From NCBI GenBank assembly GCA_050273025.1, contig CP158635.1:3844001-3908000 (forward strand): DNA of 64,000 bases. The letters are read 5' to 3'. The notes beneath the pieces are model-generated. The model saw only the letters and a program-made list of their open reading frames with translations. It ran no database searches and was not told the origin of the DNA. The stretch comes from Cenococcum geophilum. Taxonomy: Eukaryota. The position numbers were made by a program, and so were the translations under genes. Positions 1 through 64,000 of this stretch are shown here, piece after piece (within the stretch, counting starts at the first letter, position 1; each line of letters starts with the position of its first letter).

Positions 1-696
1 TTAAGCTTTTAGCCTTTTGCCTTTATTAAGTGCTAAAGTAGTTCGCTACTTTATTTCTTTTACGTCTTATAAAGCAATAGACATTATATCTAGTGGGGTC
101 TTAATCCCTACTAATATTCCCTATTCTATAGTGGAATTATCCTCTGCCTCTTATATAATATCTCTAAGGTCTATATACTTCTAATAAGCTGCCTTTATTA
201 CCTTATTATTATAAAATGTTTCGCCTACGTTAAATTTATTATCCTTAATATCCAATCTATAAACTAGTTTATTAGTTCCTTTATATTTTGCTAAATATAG
301 CTCCTATAGCTAATAGCTTGCGCTATACTTAGCGTCCTTATAAATTTAGTATACGTTATTATAACAGAACGCAAAACTTTTAATTAAATATTCTTTTATT
401 CCTCGTAGTATATTATCGTCCCTTTATACATATATATTATCTATTAGTCTTATTCCTTTTACTATATAGTAACTCTAACCACTTTTATAGTCTCTAACGT
501 AATAACCTTATTTTCCGTAATTTATATAAGCTCCCTTTTTAAACTATTTTTCTTATTATAGAGTCCGCCTAAACGTCTTCTACTGCTAAGATCCCTAATT
601 TAGCCTCTATTCCTTAGTCCTATAATTACTAGACCCTTAACCTCTAGGTTTTTATAGTTTTTTACTCTATCTTTTATAGGCTTCTTTAGTACTACT
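1..696 (-). mobile_element. Truncated Ty3/Gypsy copy (gag region), same family as G1; continues left of the window
   Basis: 1-696 is collinear with 6658-7353, including the gag zinc-knuckle relic, and stops at the LTR starting at 697. Confidence 0.9.
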
Positions 697-1120
697 TATA
701 ACGGAACCTTATAGTAGATACTACAATAGGCTTATTATTAGGCTAGGTATATAGGTAATGCAAATTAAAGTTAATAACGTAATAATAACTAGTGGAGTGG
801 TTGCCTAATAGATTAACTCTAATTATATTCTAAGAATTACTATAAGGAAGGAACTATCTAGGTAAGGACTAAGGGTCCTTAAATATATAACTATACTCCT
901 ATAAAATCCTTCTTATACGTAATATACGTATACTCTATTTACTCTATTATAGATCCTATAGATCCTATAGATTATATAAATTATATTATATAACCTCGGT
1001 TACTATTCCTTATTATATAGTTTTATTAGCTCTATCTTAGACTATATTTATATTAATTAACTAGCTTCTTCTAACTCTTTTTTAAGTAGTTATAATATTA
1101 TACTTAAAGCGTCCGTAACA
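697..1120 (-). repeat. 3' LTR of G1 (424 bp)
   Basis: Direct repeat of 8233-8655; adjacent to the PPT. Confidence 0.93.
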
Positions 1121-1228
1121 CTATCTCCCTCCTCTTAATTTTTATCCTTAAAGATTTCTAATATCTCTAAGTTATTTACTAAAGGTGTAATATCTATCTA
1201 ATTAATTTAGTTAATATTGTTGCTTATT

Positions 1229-1934
1229 ATACCTAAAGCAATTTCTTCTTCTTTAACTGCTCGTCGTATTCGCACTATTACTGCAATATTATCTCTTAGT
1301 GAGATTATACTATCTCCGTATTCTCGCTACTTAAAAAAGGGGTTAGTTTATATTGCGTTAGTAAACCCTTCTTTATAATAACTATCCTTTTACTTAAAGT
1401 ATACTAAAGTAAATATTTATTTATCCTATAACATTTGCTTTATTTCTAATACTAAATATACGCGACCTATTACTCTTAATAGTTATCTAGTTCCCTAATT
1501 AATTTATCTTAGGGTTTTATATTTAATCTACTGCTATATAGCTAGATAATAAACTATTTATTACTCTAGTAGAGTTATACTAATCCTAAGACGCTAAACG
1601 GGAGGCTACTAATGCTTAGTAATGGGCCCTTAAGTCTTATCTAGCGGTATTTACTTAGTTAATTTATCTTAAGAAGGTACGTAAGAAGATTTATTTTAAG
1701 GAGTAGAAACTTATAAAATAGGGTTTATAAGAACTTAGTAATAAAAAAACGGATTCTTCTCTAACTAAGAAGGAAATAGATCTAAGTAGTTTGGCAACTA
1801 CTTTTCTTAGGTCCCCCTTAGGTAACTTATTTTTTAGTAATCCTTTTTTATTAATGCTACCTAACCTAATTTCTTTTAATACTCCTATACCTTTTTTATA
1901 GTATTTTTTAAATTCTCTAGTAGCTCCTAGGTAG
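1229..1934 (+). pseudogene. Antisense spliced gene in G1: Cys6 zinc-cluster-like plus coiled-coil protein (RIP relic)
   Basis: De-RIPed reading MPKAISSS..PCSRCSKKGLVCIALADPSSRQPSSCSECTKANIRSSCDV. TAT/TAC codons at 1319, 1328, 1349, 1391, 1400 and 1427 give Cx2Cx6Cx13Cx2Cx8C. Intron about 1458-1512, then a helical segment ARLIRLEKVRKK..LVEQGLQEL. Confidence 0.72.
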
Positions 1935-4900
1935 TCTTAGCGTAGCCTATCCACTTAACTTTATACTATATTTTATTATTAATATCTTTATAACTAATAA
2001 TCCTTAAAACTTACTATTTGTCTTTTTTATACCCTCTATATATATCTACCTTATAGACTAGTGGTTTAATATTTCTATATACTAGTTTTAGCATTATAAT
2101 ATACTATATAGAGTAGATCTTTATTTTAGCTAGTAAGTTTAACTTAAATATAACTGGTAAAATCCTTTACTTAATCTTAAAAGGTCCTAGTTTAACGTAG
2201 TTTAACTTCTTACTTAATTATTAACTCTTAAAAATTTTATATAGTAGCCATACTTTATCTCCCTCTTTAAGATCTAGTTCCTTAGATCTCTTAGCATTAT
2301 AGTATCTTTTTATTTTTTATTATACTATCTTTACTAATTCCATAAGGTCTATATAAAGATTTATTAATATCTTTATTCTCTATTTAGCTATACTACTTAT
2401 CTTTTTTGCTTAATATAGCAATAATAATATCCTTAGCTTATATCTATAATTTACCTTAAATAGTAATATGCCTATTCCTTTTTAAGGTATTATATTATAT
2501 ATAAACTATATAACTAGTAATAATAATACCTAATTATTTTATATATAATTAATATAATGTTTTAGATACTGTTCTAGTATCTAATTTAGTCTCTTTATTT
2601 AACCGTCTATCTACAAATAATATACAGTAGAAGTTACTACTCTAACTCCTTATTCCGCTAAGAATACCTCCTAAAATACTACTATAAATCTTAGATCTCT
2701 ATCTAATATAATTTTACTTAATACTCTATATCTTATAAATACTTCTTTAATATAAATTCTAGTAATATCTTCTAGTAATATTTCTTCTATATATGCTATA
2801 AAGTATCCCTACTTTATAAGCTTATTTACTATTACTAAGATTTTATTATAATCTTATCTAGTAATAGGGTCTCTTAACTTTAATAACTTAATAATAAAGT
2901 CCTATAATATAACCTCCTATAGTCTCTCTAGTATTTTAATAGGTTATAGCCCTCTATATAGCTTATACCTTATTAGTTTATTTCTTTAATAATCTAGGTA
3001 CTCTTTTATAACTTTTTATACTAAGCCCTAAATTCCATTAATAATATACTCCTCTTAAAGTCTTAACACTAAGCCTATAGCTTTATTATATTCTTAAGTT
3101 ATTCCCTTATAGAAATCTTCTATAAAGTATTCTGCTATACTTTTTAGAATATATATTACTTCTTAACTTTTATATATATCTATTTATAGATCTTCTAATT
3201 ATACTTTTAGAATCCTTTATACCTAAAAGCTTTCTAGTAACTTATAAACTCTATCTAGTTCTTCTTAAGTTATTATAATTTTTGGATAATTATATCTAAT
3301 CAGTTTATCTATATCTTTTTATAGTAAAGCCCCTAATAGCTTCTTATTATTTTATAGTTTAGCCTTTTAACTTAGAGCATCTACTTATATATTATCTATA
3401 CCCTTAATATACTAAATCTTAAAATAGTATTCTATAAGTATCTCTGCCTATTTAACCTATCTTTAGTTAAGCTCCTTTATTATTAAGAATCCTATTAGGT
3501 TCTTATAATCTATCTTAACTATAAATAGTTTTTCTATACCTTATAAGAATGCTCTCTATTTCTTTAATACTATAACTATACCTAATAACTCCTTATTATA
3601 GATATTATAGTTTAACTCTAGTAGTGTTATCTTCTAACTATAGTATACCACTAGGTGCTATCTATCTTAATACCTTTATATAAAGTACGCCCCTAATATA
3701 TAGTCTAATATATCTATTTCTATAACTATTTCTAGTTCTAGTTAATAGATCTTAAGAATTGGCTCCTAGGTAAATAACTCTTTAACTTTTTTAAAGAGTT
3801 TCTTTTATTCCTCTCCCTATACCTATAGTTCTTCTTTCTTTATTAATTGTATAAATGGTTTAATATCCTTTAACTATTACGCTATAAACCTTTTATAGTA
3901 ATTGCAAAACCCTAGGAATAATCTTAACTATATAACGTTTTCTAGTTTTTACTAATTTACTATAGCCTTAATCTTCTTTAGATCTATACTAAGTTAGCCT
4001 AATTTAATAATAAATCTAATAAAATCGGTTTTCCTAGTAAAGAACTTGCATTTTTTTAATTGCTACTAGTATCTGTTCTTATAGTCTCTTTAAAACCCAT
4101 TTAATATATTCCCCGTATTCTTCCTTAGTTATTAAATAGATAATAATAATATTAAAATATACTATAATAAATTTATCTAAGTATTCTCCTAATATATTAT
4201 TAATACGCTTTTAAAACGTTACTAGTGCGTTTATAAGCCTAAATTATATAACTAATAGTTTATACAGTCCTTTCTTTAACCTAAAGGCTGCCTTTTATTT
4301 ATTACCTTCCTTAATTCTAATCTAATAGTATACCTATCTTAAATCTATCTTTATAAAGATTTACGCATTACCTATTTTATCTTAAATTTCGCTAATTAAG
4401 GGTAAAGGATACCTATCCTTTCTAGTAATGCTATTTAACTATCTATAATTAATATACAGCCTTAGTTTACTATTTTTCTTTAGTATAAATAGTACTGGAT
4501 AACCCGCTAATAACTGCGATAGTCTAATATATCCCTTTCATAGATTTTCTTAAATAAACTCTTTTAATACTCTACCTTCTTTTTTAGTAAGCTTATAGAT
4601 TAGAAAGAACCTTAGACTTATTCCTGGTTTTAATTCTATCTTATAGTCCTATACTATATACTCTAACAGCTTTTCACTCTTTAGTAACTATAGTTTTTTG
4701 CCATACTTATGGTATCTCTTTAGTATATAACTTAAGCCTCGCTTAGTCTCTTTATATATTACTCTAACTTAGTACTATACTATCTTAGCTTATTATCGCA
4801 TTTTATGGCGTTAAGTATTTTTAATATTAACTTAACCTATAACCTAATCGATCCTTAGATTATATTTTTATAACTAAGGCATTCCTAATACTGCCTTATT

Positions 4901-7900
4901 ATTCCCTAATGGTAATATATTAAAAGATATCTTAATTTATCTCCCTTTAATAGTTAACTAAATAGGTCCTGTTTTAAGATTAATAATGCCTCCTCTATAG
5001 GCTATTAGATCTCCTAAAATCGTTACTAATAGGTAAGGGTGCTCCTTTTTCCTATATAGTAAACCTATTCTTCTAACTACTATTAGCAAGATGTGGTTCC
5101 TTATTGCTCCACTATCTATTAATACCTTAAACTGTTAATCTTGCCACTTAACTCGTAAATTTAGGTATTATCCTTAAATTCCCTTAAGGGTCTAAGGCTC
5201 TACTACTGGTTTCCTCTAGTTCTATAGGCCTCCACTTTTCCTAACTATTAGCTGCTTAATTCTATGTATACTTAGTCTAACTTAGGCCAATACTTAGTTT
5301 GCTTTTTATCCTTAATATACTATAGACATATATTCTTTAGGTATTCCTACTACTATTATTTATTTAGGCATTCTTCCGTAAGGAATCTTTTTAGCTAAAG
5401 TATTAAGTCTCCTAACTCCTAAACTTCTACTAGATGCTAACTATATATATATTTAGCATTTCTATATCTCTATTTTTTTACTAACCAATATATTCTTATA
5501 GGATATTTTTAGTGCTTATCCTTAGGTGCTTTATATATGTTATATATATTATCTATATATATAATCTATGCTAATATATAATATGCTTAGTGTTTTAGGT
5601 TAACTCTTAGCTTATCTTTATCCTTAAGTTTAAACCTTTCTCGTGTTAATCTAAACATTACGACTTTATTTATAGGTACTAAGATGCGTCTCTTACTTCT
5701 CTAGTCCTCTAAACGCTCCTCTAGATCTTTTAATATTATAATTAAGGCTCCTTTAATATAATTTATGGCCTTCTCCGTAATTAGGTAGTCTTAGATAACT
5801 TTCTCGTCTAGCTATATATAGAAATCTTCCTATTTGTTATTATGCCTTTACCTATACTACTTTTAGTATAGCTACTAGAGTGTATACGGCTTGTTTATAA
5901 GGAAGTATCTTCTTATTACTATATTATAATAGCCCTTTATGTGTCGTTCCTTAAACCTAGTTAAGATCCCTAGATCCTCTTCTTGTTCCAGTTTAGTAAG
6001 CTACTTAGCTTTTAGTGTGCCTGCCCTAGGCCTATTGGTAATTCTTTATACTGGCGCTCTATCCCTTATACGTCCTAATATGCTAGATCTCTTGTCTAGT
6101 TTCTGTTCTTACTATAAGGTAATTCTTACTCTAAACTCCTCCATGGTTTCTTTCCTGTCGCGTCTTATAAGTAGATCCTTAAAGTCTACTTACTTCTTAA
6201 TCTCGGTATTGACTTTTTAATTTTTAGGCCGAACACTATATTCCCCTAGTAAGTCCTCTAGGTCTATATATCTATCTCCTAGTCTAGTTGCTATTTATGC
6301 CGCAGATTCTCTAATCTATAAAGAAGCTACTTACCTCTTGCTTATAGGTGTCCTTATTTATACTCCAAATTCTTAATCCCTTAAATTCTTTAATCCTAAG
6401 CTCGCTTCTAACTTAAGCTTTACTCCTACCTTAGTCTAACTAGGCTTAGGTATTCTTATCTCGTTTTAAGAGTCTTAAATCTTACTTATCTCGTCTTAAG
6501 AGTCTTATACCTATAGGAAACTCTATCCCGAGCTTATTCGTATATCTTTAAACTAAGCTACTACTCTACTCTATTGGTTTTCGTCCGTTATAGGTCCTTA
6601 AGCTTGCCTTATCTTATCTTAAGAATCTTAGTCGTCTCTTATCTCATCTTAAGAATCTTAAGCCTTTAGCCTTTTGCCTTTATTAAGTGCCAAAGTAGTT
6701 TACTATCCTACTTCTCTTACGTCTTACGAAGCGATAGATATTATATCTAGTGGGGTCTTAATCCCTACTAATGTTCCCTATTCTATAGTGGAATTATCCT
6801 CTACCTCTTATATAATATCTTGGAGGTCCGTATACTCCTAGTAAGCTGCTCTTATTGCCTTGTTGTTATAAAATATTTCGCCTTTATTAAATTTATTGTC
6901 CTTAATATCCGATCTATAAACTAGTTTATTGGTTCCTCTATACTCTATAGATTTTGGCTTCTATAGCTAATAGCTTATACTATACTTAGCGTCTTTATAA
7001 ATTTAGTATGCGTTATTATAACAAAACGCGAAACTTCTAATTAAATATTCCTTTGTTCCTTATAGTGCACTATTATCACTCTATATATATATATCTCCTA
7101 CTAGTTAGGTTCCCTTTATTATATAGTAACTCTAACTATCTTTATAATCCCTTATAAAATAACCCTATTTCCCGCAATTTATATAAGCTCTATTTTTAAA
7201 CTATTAACTTTGCTATAGAGTCCGCCTAAACATCTTCTACTACTAAGACCCCTAGTTTAGCCTCTGCTTCTTAGTCCTATAATTACTAGATCCTTAACCT
7301 CTAGGTTTCTATAGTTTCTTACTCTATTTCTTATAGGCTTCTTTAATACTACTTAGGTCTATTAGCTCTACGCCATACCACAGTTTCTAATTTAGCTTTA
7401 GTTGTTGCGTGCTCTACGCCTTATATAACTATAAAACTTTATCTTAACCTCTCTTAGCCTATTCCCTTTAGTAGATCTAATTGTTAATTTTAATTACTTA
7501 ATCTATTAAGTCCTATAGGGTTTCCGCATCTTCCATTAGGATAATTATATCTTAGACTTTAGCCTTAAGTCCTTACTTATACTATGCCATAAGCGCCTTA
7601 TTATTCCACTTAACTTATATTACTAACGTTTGGAACTGCGTCGTATACTTAATTACTAAGGTTCGTTATATAATGTCTTGGAGTTTTCTTTCCGCTATAG
7701 TTACCGCCTCTAGGTCTCCAAACATTTATATAAGTCGCTCTATAAATCCGTTCTAGCTTAAGAACATAAACCGTACCTCTTAGTTTATAGTTATTATTCT
7801 ATTTGCCTAGATTTTTATAAGGTAAGATTTAAACTATTTAAGTGCCCTTTCTATTAAGAACAATCCTGCATACGCTATTTAGTCTATAGGTATTACCAGC

Positions 7901-8163
7901 TTAACTCCCTCTTGCGCCACTTTAAAGTATATTTACGTAAGGAATCCTTTAAGCTTTAATCTTTCTCCTAAGTATCTCTTAATTAATAGTAACTTAACCT
8001 TTACTGCGCCTATTCTATTAATCCTATTTTCCAATATTATATTATTTTCTATTAATTAGTTAACTATCTCTTGTAACTATCTAACCGTTATAGGTTGCTA
8101 TAAGTTAGTATTTGCTATACTAGTGTTACCTAACCTTAAAGTAGTTGCCGCCGTCGATGGCAT
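1880..8163 (-). pseudogene. gag-pol of G1 with a long gag extension
   Basis: ATG at 8163. Zinc-knuckle relic C-I-N-C-G-K-Q-G-H about 7145-7190; protease LIDSGA about 5110-5130; RT YLDD-like about 4150; RNase H about 3400-3750; integrase about 2400-3100; chromodomain about 1900-2000. Many RIP stops. Confidence 0.88.
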
Positions 8164-8232
8164 TATGGTGGCTGCTTTTAGTAGTATGTTGTTTAACTTT
8201 CTATCCTTAGTACCGTAACTAGATAGTAATTA

Positions 8233-8655
8233 TATAACGGAACCTTGTAGCAAGTACTATAATAGGCTCGTTAATAGGCTAGGTGTGTAGGTAACGTAAG
8301 GTAAAGTTAATAAGAAATAATAACTAGTAGAGTAGTTGCCTAATATATTAACTCTAATTATATTCTAAGAATTACTATAAGGAAGGAACTATCTAGGTAG
8401 GGACTAAGGGTCCTTAAATACACAACCGTACTCCTATAAAATCCTCCTTGTACGTAATATACGTATACTCTATCTACTCTATTACGGATTATGTAGATCC
8501 TATAGATTATATAGATTACGTTATATAATCTTAGTTACTATTCCTTATTATATGGCTCTACCGGCTCCATTCTAGACCGTGCCTAAATTAACCAACTAGC
8601 TTCTTCCGACTCTTCCCTAAGTAGTTATAATATTGTACTTAAAGCGTCCGTAACA
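8233..8655 (-). repeat. 5' LTR of G1 (423 bp)
   Basis: Direct repeat of 697-1120. Confidence 0.93.
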
Positions 8656-11104
8656 TAAGAGGTTGAAATACCTACTTTCTATAGTATAATAGCTGCCGCG
8701 AATCCTAACGCTAAGAGCTATATTTAGAAGAACTATTAATTAATTCGCGTCTATATAATGGCCGACTATAAAGCCTACTAACTAGCCGTATATAATAAAC
8801 TTATAAACACCCGCTTAAAGCTTTACTTTTTATTTAATAGCTAGACTATATATAGTAGTAAGTACTTACTTACTAGCATCTATATTTTTTATCTTAATTA
8901 TAAGGGCAGAGTTATTAACTACTTAATCGCTCTACTAGAGCAACTCGGTCGCTATACTAGAATTAACTACGCTGTAGTAATTAGCGATGTTTTAGCTTAT
9001 TTTAAAGTTACTAAAGAAAGCCTAAGCGATTTTATTACTAATAATACTAAAAATAATAATACCTGCTTAGATTATCTAGCTACTGTCTTTAATTTTAGAA
9101 AGGACAATCGGTATATTTAATGCGCGGCTTATATACTTAATCTCGTTACTTAGTTAGTTATATTTAGAAAAGATAAAGACGCGTATAAAAACAATTAAGA
9201 GAACATACCGGTAAGTTAGTAAGTTAATATTATCTTCTTACTTACTTACTAACTTCTACTATATAGGACAAAAAATGTTTTCTTAAAGAATAGCGAAAAA
9301 GGCCCCCTTAGCGTCCTTATTAATATCCTTAATTCCATTAATATACCGCAGCTTTATTAACTATTTAAATCCTACTAAAAGGCTAAGTAAAAGGCCTTAC
9401 CGATCCCTAATTTTAAAATACTAGAAGTAGTAAAGCCAGTTAAGACTAGGTGGAATAGTTATTATAATACCTTTCTATAAGCCGTTGTCCTCCACGATCT
9501 AATTAACTTAATTATATAATATATAATTAATAAATATAAAAAGGAAGCAGCTCCTTTACACGCCAAATAAAAAAAGGTCCCTCTACTACCGCCTATTATA
9601 GTAGCCGGCGCCTTAAACGATTATAACTAGGGTATTATTAATAACTATATTAAGATCCTATTACCAATTTAAGACGCTATAAAGACACTTAAAGCTAAAG
9701 GCAGGTCAGGCCTATATAGAGCAATTTAGGAGGTTATTCCTACACTTAATTAGCTACTTAAGCTTTTTAAAGAAAAGAAGGATCGCGTAGTTAATATAAC
9801 TCTAGATAACTACCCAGATTAAGACGCAATTAAGAATTACTATATAATTAACCTTAATTATAGCTAGCTAAAGCTACAGATGTATTTTAAAAAGCTTAAT
9901 AATACACCCATCTACTATATAGCTGTTCTACTACATCCTTAATATAAGCTCTTCTGCTAAAATATATAGGCAGATCACCTAGAGTAGTTAATTAAAGGTA
10001 ACGCGTCCTTTAAGAAGCTTTAGCTTTAATATATAGAGCAACTAAGTCCTTCCGTAAATACTCTATTAGCTTATCTACCGTTAAGACATACGCACGCGTT
10101 ATTAGCTAGAGACAATTATATTTATACTAACACTAACTACGTAGCTTAAAGCTCTATTAACGCGTTAGATAAATACAAAGCTTAGAAAACTCTACCGCTA
10201 CTACTAGATAATTACCTACTAGCAAACAACCCTATACTTTATTAATGGTAGGAATAAATAACCCAGCTAAAGCTTATATAAATAGCTCTTAATATATTAA
10301 CTATACTAGCTATAAGCAATAACTATAAACGGGCATTTAGTAAAGCTAGTAATCTACTAAAGTTATATTACTTAAAGCTTCGCCCTAATATTGTGGGAGG
10401 GTACGACCTCTCTAAGATAGGAAAGTCACAGTGCCGTCTGTCTGTCTGTCGATCAGTCGGTCGGCTAGTCAGTCATAATTAGTTAGTAAGAAAGAAAAGA
10501 GTGTATTTCCGGTAACTAGTAGGGTCGTGCTATCTATTAGAGGGAAGAAGGAAGGAAGCCGAAGGCTGTATAAATATAGGAAAATGCCAAGATAGTAGGC
10601 GACGTCCAATCTACACCACCACAATATCACTACTGCCTTATAGTATAATCGCAGCTATTTAAGAATAGGCTTTAAAAAATCTAGTAGATAAGGTAGTAAG
10701 TTTACTATAATTAGTATAACTAGTAGCTAACCGTTAAAGTCACTAGTAGGATCTTCCTCCCTACTAAAGCCTTCCTACTACAGCCTTTCTCACCACTATG
10801 CCAAGCCTTATAATAAACACCCTTAGCTACACAAGCTTCCTTATTACGTTATCTCTATATAATCTTATATTACAATAACTACAAATTAGGGCTATAGAGG
10901 AGCTTTTTAGCCAAATTAGTGGCTTAGGCTTAATTTTATATATTACTCTAAAATTTCTATATAAAATTAAATAAGCCTTTAAGTAAGCTAAGTAAGCTAA
11001 CTGTTTAACCTATTAAGCCAAGTAAGCCAGCTTTAGGTGTGAAAAGTTTTAAGCTAATAAGCTAAGGCTTTCTAGCTTAGCTTGCTTACTTAATAGTAAG
11101 TCTA
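8656..11104 (+). mobile_element. hAT DNA transposon H1, left end missing
   Basis: Transposase relic: CAAYILNLV (CxxH) about 9121, intron about 9211-9266, VKTRWNS about 9440, hATC dimerisation domain about 10280-10690. AAGC-rich subterminal repeats end in ..AGTAAGTCTA at 11104, directly before ankyrin sequence. Confidence 0.85.
10392..10623. mobile_element. Solo LTR (232 bp) inserted in the H1 transposase
   Basis: TGTGG...CCACA termini, 4-bp TSD ATAT; the hATC reading resumes after it. Confidence 0.8.
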
Positions 11105-11131
11105 ATTATAGGCGGCAGAGAAAGGGCACAA
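11105..11131 (+). pseudogene. Ankyrin-repeat host gene fragment 1
   Basis: TTA TAG GCG GCA GAG AAA GGG CAC AA = L(W)AAEKGH; joins in frame to 25048 when element A is removed. Confidence 0.75.
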
Positions 11132-11423
11132 TATTGGCAAAATATAGTACCCTACTAATAGCCTTAATGGCTGGTAGTTAACGCAATTGGCGCGCAGTTG
11201 AGGGCATTTGGCAACTCGACCGACTAGCCTATATCGTGTTTTTTTAACCCGCAGCTTACGCGCAACTTACTAGCAATCTGCGCATTTGGTAACCATAGTT
11301 ATATTTACCTCTTTTATACTAATAGTATATTTTAAATAAATAAAAGCTACTTTAAAGCTATTTATAAGGCTAGCAAAATAAATAATAATATTTTAGATAA
11401 TTTAATATAGTATAGTAATGGTT

Positions 11424-11693
11424 CTCTTCTACCTATCTACCTATTGACTTATCTACCTACCTATCTACCTACCTGCCTGCATTGCCTACCTATCTGCATT
11501 ACCTACTGTCTACATCGCCTACCTGTTTATATCTGCCTACCCGTTAGCATCTACCTACCTATCTATATCTACTTACCTGTCTGTATCTATTTACCTATTT
11601 ATATCTGCTACCTGTTTATATCTGCCTACCCACTAACATCTACCTACCTATCTGCATCTGCTTGCCTGTCTGCATCTGCTTACCTATCTATAT
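11424..11693 (+). repeat. CTAC/CTAT/CTGC-type low-complexity tract of element A (continues 22969-23045)
   Basis: Degenerate tetranucleotide repeats; homologous tracts at 53305-53478 and 56060-56228. Confidence 0.85.
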
Positions 11694-14600
11694 TAGGGTG
11701 GTTGTTAATAAGTCAATAACGCTTCAATTAATATTGATATTGATTGGTCAATATTAATTAATATTAATAATCTTATCAATAATTAAATAACAGCTAAGCT
11801 ACTCTAAGCTTATTATTTGTAATACTACTCTATTTCCAATGTTTTAAACACTCTACTCTCTTAATATTTTTAGCTCCTAGTTGCGCCCTTTTCTATAAGA
11901 TTGTACGACGAGCTCCTAAAAAGACTCTCTCTAGCTTATCGCTTATTGCTAGAATTAATAGAATATTAATTGCTATATATAATAATCTTGGCCAACGTTT
12001 TCATTATTAATCTTAATACTACTATTTAAGAGTAAATAGCTTCCTAATATCGTACGGTTCTCTATTGCTATAGTCTTTATACTTATCCTAATTTACTAGC
12101 TAAGCGTATATTCCTAGATCTTAAGTAATCCAATTAAATTCATTAAGATCCTAATTTTAAGAGGGTTTCCTTTCGTATAAGGAAGGAGTAAGAGGAGTAG
12201 GTGCTTTTTCCTAATAAGACTCCTAAAGCTTTTTTACCTTTTATAGTATTGGCTTTTACCATTTAGCCTTCTAGTTTACGTGAATATACTTTATATAACG
12301 GTTTAGATAAAGAATAAGGGCAGCTATATAAAGAGGAGAGTTATTAGTTTTACTATAGTACTTATTAAAGGTCTCCCACCCCTTCCTAATTTAGGAGCTA
12401 AACTCCTTATTAGAAGCATGCTTAGACTACTATATAGTATTAGCCTTGTTTAACCTAATTAAGAATTCTACTTATAAGGGCCTTTTTAAAGTGTTTAATA
12501 AGAATATTTATAGTAAAGAGCACTCTGTTAATTGTTGCGTAGTCTCCTTAAGTTTCTAAGGTTGCTTAATAGAATGGTTAAAGGAATACCTTAGTCGTAT
12601 AAAGAAATTCCTAGTCCTTTAGATAGAGATACTCCATCTAGAGCGTAGTAAAGTGGCTCTTTAAATATGTATTAATGGCGCTTAACTGTTATTTAGCTAT
12701 AGCTAGTATCTAATACTAGCTATTCCATCTCGTCTGGTTATTAAGTAGAATTATTCTTCCTGCTAGATCTTTAAACTCCCTTATACGACTAGCCGAATTA
12801 TAAATATATATAATAATATTATAAAGCTTTCCAAGTGGTCCTATAGCCCGAAAAGCTGCCCTTTACTTAGCTTCGCCTTCCACCTTCCCTTTTCCTTCTT
12901 ATTCATTATACGACTTAAGTTACTCTGTCTCTATTAGGCCCTAAAAAAGAAAAGCTTATACGGCTAAGTTAATAATATAACTAGTATAGCGGATCCGTCG
13001 GAATATAGAATCCTACTTAACTTTCTCTTTCTCCTAGAGATAATTTGCTACTATACGGCAAAGCGTATTATTTAAAGTAGTGTTATCGTAAATAATAAAA
13101 CCAAGCTTTTATACAATTCCATAGTCTTAAAGCACTAAAAGAAGAGTAGTAAATTACTTTTCTCTACTATAGTTTGCTACCGTGTAAAGGGCAAGGAGTG
13201 CTTTAACAAGCTTCTTCTGGTATTAGTTAATAAAGTACGCGCAGATCCTAAGGAGAAGAAGCCGGTTTAGAGAGGTCTAGATATTAAGCGAAATGTATAT
13301 ACTTAATAATGCTAATTAAAGCTTCTTTCGTATAATATTTTTTTAGAATCGCTATAATTTCTTAATCTTCTTTACAACCTTAGAGTATGCCATAGTAATC
13401 TAGCCTTCTACTTCTAGATTTAGAACTTAATAAAAGGTGTAAAACTTAGGCTATTTAATAACATAGAACGGAAGGTTTTATATAACAATTAATAAGACTA
13501 ATGCCTTATTAATAAGGTCACAGTTTAGGACTTTTTAAAGAACTTAGGTATTAAGCTATTGCGTTTAACCTATAGATGTCGCTCTAGTATAGAGCTGTGA
13601 GGGGATTTTGTAGATAGGGGGCTATAAGGACACAATTGTGGAATAGGATAGATTAGTAAGAGAGACAAATCCTTGAGGAGGTAAGGCCTCTAGGATTGTG
13701 GAGACTATATACTACGGGTACGTACCTCCGGCACGTGACTGGCGACTATCTAAAGGGTATTTAGGGGTTGTCCTAAGGGCAACCCAAGGTGTCCGCAATA
13801 ATATCCCTTATATTGCCCCCCCCCTTCTTATAGTCGGCCCCCGATCGCTATTACCTTACGGTAGGGAGATTATAAGGGCTCGTCCTAGAAGAGGTTCAGA
13901 GAGATATTAGAGAGGTATTGGCATGCCGCTATATATTATCTATCTATCTAACCCCTGCTTTAAACTCCTAAAAAACCTTAATAAGGAAAAAATATAACTA
14001 GAGAAAAGACGTAAGGATTACTAGGAGACCTATTAGAAGCCTTTTAGAAGTATACTAGTAACTACCTAGGCTAATATAGGGATTTTTATACAACTCTACT
14101 TTTAAGCCTTTATACTAGTCTGTAATTAATTATAAGTATTATAGGCAATTTAGTGTTCTAGTATAGTTCTATAGAACCTTTTGGTATAAGATTTAATATA
14201 TAGAGCCTTAGCTTGCCGTTGTCTTTAATTGCTAAGATATAGTCTATAATTCTTTCTTATAATCCTTTTTTTATAATCCTCTACATCACTAACGCATTAC
14301 TCCCGCATTTGCCCTTAGGCTATTAGATACAGTTAAGGTATTAATTAGTTAGTTAAAGAGACTTATCTCTTAAGATTTGGTATATATACTTTCAAATCTA
14401 GTGGTCTTATACTATATATTTGGTGTAGCTCTACTACCTAGCAAACAGGGACATTTCGCAATAGTAATTGTAGCTATTATATAATTGTTAAGAACGTCTA
14501 TAACGTTATTCTTTAATACTGTAGTATTATTTTAGGTCTAATTTAACCCATATGCGTCTTTAATTTAACGTCTTAATTACCTTCCTCTGGCCGCGTAGTT

Positions 14601-14899
14601 AGTTTTTATAAGGAAGTAATAGTTAAATAACTTATACGCGTATTTCCTTCCTTTTAAATAGCGCTATTATAACGGAGTTATATTAGTAAGGTTACGGCTA
14701 TTTACTAAAAGGGTATTAGAAGGTGAAGTATAAAGACACCTTGCTTATTAAGCTGCTCCTTTTCTTAAATACCTTACTTCTCGCTATTAACCGTCGTCTA
14801 ATTTTAGACGTATCTTTGATATATTATTAAGATTTTCTTCTTTTTCATTATTAATTTAATATACCTCTTTATTTTCCTGCTAACTGCTCTTCTAAATAG

Positions 14900-15830
14900 A
14901 TTCTACAGCGTATCCTAGCCCTACCTTTATATATAAAACCCTAACCTCCGCTAACTCGCAATTAGTGCTGGTCCTACCTAAATAATTTTGCCTGTACGTC
15001 TTTAAAAGACTAGAAATTTAATAACAGGATTCTAGAGGCTTATAATAAGACACACTGCGTTAGATCTAATACCTTTAGTCCTTATAATCGATGCATACGT
15101 ACTAAGAGCGGCAGTTATATTAAGGTAAGTTTTTCTATTCTTAATAGATTTCTATTGCTAACTTTAAGCTTTAATAGCCTAGGCCTAAGTGGCGACGATC
15201 CTTTAATATTCTTAACTACTATATTGCCTGGGCTTTGTCTTATTCTAGCGCCAATGCTAAATATCTTAGTCGTATTTAAGACTATACTATAGCTATCTAT
15301 ACCGCCTATAATTCTTAGTAAGCTAGTTAGTAACGCCTAATATAAGAGTAAGGTTAGTATACTAAGGATAGGGTGCAGAATAGGGGTAATGAGAAGAAGG
15401 TTGCCGTCTACTATAGGAAGGAGTTCGCGCATACGCGTTAAGTTTTAAAAGAGTATAATATGATGTGGTATTAGGTAGGTTACCCTTTAGGTACCTAGTG
15501 GATAGGTAACTAATAGTTACTATAGTAAGGTCTTAGTGGTTCTGGATTATACTAGCCAGCTAACGTCTCTATTTATTCTAGGCTTAAGCGTATCTTTATT
15601 AACTATAAGCTTACTCCCTAAGAGCTTTATTAGTATTAGTTTGGACCTAATATTAGTATTAAGCGTTTAAGAGTCTCTGCTCTAGCTACACCTTATTATC
15701 CTACCCCTATTTTTATGCCTACTTATACGCCTACTAAGGCATCTAGATCCTATTCTCGTTAGCTATTACTTAGTAGCCTAATAGATACTAATCCTACTCC
15801 TAATAATAATAAGGCGTAGTGGCTTTTTAG
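14900..15830 (+). pseudogene. Antisense spliced gene in G2: Cys-cluster protein (RIP relic; 5' exon(s) unresolved)
   Basis: Exon 14900-15124 reads ..RNQCWS(C)LNNFAC..THCVRSNTFSP(C)NRCIRTKSGS(C)IK. Intron GTAAGT..GCTAAC..TAG 15125-15177; exon 15178-15474 (99 codons, only TAA/TAG stops); intron 15475-15525. Confidence 0.68.
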
Positions 15831-16049
15831 ATTAGGTATTTGTGGTTTAGACTTTTAGGATTCGTTCTTATACATAGTAGCAATTAAGGACCTCGATTAG
15901 GTGCTTAGGAAGGTCTTATAAGGCTTTTAGAAAGGGCTTAGAAGCCCTAGGAATAATATTCCTGGTATAGATTAATAAATAGGAATGCAATTATAGCAAA
16001 ATGCCCTATTAACTCTATGCTATATATATGAAAAGGCTAAGGACCTGTC

Positions 16050-19000
16050 CTGCCTTGGGCCGTAGCCCTATTCCTATAGTTTCCGGAGCCTATCTATTCC
16101 ATATCCAATTTAACCTATTTACTCTTTTCGCAAGCTTTCTTTATAGGTCGCGATAATACTATAGTATTAGAGCGCTTTCTACGACTTATAGATTGTGGAC
16201 CTTGGTCCTAATATTCTTTTAGAATATCTTCGTAATAATTAAGGTAATCCTCTGGTTCCTATATAGAGTCCTTAGCGGGCTAACCTAGCTATTTGACTTT
16301 AAATTGAAGCTTGTTCTTAATAGACTTATAGCGTAGTATAGCTTTAACCTTATACCGCTCGCCTACTACCTTAGAGTGTTTAATTAGGCCTAGACGGAAG
16401 TTCTTTTCTAGTGGTAGTCTATGCTGTAGTTTTAGTAGGTTTATATAAAACACTAGATGCATATAGGCTATAGATAGGGGTAGCTAGAGACGGTAGGCTA
16501 GCTTACTAATTTGTTCCTTAACTTAGAAGGGACCTAGGTATCTTATATTAAGCTTCTTTAATAGTTAACGGGTCTTAATATTTGTTAAATATAATAGAAC
16601 CTTATTGCCTACTCCGAAATGCTTATCCTAGTGCTTATAGTTATACTAAAGTCTTTACTGCTTTTAGGCATCTTATAGGCTCTACTTCGTATACTTTTAT
16701 TACTCCTCCTATTCCTAGAGGTATCCTTATACTCTTTAGTAGATGTCCTTAAACTTCCTAGTAGGATCCTATAACTAATTATACGGCCTTAGCCAGTAAT
16801 TATTAGGTATACTATTAAACCCAAATAGTCGGACGCTATAGGCGATCTGGATTGGTGCATACTTATACAATATATATTGCTTTAAATTGTAAGCGTACTC
16901 CGCGTACGGAAGTAGCTCGCACTAGTTGTTTTACTAGTAGTTTAAATACATCCGTAGGTAAGACTCCAGTTCCTAGTTCTGGCGTTCCGTTTACCTATCC
17001 ATCTACGGGTGGAAAGCTATACTATACTAGTAGTCTATCTTTAAATGGAAGCATAGGTCCGACCAGTATTGGCTTATAAAGACGCTGCCCCTATTAGTAA
17101 TAATAGAGTGTGGCTAATCTACTTTAAGAAAGCATTTCTCCTTAATTAGGTTAGCGAGCTTTTATATATTAATTGTCTTATTAACAGGAAGGTATTAGAC
17201 GTACTTTAAAAACCTATTAATAAGTACGAGGACCGAATTATATATTCGTCCTTGGCTATCTTTAAATGGCGGAAGATCTGTAATAAAGTTTATAGCGTAA
17301 TATTGCTATAGCTTACTAGCGGGGGGAACTAATTTAAGTAGACCCTATGGCTTGTGCCTACGGATCTTATATACTTAATACTTCTTATAATAGCTAATAT
17401 ACTCCTTTACTTCCTAATTAAGCCTTAGCCAATAGTATTTGCGCTAAAGTAATTCTACTGTTTTTATTTAACTATAGTAGCCGCCTAGAGGATTATTGTA
17501 ATTCTTTATAAGAATCTTCTATTATAGATTTGCTTCTTATAGCACCTAAACCTTACTACCTCTATATAATAGGCCTATTGGGTCTAGTTCCTAATAATAG
17601 CGCCTAGCAGCTTCCTTTCCGTTACTTTTCCGGTCTACTTCCGCATTAAGGATAATATAGGAAGCGTCCCTCCGTTGCACCTTACGGATAAGATTTATTA
17701 ACCTTTTAGATAGTTCTTAGGTAAAAGCTGTTTTATCCTATACTACTCTAAGTATAAGACTAGATAGTACTATAGATCTTGCAACTCTTTAATACGTATA
17801 TATTAGGAAGGCCGCTATAAGGTTAAAGTTCTTTAGTTATTATAGGGCTCCGAGTTCCGATTACTCTATAGCTTTGCTATTTATTTAAGGGGATAGCTTA
17901 GTAATTAGAGATAGTGTATTACTAGGTTCTAAGAATGTATTAGGGACGTCCTGTCTAGGTATATTTAGACCCTTATTAGTAATGGACTAGGTACTAGCCA
18001 GAATATTAGTGGAAACCAATGGGGCTTATACTGCCTAAGACTTAGTATATAGAGCTATAGGTACTTAAGTATCCTATACTTAGAGCTTATTCTATAATAT
18101 AGGGAGTAAGATATCTATTATCTGTTTTCCTTCTCCCGTTTTAAAGCCTTTAGTATAGTTTAGCCATCGTAACGGTCTATTGGCAGGGTTGTTTTCCCCT
18201 AGTTTATATTTAATCTTAAAATTAAATTATATAAGCTCTTCTGCCTATTTAGCTTGTTAAGGTATAAGCTCCTTTATAGTTATAAAGTAGTATAAATTAT
18301 AGTGATCTAAGAGTATATGAGTAGTATAGCTCGCGTGCTTAAGGTAGTATCGCTACTATTTAAAGCAGTTAACTATAGCTAGCAGTTCCTTATTGTGGGT
18401 ATAATACCTAACTTTAGGTCCCTAGAATTTTCTATTATAAAATGCTACTAGTCTCTAATAGAGCTAGGTAGCGTCTAGATGCCTATTAGGTTACAGTAGG
18501 ATACTAATAAGGGCAAAATTTAATATATTAGTAATTATTATTAATAGCTAATTTAGGTTAAAATGCCGCAGTAATAAAGCTTTTATAAACTTTACATAAA
18601 GTTCTTAGAAGGCCTTTTAAACCTTTCTAGGCTATAACTATAGCTTATACTATTTAGTTAGTCCCTTTTTAGTTTTCTTCCTTACCGCCTTTAAGCTTTT
18701 TGCTCCTTAGGTTAGGTCTTAAAAAGCTTTCGTAATATAGTTAGATAGATATTAGATAATATCTAAGTAGTTATAAATAAAGCGCCTATAGAAATTGGTA
18801 AAGCTTAGAAACACTTAAACATCCTAGTAACTCTCTAGCTCTGGCCACTTTTAGATTATCTACACCCGTACTAGGTCTATAACTATACCTATAGACGTTA
18901 TAATGTAACCCAGGAACTTGACCTGCTTAGTATTAAAGATATACTTTAACGCCTTAGCGTAAAGGCCCTAATTATCTAAACGTTCCAGCACTTCGCGGAC

Positions 19001-22000
19001 GTGTTACTTGTATTAATCCTTATCTTCTAAGTAGATTAAGATGTTATTTAAATAAATAATATATATACGGTTAACTAGTCCCCCCAAGGCTCTATAAATA
19101 TATAATTGGAATGTCGTAGGCGTATTAGCTAGCCCGAAAGGCATTACTAGATACTTAAAGTGGCTGTATTAGGTCTTAAAAGCGGTCTTTTATTTATCCC
19201 CTTCTTTAATACGGAGCTTATAATAGGCGTCTTGTAAATCTAGCTTTATAAAGATCTTCGCCCTAGATAGTTAATCTAGTATTTTACTAACTAGTAGTAG
19301 TGGGTAACGGTTTTTAATTATAATCTTATTAAGACCACGATAGTCTATATATAGCCTTATAGTTCTATTTAGTTTTAGGATAAAGAGGATTAGTACGCCT
19401 AACGGCGACTTACTAGGCTGGATCTACCCCTTTTCCAGTGACCTATTAAGGTACTCCTGTAGAATCTTAAGCTCTTTACGCGAGAGGTTATAAATAGGAA
19501 GGTTTAGTAGTTGTTTGCCTTCTTCTAGATTAATTATATAATTATACTCCGAGTTCTGCGGTAGGACTTTTGCTCTCCTACCTAAAAATACCCTTAGTAA
19601 GTCCCTTAGGCCTACTAGAATATTTAATAAATTAGGGTCGCGTTTATCCTCCGCGTTATTATTAGATAAGTCTTAGAGCTCCCTTAGGATACTTATAGGC
19701 AGTGTTATACGCTATAGCGGTTACTTATATATAGTTACTACCGTATATTAAACCGTTTTATATAGTAGCCAGTAGAGAGCAGGGAACTCCTTAACGCAGC
19801 GTTTAAGGTGCCGTAGTATACTTTCTATATATTGCTTAAGCTAGAGTAACCTATAGCGGTTAAAGTATCTTATAAAATTCTTAAGATCGCCGCCTTTCTG
19901 TAATGTCTCTGCGACCTATCTAGTAGTTCCCTATAGGGTCTCTATTATAGAGGGGTTATTACCTATACTAGGCTCTATACCCATCTTGCTATTAAATAAG
20001 GGTTAGATTTAATACTCCTTTAGGTATAGAGCGTACACTATTTTACCTAGGGCTATATTCTCTAGAATGTCCTTTAGGCTTATTAGTAATATACGCCCTT
20101 TTAAATCTTTATTATTCTACTATTTAAAGGCTCTAGTTTTAAAGCGTATCTTAAAATCTGCTTCTGCTAGCTAAGGGTATCTAAGGATAAGGTTATAACC
20201 TACAAAGTTAGCCGCCTAGAAGGGTTGCGGGCCAACTACCTTAGTGCGGTTATATATGTCGGCTACTAATACTATAAGTTTATAGGCACTATATAGCTTA
20301 ATCTAATACTTATCTAGAAAGCCTATAATAGATTTCTGCCACCTTTATAATAGGATAAGTTTATACTCTTTTACCAAATTATATTATATAAAATTAATTT
20401 CGGCGCCGCTGTTATATAGTGCTTAGAACTGTTATACCTTACCTATAAGGAGTATCATTTCTAATTTAATAGCAATATGGAGAGTCTCTCCTTCTATATC
20501 TTGCCCTAGTTATAGCTAGGAGAGGTCCGCGACTAGGGCTTTTTTTTTTTAGGTTGTTAGTGTAATTGTCGCCCGACTTATTCCCCTAATAAGATTTGCC
20601 TTTAGGGAAATTTCCTTTTAGCTTCTTAGAGTATTCCTATAAGGGTATTAGACGGGTATTAGGTTGGCCTTAGAAATCTTTCCTATTACTTAAGGCTCCT
20701 AACTTTAATTCTTCTAAAGTTCTCCTTAAGAACGGCTTCTTTAAAGCTTAGGTCTGCCCTATATTGCTATTAAAATACCCACGCTTTTAGTTACCCCTTA
20801 GCTTTCTACTAAAAGAGGTCTGGTTCTTTACTATATCCTTAGCGTTTAGAACCGCTTATTCAAAATCCGTATATACAGTGATCCGTAGTAAGGCTTCTAC
20901 GCGTTTTATTTTATTATAAATTGCTAGCTTAATTCTAGCCTAGATAAATCCGATCTTCTCCTTTTTATAAACGCTGCCGTCCTTATTTTTAAATGGCTCT
21001 AAATCTATCTATTAAGTATAAGTTTTTATAAAGTTTATAAACTAGCGGAAGTCTTAACGGTCTAGCTGCGTACTATTCCAAAATTGTTCTATATTATCGT
21101 ATTATATAATATATGGATTTTAGGTCTAACCCTTTAGGAAGGTCTATAGCTATAGCCATATTATAATTTACTCTTTATTAAGTTAATTAAGCGCAATCTA
21201 GTTTAGTGATTGGTTTTTAATCTTACTAATAATCTAGCGTATACGCTCTTTAGTATTATCTCGTATTATTAGCATCTTAAAGAAGTTGTCTACCTTACAA
21301 ACCTAATCGTCTAGCTATTAGGCGTTGGGTCTATAACGAAGTTCTAAACTATTAAAGGCCTTAGCTAGTTAGTCTATATCCTTTTTCCATTTATTATATA
21401 GGTGCCTCTCTAAGTCTTCTATACCTTTTTAGGTAGATACTAAATAGCCCCTAGAAAGCCCTTAGCCTTAACTAGGTTATAAAAGAATTTACCTAGCTTA
21501 GATTAAACCCTACTAGATATAGATTTGCCCTTAAAGGGTTCTAATATATTTATTAGTGGCTTTCTCCCGTATGGCTTCCAAGAGCCTTACGACAGCTTTC
21601 TAATATCCGTCTTAAAGGAGATTGGTATAGGGCTCTTAACCTTCCAAACTTGGGCCTAGGGAAGCTCCTACTATAAAGGTAGTATTAGCACTAGTAGCTA
21701 GTATAGGTTTCCCAATAAGCCTTAGGTCTTAAGTTAGTATTTAGGTTTAATTTCCTAAAGGGGTAGGCCTACTTAGCTTATAAGCAGTCTATATACCGCC
21801 ACTATACTAATTATAGGCTGGTGGTCTTCCGGGAGGGTTCTGGTTAGGTCCCTAGTTAAATATATTAGTATATTTCTCTAGCATTTCTAGCTTAGGGGAA
21901 GATCTTAGGGTTACCTCTAGCGCTTAATCTTCTAATTAGCCTAGGTGGGGCTAGAGGGGTTCCGGTTACTTTCTAGTAGCGTTATAACCATTATAGAGGG

Positions 22001-22185
22001 TATCTGCGTTTTCCTTAGTGGTGACTGTAGGTATATAAGAGTCTTTAAGCTCCTAGAGCATCTAGGTATTAGGGCTTATTTAGCTATCTTACCCAGAGGG
22101 TTGTATTATCGCAATCTCTCGCTATTAGAGGGACTTTTTTACCTTTACGCGACGGCTTTCTATAAGGTATCCGTGGAGTTTCCAT
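16050..22185 (-). pseudogene. gag-pol of G2
   Basis: ATG about 22185. A-run at the gag/pol junction about 20540-20550. Protease about 20410, RT about 18800-19450, RNase H about 18200-18550, integrase about 16900-17500, chromodomain about 16200-16350. Confidence 0.88.
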
Positions 22186-23091
22186 TTAAGTTATTATAAG
22201 ATTTTAAGGGAGAATAGTGGCTATAAATAAAAGATATAAATAAATAATTTAGTCCTTAAAGCCGACTACCCTTCTAAAAAAGAGTAGGAAGGATTTAAAT
22301 ATAAGGGGATCTTGTAAATAGGGGGCTATAAGAACACGATTGTAAAATAAAATAGATTAGTAAGAGAGACGAATCCTTAAGGAGGTAAGGCCTCTAGGAT
22401 TGTAGAGACTATATACTACGGGTATGTACCTCTAGCACGTAACCAGCGACTATTTAAGGGGCGTCTAGGGGTTGTCCTAAGGGCAACCTAAGGTGTTTGC
22501 AATAATATCCCTTACAAGAGCTGTTTTAGTTAATTAAGTACTACCAACTAAACTTAGCCTGGAGTTAACTTAACCTTAATTCTATACTTACTCTTAAGAT
22601 AAGATTGGAAATTATTACTAGCTAAAGCACTATACGGTAGATCCGTACAGTATTTGCAGTAAAAAATGCGGTTTTTACCCTAGAATTCTAGCTCTGAGCC
22701 AGCCTAGGGTAGACAAGCGTGCTCCTATATTTTAATAGCTAAGCGCTTTCTAGTTATTTTCGACTTCGTTTTAATTAATTCCTAAGTTAATAAAGGCGTA
22801 AGAAAAGATAAATCTGCCTTAGAAGCCATTTATTGTACGAATTTATAGATAATAGAAAAATTTTGCGGGTTATTAGTAATAGCGTTAATTAATATTAATC
22901 TTATTAATACTTATTGATAACAATATTGATTAGTAAGATTGATAATAAAATTATTAACAACTACGCTGGTCTATATCTACTTACCTGTCTACATCTGCCT
23001 ACCCATTAGTATCTCCCTATTTATGCCTACCTGTCTATACTACCTTGATTTAATCGATCGATTAAATCGTTTATAGTGTTCGCTAGCTAGT

Positions 23092-23482
23092 CGTTGTCGT
23101 CTAGTTCTGGCGACGGTTGTCTGGCTCTAGCGACGGTCGTCTAGTTCTAGTAACGGTCCTCTAGTTTTGGCGACGGTCGTCTGGTTCTAGCGATGGTCGT
23201 CTATCTTTAGTAATAGTCGTCTAGCTCTGGCGACGGTCGTCTGGCTTTAGCGACAGTCGTTTAGTTCTAGCGACGGTCGTCTAGTTCTAGTAATAGTTGT
23301 TTAGTTCTAGCGACGATCGTCTAGTTCTAGCGATGGTCGTCTAATTTTGGCGACGGTTGTCTAGCTCTAGCGACGGTCGTCTGTCTCTGGCGACAGTTAT
23401 TTAGCGACGGCGACGGTCGTCTAGTAACGGCGACGGTTGTCTGGTTCTAGCGATAGTTATCTAGTTCTAGTAACGGTCCTCT
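23092..23482 (+). repeat. 20-bp minisatellite (GACGGTCGTCTAGCTCTGGC)n, about 19 units, in element A
   Basis: Period 20 is directly visible; no spacers. Confidence 0.92.
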
Positions 23483-23714
23483 GCTAGCTGCCGTTCTAGT
23501 GCCTCCCTAGGTAGGGAGGATATAAGGAAAGAAGGAAGGGTAAAAAATAAGGCGGCTATATAGGTAGAGATACGTATAGAGGCTATTAGGAATATAGCGG
23601 GGACCTAATGTAGAGCTTTATATAGAGCCTTATACAGAGCCTTATATAAAGCCTTTAAGTAATAAAACTATATAAGATTATATAAGATTGTATAATTAGT
23701 ATATAACTTTACCT

Positions 23715-23800
23715 AGTCGTCAAAAACGGACTCTGCACCTGTATGTGGTGACGGCTACAAACCTAAGTCTTTAAAGTTTAGACTTAGAGCCAACGCAGAG
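23715..23800 (+). ncRNA. Predicted HDV-like self-cleaving ribozyme
   Basis: P1 AGTCGTC/GACGGCT, P2 CTCTGC/GCAGAG, P3 ACC/GGT, L3 TGTATGT, P1.1 GT/AC, P4 CTAAGTCT/AGACTTAG, J4/2 AGCCAAC. Nucleotide +1 is the first base after the TSD. Confidence 0.8.
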
Positions 23801-24732
23801 ACGTCGCATAGCGTGCGATATGACGTGGTGGAGGTGGTTGCGAGTATTATGGGCGGTGGTGAAAAGTTTTTACATGGGATAGTGAGATCTCAAAAACCAC
23901 CACCGTTGGTACCCCTTACGATAACAGCTACTACACTATCCTCCTATTAAGGCACCTATACGATCCAACATGGATATATAGCATTTAATAGCATCCCCTA
24001 ACCCCCAACGGAAAGCATTAACAACCTCTTATATTAACGTACAAGCGAACGCGAATAGATAAAAATAAGCAAATATACGGCCCCTTCTAACCCCTAGGGC
24101 GATCGCCCGCAGAGCATATGGTTACTCGCCATTAACTATTAAATACTACCTAGCAGCCTGGATAACACCGTACGGTTTTCCTATCTCCTCTTAAGGAGTG
24201 GTGACCCTTAGTAAGGGCCTAGCAACTAGGGCCTAGGTATAAAAAATACCCAGGCATATACACACACGTCCCACTCGCCTTTTAGTATAATAGTAGTTTA
24301 TAGATAAATCCCCCTTACGCCTTTAATAGGCCCTAGGGGGGGGGAGGTATAGCGTATATAGTAATAGTTAGACAAGAGATAGTATATAGGGGATAGCTAA
24401 GATATAGGAAATAATAAGTATAGTAATTAATTGGCAAGGCCTAGCTGGGACATAGTGAACCCCAGCTAGGATAAGCTAGAGAAGGAAGTAGTGGTTCCTA
24501 AGGAGTTCAAAACATCTAAGGAGGAGGACGTAGCTGTAGGCCTGTAGGGCCGCACTACGTGCAAATATGGCAATTTGGGGTTTTTTATCCGACTAAGGTG
24601 GCTCATAGGGTTTTTCCTTCCCCTAACTGCAGGGTTTTCTTCATATAAATTACAAGTCCCCCCCCTGTGACGGAGTAGTCTGCGTGGGCCAGTAGGATCC
24701 GTATTAGACGTTAATTAAAGAGTTACTACTAC
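23715..24732 (+). mobile_element. Non-autonomous non-LTR retroelement (SINE-like or internally deleted LINE), 1018 bp
   Basis: 15-bp TSD TATATAACTTTACCT (23700-23714, 24733-24747), (TAC)n tail, 3' stem-loop shared with 38935-39033; no RT or endonuclease motifs recognised. Confidence 0.88.
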
Positions 24733-24757
24733 TATATAACTTTACCTTAATTGCATA

Positions 24758-24990
24758 TTAAGGAATATATAGTTAGCTTTTAAAGTTGCCAAGTAGGTTA
24801 ACTGCATATTATTTAACTTTTAAATATATTAAGTAGGTTAACTGCGGGTTAAGGAATATATAGTTAGCTTTTAAAGTTGTCAATTAGGTTAACTGCGTGT
24901 TATTTAACTTTTAAATATATTAAGTTAGTTAATTACGTGTTAAGTTAGTCAATTACGTATCAAGCTGGTCAATTTGCATGTCAATTACGC
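24758..24990 (+). repeat. Subterminal repeats of element A
   Basis: About 91-bp tandem duplication (TTAAGGAATATATAGTTAGCTTTTAAAG...) followed by short AAGTTAGT(T/C)AATTACGT units. Confidence 0.75.
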
Positions 24991-25045
24991 GAAACGCGCT
25001 AAACAAAGTCTACTTAAATCTTATCCTACGAATATTTTCCCGATA

Positions 25046-25487
25046 AAGGCTGTAGTTAGGCTACTAGTTAAGCGGAGCGATATTAAGGCCGACTTAAAGG
25101 ATTATAAGGGTCGAACGCCACTGTTATTGGCGGTAGAAAAAAGGCATAAGGCTATAATTAAGCTACTAGTTAAGCGGAGTGGTGTTAAGGCTGACTTAAA
25201 GAATATATAAAGTTAAACGTCACTATTATAGGCGGCAAGGAATAGGCACGAGGCTATAATTAAGCTGCTACTTGCTGAAGACGTTAATATAGACTCTAAG
25301 AATAAAGATAGTTGGATACCGATATTATAGGCGGCAGAGAATGGGCATAGGGAGATAGTTAAGCTGCTACTTACCGAAGGAGTTAATACGGACCCTAAGG
25401 ATAAATATAGTTGGATACCGCTATTATAGGCGGCAGAGAATAGGCATAAGGAGATAGTTATACTCTGCTTATGAAAGGGGCTGATAC
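25046..25487 (+). pseudogene. Ankyrin-repeat host gene fragment 2 (about 4 repeats)
   Basis: KAVVRLLVKRSDIKADLKDYKGRTPLLLAVEKRHKAIIKLL..; two further WIP(I/L)L*AAEN(G/R)H.EIV repeats; RIP stops. Confidence 0.9.
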
Positions 25488-28400
25488 TGTTAGTTATATA
25501 ACGTAACTCACCAATAACGACTACTCGAGTAGATTATAGTAATATTAGTTAATATATTTCTTATTAATTAAAATAAGAAAGGGCGAGGAGCTTAAGACTT
25601 CTTATTACGCTAGTGCCGCCGCAATATATAATAACCGCTTACCTTATTCCCAATACTAGCAACTCTTCTTTTATAGTTGCTATATATATATAAATACTGC
25701 TTAACTAGTATACTAAATACTAATCCTCTTTACTTACTATTGCTATTATAATATAAGTCTTATTATTCTAAAATTTGCCTCTTAATATATAGTGCTTTTC
25801 TTACTTAAAAGTTAGAGTTAGATATTATATTAGGGCCGCTAAGGCGCTAGTTATAAGTAAGCTAATAGTAATTTTCTATTTTAGGAATGGAAAATCCTAA
25901 TTAGCTAGTTAGAGTTAAGGTTTATAGAATATTATACTCCTACTCCCTTTTAACTTAACCTTTAACTTATATATATAGAGTATTTATATTAATAAATGTT
26001 TCTAAAGCCTTATTTAGGTTTACCTTCGTTATTATATTTACTAGGTTATCTTAACTATTAATTTATTAAAATTTAAAGAGTTTTTGCCGTTTATAGGATT
26101 ATTAAAGTGCTATAATATTAATTGTAAGGCGCTTCTTCTTTATAGTACTAAGCTTAACTAAACACTTATAGAGGGAGTATAAGTTAGTATATATAATTAT
26201 AGGGATAACAGGAAGTTTAAGTTAATCTATAATTATTTTTAGGGTAGTTCTAATTGTAATTACTATATTAACTCCGCTAACTATTCTATATATCTCTAAT
26301 ATTAAAACGCTTTAAGTAATATACTTATTATAGTACTGTAACGCGTAACCTGGACAGGGAGCCTAGTTAAGGGTTCGGCTAAGGACTTAGCATTATAACG
26401 CGTATATATTACGCCTTTACCTCCTATATATACCTCTCCTCTTCTCCTTAGCTTAGTATCTTTATAATATAGCATTCTATAAGCTTCGGTTTAGAGGCAT
26501 TTATACAAGCCGTAATATTATACTAAGCTTACCCTATATTGCCTAGGAAGGCCTTAATAATATCCTACCCTAAAAGAAACTTTATCTGTAACGACGCGTT
26601 AATACGCTATACTTAGACACTAAAACAACTCTATATTGCCTGGGAAGGCCTAGATAATATCCTACTTTATAAGCTAAATAGGACTAGACCTATACCCTTA
26701 GAATTAAAACCAAAGTGTATAATACTAACAAACCTTAGGAAGCTAATAATGGCACCTAAAGCTAGCTTATTTAAGAGAGCTGCCTCTACCTAAGAGGAAC
26801 CTGAGATCTAATTAGGATTAGAAATTAAAGATAATAATAACGTTATAAACGTACGCGAGTAGATTCGCGCCTTTATAGCTAACTAGGAAGCTAATTATCT
26901 AAAGGCAAGAAATATATAAGAGACTCTATAAGAGATCTTAGAAAGCCTTATAGCCCTATAAAATAGCCTAGCTTCCCCTTCTTAAAGCCTTAGCTAACTT
27001 ATTTACTCTACTAAGTATAATATACTAGGGAGTACGGATATAATAACGAAGTAATTAAAGTCCGTTAAGCTCCCTAACTCCCTACTATTATCTAATAGGA
27101 TAAACCCTACCTTTAAGAATTAGAGGATTTAAGTATAAGGAAAGCTCTACGTTAACTATAACTATTTCCTTTTTAAAGAAGTCAAAATACTCTACCTTTT
27201 TGGTTGAACTACTGGGGACGCTTAACGGCACCTTTAAGCCAAGTTTAAGGACAATTCCCCTATCTAATTTATATCTATTAACGAGATAATATAGTACCTA
27301 GCTGCTATTTATATTAACCCAAATAAAGTACGGGATGCCTAGTATAACTATAATCGCCTAATAATAAAGCTAAACCAACTCTTTGCCAGATTTTAAACTT
27401 AATTCCTATACCTTATAGGAGAAGGCTAAGTCCCCCTTAAAAATTACCGATTGGACCTATATAATAAACTAACGATTAGGCTGTAAGAAAAGATTATAGT
27501 AACCTTAAACAACCTACCAAACTATAAAAGACTTACGGCTTATTACCTATTATTAGATATAGAACTAAAGTAAATTAACGCCTACCCTAATTAGTAGAAG
27601 CGACCCTAAAACCCGTTAACTACACCTATAGGAGCTAGAGTAGGAAGATAAGTTATAGCGGTCCCTGCTCTAAAAGTAGTTACTACTATATATCTATAAG
27701 CCTCGCCTAACCCGCTACGTATTACGCCCTTAACTAGCAATCGCCGTAATACCCTAATCGACCCTACTATGGTTATATATTACAACTGCGATAAGGATAG
27801 TTACTTTACCTTATCTTACCTAGAGCTAAAGGATATAGGCGATATTAAGGAGATAAAGGAAGGAGAGACATCTAACAAGTTGGGAAAAAAAGAACCCTAG
27901 GGAAAGACTTCCCCCCTAGGGTACCCTATTAATCTTAAAGAGATTAATTTAAGTTAGTTAATAGGTAGAAAACACTTTACGGTTCTATATATAGTATTTT
28001 AAAATAGATATAGTGTTAATATAACTGCCCTTATTAATACTAAAGTAAATAGTTTTACCTTTATAAATACTGCTTATTTAAATAACGTTGCTAAGTTTCT
28101 AAATGTAAAAGCTACTAGGCTAAAGAAGCCTGTTTAAGTAAGAGGATATAATGGTTAGGCTAGTAAGCTGGTTACCTATATCCTAAAGTTATATATCGCT
28201 CTTAACGGACGACGCCAGTATAGTATCCCCTTTTGCATCCTAGACCTAGGGTCCTATAATATAATCCTTAGCTAAAAATAGATGTCCTATTTTAATATTT
28301 GGCTAAATATATAATAAAGATAATTTGTCTGGCTAGAGAGTAGACTAAAATTACCTTCCTTTATTAGGGAAATCTAAACTAACTATAAGACACTAGCCGC

Positions 28401-31400
28401 GAGGGCTAATCTTACCTATTAGTAGGATGTTAGGGACCGCAACCTAGCCTTTACCTAAGAAGATGCCCGTTATAAGGCCGGAAGGAACTCTTTTATACCG
28501 ATAAAGATACTCCCCTAAAGTGCTATAGTTAATAAAAACTCTACGTATAGTAGCGGGATAGATAGTAATGTAGATAACGTCTAAATTACGCAGATTTAAC
28601 TAATATAGAAGAGAATATACTAATAGGACATAAGAGATAACCTCTAAAAGATATAATAGGAGCTAAAAGGAGTGATAATAACGCCTTTACCCTAAAAGCC
28701 CCTAAGGTCCTATATACCCCTATTATTACGCAACCCCCCTATAGTAGATATTGCGGCAATTAGCGCTATAGTATTCTACTTTAATATATATAGGAGGGAT
28801 AACGAGGTCTTTATAACTAGCTTATATAAAATTAACTAGATTATTAACGAGAGGGAAGAAAAGCCAGCTAAGGAAACTAATAAGGAACTAGTTAAACGCC
28901 TCCTCCCTACTATTTATACGGGATATAAGAATGCATTCTTAAAAGCGGCTTTAGGTAAGTTACCTCCTTACTAGATATACAATTATAAGATTTAATTAGA
29001 AGCTAATAACTTGCTAGGATATAGCCCTCTATACTAATAATTAATAGATAAGCTAAAAGTAATAAAGTAGTACTTAATTAAGAACCTTAATAAAGGTTTT
29101 ATTAAGCCAAGCTAAGCCCCTTTTACTTCCCCTATTCTATTTATAAAAAAGGCTAATAAAAGCCTTTATTTCTATATTAACTATTAAAAGCTAAACGCTA
29201 TTACTTAAAAGGATTAGTATCTTATTCCTTTAATTAATAAAACCCTTATATATCTAAGCTAGGTAAAGATCTTTACTAAACTTAATATCCGCTAAGCTTT
29301 CTACTAAATTAAAATAGACCCTATATCTAAAGATTTAATAACGTTCTATACCCATTATAGGTCCTATAAATATAAAGTCCTTCCTTTTAGACTAATAAAT
29401 AGGCTAGCTATATACCAAAGGTATATAAGCGATGTCCTTTTTAACTACCTTAATAAATTCTATACAGTATATCTAGACGATATTCTTATATACTTAAACG
29501 ATGAACTTAAGTATAAAGTTTATATAAAGAAGGTCCTAGAGAGACTACGGAATATAGGCTTATAAGTTAATATTAAGAAATATAAATTTAGAGTAAAACG
29601 TATAAAGTACCTTAGGTTTATTATTATTATAAAAGGAATTAAAGTTAATCCTAAAAAGGTTAAAGCAATCTATAACTAAAAACCCCCTTATACCGTAAAA
29701 GGAATCTAGTCCTTCCTTAGTTTTTATAACTTTTACTATTAGTTTATCCGTAATTATAGAGTTATAGCTAAGCCTTTTATACAACTTACCTGGAAAGATA
29801 CGCCCTTTACCTTTAATAGTGACTATATAGAAGCCTTTAAAGAGTTAAAAGAGCGGCTTATCTCTTCTTTAATCCTTTATTACTATAACCTAGACCTTAA
29901 ATTAATGTTAAAAATAGACGCTTTTAACGGAGTTATAGCGGGAATCCTATTACAGCTATATTAGGACGGCGAATAGTACTCTATTACCTTCTTTTTAAAA
30001 TAATAAACCTAGCTAAGTGTAACTACGAAATATATAATAAAGAAATGCTAGCTATTATTTAATTGCTATCCTAATAGCGCGTGGAGCTTAAAGGTATAAA
30101 CTCCCGGATTAAGATATATATAGATTATAAGGCCCTAGAGTACTTTATAACTATAAAGTAGCTTACTAGATAGTAAGCCTAGTAGGCTAAAGTACTTTCC
30201 TAATTCTTCTTTATAATTATATATCGTTTTAGTAAGTAAAACTCTAAGGCTAATGCCTTAACTTAAAGAGAATGAGATATAGGACCTTAGAATAAGCTAA
30301 AGACCTAATACCAGACGCGTGTACTCCTCTATCCTAAATAGCTTAACCTATAGATCCTTAAGGAGCTAAACTCCTAGTAAAACGAGCTAGTACTAATAGA
30401 GGAGTCCTTAGACGAACTAATAGGGCTAATTAACCGCCTCCTAACTATAAACCGTACGGCTAACGCTTTAAAGGCCCTCCGCGATTAAGCTATAAAAAGA
30501 GACCCCAATTTTAAAACGGAGGAAGGATTGCTCCTATATTAAGAGCGGCTTATAGTCCCCAACGTTAATAATTTATAGACTAAACTAATTCGCAAAGCCT
30601 ATTACTAAGTCTCTATGGTATACCCTAGTAAGAATAAGACCTGTAAAATTATTAGTGGCCGCTACTACTGGCCTAGGATGGCTATAGATATTAATTAATA
30701 TATATAGAACTGCGATAACTACTGAAGAGCTATAATCCTACGAGATAAAACCCTAGGACTACTAAAACCGCTCCCAATACTAGAGCGCCCTTAGTAATAT
30801 ATCTCTATAGACTTCTATAAACTACCTATAGACCGTAACGGATATAATATAGTTATAATTCTAGTTAATTACTTTAGTAAGCGCCTATTTTTAATCCTCT
30901 ACTATAAGAATATTAATGCTAAAGAGGCGGCCTAGCTATATATTTACTACGTCTACTAAATTTACGGACCGCTAGATATTATTATATCTAATTATAGGCT
31001 ATAGTTTATATTAGCTTTCTAAAGCAAGTTTACCTAGATCCTAGGTATTAAGCTAAAGCTCTTTATAGTGTATTACCCTTAAATAGACAGTTAGATAGAG
31101 ATTATAAATTAGTATTTAGACTAGAGACTCCGGCCCTTTATTAACTACTTTTAGGATAACTAGTTTAAACTACTCCCCCTAATAGACTATACCCAAGCAA
31201 CCTTACCCTATAACTTTATAGGGTTTGCCCCTATTTAGCTAAAAATGGGCTACTTGCCCCATATAAGCTTTAACTAAAAAAGACTAGAAGAACCTTGGAC
31301 TATATACGAGAAACTATCCTATAGGTAAGGCCCAGTAGTACGCTAAACGCTTAGAAGAGGCCTAGATAGTAGCCCGTAAAAACTTAGAAAAAGCCTAAAG

Positions 31401-31597
31401 GTTAATAGAATAGCAGGTAAATAAACACCGCTAGGAACCTAACTTTGCCCCTAGTAATAGGGTCTAGGTTATAATAAAGAATTAAAGGACTAAGCGGCCT
31501 AGTCGTAAGCTAGACTATTAAATAGTAGGACCGTATAAGGTCCTAAAGAAGGTAGGCAACTTATATAAGGTAAAGCTCCCAAATTTAATTAGAGTTT

Positions 31598-34500
31598 TAT
31601 TAGGACGCCAAGGTCCTTAGGGTATATAGTAATGTAATAATAGTAATGGGATGCAAAGAGTATCTAGTTCTTAATGAAGTAGAACTATAGAATTGAATTC
31701 TGCTGTTCTCTAATATGGGGCGACTACGTTTTATAGGCGCCTCGCCTGCGCCTCGCCTGCGCCAAGCTAGTTGCGGCTAGTACGTCTCTATAGCCTAATA
31801 ATTGCCCCCCCCTTCTTAAGCGGCTGTCCTTAGCCAACGCTATTGTACAATAGGAGCGCTATTATTACCCTTCGCTAAATAAAAAAATGTTTAACAAAAT
31901 TTATGTAAATTAAATAATAGGATAATAGAATAATAGGATAATAAGACACTAGGACCATATAGAGATCTATAAAGGTAGAAGTTCCTACCTAGGTAGGATA
32001 TCAGATTTCCCTTCCAATTCTATTTCAATTTATTTAGCCCACGACTTGCCTTCTTTACAATTTCTAATTAACTATAAATTGCAAGCGTTAAGCTGCCGGT
32101 CCGCCTGCTAGTAACCCTTTTATAAGTATTCTTTATACTAGCTTATAGCTATTACTACCCCTACTAGGCGCCGTTAAAGCTCCTACGCTACTTATAAGCC
32201 GCTCCCCTAGCCTTACTAGAACTAATCTGCCTCCGTTATATTAAGCGTATAGCTGCTACTAGGCGGGCTACCTATAGCAAGCAGGCTAACCGCAATTATG
32301 GGTACTACTAATAACTGAATAAGTTATGCTAAGCAGTAAGTTTAAGTATATTAGTTTAGGTTCTAATAGCTAATAGACTAGGTCCCTAAGGCCTTTTATA
32401 GCCGCCTAAATAAGCTGCTTACCCTTATTAATAGGGCTAAACGCCGGCGGGTTACTAGCGGAGACACGGCTAACCTTAACGCTCGTATTGCTGCCGCCTA
32501 GAAGTCCTTTATAAAGGATATTAAGGCCTTAGTACGCACTAGCGCTAAGCACGGTTTCCGCTAGCGCCTAAAGGGCGAAGACTTTTCTTTACTCTAAGTG
32601 CAGGAATTATAGACTATCTATTATACTCTTAAAGGAATTCTTAATATAATGCGCGCTTTAGTACGTGTTATAGCGCAGGTGTTTTACCATTATAGCGTAT
32701 ACTAATAGTACCTATAAGCTAATATGCCTCCCATTATAAGAGATAAGGAGGAGGGAGAGGAGGAGGATAAGAAGGGAGAGGAGGAGGAGAATAAGGAAGA
32801 AGGGGAGGAAAGGGAGGATTTAATAGAGCTGTAGAGTATCTATATTTCTATTAGCATACTGCTATTACTTTACTATTATTCTGTCATCGCCCCGCTAGTA
32901 GGGCGTAATCTTAGTTATAATTAAAAGTTTTTTATTCTCCCACCTACTTTCTTTTCCGTTTGCTCTTTAGGGTAAAGTAACTATTATACGTCTCCTTTGC
33001 GTCCTTATTAATGTCCTCTACTAGGACCTATTTATTATATTCTTTTAGCTAGCCTTTTTACTTAACTAGGTACTATAGGGTTTGGTTATATCCCTTTCTC
33101 CTATATACTTCTTTTACCTTATATTGGTCCTCTTAGTCCGCTTAATTGTCTAGCTTAATAGGCCCTAGTAAAGGGTCTCTAGTAGTGCCCTTATATTATT
33201 TATATAGCTCTAGTAAGCTAATATAGAATACTAGGTAGATATAGTTGGTATACTTACCTTCTAACTAGTTTAGCTATACTAAAAGGTCCAATAAAGCGTG
33301 CTATAAGTTTCTTACTTAGCCTTTTTAGTTTAAGGTTCTTAGTTAATAGCAAGACTAGATCCCCTACTTTATATATCTATAATTAGTAATAACAATTATA
33401 GTATTTCGCCTACGCCTTAGCGGCGTGCTCCTAGCGTTTCGCCAGCGCTTCGCGTTTAAAGGATATTCTTTTAATCCTCTTAAAGGCGGCTAGAATAGAA
33501 CTATTATCATCTACCTAAACCTTATATTCTAGATATAGGTAAAACCTATAGCAGGTATAGAACGGGCTTATACCTATTATACTATATTTAGCATTATTAT
33601 AGGCGAATTTAGCTAGCAATAAAAGGCCTGCCTAGTTGCTTTACTTTTTATTACAGAATACACAGAGGTAGTACTCTAGGGTTTAGTTCTGGCGTTTTAT
33701 TTACCCGTCCGTTTATAGGTAAAAGGCCGTACTTAGCCTATATTTTATCTTCGTAGTAAAGTATAGTTCTAACTAGAACTTACTAGTGAAAATACTGCCG
33801 TAATTAGATATAATCCCCCTAGGGGCTCCAAAACGGCGTACTACTTTATTAAGAAAGAGATCCGCGAGTTTGGTTATAGTAATAGTTTTTACTATAGGTA
33901 GATATAAGGCTATTTTAGTATAGCGGTTAACTATTATATATATTGCGTTATATACCTTATTACCTTGTTTATTAGGTAGTAGGCCTATAATAAAGTCTAT
34001 TATAATCTCTTACCACAGCTAGTTTGGGCAAGGTAGCGCTTAAAGCTCGCCATAAGGGCGATATTAAGGCGCATGTATATACTGGCATAGATTATAGGTA
34101 GAGATATAGTTTACAACGTCCGCAGTTATACTAGGCTAGTAGTACTTACGCAAGAGTAGATCTAGGGTTTTTTTCTTACCAAAGTGGCCAGCTAGGGCAT
34201 TATTATAGTAGATCTATAGGAGCTCTATATAAACTACTAGGTCCAGGGGTATATATAACCTCCTATAGTAATAAAGTAGTCTAGCGGAATTAAACTGCCA
34301 CACTAGCTTTAAGTAGGCGCGTTAACGGCGTCTCGTAGTATCTACGCTGTTACTGCGCCTTTATAGTATAAAGTTATCTTTAGTTTAGAGTCCTTTAATA
34401 AGCTTAATAACGGTTTCCGTACTAGACTTATAAGCACTCTCTTAAGTACTAGCTTCTCTAACTTAGGTCCTTATTATACGCTGCTTAACGGCATATATAT

Positions 34501-37500
34501 AGGTTGCCTAATTAAATTATAATACTATATAGCCTAGGCGTACCGCTGTTAGGTTGCTAGCTTATAGCTATAGAAATAATACCTTTATAGAAGGCTTGCT
34601 TTCTTATACATCTAATAGGACTTTTACTTTAGGTTGGTGGCCCTATATTCCCAAAGTCCTTTAGAGCAGTGGTAGCATAGTGTCTTCTTTTAGCGGACCC
34701 CCTACGCCTAGGGGTTACCTTAACAGCGCGTCTATAGGGTTTATTTTTCCCGCCCTATACTTAATTATAAAGTTATAGGCAGCTAATGCTATAGCCTATC
34801 TAGCTTACCGTTTATTAAGGGCTTTTACTTTTATAAAACCCTTTAGATTATTATAATCTGTAAGCACTTCTAGGCGGCTTAATAGCCCCTTAATATAGTA
34901 TCTCCAGTGCTTAAAAGCCTCTATAATAGCTAGTAGCTCCTAATTATAGATTTTATAATTACGCTTTACTAGCAAAAGCTTCCTAAACTAGAAGGCTATT
35001 AGATACTAAAGGCCATCTTTAAATAGCTATAATATAATTGCTGCTAGGCCTTATATAGAGGCATTAGTCTCTAACTGGGTTAGTAAGCCTAGCGTATAGT
35101 GTTATAGGAGCGGCGCTGTTATAAAGGCGTCGTAGAGCCGGTATATTGCCTACTTTGCCTCTTCTAACTAACTAAGAGGCCTAGCTTTACGGCCGATCTT
35201 TACTCCCTTAAGAAGATTAGTAATAGGCTTTGCAATAGTAGAGTACTTATAGATAAACCGGCGATAGAAGTTAGTAAACCCTAGAAAGACCTGGACATCC
35301 CTATAGGATTAAAGGCTCTCCTACTTAGTAATAGCTTCTACCCGGCTAGGATTTATCGCTATGCCTTTAGGACTAATAATATATCTTAGGAACTTAACCT
35401 CTTATATACTAAACCTACACTTCTTAAGGTTTATATATAGTTAATATTACTACAACCTACGTAGCACTTCTAGTATATAGCGCTAGTGTTCCTCTAGATT
35501 TTCTAAGAAAATTAGAATATTATTAAGGTAGACTATATAGAAGACGTCTACTAGTCCTAATAAGGCTCGATTAATATAGCCCTAAAAGGTCACTGGTCCG
35601 TTAGTTAACCCAAAAGGCAAAACTAAATACTTAAAGTGGCCATAACGCGTGCGGAACGCCGTCTTTTACTTATCGCCCCGATAGATACGAAGGCGGTAGT
35701 ACACATTTATTAGGTCTAACTTAGTAAAGATCTTAGAACCTACTAAGCGGTCTAAGGTCTTACTAATTAATAGTAGTGCGAGACGATTCTTAATTATTAC
35801 CTTATTAAGGCCTCTATAGTTTATATAAAGCTATAGCTTCCTATCTTTTTTAGGTATAAATAGAATAGGTACCCCTACGGGACTAGTACTTAGTTAGATT
35901 TAGCCTTTAGCTAAGGCGTTGTCTAAGTACTTCCTTTGTACCTCTAGCTCCTTAATTAAGAGGTTATAGAGCGGTTTATATAGGACTTCCTATCCCTCTT
36001 CTAGGTTAATAGCATAGTCGCCCTAATAGTATTGGGGTAGCTTTCCTGCTTCCTTATATAAGAAGATATCGCTAGCTTTTTTTAACTATGGGGGAAGAAC
36101 TAGTAAGCTGTCGTTGTCTTATTTACTAGGTATTAATCTAGTAATTACTAGGGCGAAGACCCTAGATTCCCTTTAGAGAGACTCTATAAAACCCTTAGGG
36201 GTTTATAGCAATAGGGATAAGCTATCTAGCTTCTATCGCTACGCCTTCACCTTATAGTTAATAAGAAGTCGGGCCTTCTTTAACCCTAGTATACCTAAGG
36301 TAACAGGGAAGGATGCGTTAGCTATTTTATAGTAGATAAGGGTTACTTCCCTAATCCTACTCTAGCTGTCCTTTATTTGTAATAGTACCTTATAGGCTTT
36401 ATAGTAATATACCTAAGTTTTATTTAACTAGAAGTAGGTAGGTAATTCTATATTTAGTGTTTTAAAGTTATACTCTATTACAAATCGCTGGTTAATTATA
36501 TTTACTTTAGTACCGATATTAAGTATTACTAAGGTCTCCTTTTAAATCTGCTTAGAAAGGACTTTACCTAAAATAGTAATAGCTTCTTTATAATCTAGTA
36601 GGAACTTATACCCTACGGCTATAAGGAGGTCTAAGGGCGCTTATCTTTTCCTAGTATAGAGGTAGCGTTTACGCTACTTAGTAGTAGTTAATTCTATTAC
36701 AGCTCTTTACATTATCGCCACTAATATTCTAGCTGCCTACATTTTAAGCAATTTCCTTTAGGCTAAGTTAAACCCCCAGCGGTATTACTTTACCCCGCCA
36801 TTAAGTCGCTAGCGGTAGTTTTAGAGTCCGCTTTCCCTAAGTTACCTAATTAGGTAGTCTTTATATTTAAGTTTACGGCGCGCCTATTACTTCTACCCTA
36901 TAGGGCGCTTACGCTCTTCTAGTTTTCCTCTAATAGGGCAGCTAGGGAAACTAGCTAGTCTTAAGTTTAAGGGAATTTTTAATAGTTAGTAATAGTAACT
37001 CGTAGCTCTAGCCGCAGCTTCGCGAATAGATATATTATTAGATACTTTACATTATAAGGAGAATTAATTTATGCTTTTAAGGAGGTTAGGTAAGCAGCAA
37101 ACTCGTTTACTAGTTAATTGGTTCGCTGTATTGTCTTTACGTAGGTTAGGGCTATATAAAGTTCTCAATTAATAAGACTTTTAATCTGGTTAAGTAGGAA
37201 TTCTATAAGCTCCTCCTAGGTAAACTATATGTCTAAATAGTTATCTTTATACTGTAGCTAAAGGGTTTAGTTAGTCCTCTTTATATATTATATAGTAAAC
37301 GCAACTTTAATATCCTTATCTATAAAGCTATTACGCTCTAGGCGGAATGCTAGCTTTAAGCTATTACGGAAGTCTTAGTGCTCTTAAATAAACTTGCCAT
37401 AATATAAAGCAATCTTCTCTATTTTAACGGCCCATTTTAATAGAGCGCCTAATATATTAGTAGCCCTTCACTTAAGACTTAAATATATTAGGCTACCCTC

Positions 37501-38136
37501 CAAGTACTCTAATAGGATTATTTAAGGTTATAAAAATGGGTTAGAAATGGAAGTCGACGTTACCTCGCCGCGTTAACGCCGTCTTAGCACTTTTACCTCT
37601 TCCTTAAGCAAGTATAGTTTTCTTTACTCTAAGAGTTATAGCTTCTCGTTCTCTAGCCGTTATATTTCTTCCTATATATCCCCTTTATCTATAGCTTCCG
37701 GTTCTATCTAGGACGATATAGGTTCGCCTATATTATTCTAGGGCTAATCCCTAGACTTAGTAGTACACATTACGCTAGTACGCCCGCGTCTCGCCATTAG
37801 GTTAATAGGCTACGATATAGTTAATAAATATAGGTCGTCTTCTTAACAGAGGGTTGCCGCTATATAGTCGTGGCCTTCGCAGACCGCTGTATTATTAGGC
37901 CACTACCCCTAAAAAGGAATAAGAATTTAGTACTATTAGGACGCTAAGGTCCTTAGGGCATATAGTAACATAATAACAGTAACGGGATGTAAAGAGTATC
38001 TAGTTCTTAATGAAGTAGAACTATAAAACTGAATTCTACTATTCTCTAATATAGGGCGACTACGTTTTATAGGCGCCTCGCCTACGCCTCGCCTACGCTA
38101 AGCCGGTTGCGGCTAGTGTGTCTCTATAGCCTAATA
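31598..38136 (-). mobile_element. Ty3/Gypsy chromovirus G4 (6539 bp)
   Basis: LTRs 31598-31800 and 37934-38136 (203 bp), TSD AGTTT, PPT complement after 31800. gag ATG 37797, RT about 35300-35900, integrase about 33550-34250, chromodomain about 33000-33150. Confidence 0.95.
32074..32834 (+). pseudogene. Antisense four-exon gene in G4: Cys6 zinc-cluster-like protein with acidic tail (about 200 aa, RIP relic)
   Basis: Exons 32074-32121, 32168-32335, 32382-32660 and about 32718-32834, all phase 0. Motif ICLR(C)IKRIAATRRAT(C)SKQANRN(C)GY(C)QQLNKLC; GAG-rich acidic C-terminus. Confidence 0.8.
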
Positions 38137-38934
38137 AGTTTACCCTATTTTCTTACTAGATAAGTTATAAAAAGCTATAAGTAACCTATTACCCAGGTAG
38201 AAGAACAAGCCTTTCCTACCAATTTAACTTAGTGGTAATAATAAATAGGAAGTTAAGGAAATACTAGTATATAAGCTAGTATAAGGAGTGCTAAAATACC
38301 GTGTTTAATAAAAGGGCTATAACCCTGACCTAACCTAGTACCCTACTTAGAACTTTATAGGCTGCCCCTAGAAGCTTAAAGAGTTTTATAATTAATACCC
38401 TAACTTACCTAAACCCCTAAAGTACCTAGATAAGTAAATAGAATATTAATATAATAAAAATAATAAGTTACCGGAAGAGTATAGAGATAAGAACGCCCTA
38501 AGGCCTAAGGAACGAAGCCTACTATAATATACGGCCACCTAGATTTGCGCGTTATATAAGGCCTTTAGATATCTAGGAACTTTAACCGCCGGTTAAAGTT
38601 CTCTAATTAGCTAGATCTTTGCTAAAAGTTTTAGTAGCTACCCTTTCTACTTTAGCGCTTCTACATGATCTACGGTTGCCTTATATACTTAGTTTAAATA
38701 TACTTACGTCTCCTTTTTTTTTTTTTAGTTTTACTTTATTTTTAATAAAGCCTAAGGGTAGGCTTTCTTTTAAAAGGGGGGGGGGTAATATTACGGCACC
38801 GTAACGCGTAACCTAGACAGGGAGCCTAGTTAGGGGTTTGGCTAAGGACATGGCGTTATAACGCGTATATGTTACGCCTCTACCTCCTATATATACCTCT
38901 CCTCTTCTTCTTAGCTTAGTATCTTCGTAATATA

Positions 38935-39033
38935 ATAATAATTCATTGCTTAACGTCCGATTCGGATCCCTATTGGGCCCACGCGGACTACTCCTTATGT
39001 ACATGTGGGGAGAAAACTCTATTTGAGAAAACC
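38935..39033 (-). mobile_element. 5'-truncated non-LTR insertion (99 bp) in the 3' LTR of G3
   Basis: 15-bp TSD TATCTTCGTAATATA (38920-38934, 39034-39048). Absent from the three other LTRs of the family. Short ATTATTAT tail; 3' 60 nt similar to 24672-24730. Confidence 0.85.
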
Positions 39034-42000
39034 TATCTTCGTAATATAGCATTCTATAAGCTTCGGTTTAGAGGCATTTATATAAGCCGTAATAATACTT
39101 ACTCTTAGTTAAGCTCTAATAGATAAGATTGCTGTAGATTGTAAAGTTATTCTCTTTAGTAGATTTATTTATAATAATAATCTTATATCCTAACTAGGAG
39201 CTAAAATCTTTATTATTTATAAATAATCTATTAATAAATATAAAGAGCTTAGCGGTAGGAAAATTAATAGGTATATAGAGTAGTCCCTAATTAAGATGGT
39301 TTATTTACTAAAAAAGATATTTATTTAGGGCAAAGATGTTATTTTTAGTTAGTTCTTAGTGTTAGGTAGTAATAGAGAAATTAAATAAAGCCTTAGGTTA
39401 ATAAATAAAAGTAATATAAGCTCTATAAGCGCGTTGCTCTATATATCTTTACTTTAAAGAATTAACGTTAATAATATTAATCTTCTTGCCTTAACCCTTC
39501 TAGCGTAAAGTAATAGAATCCTTATTTAGGGAGAGGATGCATTTATTAAAAAGTAATAGTATTATTAAATTAAGCTTTTCCTTTAGCTTTACTATAAGAT
39601 TTACCTTTACTAGCTTATTTTCTTTAAGAGCTAAGAATTAATCGTCTTCTAAGATAATTATATTATTAGTTTATATGCCAATAATTCTAAATAGGGTTCC
39701 TATAGTTATAATAAGGAAGTATAAATTAAATATAGAAGTAGTTATTAAAAGTTTCTTTTTATTGTGCTTACTATAAGTAGCCTACTAATAAGTTCCTATC
39801 TCTGTAATTCTATATAATAGCTTAAGTATAACTATAATTATATCTTTAGGATATTAGTGGCGAATTTACTCTAAAAGGTATACTAATATTAAGCGCTAAA
39901 GGTACGTCTCTAATTGGGTGTAGGCCTAGGTAATATCTTATAAATAAACCGCTATTCTATTATTTATTAAGAAGGAGGCTAGCGTAATAATAACTTACTA
40001 ACTAGCTTATTAAATTATAGGAGATTATATAAGAATTACCTTCTTACTATTATTGTTATAACCTTAGATAATAAGCCTTAATTTCTTAAATAGGGCATTA
40101 ATAGCTTTACCTTTAATCTTATTAACTATTCTTAACTTAAAGATACGAACTTTATTAAATTTAGTAAGGTTATACTTCTTAAATTTAAAGACTTCTCTCA
40201 TAATAAGACTATTAATCTCCTACTTATTAAATACTTAAAAAGGAGCTCTAGGGGTTATAATATAACCTTCCTTTTAGAGCTGTTTTATAAGCTTAAAGTT
40301 AGCCTTCTCCTTAGCTAACTTTATTCTTAATGGCGGTAACAAATTGCTCTTTAAAATTAATAAGGTATTAGCGATTTTATAATCCCTTTAGACGACCTCT
40401 ACCGCGTTATAGTTGCGGCATATCTACTATAATTATATTAGAATTGTAGTCGCCTTCTAGAGTACGTTAACTGTAGTTCTCTTCTAGGGTATTTTTTAGG
40501 GTATTCTGCAAAGGCTTAAAACTATTATCTTTATAGTAAGGCTTAATAATAGTTAAACGGAATTAAGTGGGTCTATAAGGCATCTAAATAGTATAAGTTT
40601 AACTATTAATTATAATAAGTTAATATAGGCCTAACTACCCTCCCTTTTTACGCTATATATATACCTTAGACTAAAGTAGCAGATTAAGCGTAGTTAAGGT
40701 ATTTAGGCTATTTCTTATTCCTAGTGTATTATTAACTTAGCGTATAGTATAGAGATGTCGTACCTTCTTTATTACCTTATAAATAGGCTTGGCTTATTAT
40801 ATAATAGAGATAGATAGTAGAGAATTATTAGTTATTTAAGGGTAGGCGCTAAAGACTAGTAAGATAGGTATAAGTTTATCCGGGCTAGCGGAATTATTAA
40901 TAGCTTTAATAGCTATTTATAAGGTAAGTTTTTTACTAGTATCCTCTAGTTTTAAAGAGATAATATTATATATGCGGCGTAATAGCGTATAATATTACTC
41001 TACTTTTCTAATACTATTATATGCCTTAATAGGGACTTCCTTAACCTTAATTGCTATTACCTTTATCTATTATTAAAACTCTATAGATAAGAAGTTCTTT
41101 CCTATATTATAGATAATTTAATTAAGGGGTCTTAGGTAAATATTAATCTAGTATAATTAAAGGGTATTTTATATATTCTTAGCTAATATATCCTTTAAGA
41201 AACGTGCGGCTTAAAAGGAGGTTAAAAGTTAATAACTTAGAGTACTAGCTTACCGCTAAGATATATAACGTTAACAATAATATAGAAGTTAAAGTTGTAG
41301 CTATTTTTAAGGGTAAACTTAAATCGGCTAGGGGACTTCTAGTTTATTTAGTAGTAATAGTAGTACCTTATAAGATGCTTAATTACCCTAACCTTAACTT
41401 TATAGCCTACTTACTAAAGGACCCTAAGTAATTAATAAATAGATAGGTAGCTAAAATAACGGTATAGTTGGCGTAACTCTAACTTAGTTAAGTAGCTTTA
41501 AGTAATACTCTTTTCTAGTTAATAAAGGAGTAATTAGGAGTAACCCTACTTATATATAACGGGTACCTAACTATCTCCCTAAACGAGTATATTCTTAAGG
41601 TTATTAAGCTTAACGCCTAATTAATTTATATTTCTAATATAAAATAGAAATGGGGTATTTATAGGAATAATATAGAAAGTAATATACCCTAAGGGGGTTT
41701 AGACTCTAATTATACTAAAAGAAATTATAGTACCCTTACTAAAATAAATTGTATATTAGCCTGCTATTAAATAGTTAATCTAAATAGAGTTATTAAGCTG
41801 CTAAAGGGCTTAAATTTAAGGTTCTCCTACTATAGATACTTCTACGGCTCTAGTATCTAGTATAATACTATAGAAGATATTCGCCGAGTATTTATTATTA
41901 AAGGAGAATATAAAACTCTCCTTTAGCTTATTAAAGATATTTAACTTTATAATAGAATAGAGCGTAGATTAGTTATTAAGAATAGCGACGGTTTATATAC

Positions 42001-43708
42001 TATTTACCTTACTATACTTAGTAAAGTATTAGTTAGGGGAGTAGTTTTTAATTTCTATATCTATAAGGAGCTATTTAGCCTTATTAACCTTACCTTTAAG
42101 ATTTTCTATACCTTTATATTAAACCAGAAAGCTTTAAAAGTAAGCTATAGTAACCTTATAATTTCCAACATTTCTTATACTTTAGCAAAACTTATTATAT
42201 ACCTCCTTTCGCTTATTAAAAAAATAACTAGTTAACTCGTAATTTAGCTTCTTATAAATGTAGCACTTTTTTTAGTAATTATTTTAAAATAAACCTCTAT
42301 AAGGACCTTTACGATTACCTTATAATTAACGTTAATTATACCCTCTACTATATTACCTACTACGGCCACTATATATTTAATTAGTTTAGTTATAATTATA
42401 TTAGTTAGGCGGGTCGGTTAAAGTAGGTTAAAGTTAGGCGTTAAATTGCTATACTTTTTAAGAGCGTAGAGCGGTGCTAATAGAAGATCTTAATTAGGTA
42501 TATACTTCTTTATAAGTATTTACAGGATTAAAGAGAGTAAGGTTATATTCTTTAACACCTTAGTATACGCTAATAACTTAATTATATAAGCTAAAATCCT
42601 GATAATATAATTTAAATAGACCACGCTAAATTATCTAAAGTTAATTAAAGAGCTTTTAAAGATAATCGAGCCGAGGAATACCTAAGTTTATAGTAATAAT
42701 TCTTAAAAAGGTAATTTCTCTCCATTCTAATATATACTGCTACTTCTTCTCTTCTATTTTAAAGTAGTATCTTAACTTATATATTATACGGTTAAAGTTA
42801 TATCCTTTTTCTACTAAACAATTATAATAAAAGGTACTAGCTCGGCCCCTAAGTATAATAGAATAGGCGTTATAGTATTAATTAGACTTTATTTCTACCT
42901 TTTAGCAATAATTATAAAAGATACGCAATTTTAAATTTTAAATTTTATATAATTTCCCGCTAAACTTCCTCTTCTAATCTAAATAGAGCTTCGTAAGCTC
43001 TATAAGTAATTTTAAAATGCCTTTAATTTAAGATTAAGATAAAGGAGGTAGGAGTTATATTATAGGCTGTAGTAGGGATGTAGGTCTAGTTAGTGGAGTT
43101 TAAAGGTTATTAAATTATAAAGTAATAGGATCCTATACCTGCTCTTATTAGGGTATAGTATCTAATATTAAAGTTATAGGTTAAATTAGATATAGAGGAG
43201 TTAAAGGTAGAGGTAGATTTGTCTTTAGAAGTATATTACTTAAATTCTATTATAAGTTAAGCTTCCTTATAGTGCGTAGTTGGTGCTTAATCTCTTATAG
43301 AGTCCATTTATGCTCTTTTTTTGCTCTAATAACCTACTCCTAAATATTATCTCTAATAGTACCCCCATCTATAGGTATAAATACTCTATACTTATATAAA
43401 AAGTTATAGAAGTCTTATATAATATCCTTCTTTATAGGAGTTTATATTCCCTTTATCCATTTAATAAAGTCCTCCCTTATATAGTATTATAGCATAATAT
43501 CGTTATATTTGCTGTCTTTATAGTATACTATATAGTATAATAAGAATCTATTTAAATCTTTTTAATTAATATCTTTAAGGTTAATTATATTGGTTTTCTA
43601 TATCTCTAGGTTAATATCATCCTTATACTTCTTCGGGTAGGTTAACGCCATAATAGCTATTATTAAAGGTTGTTTAATACATTTTTTTTAAGGGAAATAA
43701 AGGTTATT

Positions 43709-43874
43709 TGTAAGCTTTGCAGTGTGTGGGAATTAAACGAGCAACTTGATTGTAAATCTATGGGTATTAAGTGGAATATATACATGAAATAGTAGCTGAA
43801 ATAGGAACAGTGATCTGCAATCAATATATAGGGTGGCGTTGAGGCTGTCTCGGCAGCACCCGTAGTTGGTTATA
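43709..43874. mobile_element. Solo LTR (166 bp) in the 5' leader of C1
   Basis: TGTAA...TTATA termini with 5-bp TSD TTATT; less RIP-altered than its flanks. Confidence 0.65.
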
Positions 43875-44411
43875 TTATTTAATGTGTAGTTAGGTAGTAA
43901 TTATAATCCTATAGTTTGCGAAGGTACGCTAAAGGTATTAAGATAGTTGTTTTAACGCGTTTTAGACGTTAACTTAGGACCCTAGGTTTAGTAACACTTT
44001 TAACCTAAAGTACTTAACTAAATCTTTATAAACGTGGTTATTCTATATAATATATGCAACTTAGTATCTCCTAGTACTTAGTAATACTTCTATTACTAGT
44101 TTTTTATAAGTTTAAGGTAGTATAGTATCGCCGGGATCTATTCCATATAAGCGTATATAGCACCCCTATACGAGACTATCTCTTCTATTTAAAAACCTAG
44201 CTGCTCTATAGTTAACTATATATTTAACCACTAATTAGTATTAGCTATATAGGGTAACTTACTAATAACAACTACTGGAGTAGGTTATAGTGATATTGGT
44301 TAATATATTTCTTATTAATTGGAATAAGAAAGGGCGAGGAGCTTAAGACTCCTCGCCACGCTAGTGCTGCGGCAATATGTAATAACTGCTTACCTTATTC
44401 CTAATAGATAC

Positions 44412-44487
44412 GAACTTTAAAGACAAAGATAGGCGGCGGCAATATATAGGCAGGACGCAGTAATTAAGCTGCTATAACTGTATAAGA
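44412..44487 (+). pseudogene. Ankyrin-repeat host gene fragment 3 (3' end)
   Basis: Across the C1 TSD the sequence reads KGADT|NFKDKDRR; an AVIKLL segment follows after a small frameshift or deletion. Confidence 0.65.
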
Positions 44488-47400
44488 ACCTATCTTAGTA
44501 ATATATAAAAGGGGTTAATATAAAATCTACTTCCTTCTAGTACCGATTAAGGCTTAATAGCTTTATAGAAACTAGACGTTATAATATAGTAGTATAACTC
44601 AGTCCCCTAAATTTAATGTTTAGATTAGGGATAGCTTTAAGGATATATAGGCCTTTATTGGTTTAAAGCCCTAGAGTTTTTTATAACTCTAATAGGCAGT
44701 AACGTAGGTGATAGGGTTATAATGGTAGGTATAGTTATAACAGTTTAGAATATTAAAACTGCGTATAGACGAAATTTATTAGTATGCCGACTGTTATAAC
44801 CCTATTGCCTACATTATTATTATTTATATTAATTTAATAATATAAGTAGGCTATATCCAGGGGTATGAAATACGTGTAGTATTGTATACTCTTTTAGATA
44901 GTAGTGACTGTCAATTCTATTAAGGTAGACTACGTAGTCTATATACTAACGCGTCCTCCCCCCTAATTAGTTATAAGTAAGTAGTTAGTATACTAAACGC
45001 GTAGACACGCGTTTGGTATACCAGGTGCTGTAATTATATACTAGCGGCACTTAAAGATAGACCCACTTGTATATAGCCTCCGTAATTACCTTATTAAAAC
45101 TATAAAATATAAAAGAAATATATAGGAAATCCCTCCTAAGGTGCCTTCTAGGCTGCCTTCTAAACGGTGCTTTAAGCTGGCCGTAAGTCCTACTTACGGC
45201 CTGTAAAATAAACCGTACGGCCTTCTGACGGACTATAAATAAGCTATACAGCCTTCTAACGGGCCGTAAATGAACTGTAAGTGCTCCATTAGTCTTATTC
45301 CACCCATTCTATAACCTTTAGATTAAGCTTATTTATATTAATTAGGGTTTTAAGAGCTTAGCATAGTTTTACCTTAGTTATAGCATCTACTAGGTTGTCT
45401 TCGCCGCTAATCTATTTAACCTCTATAATCTTATGTCGTTTATAGGCCTAATATAAGCATATTAGGTCGACTATAAGCCTCTTCTCTTATATTATACCTA
45501 GTTTAACTAGGCAGTTATAAAGGGACTTTAAATCAGTATATAAAACTAGGGGTAACTGCTCCAATTATAGAATCTTCTAGATTGTTAATTTAATTATAGC
45601 TGCTATATTAAAGCTATAAGCTAGTATATATAGTTTAGAAGCTAGTATACTGCGGGTTACTTATTTGCATTTAATTAAAGACTAATATAGTATATTTACA
45701 TTCTAATTACGGTCTGTAAGTATAACTATAAAGCCAATTTATAATAATAGGTCTCTATTATTGGCGAAGGAGGCGTCCGTAAATACTAGTACGTTAAGGG
45801 AATTTAGGCCTAGTAGTACAAAAGTAAATCCCCTTACTTTATTATTAATTTGCCACTAAATGCGCTTATTAAGCTGCTTAATATTTTCCTCTTGCGGATC
45901 TATTACCTGGGCCATAAAGGATAAATTAAAGGTAGATTTGGGTTAACAGACTATAGCAATATAGGCGCCTCTTACACGCTATGCAACGTATTAATCCTTT
46001 ATATTTACGGTCTTATAGGTCTCTTTATAGGAACTAGTAAGGTCTATAGGCTTTACTATAATAAGCCTTAGGTTTTAAGCTTGGCGTTTTTAAGTTAGCT
46101 AAATTAGGTTGCCCTTTTATGTAATTAAGTCTCCATTAAACTTAATTAGAGTTTACTCAGTTAACTACTCTCGTGGCTTTGCTAAGAACTTTACCTCTTA
46201 TAGTTTAGTCTCTTTAGCGTCCGCAAAAGTCCGGTTTACTAAGAAGAGGGTATTATCTATTTCTAGTCCAATAATACTAAGGCCGTTTAATAGGGTGTAT
46301 AGGAGGCAGGGGTTGTAGGTTAACTGTTTCATTTTAAGTTTACTAATATAATACTAGTAATACATTTTAAACTAGTGGTTTCTAGCTTCTAGCACTCCGT
46401 AAAGGGGTTTTATAACCTATAAAATTATTCTTAATTACGAATTAAGCTTAAGGGGTAGTTATATTAAGATATCTCTACTTAGGTAGGTATTAGACTGCAC
46501 ATAGGCTTGCGAGATATTCTGTAAGTAGAGGGCTACGGGTTTAGTTTACTATAGTCTAGGCATAAGTGCAAGTATAATCCGTTAACTAACCCATTAAATT
46601 ATAGGCGATTATATAAGAACTAAGTCCTTTCCCTAGTTATTATAAGCTTATATAATAAGCCTTAATTTTTTTAAAGGCTTTATTAGTACTAGGGTGCTTA
46701 ATTTTATTAATAAAGTGTAAGTTAAATATACGGACGCCTTGCGGAACGTCTCTTTCCATTATAGCCGTAAAAACACCCTTTTTAAGTAGTCTATTAATTT
46801 TCTTGCGTTATAAGTCCGTAAAAAGTGTTTTCTATACTAGAACTAATATATCTGTAGGTAGAAGTTGCCTTACGGATGTACCTGTAAAGTTTAGGTAATT
46901 CTTTATTACGGGGTTCTTAGTTATAGGGTGCTTTTAGGGGCGTCCTTAACCGCGCTTTATAGTAGGTTTAATAGGTTTCTAGGGGACTTCTAAAGTAGGT
47001 AGGGGTGCTTTTAGTTTGTTTGGTTTAGTAGGTGCTTCTAGTTTATCTAGTTTAACGGCATAGGTATTTTTAGACCAAAAGTAGGGTTTTATAAACGTGC
47101 TTTTAAAGTTAATTAGTCTGCTAGGAAGTTATATATAGCACATTTCGTCTTCTACAGCTAGTAGACGATAAGGTCTAGTCTAGTTGCCGCTTTTATACTA
47201 TATAAAGACTTTAGAATTAAGCGGGAGGTTATAAACTAAGGTTATATTAGGTCGGTTGCAGTAATATAGGGCGCTATTAATAGCTTATTTAGCCCATAAT
47301 TTAACTATTTTAGCTATTACCTTCTGTATTACAGCTGCTTATTCTATAATAGATGGGGTAGGAGGGCCTAGGTTACTTATCCTTAAGTAAGCTCCATAAA

Positions 47401-50400
47401 CTAAAAGGGTAGGTACTAGTTTGTTAGGGCTAGTGTGACGGCTTATATAAATGCGTCTAAACCAAAGCTTGTAGAATACTATTTTATAAAGATACTAAGC
47501 TAAAGAGAAGGAAAAGGGGTCGCTAGGATAGATGTAAACAAATATATAGGGTAAGCCGCTAAGGCGCTAGCTTTGGGCGGGCTAATTATAGGTCGGCAGA
47601 ATATAGTAGAATTTGGCAGGTAACGTGCGATAGCGCTATTACATCACCCCCCTCTTTAAAAGAAAGCCTGCCCTTAGGCTTAGTTAGAAATAGGGTAGTA
47701 CTAGGCTTATAAACGTAGGATTATAAAATATAAGATAAGGAGACAAAGGGGATATAAGTACGTCTAAACTAAGTATAAAGGGCGATTATAAGCTAAGTGG
47801 AAGCACTAAGCTAGAAAAAGTAGCCGCTAAAAGTCTTAGCATAGATCTGACTAATTAGACAACTTTAACCGGCAGTCGAAGTTCCTAAACATTTAAAATT
47901 TTACAGTACTGGTAGAAAACGGTAAAATATAGCAGAATTTGGCAGATAGCTATATTAGGGCTTTAGGGCGTTTTTATCCCTATATTCTTCTAGTAATTTA
48001 TCGTCTTTATTATACCAGCATTCCATCTATTCGTTTAGGTACTTTAGGGGTCTAGGCGTATTAGGGTATTAGTTATAGAATTCTTTAAGCTTCTAGGGGC
48101 AGCCTATAAAGTTCCACGTAGGGTACTAGGTTGGGTTAGGATTATAACCCTTCTATTAAATATAGTATTTTAGCACTTCCCGTACTATCTTACAGGCCAG
48201 TATTTTATTAACCTCCTATTTATTATCACCGTTTACTTAAACTAGTAGGGGAGGCTCGTTCTTTTATCTGGGCAATAAGTCGTTTATAACTTTCCGTAAC
48301 TTATTTAGTAAGAAAATAAGGTAAACCCTAATTAAATCTAAGAGCTTTATCTTATACAAGTTACCTATTTTTTTAAAAACCTTATATAGTCCTACTATCT
48401 AGTGGTCCAGCTTACGGCTAGGTTGTTTAGTCTTCTAATTTCTTATTATAACCTAGACCATATCGCCAGGGGCAAAATTAGGCTCTTAACGGTATTTATT
48501 CGCCTACTATTTTATTAACCTCTAAGCTTTTTCTAGGTTCTCGTGGGCTACTATCCAGGCTTCCTCCAATTATTTAGCGTACTGTTAAGCCTTAGTATAG
48601 GATAGCTTCTCTTATATAGTCTAGGGTTCTTCTAGCCTTTTTTAGTTAAAGCTTATATAGGGTAAGTATCCCATTTCTAGCTAAATCGGGGCAAACCCTA
48701 TAAAGTTATAGGGTAGGGTTGCTTACGCGTAGTCTATTAAGGGTAGTAGTTTAGACTAGTTATTCTAGAAATAGTTAATAAAAGGCCTAAGCCTCTAGTC
48801 CAGGTACTAATTTATAATCTCTATCTAACCGTCTATCTGGGGGTAATAAGCCGTAAAAAGCTTTAGCTTAATGCCTAGGATTTAGGTAAACTTATTCCAG
48901 AAGACTAATATAAACTATAGCCTATAATTAGACATAATAGTATCTAATAGTCTATAGATTTGGTAAACGTAATAGACATATAGCCGGGCTACCTCTTTAG
49001 CATTAATATTCTTATAATAGGGAATTAAAAACGGGCGTTTATTAAAGCGGTTAACTATAACTATAACTATAACTATATTATATCCGTTACAGTCTCTAGG
49101 TAGTTTATAGAAGTTTATAGAGATATACTACTAAAGGCGCTCTAGTATTAAGAGTGGCTTAAGTAGTCCTAGGGTCTTATCCCATGGAATTATAGCTTTT
49201 TAGCAGTCTTTGCAGTTCCGTATATATCAATCAATATCTATAATTATTCTTAGCCAGTAGTAGTAGCAGTTAATAATTTTACGGGTCTTATTCTTGCTAA
49301 GGTGTGCCGTAAAGACTTAGCAATAAGCTTCGCGGATTAGTTTAGTCCGTAGATTATTAATATTAGGGACTATAAGCCGCTCCTAGTATAGGAGTAATCC
49401 TTCCTCCGTCTTAAAATCGGGGTTTCCTTTTACGGCTTATTTACGGAGGGCCCTTAAAGTATTAGCCGTGCGGTTTATAGTTAGGAGGCGGTTAATTAGC
49501 CCTATTAGCTTATTTAAGGACTCCTTTATTAGTGCTAGCTCGTTTTACTAAAAGTCTAGCTCCTTAAGGATCCGTAGGTTAAGCTATTCTAGATAAAAAA
49601 AGGCGCGCGTCTAATATTGGGTCTTTAGCTTATTTTAGGGTCCTATATCTTATTCTTTTTAAGTTAAGGTATTAGCCTTAGAGTTTTACTTACTAAAATA
49701 ATATATAATTATAAAGAAGAATTAGGAGAGTATTTCGGCCTACTAGGCTTCTTATTTAGTAAGCTGCTTTATAGTTATAAAGTACTTTAGGGCTTTATAG
49801 TTATAAAGTACTTTAGGGCTTTATAATCTATATATATCTTAATTTAGAAGTTTATACCTTTAAGCTCTGCGCACTATTAGGAGAGTAATTAAATAATAGC
49901 TAGCATTTCTTTATTATATACTTTATAGTTATACTTAGCCGGGTTTATTATCTTTAAGAAGAAAGCTATAGGGTACTATTCGCCGTTTAGATGTAACTGT
50001 AATAGGATTCCTACTATAACCCTATTAGAGGCGTCCGTTTCTAGCATTAATTTAAGGTCTAGGTTATAGTAATAAAGAATTAGGGAAGAGATAAGCCGAT
50101 CCTTTATCTCTTTAAAGGCTTTTATATAGCTATTATTAAAAATAAAAGGCGTGTCCTTCCTAGTTAGTCATATAAGATATTTTACTATAATTCTATAGTT
50201 ACGGATAAACTAGCGGTAAAAGTTATAAAAGCTAAGGAAGGATTAGATTCCTTTACTATATAAAGGGGCTTCTAGTTATAGATTGCCTCTACCTTTTTAG
50301 GGTTAACCTTAATTTCTTCTATAGTTACGATAAACCTAAGGTATTTCATACATCTCACCCCAAACTCGCATTTCTTAATATTAACTTATAAGCCCGCGTT

Positions 50401-53400
50401 CTATAGTCTCTCTAGGACCTTTTTAATATAAACTTAATACTTAAGTTCGTTATCTAAGTATATAAAAATGTCGTCTAGGTATACCATATAGAATTCGTTA
50501 AGGTAATTAAAAAGAACGTTATTTATATACCTTTAATACGTAGCCAGTCCGTTTATTAGTTTAAAAGGAAGAACTTTATATTTATAGGAACTATAACGGG
50601 TACGGAATATTATTAAATCTTCAGATATAAGGTTTATTTTAATTTAGTAAAAAGCTTAACGGATATTAAGTTTAGTAAAGATCTTTGCCTAGCTTAAATA
50701 TATAAGGGTCTCGTTTATTAAAGGAATAGGATACCGGTTCTTTTAAGTAATAGCGTTTAGCTTTTAATAGTTAATATAAAAATAAAGGCCTTTATTAGGC
50801 TTTTTTATAAACAGAATAGGGGAAGTAAAAGGGCTTAACTTAGCTTAATAAACCCTTTATCTAGGTTATTAATTAAGTACTACTTTATTGCTTTTAGCTT
50901 ATCTATTAATTAATAGTAGAGGGGGCTATAGCCTAGCGAGTTATTGGCTTTTAATTGAATCTTATAATTATACGTTTAATAGGGAAATAACTTATCTAAG
51001 GCCGCCTTTAAGAATACATCCTTATAGTCTATATAAATGGTAAAGAGGAGGCGTTTAACTAGTTCCTCGTTAGTTTCCTTAGCTAGCCTTTCCTCTCTAT
51101 TATTAATAATTTGGTTAATCTTATATAGGCTCGTTATAAAGACCTTATTGTCCTTTCGGTATATATTAAAGTAGAACGCTATAGCGCTAATTGCAGTAAT
51201 ATCTATAGTAGGGGGTTTGCCTAATAATAGGGGCGTATATAACTTTAGGGACTTCTAGGGTACTAGCGTCATTATTACTCCTTTTAGCTCCTATTATATC
51301 TTTTAGAGGTTATTCCTTATATCCTATTAATACGTTCTTTTCCATACTAGTTAGATCTATATAATTTAGACATTATTTATATTACTATTTATCCCGCTTC
51401 CGTATATAGAGTCCTCTTTAAATATAGCGCTTTAGGAAAGTATCTTTATTAGTATAGAGTTCTTTCCAGCTTTACGGCGGGCGTCTTTTTAGGTAAAGGC
51501 TAGGTTATAGGCCTAGATATCCTACTAGTAAATAGGGTTAGCCCTTACGGCTAGTGTCTTATAGTTAGTTCGGATCTCCCTAATAAAAGAGGGTAACTTT
51601 AGTCTATCCTCCGGCTAAACAAACCGTCTTTATTACACGTTTAACTAAATATTAAAATAGGATATCTATTTTCGTCTAAGGATTATATTATAGGACCCTA
51701 GGTCTAGAATACAAAAGGGGATACTATATTAGCGTCATCTATTAAGAGCGATATATAACTTTAAGACGTGGGTAATAGGCTAACCGGCTCAGCTGTTATA
51801 GCCTTTTACCTAAATAGGCTTCTCTAGTTAGATGGATTCTGCATTTAAAAACTTAGCAACATTATTTATATAAGCAGTATTTATAAAGGCGAAGCTATTT
51901 GCTCTAGTATTAATAAGGGTAGTTATATTAACTCTATATCTATTTTAAGATACTATATATAGAACCGTAAAATGATTTCTACCTATTAACTAACTAAGAT
52001 TAATCTCTTTAAGATTAATAGGGTACCCTAGGGGGAAGTCTTTTCCTAGGGTTCTTTTTTTCCCAATTTATTGGACGTTTCTCCTTCCTCCATCTCCTTA
52101 ATATCGCCTATATCCTTTAGCTCCGGGCAGGATAAGGTAAAGTAACCCTACTTATTATAATTAAAGTACGTAGCTAAGGCAGGGTTAATTAGAGTATTAT
52201 AGTAAATATTAGTTAATGGCGTGGTATATAACTAGTCGGGCGAGGCTCGCTAGTGTATAGTTATAACCGCCTTTAGTATAAGAGCAGTCGTAACTTATCT
52301 TCCTGCTCTAGCTCTTATAGGTATAACTAGTAAGTTCCAATTATTACGGAGTTGCTTCTACTAATTAGGGCGGGCGTTAATTCACTTTAGTTTTAAGTTT
52401 AATAATAGGCAATAAGCTGCAAGTCTTTTATGGGTTAGTAGGTTATTTAAGGTTATAGCGATCTTTTCTTATAGCCGGATTATTAGCTTATTATATAGGT
52501 CTAATTAATAGTTCTTAAGGGGAACCTAGCCTTCTCCTATAAGGTATAAGAATTAAGTCTAGAATTTAGTAAAGGGTTAGTTTAGTTTTATTATTAGGCG
52601 ATTATAGTTATAACAGGCATCCCATACCTTATTTAGGTTAACGTAAATAGCCGCTAGGTACCGTATTATCTTATTAATAAATATAAATTAGATAGGGGAA
52701 TTATCCTTAAACTTAGCTTAAAGGTGCCGTTAGGCGTCCCTAGTGGTTTAATTAAAGAGGTAGAGCATTTTAGCTTCTTTAGAAAGGAAATGGTTATAGT
52801 TAATATAAAGCTTTCCTTATACTTAAATCCTCTAATTCTTAAAGGTAAGGTTTATCCTATTAAATAGTAGTAGGGGGTTACATCAGGAATTTTTTTTTTG
52901 GGCGCTTTGTTGCAGATTGCGGCAATTTGCTGCAAACTGTGCGATTTGCGTGGTCGTATATGGTCGTTAGCGATTCGCGTAAACCGCGCATTTCGCAACA
53001 AAATTGCAGCATCTGCTAGCAAATTGTAGCAAAACGCTCAACTACCAAACTAATTCTAGCTTTTTGCTACCCTACAAATAAATAGCGCGCAAACTGTACG
53101 AACTATATAAACTGTATAAACTGTACGAACTGTATAAATTGTAACTATATAAATTATTATTATATTATATAATAACCAAATTATTATATATTCCCATAGA
53201 TTTCTATAATATACTTTTAAATATATTTATATTATAACTATATAAAATATAGAGCTATCTACTTTAGGCATTAAGGGGGAAGCCTCTTATAGAGGCTCCA
53301 AATTATCTACCTGCCTACCTATCTGCCTACCTACCTACCTACCTACCTACCTGCCTACTTATCTGCCTACTTACCTACCTACCTATCTGTTTATCTATCT

Positions 53401-53534
53401 ATCTATCTATCTATCTGTCTGTCTATCTGTCTATACCTACCCATCTATACCTACCTATCTGTGCCTACCTGTCTATATTACCTTAATTCGATTAATCAAT
53501 CAAATCGTTTATTATGTTCGCTGGCTAGTCGTTT

Positions 53535-53932
53535 AAACGGTTGTCGTGTGGCTCTAGCAGCGGTCGTGTGGCTCTGGCGACGGTCGTCTGGCGATGACGA
53601 CGGTCGTCTGGCTCTGACGGTCATCTAGCGACGGCGACGGTCGTCTAGCTCTGGCGACGGTCATCTGGCTCCGGCGACGGTCGTCTAGCTCTGACGACGG
53701 TCGTCTAGCTCTGACGGTCGTCTAGCTCTGGCGACGGTCATCTAGCGACGGCGACGGTCGTCTAGCTCTGACGACGGTCGTCCAGCTCTGACGACGGTCG
53801 CCTGGCTCTGGCGACGGTCATCTGGCTCGTCTAGCTCTGACGACGGTCGTCTAGCACTAGCGACGGTCGTCTAGCTCCGGCGATGGTCGTCTAGCTCCGG
53901 CGATGGTCGTCTGGCTCCGGCGACGGTCGTCT
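53535..53932 (+). repeat. 20-bp minisatellite in element B
   Basis: GACGGTCGTCTAGCTCTGGC units, with some 17-bp variants. Confidence 0.9.
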
Positions 53933-54096
53933 ACTAGCTATCGTTCTGGTGTCTTCCTAGGTAGGGAGGATATAAAGAAGGGTAAAAAATAAGGTGGCTA
54001 CCTAAGTGTATATAGGGGGTATACTTAGCAGAGGCACGTGTAGAGGCTATTGGGAATATAGCGGGGACCCGATAGTAGTATATCCCGCGTACACAT

Positions 54097-54720
54097 AAAG
54101 GCTTTGTGTAGAGCTTCGTATAGAGCCTCCGTACGCAGAGCCTCTATACGCAGAGCTTTATATAGAGCCTTCTGTAAAGCCTCATGTAGAGCTTTATATA
54201 AGAGCTTCGTGCAGAGCTTTGTGCAGAGCTTCGTGTAGAGCTTCGTATAGAGCTTTATATAGAACTTTATACAGAGCTTTATGCAGAGCTTCGTATAAAA
54301 CTTCGTGCAGAGCTTCGTATAGAGCTTCGTATAAAGCCTTATATAAAACTTCGTGCAGAGCCTTATATAGAACTTCGTGCAGAGCCTTATATAGAACTTC
54401 GTGCAGAGCTTCATATAGAGCTTTGTGTAGAGCCTTATACAAAGCTTTGTGTAGAGCCTTATACAAAGCTTTGTGTAGAGCCTTATATAAAGCCTCTATA
54501 CGCAAAGCTTTGTGTAAAGCCTCGTATAGAGCCTCGTGTAAAGCTTCGTATAGAGCTTCGTATAGAGCTTTATATAGAGCTTTATATAGAGCTTCGTACA
54601 GAGCTTCGTACAGAGCTTTGTATAGAGCCTCTATATATAGAGCTTTATATAGAGCCTTGTATAGAACCTCGTATAAAGCTTCGTATAGAGCTTTATATAG
54701 AGCTTCGTGCAGCGCTTTAT
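54097..54720 (+). repeat. 12-bp tandem repeat (AGAGCTTCGTAT-like), about 50 units, in element B
   Basis: Period 12; source of the spurious YKALHEAL/RASY ORFs. Confidence 0.92.
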
Positions 54721-55058
54721 ACAGTTTTATAGTATTTTTATTACATTTTTATTACATTTTTGTTGCAGCCAAAAATTAGGGTCTGCTTAAGTCGCTTAAG
54801 TCGCAATTTTAAGCAGACCCCAATTTTCGGCTGCAATAACGCGCCTAAAAAAAAATTTCCTGATGTAGGGAGCTTAACGGACTTTAATTACTTTATTATT
54901 ATATCCGTACTCCCTAAGGTATTATATTTAGTAGAGTAAACAGGTTAGCTAGGGCTTTAAAAAGGGGAAGCTAGGCTATTTTATAGGGCTGTAAGGCTTT
55001 CTAGGATCTCTTATAGGGTCTCTTATATATTTCTTACTTTAAGATAATTAGCTTCCTA

Positions 55059-56653
55059 CGTTAGGAAAAAATTTACCAGTATCTAATTTTACTTTTCTGC
55101 CATTTTAGCATTTTCAGCATTTTCTAGCATTTAGCCGCCAAATGCCGCATTTATAATTAAGTATTAGCATTTAGCAGCTAAATATAGCATTTATTACTAA
55201 GTACTAGCATTTAGCCGCTAAATGCCGCATTTATAATTAAGTATTAGCATTTAGCTGCTAAATGCTAGAAAATGCTAAAATGGCAGAAAAGTAAAATTAG
55301 ATGCTAGTAATTTTTTCCTAAAGTTCTATATAAGGCTCTGTATAAAGTTCTACATAAGGCTCTATATAAAGTTCTATATAAGGCTTTACACAAAGCTCTA
55401 TATAAAGCTCTGCACGAAGTTCTATATAAAGCTCTATATAAAGCTCTATACGAAGTTTTATATAAAGCTTTATATAAAGCTCTACACAAAGCTCTATATA
55501 AAGCTCTATATAAAGCTCTTATATAAAGCTCTGTGTAAGGCTCTATATAAGGCTTTATATAAAGCTCTATATACAAAGGCTCTACGTACGGAGGCTCTAT
55601 ACGAAGCTCTATATAAAGCCTTTATATATACGCGGGATATACTACTATTAGGTCCCTGCTATATTCCCAATAGCCTCTATATATACCTCTGCCAAGTATA
55701 CCCCCTATATACACCTAGGTAGCCACCTCATTTTTTACCCTTTTTTATATCCTCCCTACCTAGGAAAACACCAGAACGACAGCTAGTAAACGACCGTCGC
55801 CAAAGCTAAACGACCGTCAGAGCCAGACAACCGTCGTCAGAGTTAGACAACTGTTGTTAGAGTTAGACGACCGTCGTCAGAGTTAGACAACCGTCGTTAG
55901 AGCTAGACGACCGTCGCCGGAGCTAGATGACCGTCGCCAGAGCTAGACGACCGTCGTCATCGCTATATAACCGTCGCTAGAGCCACACAACAACCGTTTA
56001 AACGACCAGCCAGCGAATATAATAAACGATTCGATTAATCGATCGAATTAAGGTAATATAGACAGGTAGGCATAGATAGGTAGGTATAGACGGGTAGGTA
56101 TAAATAGATAGATAGACAGATAGATAGATAGACAGACAGGTAGGCAGGCAGGTAGGTAGGTAGGTAGGTAGGTAGGTAGATAGGTAGGCAGGCAGGCAGG
56201 TAGGTAGGTTAGTAGGTAGGCGGGTAGAGGAGAACCATCGCTATATTATATTAAATTATCTAAAATAATATAATTTATTTTGCACCAACTGCATAGGAAG
56301 AGCAATACTTATTTATTGCTTAAAGTAAGTAAGATATATAGAATATGCGAAAAGGGCATTATATATAGAATACGCGAGAAGGGCATTATGTACAGAATAT
56401 ACGAGGAGGGCATTATATACAGAATGCGCAAAATGCATAATTAGCTGCACTGTATTATTAAATATAGCAGTATACCGCACTATATTGTTAAATACAGCAG
56501 TACGCAGCAGTATACCGCACTATATTATTAAATATAGCAGTATGCCGCACCTTAGTCAATACTATATACTACACGTTATAGTGCGCGGAATGCGCATTTA
56601 GCCGCTAAATGCTGCTAAATGCTGCAAAAATGCTGGTAAAATTTTTCCTGACG
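55059..56653. mobile_element. Non-autonomous TIR element C (2-bp TSD), core inverted relative to B
   Basis: TIR CGTTAGGAAAAAATTTACCAGTAT / ATGCTGGTAAAATTTTTCCTGACG. TSD TA; empty site in G3 about 26884. 12-bp array 55322-55625, 20-bp array 55788-55997, GTAG tract 56060-56228. Confidence 0.9.
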
Positions 56654-57049
56654 TAGCTAGCTATAAGGGCGCGAATCTGCTCGCGTACGTCTATAATATT
56701 ATTATTATCTTTAATTTCTAATCCTAATTAGATCTTAGGTTCCTCTTAGGTAAAGATAGCTCTCTTAAATAAGCTTACTTTAGGTACTATCGTTAGCTTT
56801 TTAAGGTTTATTAGTATTATATACTTTAGTTTTAATTCTAGGGGTATAGGTCCAGTCCTATTTAGCTTATAAGGTAAGATATTATCTAGGCCTTCCTAGG
56901 TAATATAGAGTTGTTTTAATATCTAAGTATAGCGCGTTAATGCGTTATTGTAGACAAAGTTTCTTTAGAGTAGGATATTATTAAGGCCTTCCTAGGCAAG
57001 GTAAGGAGAGCTTAGTATAATATAACGGCTTATATAAATGCCTCTAAAC

Positions 57050-60000
57050 TGTTATAGGACACCCCCATAACACCTTGCACACGTCTACCTATTTCTACTG
57101 ACTTAGCAATTAGAGACCAACCGCGAAATAGCAATTTAACGGCAATCTAATAGCAATCTAACGGCAATCTACGGCATTCTGCTATATTCTGCCAAGTTCT
57201 ACCAAATTCTGCTAAGTTCTACTAGGACTATAACCTAAACCCTATTCTACCTATGTACGTATTAACTAAGCAACTAAGTTAACAATATATGCCCTTTCTT
57301 TCCGTTTTCCTACCTTCTTTCCTTATATAACGTCTTAACTTTATCACGTAGTTTATATATATAGCTTAATAATACCTACTTCGCTATATATTATCACCGC
57401 TTATGCTTACTCCGTGACACTACGTTGCGTTAAAAACTTATACCACCCTCCGAAAATACAGAACGACCCTAAAGCCCCCGTAACGGCCGACGCTATTATA
57501 GCCGCACTCTAAAAACAATTAGTAGGTATACAGAAGTCCTTTATAGACGCCCTTGCATAACACTAAGCTACTTTAACTTAATAGCAAGCTGAATAAGAAG
57601 CACGATAACAATAATTAATTAAAGCACTTTAAGAAGAAGTCCGTATCCTTAAGATGCCTACATTAAGGCCCTAAGACTGAACGCTATCTCTAGAGATAAA
57701 TACGCGGAACGCAAGCCCTAAATTAATAGTAGTTACTTACCCTATAGAGCCGACTACCGTACTAAAACGATCTAAGAAACTACTAGACCCCCTAGTATTC
57801 ACTAGTAAATAATAAAAGCTTTAGTTATTTTTAAGCCGGCTTAAGAATAAGCTAACTAGTAATACTAACCGCTACCCAACCGAAGCTAACCAACTCTATT
57901 ACGCCCTAAGTTAACTAAAAGGAGATGTAGCTAACCTTATTAAACCTCTTTAACCAAACTTAGTATAAAGCCTAGTTATACTTCTTAAAGCTATATATAG
58001 TAACTTAAACTACTAAGCTACCGCTTAAAGAAAGATAAACCAAATAACTTAAGAAAAGAAAAGTTTCCCAGTATACTTCTCTAAATTTAACCGCTACGCA
58101 AAGGAAATAGGCTAGAATAACTCCGCACTAATTAACAGCCTCGTTAAATCCCTAAGCCCTAAACTAAAAACCTCCCTAATAGGCGTAGACCTTCTAGAAA
58201 CTCTTAACGCCTATATAAATGTTTTTAATAAACGGTATAATAATATACTACGCCTTACACTAAAGCCCGTTTATTAGTATAATATAATAACCCCGTAAAC
58301 GCCTACTAAGTTATTATCTTAACCTAAGCACCCTAATGCCATAGATATTAATACTGGGACCCTAGGATATGCCTTACTAGGGTCCTCTAAATAAGAACAA
58401 CGCATTAAGCTAGGCCTCTACTTTAAATATAGAAGTAACTCCCACCTCTCTAATTACTGCTCCGCCCCTTTTTAAAAAGACCTATAAACAGCTAACGCTA
58501 GCAGCCTACTGCCCCAATCCTCTAGCTACTGTCCCTAATCTTTATCTAGCTCCAGCTTAATAATTAGTAAGCACCGTTTATGAGGACAAAGCTCCAACCA
58601 ACGTCCTATAAGAACCCCACCCTAATTACCTCTAAAAGGAAGGTCCTAGAGCTAAGTCGCTCTCTAAGACGGCTCTGCTATAGGATCTTATTAAACGCAT
58701 TTAACGTTATAAACTCCGACTCTTAGAACCGTAGTATAACTATTAACTATTATCTTTGGCAGAATAGTTAATAGGCTAACGCTTAAATCCTAATTAACAC
58801 AGAAGCTAGCGGTATAGGATTTATTAATAAGATCTTTATATAAGATAATAGTTTTACCCTAACCCCCCTTGACCGGCATATTAATATATTTAGATTTAAT
58901 AGCAAACGCACCATCTTAGGCCGTATTACCTACGTAGTAACCCTAAGACTCCAATACCTAAACCATAAAGAACTAATTAAGCTTTTCGTTACCACCCTAG
59001 GTTATTTAGTAATCCTTAAACAACCCTAGATAAAGCTATATAAGGTAACTATCAATTAGGACAACCTTAAGCTTCTATTTACCACCTCCCGTTGTAAGCA
59101 GAAGTGCTTTATAACTTACTACTTAGACCTAAAACCGAAATCTAAAGAATCCACCAGATTCTACTAACGTAAGATTTCCACCAAATTCCACTAACATGAG
59201 AATTCCACCGACACCCACTAAGGATCCGAAAATTCCACTAAGCTCCATAAGTTATTACTAAGTACTACACCGCCCTAAACTAAACAGAAACTTAAGCTTA
59301 GCATATAAAACTACTAGAAGGACTAGTATCCTATAATAAAAAGAATACTTAAAGAACCCAAACCTAAATCTAATATTAACTCCGTACCTAATACTAAACC
59401 GAAACCTAAATAAGAAACTACAGACAAGCCAAATAAGCTCGGTACCCTAGATATCCGCATAATTAGAGCTACTCCGTTAGCGCAACTTGCTAAAAAACCT
59501 AAATATATAATCTTTACTGTTACTATAGCTAATATTAAGAAGGCCTTAGCACTAAAGAAGCACACTAACCCTGCTATAAAGGTACCAGTAGAGTACTATA
59601 ACCGCCTAGAGGTATTCTTATAGAAGGAAGCTAATAAGCTACCGGAACACCAATTGTATAACTATAAGATTGTACTTAAAGAAGGAAAGCAGCCTAGATT
59701 TAGACCCTTATACAGGATATCCTAAAACGAACTCTAAGTACTATAAAAGTATTTAGATAAGAACCTAAGCAAAGGATTTATTAGAGCAAGCTTATCGCCT
59801 ATAGCCGCACCAGTAATCTTCGTTAAGAAACCTAGCGGCGGTTTACGCTTCTATATAGACTACCGAGCTCTTAACACCATTACTATTAAGAACTAATATC
59901 CGATCCCGTTAATATAGGAGACACTAAACTAACTAAGTAAGGCTCGTTACTATACAAAGCTTAATATTATCTCTATATTTAACCATCTCCGCATTATAAA

Positions 60001-62956
60001 AGGGGATAAATAGTTTACTGCATTTCGTACCCAATATAGACTATTTAAGTACTTAGTAACACCCTTTGGCCTTATAAACGCCCTAAGCTCGTTTTAACAT
60101 TATATAAATAATACCCTACGCCCCTACCTGGACATCTTTTATACTGCTTATATTAACGATATTCTAATATATAGTAATAACCTAACCAAACATCGGAAAT
60201 ACGTTAACCTTATCCTATAAGCCCTGTACGGAGCTAGTTTATAATTAGATATAGATAAATATAAGTTCTATAAAATGGAAGTCCTATACCTTAGACTCCT
60301 TATTTCTATAAACGGTATACGAATAAACCTAAAGAAAGTTAAAGTAATTATAAACTGGCAAGAACCTAAGAACATTAAGGACGTAAGAGCCTTTATAGGA
60401 TTTGCTAATTTTTACCAACAGTTTATTAATAACTTCTCCGCCCTAGTTTTACCCCTTATAGCTCTAACCTAAAAGAATAAAGTTTTTATCTTTAATAAGG
60501 AATATAAGAAGGCCTTTACCTATCTAAAAGTTATATTTACTACTGCGCCTATACTCTAATACTTCGACTTAAACTAAATAAGTATTATAGAAGCCGACTT
60601 ATCTAACTACGTCACTAGAGGCATCCTATCTTAATATAACGAGGATAGAGTATTATACCCCATAGTATACTTCTTAAAACGACTAAGCCTAGCCAAATAT
60701 AACTACAAGATCTATAATAAGGAATTGTTAGCTATTATTAGGTGTTTTAAACAATAGCAACCCAAACTAGAAGGCACTAGATTTCTAATTAAGGTCTTTA
60801 GCGACTATAAGAACCTACAGTACTTCACAACCACAAAACAGCTAAGTCATTATTAGGCCCGCTAGTTAGAATATCTGTCTTATTTCCAATTCTTAATTAT
60901 ATACCACCTAGGCGTCTAAGGTTAGAAGCCTAATACCCTAACCTAACGCTTATAAGACGCGCCAGCCCTAAAAAAAGCGCGCTCTTACCAAAATTAGACC
61001 CTGCTTTACCCTAAACTATTTAACCCTCCCACTAAAGATCTTATAGTACACGTCCTTAAAATAACTAATTAATTAATTAAATAGATTATAGTTAATAAAT
61101 ACCTAAATAACGAGTTTATCTAAGAGACGCTTAAGCTAATATAAGATGGCATTAGACGCTTTAAAAAGATTTCTCTAAGTAAATATAAAGCCCGTGGAAA
61201 TTGCTTATATTACTAGAACCGTCTAGTTATCCCTAATTATAATAAGCTTAAGCTTAAACTCCTTAAATATGTATACAATCTACCTATTACCGGCCACCTG
61301 GGCCGAGAAAAAACCCTAGAACTACTCTAACGGGAGTATTATTAGCCGAACATGCATAATATAATATAAAGGTACGTCTCTAGCTACTACACCTGCCGAC
61401 GAGCTAAAGCCTCGCATAAGACGTATAACGGTCTTTTAAAGCCGCTGCCTGTTCCAAACCAAAGATAGAAGGATATCTTAATTAACTTTATTATTAACCT
61501 TCTTAATAGTAGAGGCTGTACAAACATTATAGTAGTTATAGACCGACTATTTAAAATAAGACACTTAATCGCCTGCCCCAATATATTAACGCCTACCGTT
61601 GCCCAACTATTCCTAGATTATATATAGAAACTCTACAGACTCCCCGAAATAATTATCTCTAATAGAGGCAGCCAGTTTATCTCAGCATTCCAGAAAAAAC
61701 TGACTACTCGACTCTATATTAAAGCACTATTATCTACCGCGTATTACCTAGAAACGGATGGCCAAACAGAACGCATAAATACTATAATGGAATAGTATAT
61801 TCGGATATACACGTTATATTTATAGGATAACTAGATCAACTAGCTTATATTCGCCGAGTTTACTACAAATAATTCCATCTCGGAAACTATAAAAGTCTCC
61901 CCATTCCTAGCTAATTACGGCTAGCACCTACAAATGGGTTTTAAACCCTTTAGTAATGTTCCTTACCCTACTTATTACGCCTTATAAGTCGCAGAAGCAA
62001 ATAAATTTGTAAAAAAGATAGATGAACTATAACAGTTCCTTACTAATAAGATGATATAGGCTTAATCTGTCTATAAAGCCGCAGCGAATAAGAAATAAAC
62101 CCTAGCACCGGCCTACTAAATTAGCGATTTTGTCTGGCTAGATATAAGAAATCTAAACATAAAACGACCTACTAAGAAACTTAATTGGAAGAACGCTGGC
62201 CCTTATAAGGTTAAAAAGGTTATCTCTCCTTATGCCTACTAACTAAAGCTCCCTGATACGGTTAAAATCCACCCTATATTCCATACGTTAGTCCTCCGCC
62301 CTACTACCCCTATATTAGACGCCCTGCCTAGATAGATATAAGACCCTCCCCTACCAGTTAAAGTAGATGGTAAGAACGAGTACTTTATTAAAAGAATTAA
62401 TGATATTAAGTACGATAAACGGAAACGCTAATATATATATTTTATAAAATGGAGAGGCTTTACCAAGTCCTTATAGGAACCTATTAACTCTATAGGACTT
62501 ATATAAGCCGCAGAAGACTTTTATAAACTCTACCTAGAACTACTATAGCCCCATCTTACAGAAGCTCAAGTTTAAAGGGGGGGTACTGTTATAGGATACC
62601 CCCATAACACCTTGCACACGTCTACCTGTTTCTACTAACTTAGTAATTAGAGACCAACCGCAAAATAGCAATCTAACGGCAATCTAATGGCAATCTAACG
62701 GCAATCTACGGCATTCTGCTATATTCTGCCAAGTTCTACTAAATTCTGCTAAGTTCTGCTAGGACTATAACCTGAACCCTATTCTGCCTATATACGTGTT
62801 AACCAAGCAACTAAGTTAACGATATATGCCCTTTCTTCCCGTTTTCCTACCTTCTTTCCTTACGCAACGTCTTGACTTTATTACGCAGTTTATATACATA
62901 GCTTAATAATACCTACTTCGCTATATATTATCACCGCTTGTGCTTACTCCGTAACA
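57050..62956 (+). mobile_element. Ty3/Gypsy chromovirus G6 (5907 bp) inserted in the 5' LTR of G5
   Basis: LTRs 57050-57419 and 62587-62956 (370 bp), TSD TAAAC, G-rich PPT about 62574-62583. gag with zinc knuckle about 58417-58460, RT AYINDILIY about 60150, integrase about 61290-61900, chromodomain about 62380-62530. Confidence 0.95.
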
Positions 62957-64000
62957 TAAACTAAAGCTTATAGAATGCTATCTTACAAAGATACTAAGCT
63001 AAAGAGAAGGAAAAGGGGTTGCTAGGACCGATGTAAACAAATATATAGGGTGAGCCGCTAAGGCGCTAGCTTTAGGCGGGCCAATTATAGGTCGGCAGAA
63101 TATAGCAGAATTTGGCAGGTAACGTGCGATAGCGCCATTACAGCTAGCGGTATTATTAACGGCTTTTACGGCTATTTATAAAGCTAGTTCCTTTTAAATA
63201 TCCTTATACTCGTCCGTGATAATCTAGTAAGCTCTCTATAAAGCTAGGTAAGCTTACTTAATAAGTTTAATAGACTAGTACGCCTTAACCAGAACGGCTT
63301 TTATTAAAATAGCCATAGCCATAGCGTACTATTGGAATTCCTTACTAATAAAGTTCCTACTAGTATTATAGGTAATATACTTAGGGAGTCTAACGTATAT
63401 ATTAATCTAGCAGGTCCGTAAAATATCCTAAGTATATTTTATAGATATATTTTATAACTAATAGGCGGCTTAATAACGGGTTGCCTTGTTAATTATATAT
63501 AATACTAGGCTGCCGTTAATATATATAATGTCTACGTATACTAAGTAGTTAAAATTAAGGTCTTTATAAAGAGTAAACTTAAATCGGCTTAGGGAACGTC
63601 TGTATTTCTAGCAGAAGGAGTAGTATTTAGTTAGGTGGTTAATTGCCTTCCTATTAACGTTATTATATTTAAAGCGTTTAAGGACTCTATACAGCTTTTC
63701 GGCTAATAAGTGGCCGAAACGGCGGTATAGGCGGTAGATTTTAGTACTAGTAAGGTAGCATAGGTTATAGTTAAAAGATTTTTAAATATAGGTCCGTAAA
63801 GTCTCTCCCTATATAAGGAATAGGTGTCTAAATCGTTATATAATTAGTAGGGTAATATACTTGCTTCCTAGGGCAGTTGCGGGGCCAATTAGGGTGTCTA
63901 TAATATTGTTATAGTAAACCTATAGCCTATCTATATCCGTAAAATAGAGTAGAAAAGGGGTGTCCGCTTTTACTATATAGAAGTTAACTAGGCTAATTAG

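Follow-up and report, generated by a model that had tools for sequence, protein, structure and literature searches.

A RIP-killed, spliced antisense gene with six ancestral cysteines between pol and the 3' LTR of a fungal Gypsy chromovirus

Do six tyrosine codons with the spacing of a zinc cluster, read on the plus strand beside the end of a retrotransposon pol gene, mark the remains of a real gene, and if so, what might its product have done? The window (the whole 64-kb stretch of DNA analyzed here) consists of a block of repeats from a fungus and is strongly marked by RIP (TpA/ApT 1.55-2.07, with CpA+TpG depleted). Judged by comparison of sequences, the antisense gene is real: it had six ancestral cysteines and a single intron, encoded a long charged helix, and overlaps pol at its 3' end. 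We put at about 95% the probability that the window holds a RIP-killed copy of an accessory gene of ~205 codons in two exons, lying antisense between pol and the 3' LTR in this family of fungal Gypsy chromoviruses.

The host element, G1, is assigned to the Ty3/Gypsy chromoviruses by its two LTRs, its polypurine tract, the order protease-RT-RNase H-integrase, and a terminal chromodomain, the last being a weak match below the cut-off (Table 1). The Pfam matches on pol were RVT_1 (1.3e-8), RT_RNaseH_2 (2.5e-16), SH3_Tf2-1 (5e-5), and gag-asp_proteas (0.0086); Chromo reached E 0.032 in the window and 0.0007 in a related locus, L016, both below the cut-off. The antisense gene occupies the plus strand between the polypurine tract and the end of pol. 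After the chromodomain, the first RIP-independent stop in the pol frame stands at 1696 or 1669, and there are few between 1630 and the LTR; if pol does run on to 1696 or 1669, it may overlap the antisense gene by up to ~230 nt.

Table 1. Coordinates of the G1 element and its antisense gene in the window.
Feature	Position	Strand	Basis or remark
3' LTR	697..1120	minus	LTR comparison
Polypurine tract adjoining the 3' LTR	1121..1136	minus	Read from sequence
Exon 1: start codon, basic/Ser-rich N-terminus with predicted helix, six-cysteine cluster	1229..1457	plus	
Cys6 motif C-x2-C-x6-C-x13-C-x2-C-x8-C	1319..1429	plus	All six codons Tyr in this copy
Intron, 55 nt, phase 1	1458..1512	plus	RIP-mutated donor; branch-like site ~1494-1499; acceptor AG 1511-1512
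Exon 2, long charged helix	1513..1730	plus	~75 residues in P0109
Exon 2, Ser/Pro-rich tail	1731..1901	plus	Probable stop 1899-1901
Chromodomain, end of pol	1879..2016	minus	Pfam Chromo, weak, spanning 2010-1900
pol: protease (weak match), RT, RNase H, then integrase SH3 domain	2086..5152	minus	Pfam
5' LTR	8233..8655	minus	85.6% identical to 3' LTR

Directly beside the 3' LTR, at 1-698, lies a second copy of the gag region (84.5% identical to 6658-7355 of the same element). No target-site duplication is seen next to the two LTRs, and the second gag copy does not resume past 8655, which suggests recombination or deletion after a nested insertion. Within the element, the long minus-strand stretch from the Gag zinc knuckle to the protease contains a His/Cys pattern (5500-5598), and in 45 gap-free matches from related loci its His, Trp, Cys, Asp, Cys, and His columns alternate with their RIP products; it is possibly a second metal-binding motif. 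Elsewhere in the 64 kb, four RIP-mutated repeats of 99-102 nt (25082-25480) have a 33-codon period, which we take to be that of ankyrin repeats. A 4.5-kb inverted pair (27075-31597 and 48323-52880, 82% identical) represents two copies of another repeat family, and an inverted-repeat structure of ~2.9 kb (53306-56228) is composed of 12-nt, 20-nt, and 40-nt tandem arrays, to which a 20-nt array 30 kb away (22974-23529) is related. A further Cys/Tyr spacing match runs on the minus strand from 34677 downward; the exon-1 profile does not match there, and it found no second copy of the gene in the 64-kb window.

The six TAT or TAC codons of the original prediction are present, in the frame of 1229, at 1319, 1328, 1349, 1391, 1400, and 1427. 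Their spacing was rejected as stand-alone evidence, as loose Cys/Tyr patterns are common in RIP-mutated DNA: a loose Zn2Cys6 spacing of Cys or Tyr occurs five times in the window, vs 1.6 per shuffle (30 shuffles), and within 1121-1934 it appeared in 1.5% of 2000 shuffles. Whether less-mutated copies carry TGT or TGC at these codons had been set beforehand as the refutation test. Related copies were drawn from public sequencing runs, protein collections, and metagenome loci. A scan with a degenerate motif, in which Cys or Tyr was demanded only at sites 3-5 and sites 1, 2, and 6 were left free, gave at least 122 matches in at least 121 metagenome loci (the 80 loci listed come from four assemblies). 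Every site is Cys in a share of 122 matches, namely 51, 68, 25, 30, 101, and 51 for sites 1-6, respectively, and the remaining codons are Tyr except for four. At the motif-unconstrained sites 1, 2, and 6, Cys or Tyr was found in 120, 120, and 122 of the 122. The original prediction thus withstands its refutation test. All of these copies are RIP-damaged, and only one kept all six cysteines; six are present in locus L095 and in the natural protein P0109.

Other sources gave the same alternation. A phmmer search of 1.84 billion proteins with exon 1 returned 60 at E <=0.001, of which 59 were aligned and one match of 370 aa was left out. Cysteine occupies the six columns in 15/59, 18/59, 5/59, 12/52, 18/52, and 15/45, and the other residues are Tyr but for three. 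Among reads, two DNA runs (17,793 and 10,415 contigs on 1150-2050) have A>G at 1329, in site 2, at ~45% and 40% of depth, as seen among the 40 variants listed of 317; read evidence for site 2 extends to three runs, and the end of one RNA-library contig encodes Cys at sites 2 and 3. The other six Tyr codons of the ORF served as a control: they are mixed columns, mostly derived from Arg, and of the 12 Tyr codons only the six of the cluster are Cys/Tyr columns. At the six sites, a transversion was found in 1 of 468 codons.

The window copy of the gene is dead, with 12 premature TAA or TAG stops in its 205 codons. Its start codon at 1229 reads ATA, whereas 22 of 77 full-span copies have ATG and the others ATA. 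The intron expected just after the motif was recovered, its splice sites being read from 77 copies: it begins 28 nt after the sixth Tyr codon, the donor has G in 13/77 and A in 64, followed by T in 77/77, and the acceptor AG is kept in 76/77. The end of the gene had to be moved. It had been placed at 1934, but 1932-1934 reads TGG in 5 of 78 aligned sequences and was rejected as a stop, whereas 1899-1901 is a stop in 78/78, with zero RIP revertants. The ORF thus probably ends 33 nt earlier, at 1899-1901, though it is possible that 1899 is a heavily RIP-mutated Trp codon instead of a true stop. With this end, the overlap with pol that had been predicted is kept, but it takes in the tail of the chromodomain and not its core.

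Selection on the protein was sought in transversions, because RIP cannot make these, and the transversion-variable columns were counted over 32 RIP-blind purine/pyrimidine clusters. In exon 1, third positions vary in 37/76 columns vs 8/76 and 16/77 (p=2.6e-7); across the intron, transversions are flat over the codon phases (p=0.86); and in the helix of exon 2, third positions again vary most (51/72 vs 28/71 and 25/72, p=1.5e-5), with the change of phase expected from the splice. Codon periodicity is not significant in the tail of exon 2 (1731-1901, p=0.28), where four-fold sites do vary more (16/44 vs 0/11), and the leader and LTR have no coding signal. The wobble positions of exon 1 are common to the plus frame and to a long, nearly open shadow of the pol frame. 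Variation in exon 1, however, tracks the four-fold sites of the plus frame (34/54 vs 3/21, p=2e-4) and not those of the pol-frame shadow (24/48 vs 13/27, p=1), and the selection is therefore assigned to the plus frame. The same test does not separate the plus frame (p=0.042) from the codon-aligned minus frame (p=0.019) in exon 2; that minus frame has a stop at 1523 in 78/78. Length differences are multiples of three in 27 of 28 copies for exon 1 and, through two or three events, in 8/8 copies for the intron.

The gene is carried by the element. The SH3/chromodomain end of pol lies on the opposite strand in 68 of the 69 copies with enough DNA, and an LTR is upstream in 73/73. Distances in the gene and in pol correlate (r=0.50, the largest of 999 permutations giving 0.24; 59/62 sequences), indicating that the antisense gene travels with the element. 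It nevertheless changes ~2.6-fold faster than pol (transversion distance 0.097 vs 0.037).

A profile search found 1985 relatives among 5099 candidates, 120 of the 1985 being listed. P0109, from a JGI contig of 1246 nt, is an unmutated protein of 152 aa that has all six cysteines and reads across the predicted exon junction; its joined frame may derive from RNA or from DNA that lacks the intron. When P0109 was aligned with the spliced frame of the window, the 144 positions comprised 48 identical, 63 RIP-type, and 33 other, i.e., 111 are identical or differ by one-way RIP, and the alignment score of 144 compares with at most 38 in 300 shuffles. By BLASTP, P0109 gave no alignment with the window's exon-1 frame and E 5e-7 with exon 2. 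A word-seeded protein search with exon 2 found no relative among seven candidates; the exon-1 profile matched two longer proteins, both unspliced read-throughs; and the viral contigs searched contained no relative, locus L001 being rejected as a chance match.

What kind of protein this was is less straightforward. Zn(II)2Cys6 proteins have six cysteines spaced x2-x6-x(5-16)-x2-x(6-8), and the spacing here falls within that range. The likeness to this class that had been suggested holds for spacing and for the six ancestral cysteines, but is not enough for a GAL4-type assignment. PF00172 matched 4 of 8 exon-1 translations weakly (best 18.9 bits vs a cut-off of 21; 13.6 bits for P0109), no match was listed for 36 RIP-damaged members, and Pfam found none in the window's own frames of the antisense gene. 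In GAL4-type proteins, the DNA-reading residue is a conserved Lys in the basic recognition loop between Cys2 and Cys3; the residue four after Cys2 is here Gly in 44/59, Lys in 10/59, and something else in 5/59. The best PDB sequence match was PPR1 (1pyi), which is non-significant at E 0.56, and profile A2 had no match among PDB sequences at E up to 10. Both PPR1 and the Pfam model pair their second half with the first half of the present cluster, and this alignment, together with Gly in place of the recognition-loop Lys, makes GAL4-like reading of CGG doubtful. GAL4-type factors bind CGG half-sites, according to the part of PMC10250231 consulted. Eight conserved CGG/CCG triplets occur in the LTR and leader, and these were rejected as evidence of binding. 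On sequence, then, the product appears to be built like a zinc-cluster regulator, yet it does not pass for membership in the GAL4-type family.

AlphaFold2 predicted for P0109 one continuous helix at residues 77-151 with pLDDT >95, with or without an alignment, and an additional helix at 13-30 when an alignment was given; in the Cys cluster, pLDDT falls below 50 at 32-39 and 41-48, and Foldseek with the model found no match in the PDB. The original prediction of a charged, heptad-like coiled coil is thus borne out as to the long charged helix; a test for helical periodicity gave p=0.34, short of significance. Among subfamilies, recurrent differences in helix length fall at 1591-1603 (-11, -7, and +4 residues in 6, 23, and 7 copies, respectively); that these steps keep the same face of an alpha-helix is suggestive only.

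In common with GAL4-type factors such as PPR1, the product has six suitably spaced cysteines that a short linker joins to a long helix. It differs in the Pfam score, the order of its half-modules, and the Gly-for-Lys change already described, in being retrotransposon-borne, and in having ahead of Cys1 a segment of ~30 residues that includes a predicted helix; canonical GAL4-type architecture includes a middle homology domain, which is missing from its 205 residues. The nearest Atlas cluster (score 0.90, 77 members, Ascomycota, 204 aa) has the automatic name Zn(2)-C6 fungal-type; the next clusters are ascomycete and without names, and the Cys-cluster region alone scores <0.9. DUF3716 (PF12511) proteins, which the text seen of PMC8232023 places in a Zymoseptoria DNA transposon, are likewise small, transposon-borne, and fungal, but from a different class of element. 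Two of eight translations match DUF3716 weakly in the Cys region (E 0.03-0.04, 14 vs 22 bits, far below the cut-off), one Atlas cluster (score 0.77) points the same way, and the relation is a lead only.

As to function, the reading we prefer, at a little short of even odds, is that the product was a dimeric, zinc-binding protein of the nucleus that regulated the element, translated from a spliced antisense RNA whose start would lie within or close to the 3' LTR. Taking as given the position, orientation, ancestral cysteines, intron, protein-frame selection, and long helix, we infer a promoter, zinc binding, a dimer, nuclear action, and a target, as follows. Transcription, opposite in direction to the genomic RNA, would begin from a promoter within or beside the 3' LTR, and the transcript would then be spliced; the intron would survive retrotransposition because the genomic RNA carries it in reverse. 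The six cysteines would bind zinc and the long helix would pair two chains, the nuclear protein targeting the DNA or chromatin of its own element and so setting the element's transcription, perhaps with the Ser/Pro-rich tail as effector region.

Ahead of the antisense start, the leader (1141-1228) and the innermost 130 nt of the 3' LTR are conserved without codon periodicity, and at 991-1120 length changes of 1 nt occur in 20 of 73 LTRs. Variable columns number 21/130 in the inner LTR end and 17/88 in the leader, vs 62/146 and 73/139 in the rest of the LTR; 991-1228 is thereby a candidate region for cis-elements or a promoter. From one raw RNA run, of which ~12% was read, 15 reads were obtained, 13 of them <90% alike; they lie mostly at 1801-2048, with few starts, and all have one mate direction. 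In most stranded libraries that direction means plus-strand RNA, although the strandedness of this run is not on record, and the reads are thus a hint of plus-strand transcription of the antisense gene. The spliced joint 1457-1513 was not among the 15 joints listed of 24, and one RNA-library contig spans the intron unspliced.

A possible but doubtful alternative retains the same gene and makes of it an anti-silencing or adaptor factor, whose zinc module and helix would bind host chromatin, RNAi, or RIP-pathway proteins and not a DNA sequence. Plant transposons do encode anti-silencing proteins, the recognition-loop Lys is mostly absent here, and a host-facing factor might well change ~2.6-fold faster than pol. 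Relaxed constraint, however, would also account for the faster change, and RIP has damaged every one of the 122 copies examined, so that whatever protection there was failed in these genomes. Unlikely, and more so than the adaptor, is a helper of the particle or integration complex, engaged in nuclear import, tethering, or partnership with Gag or integrase like some retroviral accessory proteins. The basic N-terminus and basic end of the helix would suit it, as would co-divergence of the gene with pol, and such roles have been proposed for antisense extra ORFs generally (PMC7264820, in the part available); on the other hand, a chromodomain is already present for targeting, and separate antisense transcription would seem to fit a regulator better than a stoichiometric particle protein.

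We think it very improbable that the antisense RNA is the functional product, forming double-stranded RNA with the genomic RNA over the pol overlap, and that the protein is incidental. Selection on plus-frame amino acids is seen in both exons, and the six cysteines are all but free of transversions, even though the transcript necessarily runs across part of pol, most of the small number of RNA reads fall at 1801-2048, and a double-stranded RNA mechanism is named in the accessible part of PMC7264820. There may, of course, be an RNA role beside the protein. Least credible of all is that there is no plus-strand gene, merely the shadow of a pol extension or third sense ORF, or chance RIP-made Tyr codons: the lack of RIP-independent stops in the pol frame, its wobble positions coinciding with those of exon 1, the intron length changes in multiples of three, and the abundance of loose Cys/Tyr patterns are what one would expect from it, but the phase in which exon 2 is periodic does not fit the pol frame, exon 1 ignores pol-frame four-fold sites, intron, leader, and LTR lack periodicity, the LTR tolerates 1-nt length changes, and a sense-strand ORF or long pol extension as source of the signal is refuted by the phase shift, the four-fold test, and the existence of P0109.

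An antisense gene in this position is not without precedent. The additional gene brtn of the Boty-like (BcGypsy1) elements of Botrytis cinerea and Sclerotinia (Zhao et al. 2011, Virology 417:248, PMID 21802103; taken from citing passages in PMC8365987, PMC7264820, PMC4227169, and PMC5987419) likewise sits in a fungal Ty3/Gypsy element with a chromodomain, in antisense orientation in the interval from pol to the 3' LTR, the comparison being one of description and not of sequence. Those passages give no domain, intron, or function for BRTN, whereas the gene in the window has a Cys6 cluster, an intron, and a helix; no protein named BRTN is among the 120 of 1985 profile matches listed. In plants, extra ORFs with the same position and orientation are found in maize Grande (gene23), Retand, RIRE2, and PvRetro13, and gene23 is driven by a promoter of its own and encodes a product found in the nucleus; again by description, these are plant elements for which the part of PMC7264820 seen reports no six-Cys cluster, and the same text treats the function of antisense extra ORFs in LTR retrotransposons as an open question. 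The terms 'antisense', 'zinc', and 'GAL4' do not occur in PMC3248453. The antisense layout has therefore been in print since 2011, whereas we found no description of a product with a Cys6 cluster and long helix in the literature searched, subscription papers and figures lying outside its reach.

The anatomy of the antisense gene's product can now be stated: a module with six Cys and a long helix, both kept by purifying selection. As P0109 is natural and intact, zinc binding, dimerization, DNA binding, and LTR regulation are directly testable. A more speculative view, which we consider rather doubtful, is that of a transposon-specific zinc-cluster family, with halves unlike those of GAL4 (the second-half-like module coming first), serving this fungal Gypsy lineage as a self-encoded, spliced, antisense regulator of the LTR. 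HBZ is a helical bZIP regulator of an animal retrovirus. Its gene in HTLV-1 has an antisense promoter in the 3' LTR (PMC7264820, as far as available), and the likeness to an antisense, 3'-LTR-driven gene for a helical regulator is an analogy only, the one being bZIP and from an animal retrovirus, with no homology claimed. If such a zinc-cluster family exists, it would be a fungal counterpart of retroviral regulators of the HBZ kind and a possible donor to, or captive from, the largest class of fungal transcription factors. If the protein regulates its element, these fungal Gypsy elements would be 'complex' retroelements with a trans-acting factor of their own, and such genes will surface in fungal annotations as orphan zinc-cluster-like proteins.

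What the first reader, a model, noticed from the sequence alone, without database searches (positions are those of the whole stretch)
23715..23800. HDV-like ribozyme forming the exact 5' end of a fungal SINE-like retroelement
Seen: every strand of the HDV nested double pseudoknot is present in the correct order. These are a 7-bp P1 (23715-21/23750-56), 6-bp P2 (23731-36/23795-800), 3-bp P3 (23737-39/23747-49), L3 UGUAUGU keeping the U20 and G25 equivalents, P1.1 as GU/AC instead of the usual CC/GG, an 8-bp P4 hairpin, and J4/2 with a candidate catalytic C (23790 or 23791). The predicted cleavage site falls exactly at the junction defined independently by the 15-bp TSD. The +1 A follows a T, so it may be a RIP-mutated G (the canonical G1.U wobble). 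Known: HDV-like ribozymes process the 5' ends of R2, L1Tc and other non-LTR elements. Inference: self-cleavage releases a unit-length RNA from read-through transcripts, so no promoter is needed.
Basis: partly seen in the sequence, partly recalled or inferred. Interest (0 to 1): 0.92.

Follow-up and report, generated by a model that had tools for sequence, protein, structure and literature searches.

The report
Self-cutting RNA heading a fungal retroelement
A roughly 1-kb non-coding jumping element, probably fungal, begins at its very first base with a well-formed hepatitis-delta-type self-cutting RNA fold, a trick known from animal and trypanosome retroelements, and the copy in this window is a mutated relic of it.

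Summary
The 15-bp target-site duplication is exact and places the element start at 23715 (element 23715-24732, TAC-repeat tail).

A mutation-tolerant pattern scan of metagenome contigs found nine more full-length copies:
- All nine start at the same base, after unrelated flanks and their own 9-15-bp duplications.
- All nine carry G at +1.

The intact form (three loci identical over the first 110 nt) has:
- a G1-U wobble pair;
- an L3 loop reading UGUACGU;
- a 2-bp P1.1 that pairs with non-canonical bases;
- an 8-bp P4;
- a junction (CCAAC) holding a candidate catalytic C.

In 27.6 Mb of random sequence, my post-hoc strict version of the motif began at about 1.5 per 10 million positions. A canonical version never occurred.

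Stranded RNA reads cover the ribozyme-sense strand. Depth rises about 140-fold at the element's start, and read ends pile up at +10/+11.

Against this, Rfam gave no hit and there is no covariation. Cleavage is untested.

I read it as a genuine HDV-like ribozyme (about 0.75) heading a non-autonomous non-LTR retrotransposon. That makes it a new member of a known kind. HDV-class ribozymes in fungi are already published.

The parts
23700..23714 (+). 5' copy of the 15-bp target-site duplication TATATAACTTTACCT
   Evidence: Exact second copy at 24733-24747.
23715..24732 (+). Full-length copy (1,018 bp) of a non-coding, non-autonomous non-LTR retroelement, RIP-mutated
   Evidence: Nine full-length relatives at 79-93% identity share the same two ends. 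There is no long ORF or tRNA. This copy carries 120 RIP-type transitions.
23715..23800 (+). HDV-like nested double-pseudoknot ribozyme, here a RIP-damaged copy with 9 transitions, including G1>A and C>U in L3
   Evidence: Helices verified. The intact form is seen in L001, L008 and L009.
23715..23721 (+). P1 5' strand. The predicted cleavage site lies immediately 5' of 23715.
   Evidence: Pairs with 23750-23756. It is 98.2% paired across the copies.
23731..23739 (+). P2 5' strand (23731-36) followed directly by the P3 5' strand (23737-39)
   Evidence: Pairs with 23795-23800 and 23747-23749.
23740..23746 (+). L3 loop: UGUAUGU in the window, UGUACGU in 9 of 9 other copies. Positions 2-3 form P1.1 with 23757-58.
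   Evidence: In one search, other copies and the RNA reads carry C at 23744.
23763..23787 (+). P4 hairpin (8 bp, 9-nt loop)
   Evidence: The pair at 23765/23785 is G-C in 3 copies, A-C in 5 and A-U in 2.
23788..23794 (+). J4/2 junction AGCCAAC with the candidate catalytic C (23790 or 23791)
   Evidence: C23790 is invariant in 10 of 10 copies and C23791 in 9 of 10; L005 has T. The descriptor C-R-R-A from PMC6326823 is matched at 3 of 4 positions in either register.
23805..23817 (+). 5-bp hairpin directly 3' of the ribozyme (CGCAC-AGC-GUGCG in intact copies). Subfamilies diverge right after it.
   Evidence: Read. In one search, contig loose ends start behind 23817 and insertions and transversions start at 23816-23841. 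Any function is inferred.
24724..24732 (+). (TAC)3 3' tail
   Evidence: All copies end in TAC or TAT repeats.
24733..24747 (+). 3' copy of the target-site duplication
38932..39033 (-). 5'-truncated 102-nt copy of a diverged relative: shared 3' module plus a (TAT)n tail, flanked by a 12-bp duplication ATTACGAAGATA (39034-39045 and 38920-38931)

Best explanation
The first 86 nt of a ~1,017-bp non-coding, LINE-dependent (non-autonomous non-LTR) retroelement family fold into an HDV-like self-cleaving ribozyme.

In the intact family sequence the ribozyme would cut the transcript immediately 5' of G1. Whatever lies upstream is removed, so every RNA template, and hence every new DNA copy, starts at the same base.

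An unidentified autonomous element's reverse transcriptase then copies the RNA at a nicked target. This leaves a TAC-repeat tail and a 12-15-bp target-site duplication.

The window copy is an old insertion that RIP-type C-to-T and G-to-A mutation has since damaged. It has 9 changes in the ribozyme, including G1 to A and the L3 C to U, so this particular copy is probably impaired.

**Shown:** the fold, the core nucleotides, the identical 5' ends, the G at +1, sense-strand RNA with a sharp 5' edge, and the RIP spectrum.

**Inferred:** catalysis, the role in trimming read-through transcripts, and the dependence on a partner LINE.
For: 1. **Fold.** All helices of the nested double pseudoknot are present. 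In intact copies all 26 pairs are standard.
2. **Core nucleotides.** In intact copies they match the published descriptor read in PMC6326823 (passages): a G1-Y pair (G-U), L3 with U at position 1 and C-G at positions 5-6, a 7-nt L3, a 3-bp P3, and a J4/2 C followed by A-A.
3. **Position.** The motif starts at the base fixed independently by the duplication. The window copy and all 9 metagenome copies start there, after unrelated flanks, each with its own 9-15-bp duplication.
4. **Chance.** The strict motif started 2 times in 12.7 Mb and 2 times in 14.8 Mb of random sequence. The canonical version started 0 times in both. No other strict hit exists on either strand of the window.
G at +1 holds in 9 of 9 other copies.
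6. **RNA (run X21, stranded).**
   - First-mate-on-minus depth is 9.4 in bin 23670-23723 against 1,352 in bin 23724-23777.
   - Depth reaches up to 4,203 further in, against 3.7-92 for the other direction.
   - Molecule ends pile up at 23724 (315) and 23725 (238).
7. **Not a Pol III head.** There is no tRNA-like or other Rfam head in the intact copies.
8. **Precedent.** L1Tc and its non-autonomous partner NARTc share a 77-nt HDV-like ribozyme cleaving at +1 (PMC3185411, passages). A review states that LINEs and SINEs with HDV-like ribozymes are known in metazoans (PMC6765202, passages).
Against: - **Rfam.** No HDV-family model matches. There is no match at gathering score on the window or on L001, L008 and L009. 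There is none at E up to 10 on the window copy or on L008. These models are narrow and cannot encode the pseudoknot.
- **Covariation.** There is none. 94.7% of cells are paired, equal to the shuffled mean, and 395 of 500 shuffles are at least as high. The variation is post-insertion RIP decay.
- **Selection.** There is no significant sign of purifying selection. 1 of 48 C/G sites changed in the ribozyme against 25 of 461 elsewhere (p = 0.27).
- **P1.1.** It is G-C plus U-A, not the two C-G pairs fixed in the descriptor.
- **J4/2.** It fits C-R-R-A at only 3 of 4 positions.
- **Nested folding.** The nested fold of the intact 86-mer is unremarkable (z = -0.87). It includes a competing 4-bp hairpin that uses the P1 5' strand.
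- **RNA edge.** The edge lies at +10/+11, not +1. It would look the same for a transcription start.
- **Independence.** The nine extra copies come from only two metagenome data sets. They were selected with a pattern taken from the 5' end.
- **Descriptors.** They were written post hoc.
Confidence: 0.75

Rival explanations
1. The conserved, structured 5' module is an internal promoter, a start-site region or a handle recognised by the reverse transcriptase. RNA would start at G1 by transcription initiation. The HDV-like drawing would be a non-catalytic look-alike.
For: - Uniform 5' ends and a sharp RNA edge with almost no upstream reads are exactly what an internal promoter gives.
- No junction-spanning precursor reads were seen in the rows shown. 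The tool's note under the loose-ends table says 1,299 further rows were not shown.
- There is no Rfam hit and no covariation.
- P1.1 uses non-canonical bases.
Against: - The strict motif occurs at about 1.5 per 10 million positions in random sequence, and the canonical version never did. Here it starts on the first base.
- The catalytic-core identities are all present in the intact copies: the G-U wobble, U and C-G in L3, and C-A-A in J4/2.
- No tRNA-like head is found.
- Promoter and ribozyme functions are not exclusive. L1Tc's Pr77 has both (PMC3185411).
Confidence: 0.18
2. Pure chance: an AT-rich, RIP-mutated repeat happens to allow an HDV-like drawing.
For: Loose core topologies are common. 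The window's + strand has 316 distinct start sites, and both strands together show thousands of configurations. The descriptor was tuned after the fact.
Against: - The less mutated copies fit better than the window copy, not worse: G1, the L3 C and a G-C pair in P4.
- The motif begins at the one base fixed by the duplication in all 10 copies.
- The intermediate-level chance rate is 2-7 per 100,000 positions, and the strict rate is about 1.5 per 10 million.
Confidence: 0.03
3. It belongs to the published fungal 'variant HDV ribozyme' class of Li and Breaker 2017, and so is simply another copy of a known, validated motif.
For: That paper reports 230 representatives in 26 fungal species with validated cleavage. 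It notes 11 earlier fungal examples that fit the general consensus (PMC5640933, passages).
Against: The three features that define the variant class are absent here.
- The cleavage-site pair is G-U, not C-G.
- No extra nucleotide lies between P2 and P3.
- P4 is a plain 8-bp hairpin without an evident E-loop.

The words 'retrotransposon' and 'transpos' occur 0 times in that paper's main text. Its supplementary alignments could not be opened.
Confidence: 0.04

Closest known systems
L1Tc / NARTc Pr77 HDV-like ribozyme of Trypanosoma cruzi (PMC3185411)
   Same: An HDV-like ribozyme occupies the first ~77 nt and cleaves at +1 of the element. A non-coding, non-autonomous element (NARTc) carries it too. 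It gives a precise 5' end whatever lies upstream.
   Different: - The host is a kinetoplastid with polycistronic transcription.
- Its P1.1 has 1-2 bp.
- It has a poly-A tail.
- It has a proven promoter function.
- Here the host is probably a RIP-active fungus, the tail is (TAC)n, P1.1 is G-C/U-A, and the autonomous partner was not found.
HDV-like ribozymes at the 5' ends of R2, RTE and Baggins non-LTR retrotransposons of metazoans (reviewed in PMC6765202)
   Same: The same ribozyme class sits at the same place in the element. The proposed role is the same: freeing the element RNA from a co-transcript.
   Different: Those are mostly autonomous, protein-coding elements, and R2 is site-specific in rDNA. 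This one is a dispersed, non-coding 1-kb element.
Fungal HDV ribozyme variants (Li and Breaker 2017, PMC5640933)
   Same: HDV-class self-cleaving RNAs in fungi, with cleavage shown in vitro for Penicillium and Aspergillus examples.
   Different: - The variant hallmarks are not present here: a C-G pair at the cleavage site, an E-loop in P4, and an extra nucleotide between P2 and P3.
- That paper's main text mentions no transposon association.
Fungal non-LTR pairs with simple-repeat tails, such as the MGL LINE and Mg-SINE of Magnaporthe (recalled; not confirmed by any search)
   Same: A non-autonomous element that borrows a LINE's 3' module and ends in a short tandem-repeat tail rather than poly-A.
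   Different: As I recall it, Mg-SINE is about 0.5 kb with a tRNA-like Pol III head. This element is 1 kb and has a ribozyme where the Pol III head would be.

Membership tests
HDV-like self-cleaving ribozymes | Nested double pseudoknot: P1 (7 bp) crossing P2, a 3-bp P3 inside P1, P4 between P1 and P2, and P1.1 between L3 and J1/4 | tested here: met
   All 26 pairs are standard in the intact copies. Across the copies 94.7% of cells are paired, against 26-43.5% with slid partners. That control is biased, because the structure was derived from these sequences.
HDV-like self-cleaving ribozymes | G1 paired with a pyrimidine at the cleavage site (G-U wobble) | tested here: met
   G1-U is present in 9 of 9 metagenome copies. 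The window copy has A1-U after a G>A change.
HDV-like self-cleaving ribozymes | L3 with a conserved U at position 1 and a C-G near its 3' end (U19, C23, G24 of the descriptor in PMC6326823) | tested here: met
   L3 reads UGUACGU in L001-L004 and L008-L009. The window has U for the C.
HDV-like self-cleaving ribozymes | P1.1 made of two C-G pairs | tested here: not met
   Both pairs form but with other bases, G-C and U-A. L1Tc works with a single P1.1 pair (PMC3185411), so pairing may matter more than base identity.
HDV-like self-cleaving ribozymes | Catalytic C at the start of J4/2 followed by purines (C-R-R-A) | tested here: inconclusive
   The junction reads CCAAC. Taking C91 gives C-A-A-C and taking C90 gives C-C-A-A, so 3 of 4 positions match in either register.
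HDV-like self-cleaving ribozymes | Site-specific, Mg2+-dependent self-cleavage giving 5'-OH and 2',3'-cyclic phosphate ends | not testable with these tools
   This needs in vitro transcription and end mapping.
HDV-like self-cleaving ribozymes | Match to an Rfam HDV-family covariance model | tested here: not met
   There are no matches at gathering score or at E up to 10. The models are narrow and leave out the pseudoknot.
Fungal variant HDV ribozymes (Li and Breaker 2017) | A C-G pair at the cleavage site, an extra nucleotide between P2 and P3, and P4 partly replaced by an E-loop | tested here: not met
   The cleavage-site pair is G-U. P2 runs directly into P3. P4 is a plain 8-bp hairpin. The features were taken from passages of PMC5640933.
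Ribozyme-headed non-LTR retroelements (R2, RTE, L1Tc/NARTc type) | The ribozyme's +1 is the first base of the element in all copies, with varied upstream flanks | tested here: met
   All 10 copies qualify. The nine extra copies were found with a 5'-end pattern, so 5'-truncated copies could not appear among them.
Ribozyme-headed non-LTR retroelements (R2, RTE, L1Tc/NARTc type) | Target-primed reverse-transcription hallmarks: target-site duplication, 3' tail, 5'-truncated copies | tested here: met
   Duplications of 9-15 bp flank all 10 copies, and every tail is TAC or TAT repeats. A 102-nt 5'-truncated relative has a 12-bp duplication.
Ribozyme-headed non-LTR retroelements (R2, RTE, L1Tc/NARTc type) | An autonomous partner LINE sharing the 5' or 3' module | tested here: inconclusive
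   None is seen in the window. The only reverse-transcriptase remnants are Gypsy-type. Region 38900-45499 gave no Pfam hit when stops were read as X. No whole genome is held.
SINE in the strict sense | A Pol III head derived from tRNA, 7SL or 5S, and a length under about 700 bp | tested here: not met
   ARAGORN and Rfam find nothing in the window or in the intact copies. The length is 1,013-1,020 bp.

The most novel reading that the evidence does not exclude
This would be the first described fungal retrotransposon family that owes its uniform 5' end to a consensus-type HDV ribozyme. The ribozyme would have a base-swapped but still paired P1.1.

A very abundant and strongly transcribed 1-kb non-coding parasite would need no Pol III head and perhaps no promoter of its own. 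It would cut itself out of whatever transcript runs into it in a transposon-dense, RIP-affected genome. Its unseen LINE partner would probably use the same module.
Probability: 0.5. Interest if true: 0.6.

Novelty: new member of a known kind. Interest (0 to 1): 0.5.

Why it matters
If the ribozyme cleaves, ribozyme-defined retroelement 5' ends extend from animals and trypanosomes to fungi.
- It would be a natural HDV-class example with both P1.1 pairs changed yet still complementary, which is useful for structure-function work.
- It would explain how a non-coding 1-kb element without a Pol III head keeps an exact 5' end. Thousands of short contigs from four runs match the 1.6-kb stretch laid, though that stretch also includes repetitive flanks.
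- For annotation, it gives a sequence signature for recognising this family and its still-unknown autonomous partner.

Tried and rejected
- **Whole genome.** None is held. The metagenome records behind the loci are not searchable either, so the autonomous partner and other ribozyme-bearing families could not be sought.
- **Rfam.** No match at gathering score or at permissive E-values.
- **Covariation and selection.** Both tests are uninformative, because the variation is RIP decay of dead copies.
- **Partner LINE in the window.**
  - 99 open frames of 55 aa or more were scanned. They gave only ankyrin and Gypsy-type RT/RNase H hits.
  - A read-through of 38900-45499 (minus strand) with X at stops gave nothing.
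  - The locus at 38932-39033 turned out to be a 5'-truncated relative, not a LINE end.
- **Coding potential.** The least mutated copy, L008, has a 196-aa open frame running from nt 3. It has no Pfam family. L001 and L007 lose the frame to an indel, so I rejected it as a gene.
- **5' module shared with other families.** Contig loose ends behind 23817 at first suggested other families share the 5' module. On inspection they resemble the window's own downstream sequence, so they are diverged subfamilies, not separate families.
- **Taxonomy.** A protein-atlas look-up of an RT fragment was uninformative.
- **Literature.**
  - Searches for HDV-like ribozymes in fungal non-LTR elements found nothing specific. 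One search listed 13 papers and none is on this. One search returned 0 papers. One search was too loose to be useful.
  - Searches for fungal TAC-tailed LINE/SINE pairs gave nothing usable.
- **Papers not held.** Webb 2009, Webb and Luptak 2011 and Ruminski 2011 are not held. Supplements are closed. This family may therefore already be among the 11 consensus-type fungal examples or in the Li and Breaker alignments.

Full report
**1. What is in the sequence**

- P1: 23715-21 with 23750-56 (7 bp, one G-U).
- P2: 23731-36 with 23795-800 (6 bp).
- P3: 23737-39 with 23747-49 (3 bp).
- L3: a 7-nt loop, UGUAUGU.
- P1.1: G23741-C23758 and U23742-A23757.
- P4: an 8-bp hairpin, 23763-70 with 23780-87.
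- J4/2: AGCCAAC.

The 15-bp direct repeat TATATAACTTTACCT is exact at 23700-14 and 24733-47. It brackets a 1,018-bp insertion that ends in (TAC)3. The insertion has no tRNA, no ORF above 46 aa from a start codon, and no Rfam family.

**2. Is it more than chance?**

I wrote a descriptor scanner with these rules:
- P1 of 7 bp.
- P3 of 3 bp.
- L3 of 6-9 nt.
- P2 of at least 5 bp.
- A variable J1/2 and P4.

Results on the window:
- Loose core matches are plentiful on both strands.
- An intermediate level keeps 7 distinct starts. It requires U and G in L3, a C in J4/2, at least 1 P1.1 pair and P4 of at least 4 bp.
- A strict level keeps only 23715. It requires P2 of at least 6 bp, both P1.1 pairs, P4 of at least 6 bp, and C followed by A-A or R-R.

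Distinct start sites in first-order Markov random sequence:

| Composition | Amount | Core | Intermediate | Strict | Canonical (strict + G1-Y + CG in L3) |
|---|---|---|---|---|---|
| Window | 199 x 64 kb | 48,078 | 838 | 2 | 0 |
| Element | 232 x 64 kb | 18,792 | 273 | 2 | 0 |

The descriptors were fixed after I had seen the candidate, so these rates flatter it. Still, the motif must start at one particular base, fixed independently by the duplication. Even the intermediate rate of 2-7 per 100,000 positions makes coincidence implausible.

**3. Relatives**

No genome is held for the window. A run search found the stretch in two coded organisms and in soil and root metagenomes.

Laying four runs showed two things. 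Thousands of short contigs match. The differences are mostly transitions. In run X1, A>G, C>T, G>A and T>C occur at 64, 49, 44 and 56 places. All transversions together occur at 24 places.

I therefore scanned JGI metagenome contigs with a transition-tolerant pattern of nt 1-56. Nine loci came back, from two data sets.
- **Length.** All nine are full-length copies: 1,013-1,020 bp at 79-93% identity.
- **5' ends.** In all nine, similarity starts at exactly the base equivalent to 23715, after unrelated flanks.
- **Ends and tails.** Each has its own 9-15-bp duplication abutting that base, and a TAC or TAT-repeat tail.
- **The +1 base.** All nine have G at +1.

L001, L008 and L009 are identical over the first 110 nt, and I take them as the intact form. 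It has:
- a G1-U wobble;
- L3 reading UGUACGU;
- a P4 pair that is G-C where the window has A-U;
- G where the window has A at 23759.

One search agrees independently. Nearly all contig depth and 1,255 of 1,283 minus-direction RNA reads carry C at 23744. Likewise 1,406 of 1,412 carry G at 23759.

**4. RIP**

Across the ten copies:
- 252 variable columns are transition-only, 33 include a transversion, and 69 include a gap.
- C-to-T polymorphism hits 88% of CpA sites and 56% of CpG sites, but about 20% of CpC and CpT sites.

This is a RIP-like spectrum, and it is my main reason for calling the host a fungus. The coded run labels and the 'fungus metagenome' RNA rows with small shares are no proof.

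The window copy carries 120 such changes. Nine lie in the ribozyme, at element positions 1, 8, 30, 45, 51, 58, 59, 65 and 71. The window holds a damaged relic. Statements about function refer to the intact form.

**5. Fit to the ribozyme class**

The descriptor quoted in PMC6326823 (passages) fixes four features.

| Feature in the descriptor | Intact form here |
|---|---|
| G1-Y pair | Met |
| U19, C23, G24 in a 7-nt L3 | Met |
| Two C-G pairs in P1.1 | Both pairs form, but as G-C and U-A |
| C-R-R-A in J4/2 | CCAAC matches 3 of 4 positions in either register, so the catalytic C is 23790 or 23791 |

Two further points:
- No Rfam HDV-family model matches either form. This is weak evidence, since those models are narrow and ignore the pseudoknot.
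- Nested folding recovers P2 and P4. Its energy is unremarkable (z = -2.1 for the window copy, and -0.87 for the intact form). It also shows a competing 4-bp hairpin on the P1 5' strand. The two nested halves of the pseudoknot score -19.6 and -20.0 kcal/mol, against an MFE of -26.5.

**6. Covariation and selection**

Neither test helps.
- On the ten copies (8 distinct sequences), 94.7% of cells pair, the same as in column shuffles (395 of 500 at least as high). The single double change (G-C to A-U in P4) sits beside five A-C intermediates.
- Transitions that define the larger subfamily hit 1 of 48 C/G sites in the ribozyme against 25 of 461 elsewhere (p = 0.27).
- Columns 57-100 lie outside my search pattern and show no transversion or gap. 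Later bins of 100 columns show 1-7 transversion columns and 2-15 gap columns.
- In one search, indels and transversions between subfamilies begin at 23816-23841, just after a 5-bp hairpin at 23805-17.

The last two points are mild hints of constraint on the first ~103 nt, and no more than that.

**7. RNA**

Run X21 holds raw stranded reads from a coded organism; about 12% of the run was read.
- Inside the element, first-mate-on-minus depth is 1,352-4,203 over 23724-23993, against 17-92 for the other direction.
- In bin 23670-23723 the depth is 9.4.
- Molecule ends pile up at 23724 (315) and 23725 (238).

By the tool's note on usual library chemistry, the RNA is ribozyme-sense. The edge is not an alignment artefact of the two mismatches at 23715 and 23722, because that would place it at 23716 or 23723.

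Loss of roughly the first ten bases is what I would expect from RNase H-primed second-strand synthesis. That expectation is recalled and was not tested. The data therefore fit an RNA 5' end at or near +1, but they cannot tell cleavage from initiation. Most reads are under 90% alike (14,087 of 17,413), so they come from other copies or subfamilies.

**8. What kind of element**

It is non-coding.
- The 196-aa open frame in L008 has no Pfam match.
- L001 and L007 break that frame with an indel.

It has no tRNA-like head, even in intact copies, and it is too long for a classic SINE. A 102-nt 5'-truncated, diverged relative lies at 38932-39033 on the minus strand. That relative has its own 12-bp duplication.

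These are the hallmarks of LINE-type target-primed reverse transcription. The autonomous partner was not found.

**9. Comparison with what is known**

- **Closest analogue.** This is L1Tc/NARTc. The first 77 nt, shared by the LINE and its non-coding partner, are an active HDV-like ribozyme cutting at +1 (PMC3185411, passages).
- **Metazoans.** A review states that LINEs and SINEs with HDV-like ribozymes are known in diverse metazoans (PMC6765202, passages).
- **Fungi.**
  - It reports 230 variant HDV ribozymes in 26 fungal species, with cleavage shown for two.
  - It notes 11 earlier consensus-type fungal examples.
  - The variant hallmarks are absent here, so this is a consensus-type ribozyme.
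  - That paper's main text never mentions transposons.
- **Searches.** My searches found no report of an HDV-like ribozyme heading a fungal non-LTR element. The key primary papers and all supplements were out of reach.

**10. Verdict**

One of its predictions, G at +1, was verified.
- Catalysis and the promoter-less read-through model remain to be tested.
- It is a new member of a known kind. My confidence that the intact form is a working HDV-like ribozyme is 0.75, and I score interest at 0.5.

Noticed in passing
window 38920-39045 (minus strand): A 102-nt 5'-truncated copy of a diverged relative of the element. It has the same 3' module and a (TAT)n tail, and is flanked by a 12-bp duplication ATTACGAAGATA. 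It lies at the edge of a 26-29% GC, heavily mutated block (39001-44000) in which no protein family could be recognised.
   Followed up: partly
window 23096-23482: An array of about 19 copies of a 20-nt unit (GTCGTCTAGTTCTAGCGACG, 71% matches), just upstream of the element. Its right part (23400-23507) was covered by the lay of 23400-25000. Run X21 covers that part strongly in the opposite read direction to the element (first-mate-on-plus 2,424 against 286), and reads show copy-number joints.
   Followed up: no
window 24944-25480: A RIP-degraded ankyrin-repeat coding remnant, seen as 99-102-nt tandem units. Pfam Ank and Ank_2 match the frame at 24944-25207.
   Followed up: partly
window 29308-29961 (+) and 49979-50167 (-): Gypsy-type LTR-retrotransposon remnants (RVT_1 and RT_RNaseH_2 hits on short open frames). 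The window is a transposon graveyard at about 34% GC.
   Followed up: no
window 24747-24974: A 91-nt tandem duplication (2.1 copies, 90% matches), followed by 20-nt repeats. It begins at the last base of the element's 3' target-site duplication.
   Followed up: no
L008 767-1354 (minus strand of the stored locus): The least mutated copy has a 196-aa open frame starting at element nt 3 and running through the ribozyme. It has no Pfam family, and L001 and L007 break the frame with an indel, so it is probably chance.
   Followed up: yes
window 23871-23951: 514 minus-direction RNA reads of run X21 skip 79 nt here. The skipped stretch begins AC and ends AA, which are not intron-like boundaries. This suggests an expressed subfamily with a deletion rather than splicing.
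   Followed up: no
10 copies, target sites: Eight of the ten target-site duplications begin with TA. This overlaps the TAC/TAT tail and hints at microhomology between the tail and the nicked target.
   Followed up: no

What the first reader, a model, noticed from the sequence alone, without database searches (positions are those of the whole stretch)
23715..24732. 1-kb ribozyme-headed non-autonomous retroelement architecture
Seen: ribozyme head, further hairpins (ACGTC..GACGT 23801-23826; GGTGGT..ACCACC about 23855-23904; CCTAGCTGGG..CCCAGCTAGG 24440-24470), a possible ORF relic from about 23921 with only RIP-type stops, a 3' stem-loop, a (TAC)n tail and a long TSD. I see no RT, endonuclease or tRNA/5S-derived head. 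Inference: a SINE-like family defined by a ribozyme rather than a Pol III promoter, mobilised by a LINE RT. It resembles retrozymes conceptually but is HDV-based.
Basis: partly seen in the sequence, partly recalled or inferred. Interest (0 to 1): 0.8.

Follow-up and report, generated by a model that had tools for sequence, protein, structure and literature searches.

The report
Ribozyme-headed fungal SINE-like retrotransposon
This 1-kb stretch is one decayed copy of an abundant, highly transcribed, non-coding jumping element of a fungus that starts with a hepatitis-delta-type self-cutting RNA fold and borrows the tail of a neighbouring LINE to get copied, a design already known in trypanosomes and flies.

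Summary
Window 23715-24732 is a 1,018-bp insertion with a 15-bp target-site duplication and a (TAC)3 tail. Of 55 copies with a detectable tail, 53 are 886-1,056 bp, and 38 of 48 have exact duplications of 10 bp or more.

The first 86 nt fit the nested double pseudoknot of HDV-like ribozymes. The predicted cut site is the element's first base. Across 98 copies, 98.4% of pair cells are paired. A strict descriptor found 50 family heads and only 2 other sites in 1.82 Mb. No Rfam model matches, and self-cleavage is untested.

The last ~60 nt and the tail are shared with a ~5.5-kb endonuclease/reverse-transcriptase LINE. That LINE's own 5' end is different.

No ORF, protein domain or tRNA-like head was found, so the "ORF relic" is not supported. 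One public RNA-seq run shows strong one-strand expression of the family.

NARTc/SIDER elements in trypanosomatids and R2 and R2/R1 SIDEs in Drosophila are built the same way. I found no fungal example in print. Verdict: new member of a known kind, moderate interest.

The parts
23700..23714 (.). 5' copy of the target-site duplication (tatataactttacct)
   Evidence: Identical 15-mer at 24733-24747. Family-wide, 38 of 48 copies have an exact TSD of 10 bp or more that abuts the first base, against 1 of 2,256 mismatched control pairs.
23715..23800 (+). HDV-like ribozyme fold. P1 23715-21/23750-56; J1/2 23722-30; P2 23731-36/23795-23800; P3 23737-39/23747-49; L3 23740-46; P1.1 23741-42/23757-58; P4 23763-70/23780-87; J4/2 23788-94 (agccaac).
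   Evidence: Hand model. In 98 copies, 98.4% of cells are paired, against 27-45% when partners are slid. G.U closes P1 in 94 of 98 copies. P4 covaries and varies in length. The strict descriptor gave 50 family hits and 2 others in 1.82 Mb. No Rfam match. Cleavage not tested.
23801..23826 (+). Hairpin just behind the ribozyme
   Evidence: The inner stem (23806-08/23814-16) is paired in 48-49 of 49 copies. Three of the five outer pairs are kept in only 2-13 of 49 copies; 23804/23823 and 23805/23822 hold in 49 and 47 of 49.
23854..23905 (+). 8-bp stem closing a 36-nt loop
   Evidence: 93% of cells are paired in 49 copies. Pair 23858/23901 occurs as GU, GC and AU. RNA reads of a relative skip 23872-23950 (514 reads).
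24440..24470 (+). 10-bp hairpin
   Evidence: 85% of cells are paired. Pair 24447/24463 occurs as AU, GU and GC.
24672..24723 (+). 3' module shared with the partner LINE (ggagtagtctgcgtgggcc...gacgttaa...), with stem 24678-82/24705-09
   Evidence: Aligned with 7 LINE 3' ends. The outer stem is paired in 49 of 49 SINE copies. The LINE's C-G pair is U-A in the SINE, a compensatory change.
24724..24732 (+). (TAC)3 tail
   Evidence: Family tails are (TAC)n, or (TAT)n as expected after C-to-T change.
24733..24747 (.). 3' copy of the target-site duplication
38935..39033 (-). 5'-truncated copy (about 99 bp) of the partner LINE's 3' end with a (TAT)n tail, flanked by tatattacgaagata (39048-39034 and 38934-38920)
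   Evidence: A RIP-tolerant local alignment scored 164 against 50-60 for controls and covers only the LINE's last ~105 nt.

Best explanation
The segment is one transition-mutated (RIP-like), dead copy of a high-copy, ~1.0-kb, non-coding, non-autonomous non-LTR retrotransposon of a filamentous fungus.

Proposed cycle:
1. A copy is transcribed, probably by RNA polymerase II, from an upstream promoter or by read-through. Inferred.
2. The first 86 nt fold into an HDV-like nested double pseudoknot and cut the RNA just 5' of G1. Every template RNA therefore starts at the element's first base. The fold is shown; catalysis is inferred.
3. The ~60-nt 3' stem-loop module and the (UAC)n tail copy the 3' end of a ~5.5-kb LINE that encodes an APE-type endonuclease and a reverse transcriptase. 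The LINE protein binds this module and copies the RNA into TA-rich targets by target-primed reverse transcription, leaving 13-15-bp duplications. The shared module, tail and TSD are shown; trans-mobilisation is inferred.

The partner LINE's own 5' end has no such ribozyme. The head is therefore a separate module, not a leftover of that LINE.
For: Insertion anatomy: a 15-bp TSD and a (TAC)3 tail.

Family:
- 53 of 55 copies with a tail are 886-1,056 bp. The two long ones are copies split by nested insertions.
- 49 full copies measure 939-1,050 bp and have a median 88% identity to their consensus; the window copy has 83%.
- An exact TSD of 10 bp or more (median 14) abuts G1 in 38 of 48 copies, against 1 of 2,256 shuffled pairs.
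- Sequence upstream of G1 is unrelated in all 98 aligned copies.

Ribozyme:
- All helices of the HDV-like topology are present, with no spacer between P2 and P3 or between P3' and P1'. L3 is 7 nt, P1.1 is 2 bp, and J4/2 is AGCCAAC.
- 98.4% of 2,479 pair cells are paired, against 27-45% with slid partners.
- G.U is the first P1 pair in 94 of 98 copies.
- P4 shows 3 pairs and 32 cells with changes on both sides, plus length variants of 5-8 bp.
- A strict descriptor gave 50 family heads and 2 other sites in 1.82 Mb. One of those two is a second, different sequence with the same architecture, and it too sits exactly at a repeat's 5' edge.
- The defining features of the class were taken from passages of PMC4908430.

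LINE partner:
- RVT_1 matches at E 3.5e-12 and 2.1e-14 in two copies read through stops.
- An intact 1,026-aa homologue, 71% identical, carries Exo_endo_phos and RVT_1.
- Full copies are about 5.56 kb.
- The 3' ~60 nt and the tail are shared, with a compensatory C-G to U-A change in the stem.
- LINE TSDs are 13 bp and TA-rich.

Expression: in RNA run X21, 13,760 of 9,287,142 records read lay on the stretch. About 98% came from one direction, with depth up to 4,210 against 55. Coverage was confined to the element's bins.
Against: - No Rfam family, including the HDV-like ones, matches the window copy, six less mutated copies or the second candidate, even at E up to 10.
- Self-cleavage was not assayed.
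- Covariation is limited to P4. Columns 24-55 of the alignment were fixed up to transitions by the search pattern, so their conservation is partly by construction.
- Nested-only folding predicts P2 and P4 but replaces P1/P3 with two small alternative hairpins. Its energies are unremarkable, with z from +0.08 to -2.1.
- A loose descriptor hits 23 start sites in the window's 128 kb.
- RNA molecule ends pile up at 23724/23725 (553 of about 1,100), which is 9-10 nt inside the element and not at 23715. The window copy differs from the family at 3 of its first 8 bases, and the reads come from other copies (10,691 of 13,760 are under 90% alike). The true RNA 5' end therefore cannot be read.
- No whole genome was available. 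A LINE carrying this head may exist unsampled.
Confidence: 0.75

Rival explanations
1. It is a LINE-dependent non-autonomous retrotransposon, but the 5' fold is not catalytic. The 5' end is set by transcription initiation at an internal promoter, and the structure serves RNA stability, protein binding or promoter function.
For: No Rfam HDV-like match. RNAfold offers a competing nested fold for the P1/P3 region. Covariation occurs only in P4. RNA read ends are not at G1. In L1Tc the same 77 nt act as both promoter and ribozyme (abstract of PMC3383444 in the listing).
Against: The complete HDV-like topology, with a G.U at the very first base of the element, is unlikely by chance: there were 2 non-family hits in 1.82 Mb. 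A second, unrelated sequence with the same architecture also sits exactly at a repeat's edge. The 5' junctions carry no extra bases in 38 of 48 copies, whereas both full LINE copies carry 10 and 16 extra nt.
Confidence: 0.15
2. It is a short internally deleted derivative (SIDE/NARTc type) of an autonomous LINE that carries the same ribozyme head but was not sampled.
For: This is how NARTc, RIME and R2 SIDEs arose (PMC3185411 passages; PMC3414825 abstract). No whole genome could be searched. Another ribozyme-headed repeat of unknown nature exists in the same metagenomes.
Against: None of the 55 heads with a detectable downstream tail leads into a coding element. L022, whose copy breaks off after about 190 nt, and L040 show none either. 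The only LINE sharing the 3' end starts GAGCTCTTGC and shows no head similarity, no descriptor hit and no Rfam hit. The SINE body shows no BLAST similarity to that LINE beyond the last ~50 nt.
Confidence: 0.08
3. It is a retrozyme-like element that spreads through circular RNA.
For: It is non-coding, ribozyme-bearing, about 1 kb and highly expressed.
Against: There is one ribozyme per copy, at the 5' end only. There are no terminal direct repeats. The TSD is 13-15 bp and the tail is (TAC)n, as with LINE-type integration. No back-spliced ('goes back') RNA joint appears among the joints shown. The defining features of retrozymes are recalled, not read here.
Confidence: 0.02

Closest known systems
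NARTc/L1Tc, RIME/ingi and SIDER elements of trypanosomatids
   Same: These are non-autonomous non-LTR elements whose first ~77 nt are an HDV-like ribozyme that cleaves at +1, and they are mobilised by a LINE (PMC3185411 passages; PMC4035085 passages).
   Different: There the head is shared with the autonomous LINE, because the elements are truncated versions, and it doubles as a promoter. Here the partner LINE's 5' end is unrelated. The host is a fungus, the body is ~1 kb of unknown origin, and the tail is (TAC)n.
R2 SIDEs and R2/R1 hybrid SIDEs of Drosophila
   Same: They join a 5' HDV-like ribozyme to the 3' end of a LINE. In the hybrids the ribozyme comes from one element and the 3' end, machinery and 14-bp TSD from another (PMC3414825 abstract). 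This is the same logic as here.
   Different: They are rare, inserted site-specifically in rDNA and co-transcribed with rRNA. This family is dispersed in TA-rich sites and very abundant. The source of its ribozyme is unknown.
HDV-like ribozymes at the 5' ends of autonomous non-LTR retrotransposons (R2, RTE, Baggins, L1Tc)
   Same: Same fold and the same presumed role: freeing the element's RNA from a co-transcript (PMC6765202 passages).
   Different: Those elements encode their own RT. This one encodes nothing. Its ribozyme matches no Rfam family.
Classical SINEs, including fungal Mg-SINE with the MGL LINE (recalled, not verified)
   Same: A LINE-derived 3' end, trans-mobilisation and TSDs. 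I recall that Mg-SINE and MGL of Magnaporthe also end in (TAC)n, but searches found no text to confirm it.
   Different: There is no tRNA/5S/7SL head. The length is 1 kb. Conserved runs of four or more T on the sense strand near the 3' end would stop RNA polymerase III; this rests on established knowledge of Pol III termination.
Retrozymes and ribozyme-bearing SINE-like elements of Schistosoma
   Same: Non-coding retroelements that carry a small self-cleaving ribozyme (PMC6765202 passages; PMC8501958 abstract in the listing).
   Different: Those carry hammerhead or twister ribozymes. Retrozymes have LTR-like repeats and a circular RNA stage (recalled). Here there is a single HDV-like ribozyme and LINE-type integration.

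Membership tests
HDV-like self-cleaving ribozyme (structural class) | Nested double pseudoknot: P1, P1.1, P2, P3 and P4, with P1.1 of 1-2 bp (PMC4908430 passages) | tested here: met
   All helices can be drawn. 98.4% of cells are paired in 98 copies, against 27-45% when slid. The strict descriptor gave 50 family hits and 2 others in 1.82 Mb.
HDV-like self-cleaving ribozyme (structural class) | Cleavage site at the first nucleotide of P1 (PMC4908430 passage) | tested here: inconclusive
   The first nucleotide of P1 is the first base of the element in all 98 aligned copies, and the TSD abuts it in 38 of 48. This is what cleavage there would give. RNA ends could not be mapped to the base, and no assay was run.
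HDV-like self-cleaving ribozyme (structural class) | P1 of 6-7 bp, a short J1/2 spacer and P2 of about 7 bp (PMC4908430) | tested here: met
   P1 is 7 bp, J1/2 is 9-10 nt and P2 is 6 bp.
HDV-like self-cleaving ribozyme (structural class) | Catalytic core from L3 and J4/2, with a cytosine in J4/2 and a U...G pair within L3. The core is from PMC4908430. The U/G pair in loop III is from the PMC3386971 abstract in the listing. The exact positions are recalled. | tested here: met
   J4/2 is AGCCAAC, at least 90% conserved. L3 is UGUACGU, with U at position 1 and G at position 6 invariant in 98 copies. Which C would be catalytic cannot be told.
HDV-like self-cleaving ribozyme (structural class) | Self-cleavage activity | not testable with these tools
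   Needs a transcription and cleavage assay.
Curated Rfam HDV-like families | Covariance-model score at or above the gathering threshold | tested here: not met
   No HDV-family match at E up to 10 on the window copy or on six less mutated copies. It is not a member of any curated family.
Non-autonomous non-LTR retrotransposon mobilised by a LINE | No coding capacity; TSDs; simple-repeat tail; 3' end shared with an RT-encoding LINE in the same genome | tested here: met
   no domain or ORF; TSDs; tails; LINE and shared 3' module.
SIDE/NARTc type (internally deleted LINE) | Both the 5' and the 3' end shared with the autonomous element | tested here: not met
   The 3' end is shared. The LINE's 5' end is unrelated. 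An unsampled LINE cannot be excluded.
Classical SINE | Head derived from tRNA, 5S or 7SL with an internal Pol III promoter | tested here: not met
   ARAGORN found nothing in the window stretch or in 5 loci. Rfam found no tRNA, 5S or 7SL match.
Retrozyme | Hammerhead ribozymes in terminal direct repeats and a circular RNA intermediate (recalled) | tested here: not met
   There is a single HDV-like fold at the 5' end only, LINE-type TSD and tail, and no back-joining RNA joint among those listed.

The most novel reading that the evidence does not exclude
In this fungus the HDV-like ribozyme is a portable 5' module that takes the place of a promoter. At least two unrelated repeats carry their own versions of it: this 1-kb element, and a second one seen in L043 and L010. 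This element pairs the ribozyme with the tail of a LINE that has no ribozyme itself. That would define a fungal class of 'ribozyme SINEs' that exploit host read-through transcription at one end and a LINE's reverse transcriptase at the other. The class has reached very high copy number and about 0.15% of the records read from one RNA-seq run.
Probability: 0.35. Interest if true: 0.6.

Novelty: new member of a known kind. Interest (0 to 1): 0.5.

Why it matters
It extends ribozyme-headed non-autonomous retrotransposons to fungi. A 2026 review-style statement lists them only for plant and metazoan genomes (PMC13725137 passage).

It offers a clean natural case in which the 5' processing module and the 3' RT-recognition module clearly have different origins.

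The family is abundant, expressed and found in soil and root metagenomes. The fold is missed by all Rfam models, so it would be a useful new seed for ribozyme searches and for fungal repeat annotation.

It does not open a new kind of mechanism.

Tried and rejected
- Whole-genome copy count: no genome is held for this window. I used a metagenome scan instead.
- Rfam at gathering and at E up to 10 found nothing relevant. I searched the window, the element, six cleaner copies, the LINE 5' end and the second ribozyme candidate.
- Pfam on the stretch upstream of the second tail in the window (38931-44930, minus strand) found nothing. A RIP-tolerant local alignment then showed that only ~105 nt of the LINE are present there.
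- BLAST of two-letter (purine/pyrimidine-collapsed) sequences was useless. The reversed control was as noisy as the real comparison.
- Candidate long versions of the element did not hold up. L077 (6.6 kb) and L056 (3.9 kb) are copies split by nested insertions. L022 and L040 are broken copies with no RT.
- The ORF relic has no support.
- The exact RNA 5' end is inconclusive. Reads come from other copies, and the window copy is mutated at 3 of its first 8 bases.
- Run shares in soil, root and fungus metagenomes were laid only for X6.
- Literature: three searches for HDV-like ribozymes in fungal retroelements found none. Ruminski 2011 and Webb 2009 are not held, so fungal cases in them or in their supplements cannot be excluded. 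The recalled (TAC)n tail of Mg-SINE/MGL could not be confirmed.
- Earlier notes of this scan hold nothing on this genome or family.
- The second ribozyme-headed repeat (1.8 kb seen in L010) has no Pfam hit, so its nature is unknown.

Full report
**What is at the coordinates**

The sequence shows a 1,018-bp insertion at 23715-24732. It lies between two copies of tatataactttacct (23700-23714 and 24733-24747) and ends in tactactac. The whole window is AT-rich, 23-41% G+C in 2-kb steps. It holds a single ORF of 150 aa or more, as expected of a repeat-rich, transition-mutated fungal region.

Within the window the element is unique. Only its last 60 nt recur, at 38994-38933 on the minus strand with 79% identity.

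**It is a family**

No whole genome is held. I therefore scanned public metagenome contigs with a 32-nt pattern from the head, written so that C/T and G/A changes are tolerated. The loci carry 125 heads.

- Of 55 copies in which a 3' end could be found, 53 are 886-1,056 bp.
- The two long ones (3.9 and 6.6 kb) are ordinary copies split by nested insertions.
- Forty-nine full copies measure 939-1,050 bp. Their median identity to the majority consensus is 88%; the window copy has 83%.
- Sequence upstream of the first base is unrelated in all 98 distinct aligned heads.
- An exact duplication of 10 bp or more (median 14) abuts the first base in 38 of 48 copies. This happens in 1 of 2,256 mismatched upstream/downstream pairs.
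- Most duplications begin with TA. Tails are (TAC)n or (TAT)n.

Public DNA runs give the same picture. Thousands of contig pieces were laid at 80% identity or more (7,886, 4,892 and 5,228 in X1, X5 and soil run X6). Differences are dominated by transitions; in X1, 195 places show a transition and 23 a transversion.

**The head**

Drawn by hand, 23715-23800 has every element of the HDV-like nested double pseudoknot:

- P1: 7 bp (23715-21 with 23750-56)
- J1/2: 9 nt
- P2: 6 bp (23731-36 with 23795-23800), directly followed by P3
- P3: 3 bp (23737-39 with 23747-49)
- L3: 7 nt
- P3' runs directly into P1'
- P1.1: 2 bp, between L3 positions 2-3 and the two bases after P1'
- P4: a hairpin (23763-70 with 23780-87)
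- J4/2: agccaac

The class is defined by this topology, by cleavage at the first nucleotide of P1, and by a core built from L3 and J4/2 (PMC4908430, passages and Results).

In the less mutated family consensus P1 reads GGCCGUC/GACGGCU. The element therefore begins with a G that forms a G.U pair, in 94 of 98 copies. On alignment A1, 98.4% of 2,479 pair cells are standard pairs, against 27-45% when the 3' partners are slid by 1-3 columns. Changes on both sides occur only in P4 (3 pairs, 32 cells). P4 also exists in versions of 5 to 8 bp with different loops.

Specificity was checked in two ways:

- A deliberately loose descriptor is unspecific. It gave 23 start sites in the window's two strands.
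- A strict descriptor requires few G.U pairs, Watson-Crick P3 and P1.1, a 6-bp P2 and a 5-bp P4. It found 50 family heads and only 2 other sites in 1.82 Mb.

One of those two other sites is a different sequence with the same build:

- P1 GCCCGCG/CGCGGGU
- P2 CUGCAC/GUGCAG
- P3 GCG/CGC
- L3 UCCACGU
- P1.1 CC/GG
- J4/2 GCCAA

It lies exactly where an AT-rich flank turns into a GC-rich repeat (L043), and a 91% identical copy lies in L010. It shares the single-stranded core letters with the first ribozyme, while all helices differ in a compensating way.

**Against the ribozyme reading**

- No Rfam model matches any of these sequences, even at E up to 10.
- The central 32 nt were fixed up to transitions by my search pattern, so their conservation proves little.
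- Nested-only folding finds P2 and P4 but prefers two small alternative hairpins to P1/P3, with unremarkable z-scores of +0.08 to -2.1.
- Cleavage itself is untested.

**The tail and the partner**

Four 3' ends in the loci, and the one at window 38933, stand without the 1-kb body. They belong to a longer repeat.

- Read through its stops with X, it gives RVT_1 at E 3.5e-12 (L012) and 2.1e-14 (L023).
- An intact 1,026-aa homologue, P0001, is 71% identical. It carries Exo_endo_phos, Exo_endo_phos_2 and RVT_1.
- Five copies share a 5' end, GAGCTCTTGC, with unrelated flanks. Two complete copies are about 5.56 kb.
- Their TSDs are 13 bp and TA-rich. They carry 10 and 16 extra nucleotides between the TSD and the conserved start. 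The 1-kb element shows no such extras.

The last ~60 nt (GGAGUAGUCYGCGUGGGCC...GGAUCCG.AUYRGACGUUAA) and the tail are shared between LINE and SINE. They fold into a stem-loop whose outer stem is paired in 49 of 49 SINE copies. A C-G pair in the LINE is U-A in the SINE. One SINE subfamily even has the LINE's exact terminal ...AAGCAATGAAT.

The LINE's 5' end shows no similarity to the ribozyme head, no descriptor hit and no Rfam hit. The SINE body matches the LINE only in the last ~50 nt.

In the window, the LINE is present only as a 99-bp 5'-truncated copy (39033-38935, minus strand) with its own 15-bp TSD.

**No coding capacity and no Pol III head**

- Pfam found nothing in six frames of the window copy or of a copy 92% identical to the consensus.
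- The consensus has no convincing ORF.
- ARAGORN found no tRNA-like sequence.
- Rfam found no tRNA, 5S or 7SL relic.
- Conserved runs of four or more T on the sense strand near the 3' end would stop RNA polymerase III. This rests on established knowledge. Pol II transcription or read-through is therefore inferred.

**Expression**

In RNA run X21, 13,760 of 9,287,142 records read lay on the 1,451-bp stretch. They came almost wholly from one direction, with depth up to 4,210 against 55. In most stranded libraries that direction means sense RNA.

Depth is 0.24 in the bin before the element, 502-4,210 in the bins from 23696 to 23989, and 2.3 after it. The reads come from other copies: 10,691 are under 90% alike, and 11,201 lie only partly on the stretch. 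Sharp edges are therefore expected for any repeat.

The pile of ends at 23724/23725 cannot be taken as the RNA's true start. The window copy differs from the family at 3 of its first 8 bases.

**Comparison with what is known**

Ribozyme-headed non-autonomous non-LTR elements are established.

- NARTc shares its first 77 nt, an active HDV-like ribozyme, with L1Tc (PMC3185411 passages). RIME and the SIDERs follow the same plan (PMC4035085 passages).
- Drosophila has R2 SIDEs. It also has R2/R1 hybrid SIDEs, in which an R2 ribozyme sits directly upstream of an R1 3' end and the R1 machinery does the copying, leaving 14-bp TSDs (PMC3414825 abstract).
[quoted passage not shown] It also notes that hundreds of intergenic HDV-like ribozymes lie between varying upstream and conserved downstream sequence (PMC6765202 passages).

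The present element works like the hybrid SIDEs. It differs in host kingdom, in dispersed TA-rich targets instead of rDNA, in very high copy number, in its 1-kb body of unknown origin and in a ribozyme outside all curated families.

Three full-text searches found no fungal case. A 2026 paper lists such links only for plants and metazoans (PMC13725137 passage). The two primary surveys, Webb 2009 and Ruminski 2011, are not held.

**Verdict**

This is a new member of a known kind and of moderate interest.

Noticed in passing
L043:1-122 (minus strand) and L010: about 9868 downwards (minus strand): A second, different sequence fits the strict HDV-like descriptor: P1 GCCCGCG/CGCGGGT starting with a G.U pair, P1.1 CC/GG, L3 TCCACGT, J4/2 GCCAA. 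It sits exactly at the 5' edge of another repeat. The 1.8 kb that follow in L010 have no Pfam hit, and Rfam does not match.
   Followed up: partly
window 38920-39048 (minus strand): A 99-bp 5'-truncated copy of the partner LINE's 3' end with a (TAT)n tail, flanked by a 15-bp duplication tatattacgaagata. It is a typical dead-on-arrival LINE insertion.
   Followed up: yes
L023:7614-7650 and L042:9840-9872: Both full-length LINE copies carry extra nucleotides (10 and 16 nt) between the target-site duplication and the conserved 5' start GAGCTC. The ribozyme-headed element's junctions are exact.
   Followed up: partly
window 23872-23950: 514 RNA reads of run X21 join 23871 to 23951. The expressed relatives therefore lack, or have replaced, 79 nt that include most of the loop closed by the 23854-23905 stem.
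   Followed up: no
window 20499-22516 (+): A 2-kb repeat (82% identity) also lies next to a truncated LINE in L012 and occurs in L056. It is another family of the same repeat-rich genome and was not characterised.
   Followed up: no
window 23500-23714 and 24748-24950: Both flanks of the insertion are themselves high-copy repeats in the DNA runs, with short tandem motifs and many back-joins among contigs. The element inserted into older repeat DNA.
   Followed up: no

Follow-up and report, generated by a model that had tools for sequence, protein, structure and literature searches.

A probable antisense gene with three introns between pol and the 3' LTR of a RIP-inactivated Ty3/Gypsy chromovirus family in Cenococcum geophilum

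The stretch analysed here, 64,000 nucleotides of Cenococcum geophilum DNA (the window), contains a Gypsy element oriented on the - strand. Its 3' LTR (31598-31818) and 5' LTR (37934-38155), both on the - strand, are direct repeats of 86-90% identity whose edges were set by comparing one LTR with the other, and homology to further copies of the family begins at ~31597-31600. The intervening gag-pol region (32944-37933) shows, in its - strand frame, the Pfam domains RVT_1 (1.1e-21), RT_RNaseH (3.2e-18), Integrase_H2C2 (1.7e-9) and SH3_Tf2-1 (5.4e-8), and pol terminates at 32946-32944, directly after a chromodomain stretch at 33141-32947. Chromo (PF00385) is found at 4.3e-12 in the corresponding stretch of another copy, L019, but Pfam does not detect it in the window copy. 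Between 32947 and 33597 the window measures 651 nt and is thus 20 nt shorter than the family mode of 671 nt, which fits a frameshift between integrase and chromodomain. Two LTRs enclose reverse transcriptase, RNase H and integrase, followed C-terminally by the chromodomain, and this order gives the element the layout of a Ty3/Gypsy chromovirus. A polypurine tract (PPT) had been proposed as the boundary of the region beyond pol. The G-rich purine run taken for it stands on the - strand at 31805-31817 (AAGAAG, then G8), but the LTR-LTR comparison shows the same run, RIP-degraded, opening the 5' LTR and so puts it inside the LTR, formally as its first bases. The position of the true PPT is only tentative.

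Between the pol stop codon (32944-32946) and the LTR edge at 31818 lies, on the + strand and hence opposite to the gag-pol domains of the - strand, the gene that is the subject of this report (32074-32834). It is preceded by a + strand 5' flank (31819-32073; possible site of its promoter and 5' UTR), in which an 8-nt minisatellite of varying length lies at ~31900-31960, and is followed by a 109-nt spacer (32835-32943) that separates two convergent stop codons and carries shared transversions at 8 of its 109 sites. The window copy of the gene is dead and RIP-mutated. Its start codon reads ATA, its first donor ATAAGT and its third acceptor AA, it contains nine in-frame stops, and two of its six Cys codons are intact (32228 and 32327), the other four Cys positions being TAT or TAC. 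No + frame of the window gave a Pfam match, and neither blastn nor tblastn found a second copy of the region inside the window. A four-exon gene read from this copy alone, as in the sequence-only reading that preceded this work, was a guess; 72 aligned copies bear it out, and its coordinates and anatomy (four exons and three introns with all junctions in phase 0) proved correct.

The alignment comprises the window and 71 of 80 loci fetched from metagenome contigs, nine loci having been left out for incomplete coverage. The 80 loci were chosen by their tblastn match to exon 3, so that exon 3 is biased toward well-preserved copies. None of the 72 copies examined is intact, and all have since been inactivated by RIP. 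The start codon is ATG in 9 copies and ATA in 63. At the six Cys positions (32228, 32237, 32273, 32297, 32306 and 32327), TGC or TGT is found in 42, 20, 23, 24, 36 and 55 of the 72 copies, respectively; the remaining states are TAC or TAT, with the exception of one AGT at the sixth position, and position 32303, a true Tyr codon, reads TAC in every one of the 72 copies. The first donor, held from the outset to be a RIPed site in the window, reads GTAAG[TC] in 37 copies. The stop codon (32832-32834) is TAG in 67 copies and TAA in 3; an origin of this stop as a RIP product was rejected in view of its presence in 70 of 72 copies, ORF callers reporting only the rare stop-mutated copies, and the ENA ORFs P0002-P0004 read through it as Gln. 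The de-RIPed family comparison returns Cys rather than Tyr at the six positions, introns of the GT-AG type and a frame of 211 codons. As reconstructed in this way, the ancestral gene had an ATG, four exons, three canonical fungal introns and six Cys codons, and no in-frame ATG lies further upstream in the de-RIPed consensus. An ancestral gene can therefore be recovered from heavily RIPed DNA through the comparison of copies, whereas annotation would otherwise miss genes of this kind.

All features of the gene are read on the + strand. Exon 1 (32074-32121) has 16 codons, is basic and Pro/Gly-rich, and measures 48 nt in 72 of 72 copies. Intron 1 (32122-32167), 46 nt long in every copy, ends in a YAG acceptor and has GCTAAC as its commonest branch site. 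Exon 2 (32168-32335; 56 codons, 168 nt in 72/72) encodes the six-Cys motif and is followed by intron 2 (32336-32381; 46 nt, GTAAGT...CTAA[C/T]...TAG), whose donor is GTAAGT in 50 copies and GTACGT in 17. The length of intron 2 is 46 nt in 56 copies and 47 nt in 16, a 1-nt indel thus being tolerated there and none in exons 1-3, which over their 495 nt show zero indels in 72 of 72 copies. Exon 3 (32382-32660; 93 codons, 279 nt in 72/72) is predicted to be helical. Intron 3 (32661-32717; 57 nt in 71 of 72 copies) is in frame and contains stops, with GTACGT as donor in 42 copies, TGCTAA as branch sequence in 47 and a YAG acceptor. It is less certain than introns 1 and 2, since the frame is kept even when it is unspliced and splicing is needed only to remove the stops. 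Exon 4 (32718-32834) encodes a Glu/Asp-rich tail up to the TAG stop and varies in length, in 70 of the 72 copies by whole triplets relative to the mode of 141 nt.

Both in the consensus and in most copies, all three introns present the features of fungal spliceosomal introns, namely GT...AG borders, a CTAAC-type branch site, a length of 40-80 nt and the restoration of a single frame. The pattern GTRNGY...CTAAC...YAG occurs in the 2052-nt consensus only at the three predicted introns and at one nested variant inside intron 2, and it is absent from the - strand of the same consensus. The three introns of 46, 46 and 57 nt that had been proposed to join four exons in phase 0 are consequently upheld, with canonical signals in the consensus and in most copies. 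They are retained in every copy. LTR retroelements of this kind are copied through their sense RNA, from which introns of an antisense gene cannot be spliced out, and this accepted principle would explain their survival.

The ancestral product also retains the anatomy first suggested for it, its basic N-terminus being followed by the motif Cx2Cx11Cx7Cx2Cx6C, a middle region predicted to be helical and an acidic Glu/Asp tail, as read across the 72 copies. Comparison of the spliced consensus with P0014 (KAI9870925.1), an un-RIPed hypothetical protein from a metagenome-assembled genome (MAG) of the lichen fungus Pleopsidium flavum, gives 35% identity over 156 residues (pairwise E=1e-29). The alignment runs continuously across the exon 2/3 junction with identical Cys spacing, and exon 3 is homologous to residues 139-229 of P0014. 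A second un-RIPed homologue, P0016, has 13 residues in its first Cys loop, and the ENA ORF P0012 joins exon-1-like to exon-2-like sequence three codons short of the canonical junction. The span of P0014 over the exon 2/3 junction and the join in P0012 lend splicing indirect support. Apart from one full-length homologue from another fungus, the protein collections searched contain only ORF fragments of RIPed copies. The 4 and 7 hits of the word-based protein searches were all ORF fragments of this kind from the family itself, a word-based search with P0014 recovered only itself, and a HMMER search with a profile of the Cys domain gave 7 hits, of which P0014 (Pleopsidium) alone carries a source name; the name BRTN appears in none of the six hits checked (all but P0018). 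The closest Atlas clusters consist of Ascomycota proteins without a name (0.92 and 0.87), and DUF3716, DUF8257 and DUF8414 score 0.76-0.79, below the lead threshold of 0.9. The gene product is a member of a small protein family that carries no name and has an un-RIPed relative in a lichen fungus.

It may be objected that there is no gene at all, the frame, introns and cysteines having been produced by de-RIP over-correction of a GC-rich spacer, or that the real coding strand is the sense (-) strand. The de-RIPed consensus, which is 58% GC, does carry, in each of its six frames, ORFs of 50-159 codons, among them a 107-codon mirror ORF opposite exon 3, and the openness of a frame was accordingly rejected as evidence for a gene. 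However, the codon counts were taken from natural copies and not from the consensus. Shared transversions in the exons are distributed 3/1/10 over codon positions 1/2/3 (binomial p=0.004), and among the 14 informative sites, 13 of which lie in exons 1-2, 9 changes are synonymous and 5 non-synonymous against an expected synonymous share of 22% (p=8.7e-4), the count of 9 being that obtained after a codon-haplotype check at 32089-32091 (naive count, 11/14). The excess is confined to the proposed frame, as the control frames over exons 2-3 (mirror -, +1 and +2) yield 0 of 10 synonymous changes. Together with intron signals on the + strand only and the match of an independent protein record, P0014, to the spliced product, these counts make an artefact or a sense-strand frame exceedingly improbable.

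The same test applied to pol as a control gives 9 of 18 synonymous changes where 18% would be expected. Sites with shared transversions are much rarer in the exons of the gene (14 of 525) than in its flanks (23 of 213; Fisher p=1.8e-5), the proximal 5' flank (31970-32073) having them at 15 of 104 sites, and they are about as frequent as in pol (18 of 648) at loci that were themselves chosen through the gene. Variability of introns and exons does not differ significantly (6/149 and 14/525 sites, p=0.41). The 5' flank (31833-32073) departs from its modal length in 53 of 72 copies, and the proximal 5' flank, the 3' flank and the LTR do so in 10, 31 and 36 copies, respectively. The pattern of substitutions indicates that the gene was under purifying selection during diversification of the family, at least as clearly as the 3' end of pol; selection of this kind points to a benefit for the element. 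Read depth in run X1 is similar over the gene (2001-8967) and over pol (3393-9443), so that most copies carry the gene.

These data also bear on a passenger origin, in which an ancestor of the family captured a host gene, introns included, in reverse orientation and the gene has since rendered the element no service. In favour of such an origin, the homologue stands in a lichen-fungus MAG under the annotation of an ordinary hypothetical protein, and passages of PMC11963269 discuss cellular sequence transduced by LTR retrotransposons as one source of regions of this type. Neutrality is nevertheless at odds with the synonymous excess, with exons 1-3 free of indels while the flanks vary, and with a read depth equal to that of pol, and even a gene taken from the host could later have been put to use by the element. 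A mere passenger is therefore improbable. We consider it likely, given the 72 copies, the intron signals and the trace of selection, that this Ty3/Gypsy chromovirus family carries a genuine four-exon accessory gene, antisense to gag-pol, in the interval from the pol stop to the 3' LTR, as had been proposed from the window copy.

The same proposal likened the cysteine motif to the Zn2Cys6 cluster of Gal4-type factors (PF00172), and here the evidence is adverse. Zn2Cys6 domains have the spacing CX2CX6CX5-12CX2CX6-8C and wrap two short helices around a pair of zinc ions; they bind DNA at CGG triplets. True membership would make the antisense product a miniature activator, with a DNA-binding domain, dimerisation helices and an acidic activation tail. 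Six cysteines are common to both, the last three spacings of 7, 2 and 6 fall within Zn2Cys6 ranges, basic residues follow the first Cys pair, and the succession of Cys domain, helices and acidic tail resembles that of Gal4. The first loop, by contrast, has 11 residues (13 in P0016) instead of 6, and neither PF00172 nor any other Pfam entry matches at E<=10 on L047, L046, L019, L008, P0014 or P0016, a null result for which the chromodomain found in the same copies (in L019) provides a positive control. The domain profile matched no PDB sequence at E<=10, the search with P0014 brought up no Gal4-type chain at that cutoff either, its best PDB sequence being a LIM protein at a non-significant E=0.19, and the named Atlas clusters that come nearest include no Zn_clus cluster. 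The AF2 model of P0014 (mean pLDDT 61) predicts three helices for the counterpart of exon 3 (pLDDT 65-85) and a low-confidence beta-hairpin (pLDDT 50-60), not two short helices, for the Cys domain. A Foldseek search of this model against the PDB gave no match at E<=0.001, and the VIA wide fold search returned generic helical hairpins only (Z<=8.1, below the noise level for helical models). When exon 2 was modelled by itself, AF2 returned one long helix at pLDDT 61, which was dismissed as meaningless. The likeness to Zn2Cys6 factors thus stops at the general arrangement of the protein and fails at the PF00172 profile and the first-loop spacing, and the chance that the product is a true member of that family is very small.

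With the Cys domain modelled at a pLDDT of 50-60 only, zinc binding, DNA binding and a nuclear location are putative. The basic N-terminus, the acidic tail, an AT-hook-like GRP stretch in P0014, the predicted helical C-terminal part and published precedents were counted toward a regulator role, and the protein may, in a tentative reading to which we give somewhat less than even chances, be a small, nuclear, zinc-binding regulator that attaches to DNA or chromatin and acts in trans on transcription or silencing of the family. Expression would start from a candidate promoter in the ~255 nt between LTR and ATG, or in the 3' LTR, and the antisense protein would then act in trans on the transcription or the silencing of its family. 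In RNA run X21, of which ~12% was read, 17 reads fall on the 1.6-kb stretch, none of them at least 99% alike and none with a splice joint, counts that were not read as a measure of expression, and none of the listed records containing the stretch is registered as RNA.

The idea of a trans-acting product has been put forward before, for antisense genes in HTLV and in Gypsy elements of plants, and promotion from the 3' LTR, as first suggested for this gene, follows the model of HTLV HBZ. HBZ is encoded by a minus-strand gene at the 3' end of HTLV, and is a small, basic, nuclear-type bZIP protein with a helical region. The antisense gene of the Gypsy family resembles it in being a minus-strand gene at the 3' end of a reverse-transcribing element whose product is small and basic with a predicted helical region. 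There is, however, no sequence relation, HBZ is a bZIP and not a Cys-rich protein, and transcription from the 3' LTR is only putative for the Gypsy antisense gene. Carried further, the analogy would make the Cys6-helix-acidic protein a trans-acting factor (an activator of the LTR of its own family or a counter-silencing factor), a fungal counterpart of HBZ translated from a spliced antisense mRNA, and its Cys6 domain an undescribed zinc-binding family spread among transposons of Ascomycota, of which a host would now and then have domesticated a copy, the Pleopsidium gene being an example; this fuller scheme we regard as rather unlikely. Antisense genes of HTLV and STLV are cited in parts of PMC11963269.

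Among fungal elements, the closest parallel in layout is brtn, which Boty-like Gypsy elements of Botrytis cinerea and Sclerotinia carry in antisense (Zhao et al. 2011, Virology 417:248; cited in sections of PMC8365987, PMC7264820, PMC4227169 and PMC5987419). Passages of PMC7264820 describe Boty as a Gypsy element of fungi that likewise has a chromodomain and, beyond pol and before the 3' LTR, an additional gene running against gag-pol. The likeness compared here is one of position and orientation, and the host class differs as far as the data show. The antisense ORFs of the plant Ty3/Gypsy elements Grande, RIRE2 and Retand (the last with a TRP28 domain) agree in position and orientation and in the tandem repeats of the same region, according to excerpts of PMC7264820 and PMC11963269. 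These excerpts also describe the plant ORFs as present in most copies, conserved like the other proteins of the element and suspected of a DNA-binding regulatory role (PMC7264820, PMC11963269); the gene described here, too, is found in most copies, with conservation comparable to that of pol at the loci examined. The plant elements differ in being non-chromoviruses and, in the same excerpts, in having a much longer region between pol and the 3' LTR, 2.9-6.6 kb in Retand (PMC7264820, PMC11963269). TRP28 (PF04195) has no Pfam match in the antisense product, and the word 'intron' occurs 0 times in PMC11963269, whereas the Cenococcum gene has three.

A further comparison is offered by DUF3716 (PF12511): REP9, a class II transposon of Zymoseptoria tritici, carries two such proteins, according to part of PMC8232023. 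These are likewise small fungal proteins carried by a transposon, and a DUF3716-bearing cluster is among the nearer ones in the Atlas (0.76 and 0.78). The antisense product has no PF12511 match at E<=10, however, and with Atlas scores below the threshold already mentioned, kinship with DUF3716 is a lead only.

To our knowledge, the antisense accessory genes described so far in LTR retrotransposons come from plants and, among fungi, from the single element Boty, and a function is established for none of them. What the present family adds is a fungal element of very high copy number whose antisense gene has three retained introns and bears a measurable signature of purifying selection. Its cysteine motif, common to a distant ascomycete protein, defines a protein family that can be taken to tests of zinc binding, DNA binding, LTR activity and genome defence.

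The antisense gene is carried by a Ty3/Gypsy element on the - strand, bounded by LTRs (31598-31818 and 37934-38155) that are 86-90% alike. Pfam matches on the - strand frame comprise RVT_1 (1.1e-21), RT_RNaseH (3.2e-18), Integrase_H2C2 (1.7e-9) and SH3_Tf2-1 (5.4e-8). A chromodomain located 3' of a frameshift in pol is below Pfam detection in the window copy itself and scores 4.3e-12 on the homologous stretch of L019, a cleaner metagenome copy. At 32947-33597 (-), the window copy measures 651 nt against a family mode of 671 nt (62/72 copies), a 20-nt deficit that fits the loss of frame seen after the integrase C-terminus and before the chromodomain. The pol stop (32946-32944, - strand) is separated from the LTR by a stretch of about 1.1 kb, in which the antisense gene sits. 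A G-rich purine run at 31805-31817, taken for the PPT, belongs to the LTR itself, since it recurs, RIP-degraded, at about 38141-38153, where the 5' LTR begins. The outer LTR edges show no recognisable 5-bp target-site duplication.

The surrounding DNA is AT-rich (GC about 0.22-0.46 per 1-kb window) and has the TA-rich appearance of sequence mutated by RIP, the fungal repeat-mutation defence. A pair of 146-nt direct repeats (26326-26471 and 38789-38934, 90% alike) flanks the Gypsy element on both sides, and the element may be nested within an older LTR element. More LTR-like pairs occur at 1-300/6658-6957, 781-1080/8316-8615, 13600/22304 and 57048/62585. GC-richer islands (0.44-0.46) at 23027-23522, 53524-53979, 54169-54724, 55285-55548 and 55775-56014 consist of tandem arrays with units of 20 nt and 12 nt; those at 23 kb and 53 kb are mutually related (families D2, D7 and D18, spacing about 30.1-30.4 kb), pointing to a further repeat-bearing element present in two copies. 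The four to five tandem units of 99-102 nt at 25046-25480 (63-75% alike) look, from their 33-codon period and Leu/Ala-rich translation, like RIP-degraded ankyrin repeats.

The four-exon model of the sequence-only reading (exons 32074-32121, 32168-32335, 32382-32660 and 32718-32834, separated by introns of 46, 46 and 57 nt) can be traced exactly on the + strand, though as a ruin. The window copy starts with ATA, has ATAAGT as its first donor and AA at its third acceptor, and contains nine in-frame stops; of the six codons proposed for Cys, only two read TGC and four read TAT or TAC. Its + frames match no Pfam family, and the gene region occurs only once in the window. On the window sequence alone, the gene claim is indistinguishable from wishful de-RIPing.

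Further copies were drawn from JGI metagenome contigs by a protein-seeded scan, in which tblastn upheld 190 of 595 pattern matches; the top 80 of these served as loci. All 80 belong to the same family (79-88% identity to the window over 31600-33600). The window and the 71 loci spanning 31850-33000 were aligned (n=72), nine loci being left out for coverage. Copy-to-copy differences are nearly all transitions in runs over the region; run X1 gave A>G 79, T>C 79, C>T 69 and G>A 56, with about 20 transversions. Read depth over the gene in this run (2001-8967) is similar to that over pol (3393-9443), so that the gene is a regular component of the family rather than a rare insertion.

The natural copies settle the ancestral state. 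The start codon is ATG in 9 and ATA in 63 of the 72, and the six Cys positions read TGC or TGT in 42, 20, 23, 24, 36 and 55 copies, the remainder being TAC or TAT and one AGT. The adjacent true Tyr codon at 32303 is TAC in 72/72, showing that a real TAC yields no TGC variants. The in-frame stops of the window are CAA, CAG or CGA in many other copies, and the gene ends in TAG or TAA in 70/72. In most copies the donors read GTAAGT or GTACGT, and branch sites of the CTAAC type and YAG acceptors are present in every intron. Across the 2052-nt de-RIPed consensus, GTRNGY...CTAAC...YAG (36-80 nt) picks out the three introns only, plus a variant nested within intron 2; the pattern is absent from the - strand of that consensus. 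All 72 copies carry damage: L047, a metagenome copy, has all splice sites and is free of stops, but starts with ATA.

Openness of the consensus was rejected as coding evidence, because ORFs of 50-159 codons are present in all six frames; the consensus is 58% GC and includes a mirror ORF opposite exon 3. Three independent lines do count: length, substitutions that RIP does not make, and a match to an outside protein. Exons 1, 2 and 3 (495 nt) are of constant length in 72/72, and exon 4, an acidic repeat, varies in length by multiples of three in 70/72. Intron 2 has a 1-nt indel in 16/72 and intron 3 differs in length in 1/72, while length-deviant copies number 10/72 for the proximal 5' flank, 31/72 for the 3' flank, 36/72 for the LTR and 10/72 for a pol segment. 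Intron 3, itself in frame, is backed by its signals, its constant length and the three-fold indel periodicity of exon 4, not by a frame argument.

The second line uses transversion polymorphisms common to at least two copies, which RIP cannot make. In the exons, these fall 3/1/10 at codon positions 1/2/3 (175 sites each, p=0.004), compared with 4/4/10 in the pol control (216 sites each). Their density in exons (14/525) equals that in pol (18/648) and is far under that of the flanks (23/213; Fisher p=1.8e-5), but is not significantly lower than that of the introns (6/149, p=0.41). With codon haplotypes checked, nine exon changes are synonymous and five non-synonymous, against 22% synonymous expected (p=8.7e-4); a count of 11/14 synonymous was lowered, since alleles encoding Gln, His and Ser differ at two sites in codon 32089-32091. 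The pol control gave 9/18 against 18% expected (p=0.002), and the mirror - frame and the two shifted + frames of exons 2-3 gave 0/10. Choosing loci via exon 3 biases that exon towards well-kept copies; despite this, exons 1-2 hold 13 of the 14 informative sites.

For the third line, a HMMER profile of exon 2 built from eight natural copies returned seven matches at E<=0.001 among 1.84 billion representative proteins. Two belong to the same family, RIPed relatives are represented by P0015 and P0017, and the motif persists in the P0016 cluster, where its first loop has 13 residues. P0014 (KAI9870925.1), a hypothetical protein of 230 residues from a Pleopsidium flavum MAG, is the only one of the seven with a source name. 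It shares 35% identity over 156 residues with the joined consensus product (pairwise E=1e-29) and has the identical Cx2Cx11Cx7Cx2Cx6C spacing. The alignment crosses the boundary between exons 2 and 3 without interruption and reaches the final residues of exon 3; against L047, P0014 matches in two tblastn pieces, one on each side of intron 2. As P0014 ends where exon 3 ends, the acidic exon 4 may be lineage-specific.

P0002-P0004, ENA ORFs on other copies, have Gln at the stop position of the gene and a 1-nt indel within intron 3, consistent with rare mutated copies being the sole ones that ORF callers can report and with indels tolerated in introns. P0012, a 61-residue ORF on a 703-nt ENA contig, joins exon-1-like and exon-2-like sequence directly, with three codons fewer than the canonical junction would give; candidate origins are a spliced metatranscriptomic transcript, a genomic deletion of 55 nt and the retro-copying of an antisense mRNA. 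A single RNA run, uninformative either way, gave 17 low-identity reads and no splice joints. Between the LTR edge and the ATG lie about 255 nt of variable sequence: 31833-32073 has 17 distinct lengths among the 72 copies, and an 8-nt GATAATAG-like minisatellite at 31900-31960 differs greatly in length among them.

The product comprises a basic Pro-rich N-terminus, the six-Cys domain, about 90 residues and a Glu/Asp tail. While the observation and main structural inference of the sequence-only reading are borne out, its assignment to the Zn2Cys6 family is not supported. PF00172 has no match at E<=10 on L047, L046, L019, L008, P0014 or P0016, an equally small chromodomain being detected in the same copies, and the first loop has 11-13 residues, not 6. 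The domain profile found nothing at E<=10 among PDB sequences, where P0014 itself matched only a LIM protein (E=0.19). The nearest named Atlas clusters are DUF8257/DUF8414 or DUF3716 (0.76-0.79), none being Zn_clus; AF2 models of the Cys domain are of low confidence, and fold searches gave no usable match. The domain is best described as an unassigned six-Cys module, probably zinc-binding. The AF2 model of P0014 shows three helices (pLDDT 65-85) in the part matching the 90 or so residues, and the basic N-terminus of P0014 contains an AT-hook-like GRP stretch. A basic region, metal-binding module, helices and acidic tail would be the layout of a small nuclear regulator binding DNA or chromatin. 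The role of regulator or anti-silencing factor and the expression from the 3' LTR put forward in that reading are hypotheses.

Within the open-access library searched, full texts listed no fungal Gypsy element with an antisense gene that has both introns and a cysteine motif. In plants, antisense ORFs in the interval from pol to the 3' LTR have been described in the Gypsy elements Grande, RIRE2 and Retand (PMC7264820), and Boty of Botrytis and Sclerotinia has one at that position, the gene brtn (PMC7264820, PMC8365987, PMC4227169). BRTN is present as a database protein (PMC5987419), and its name is borne by none of the six profile matches looked up out of the seven; brtn is likened here to the present gene by published descriptions. 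In Retand, the antisense TRP28 ORF is reported in 97% of clusters with predicted DNA binding, and a regulatory role has been proposed for it by analogy with the antisense genes of HTLV (PMC11963269).
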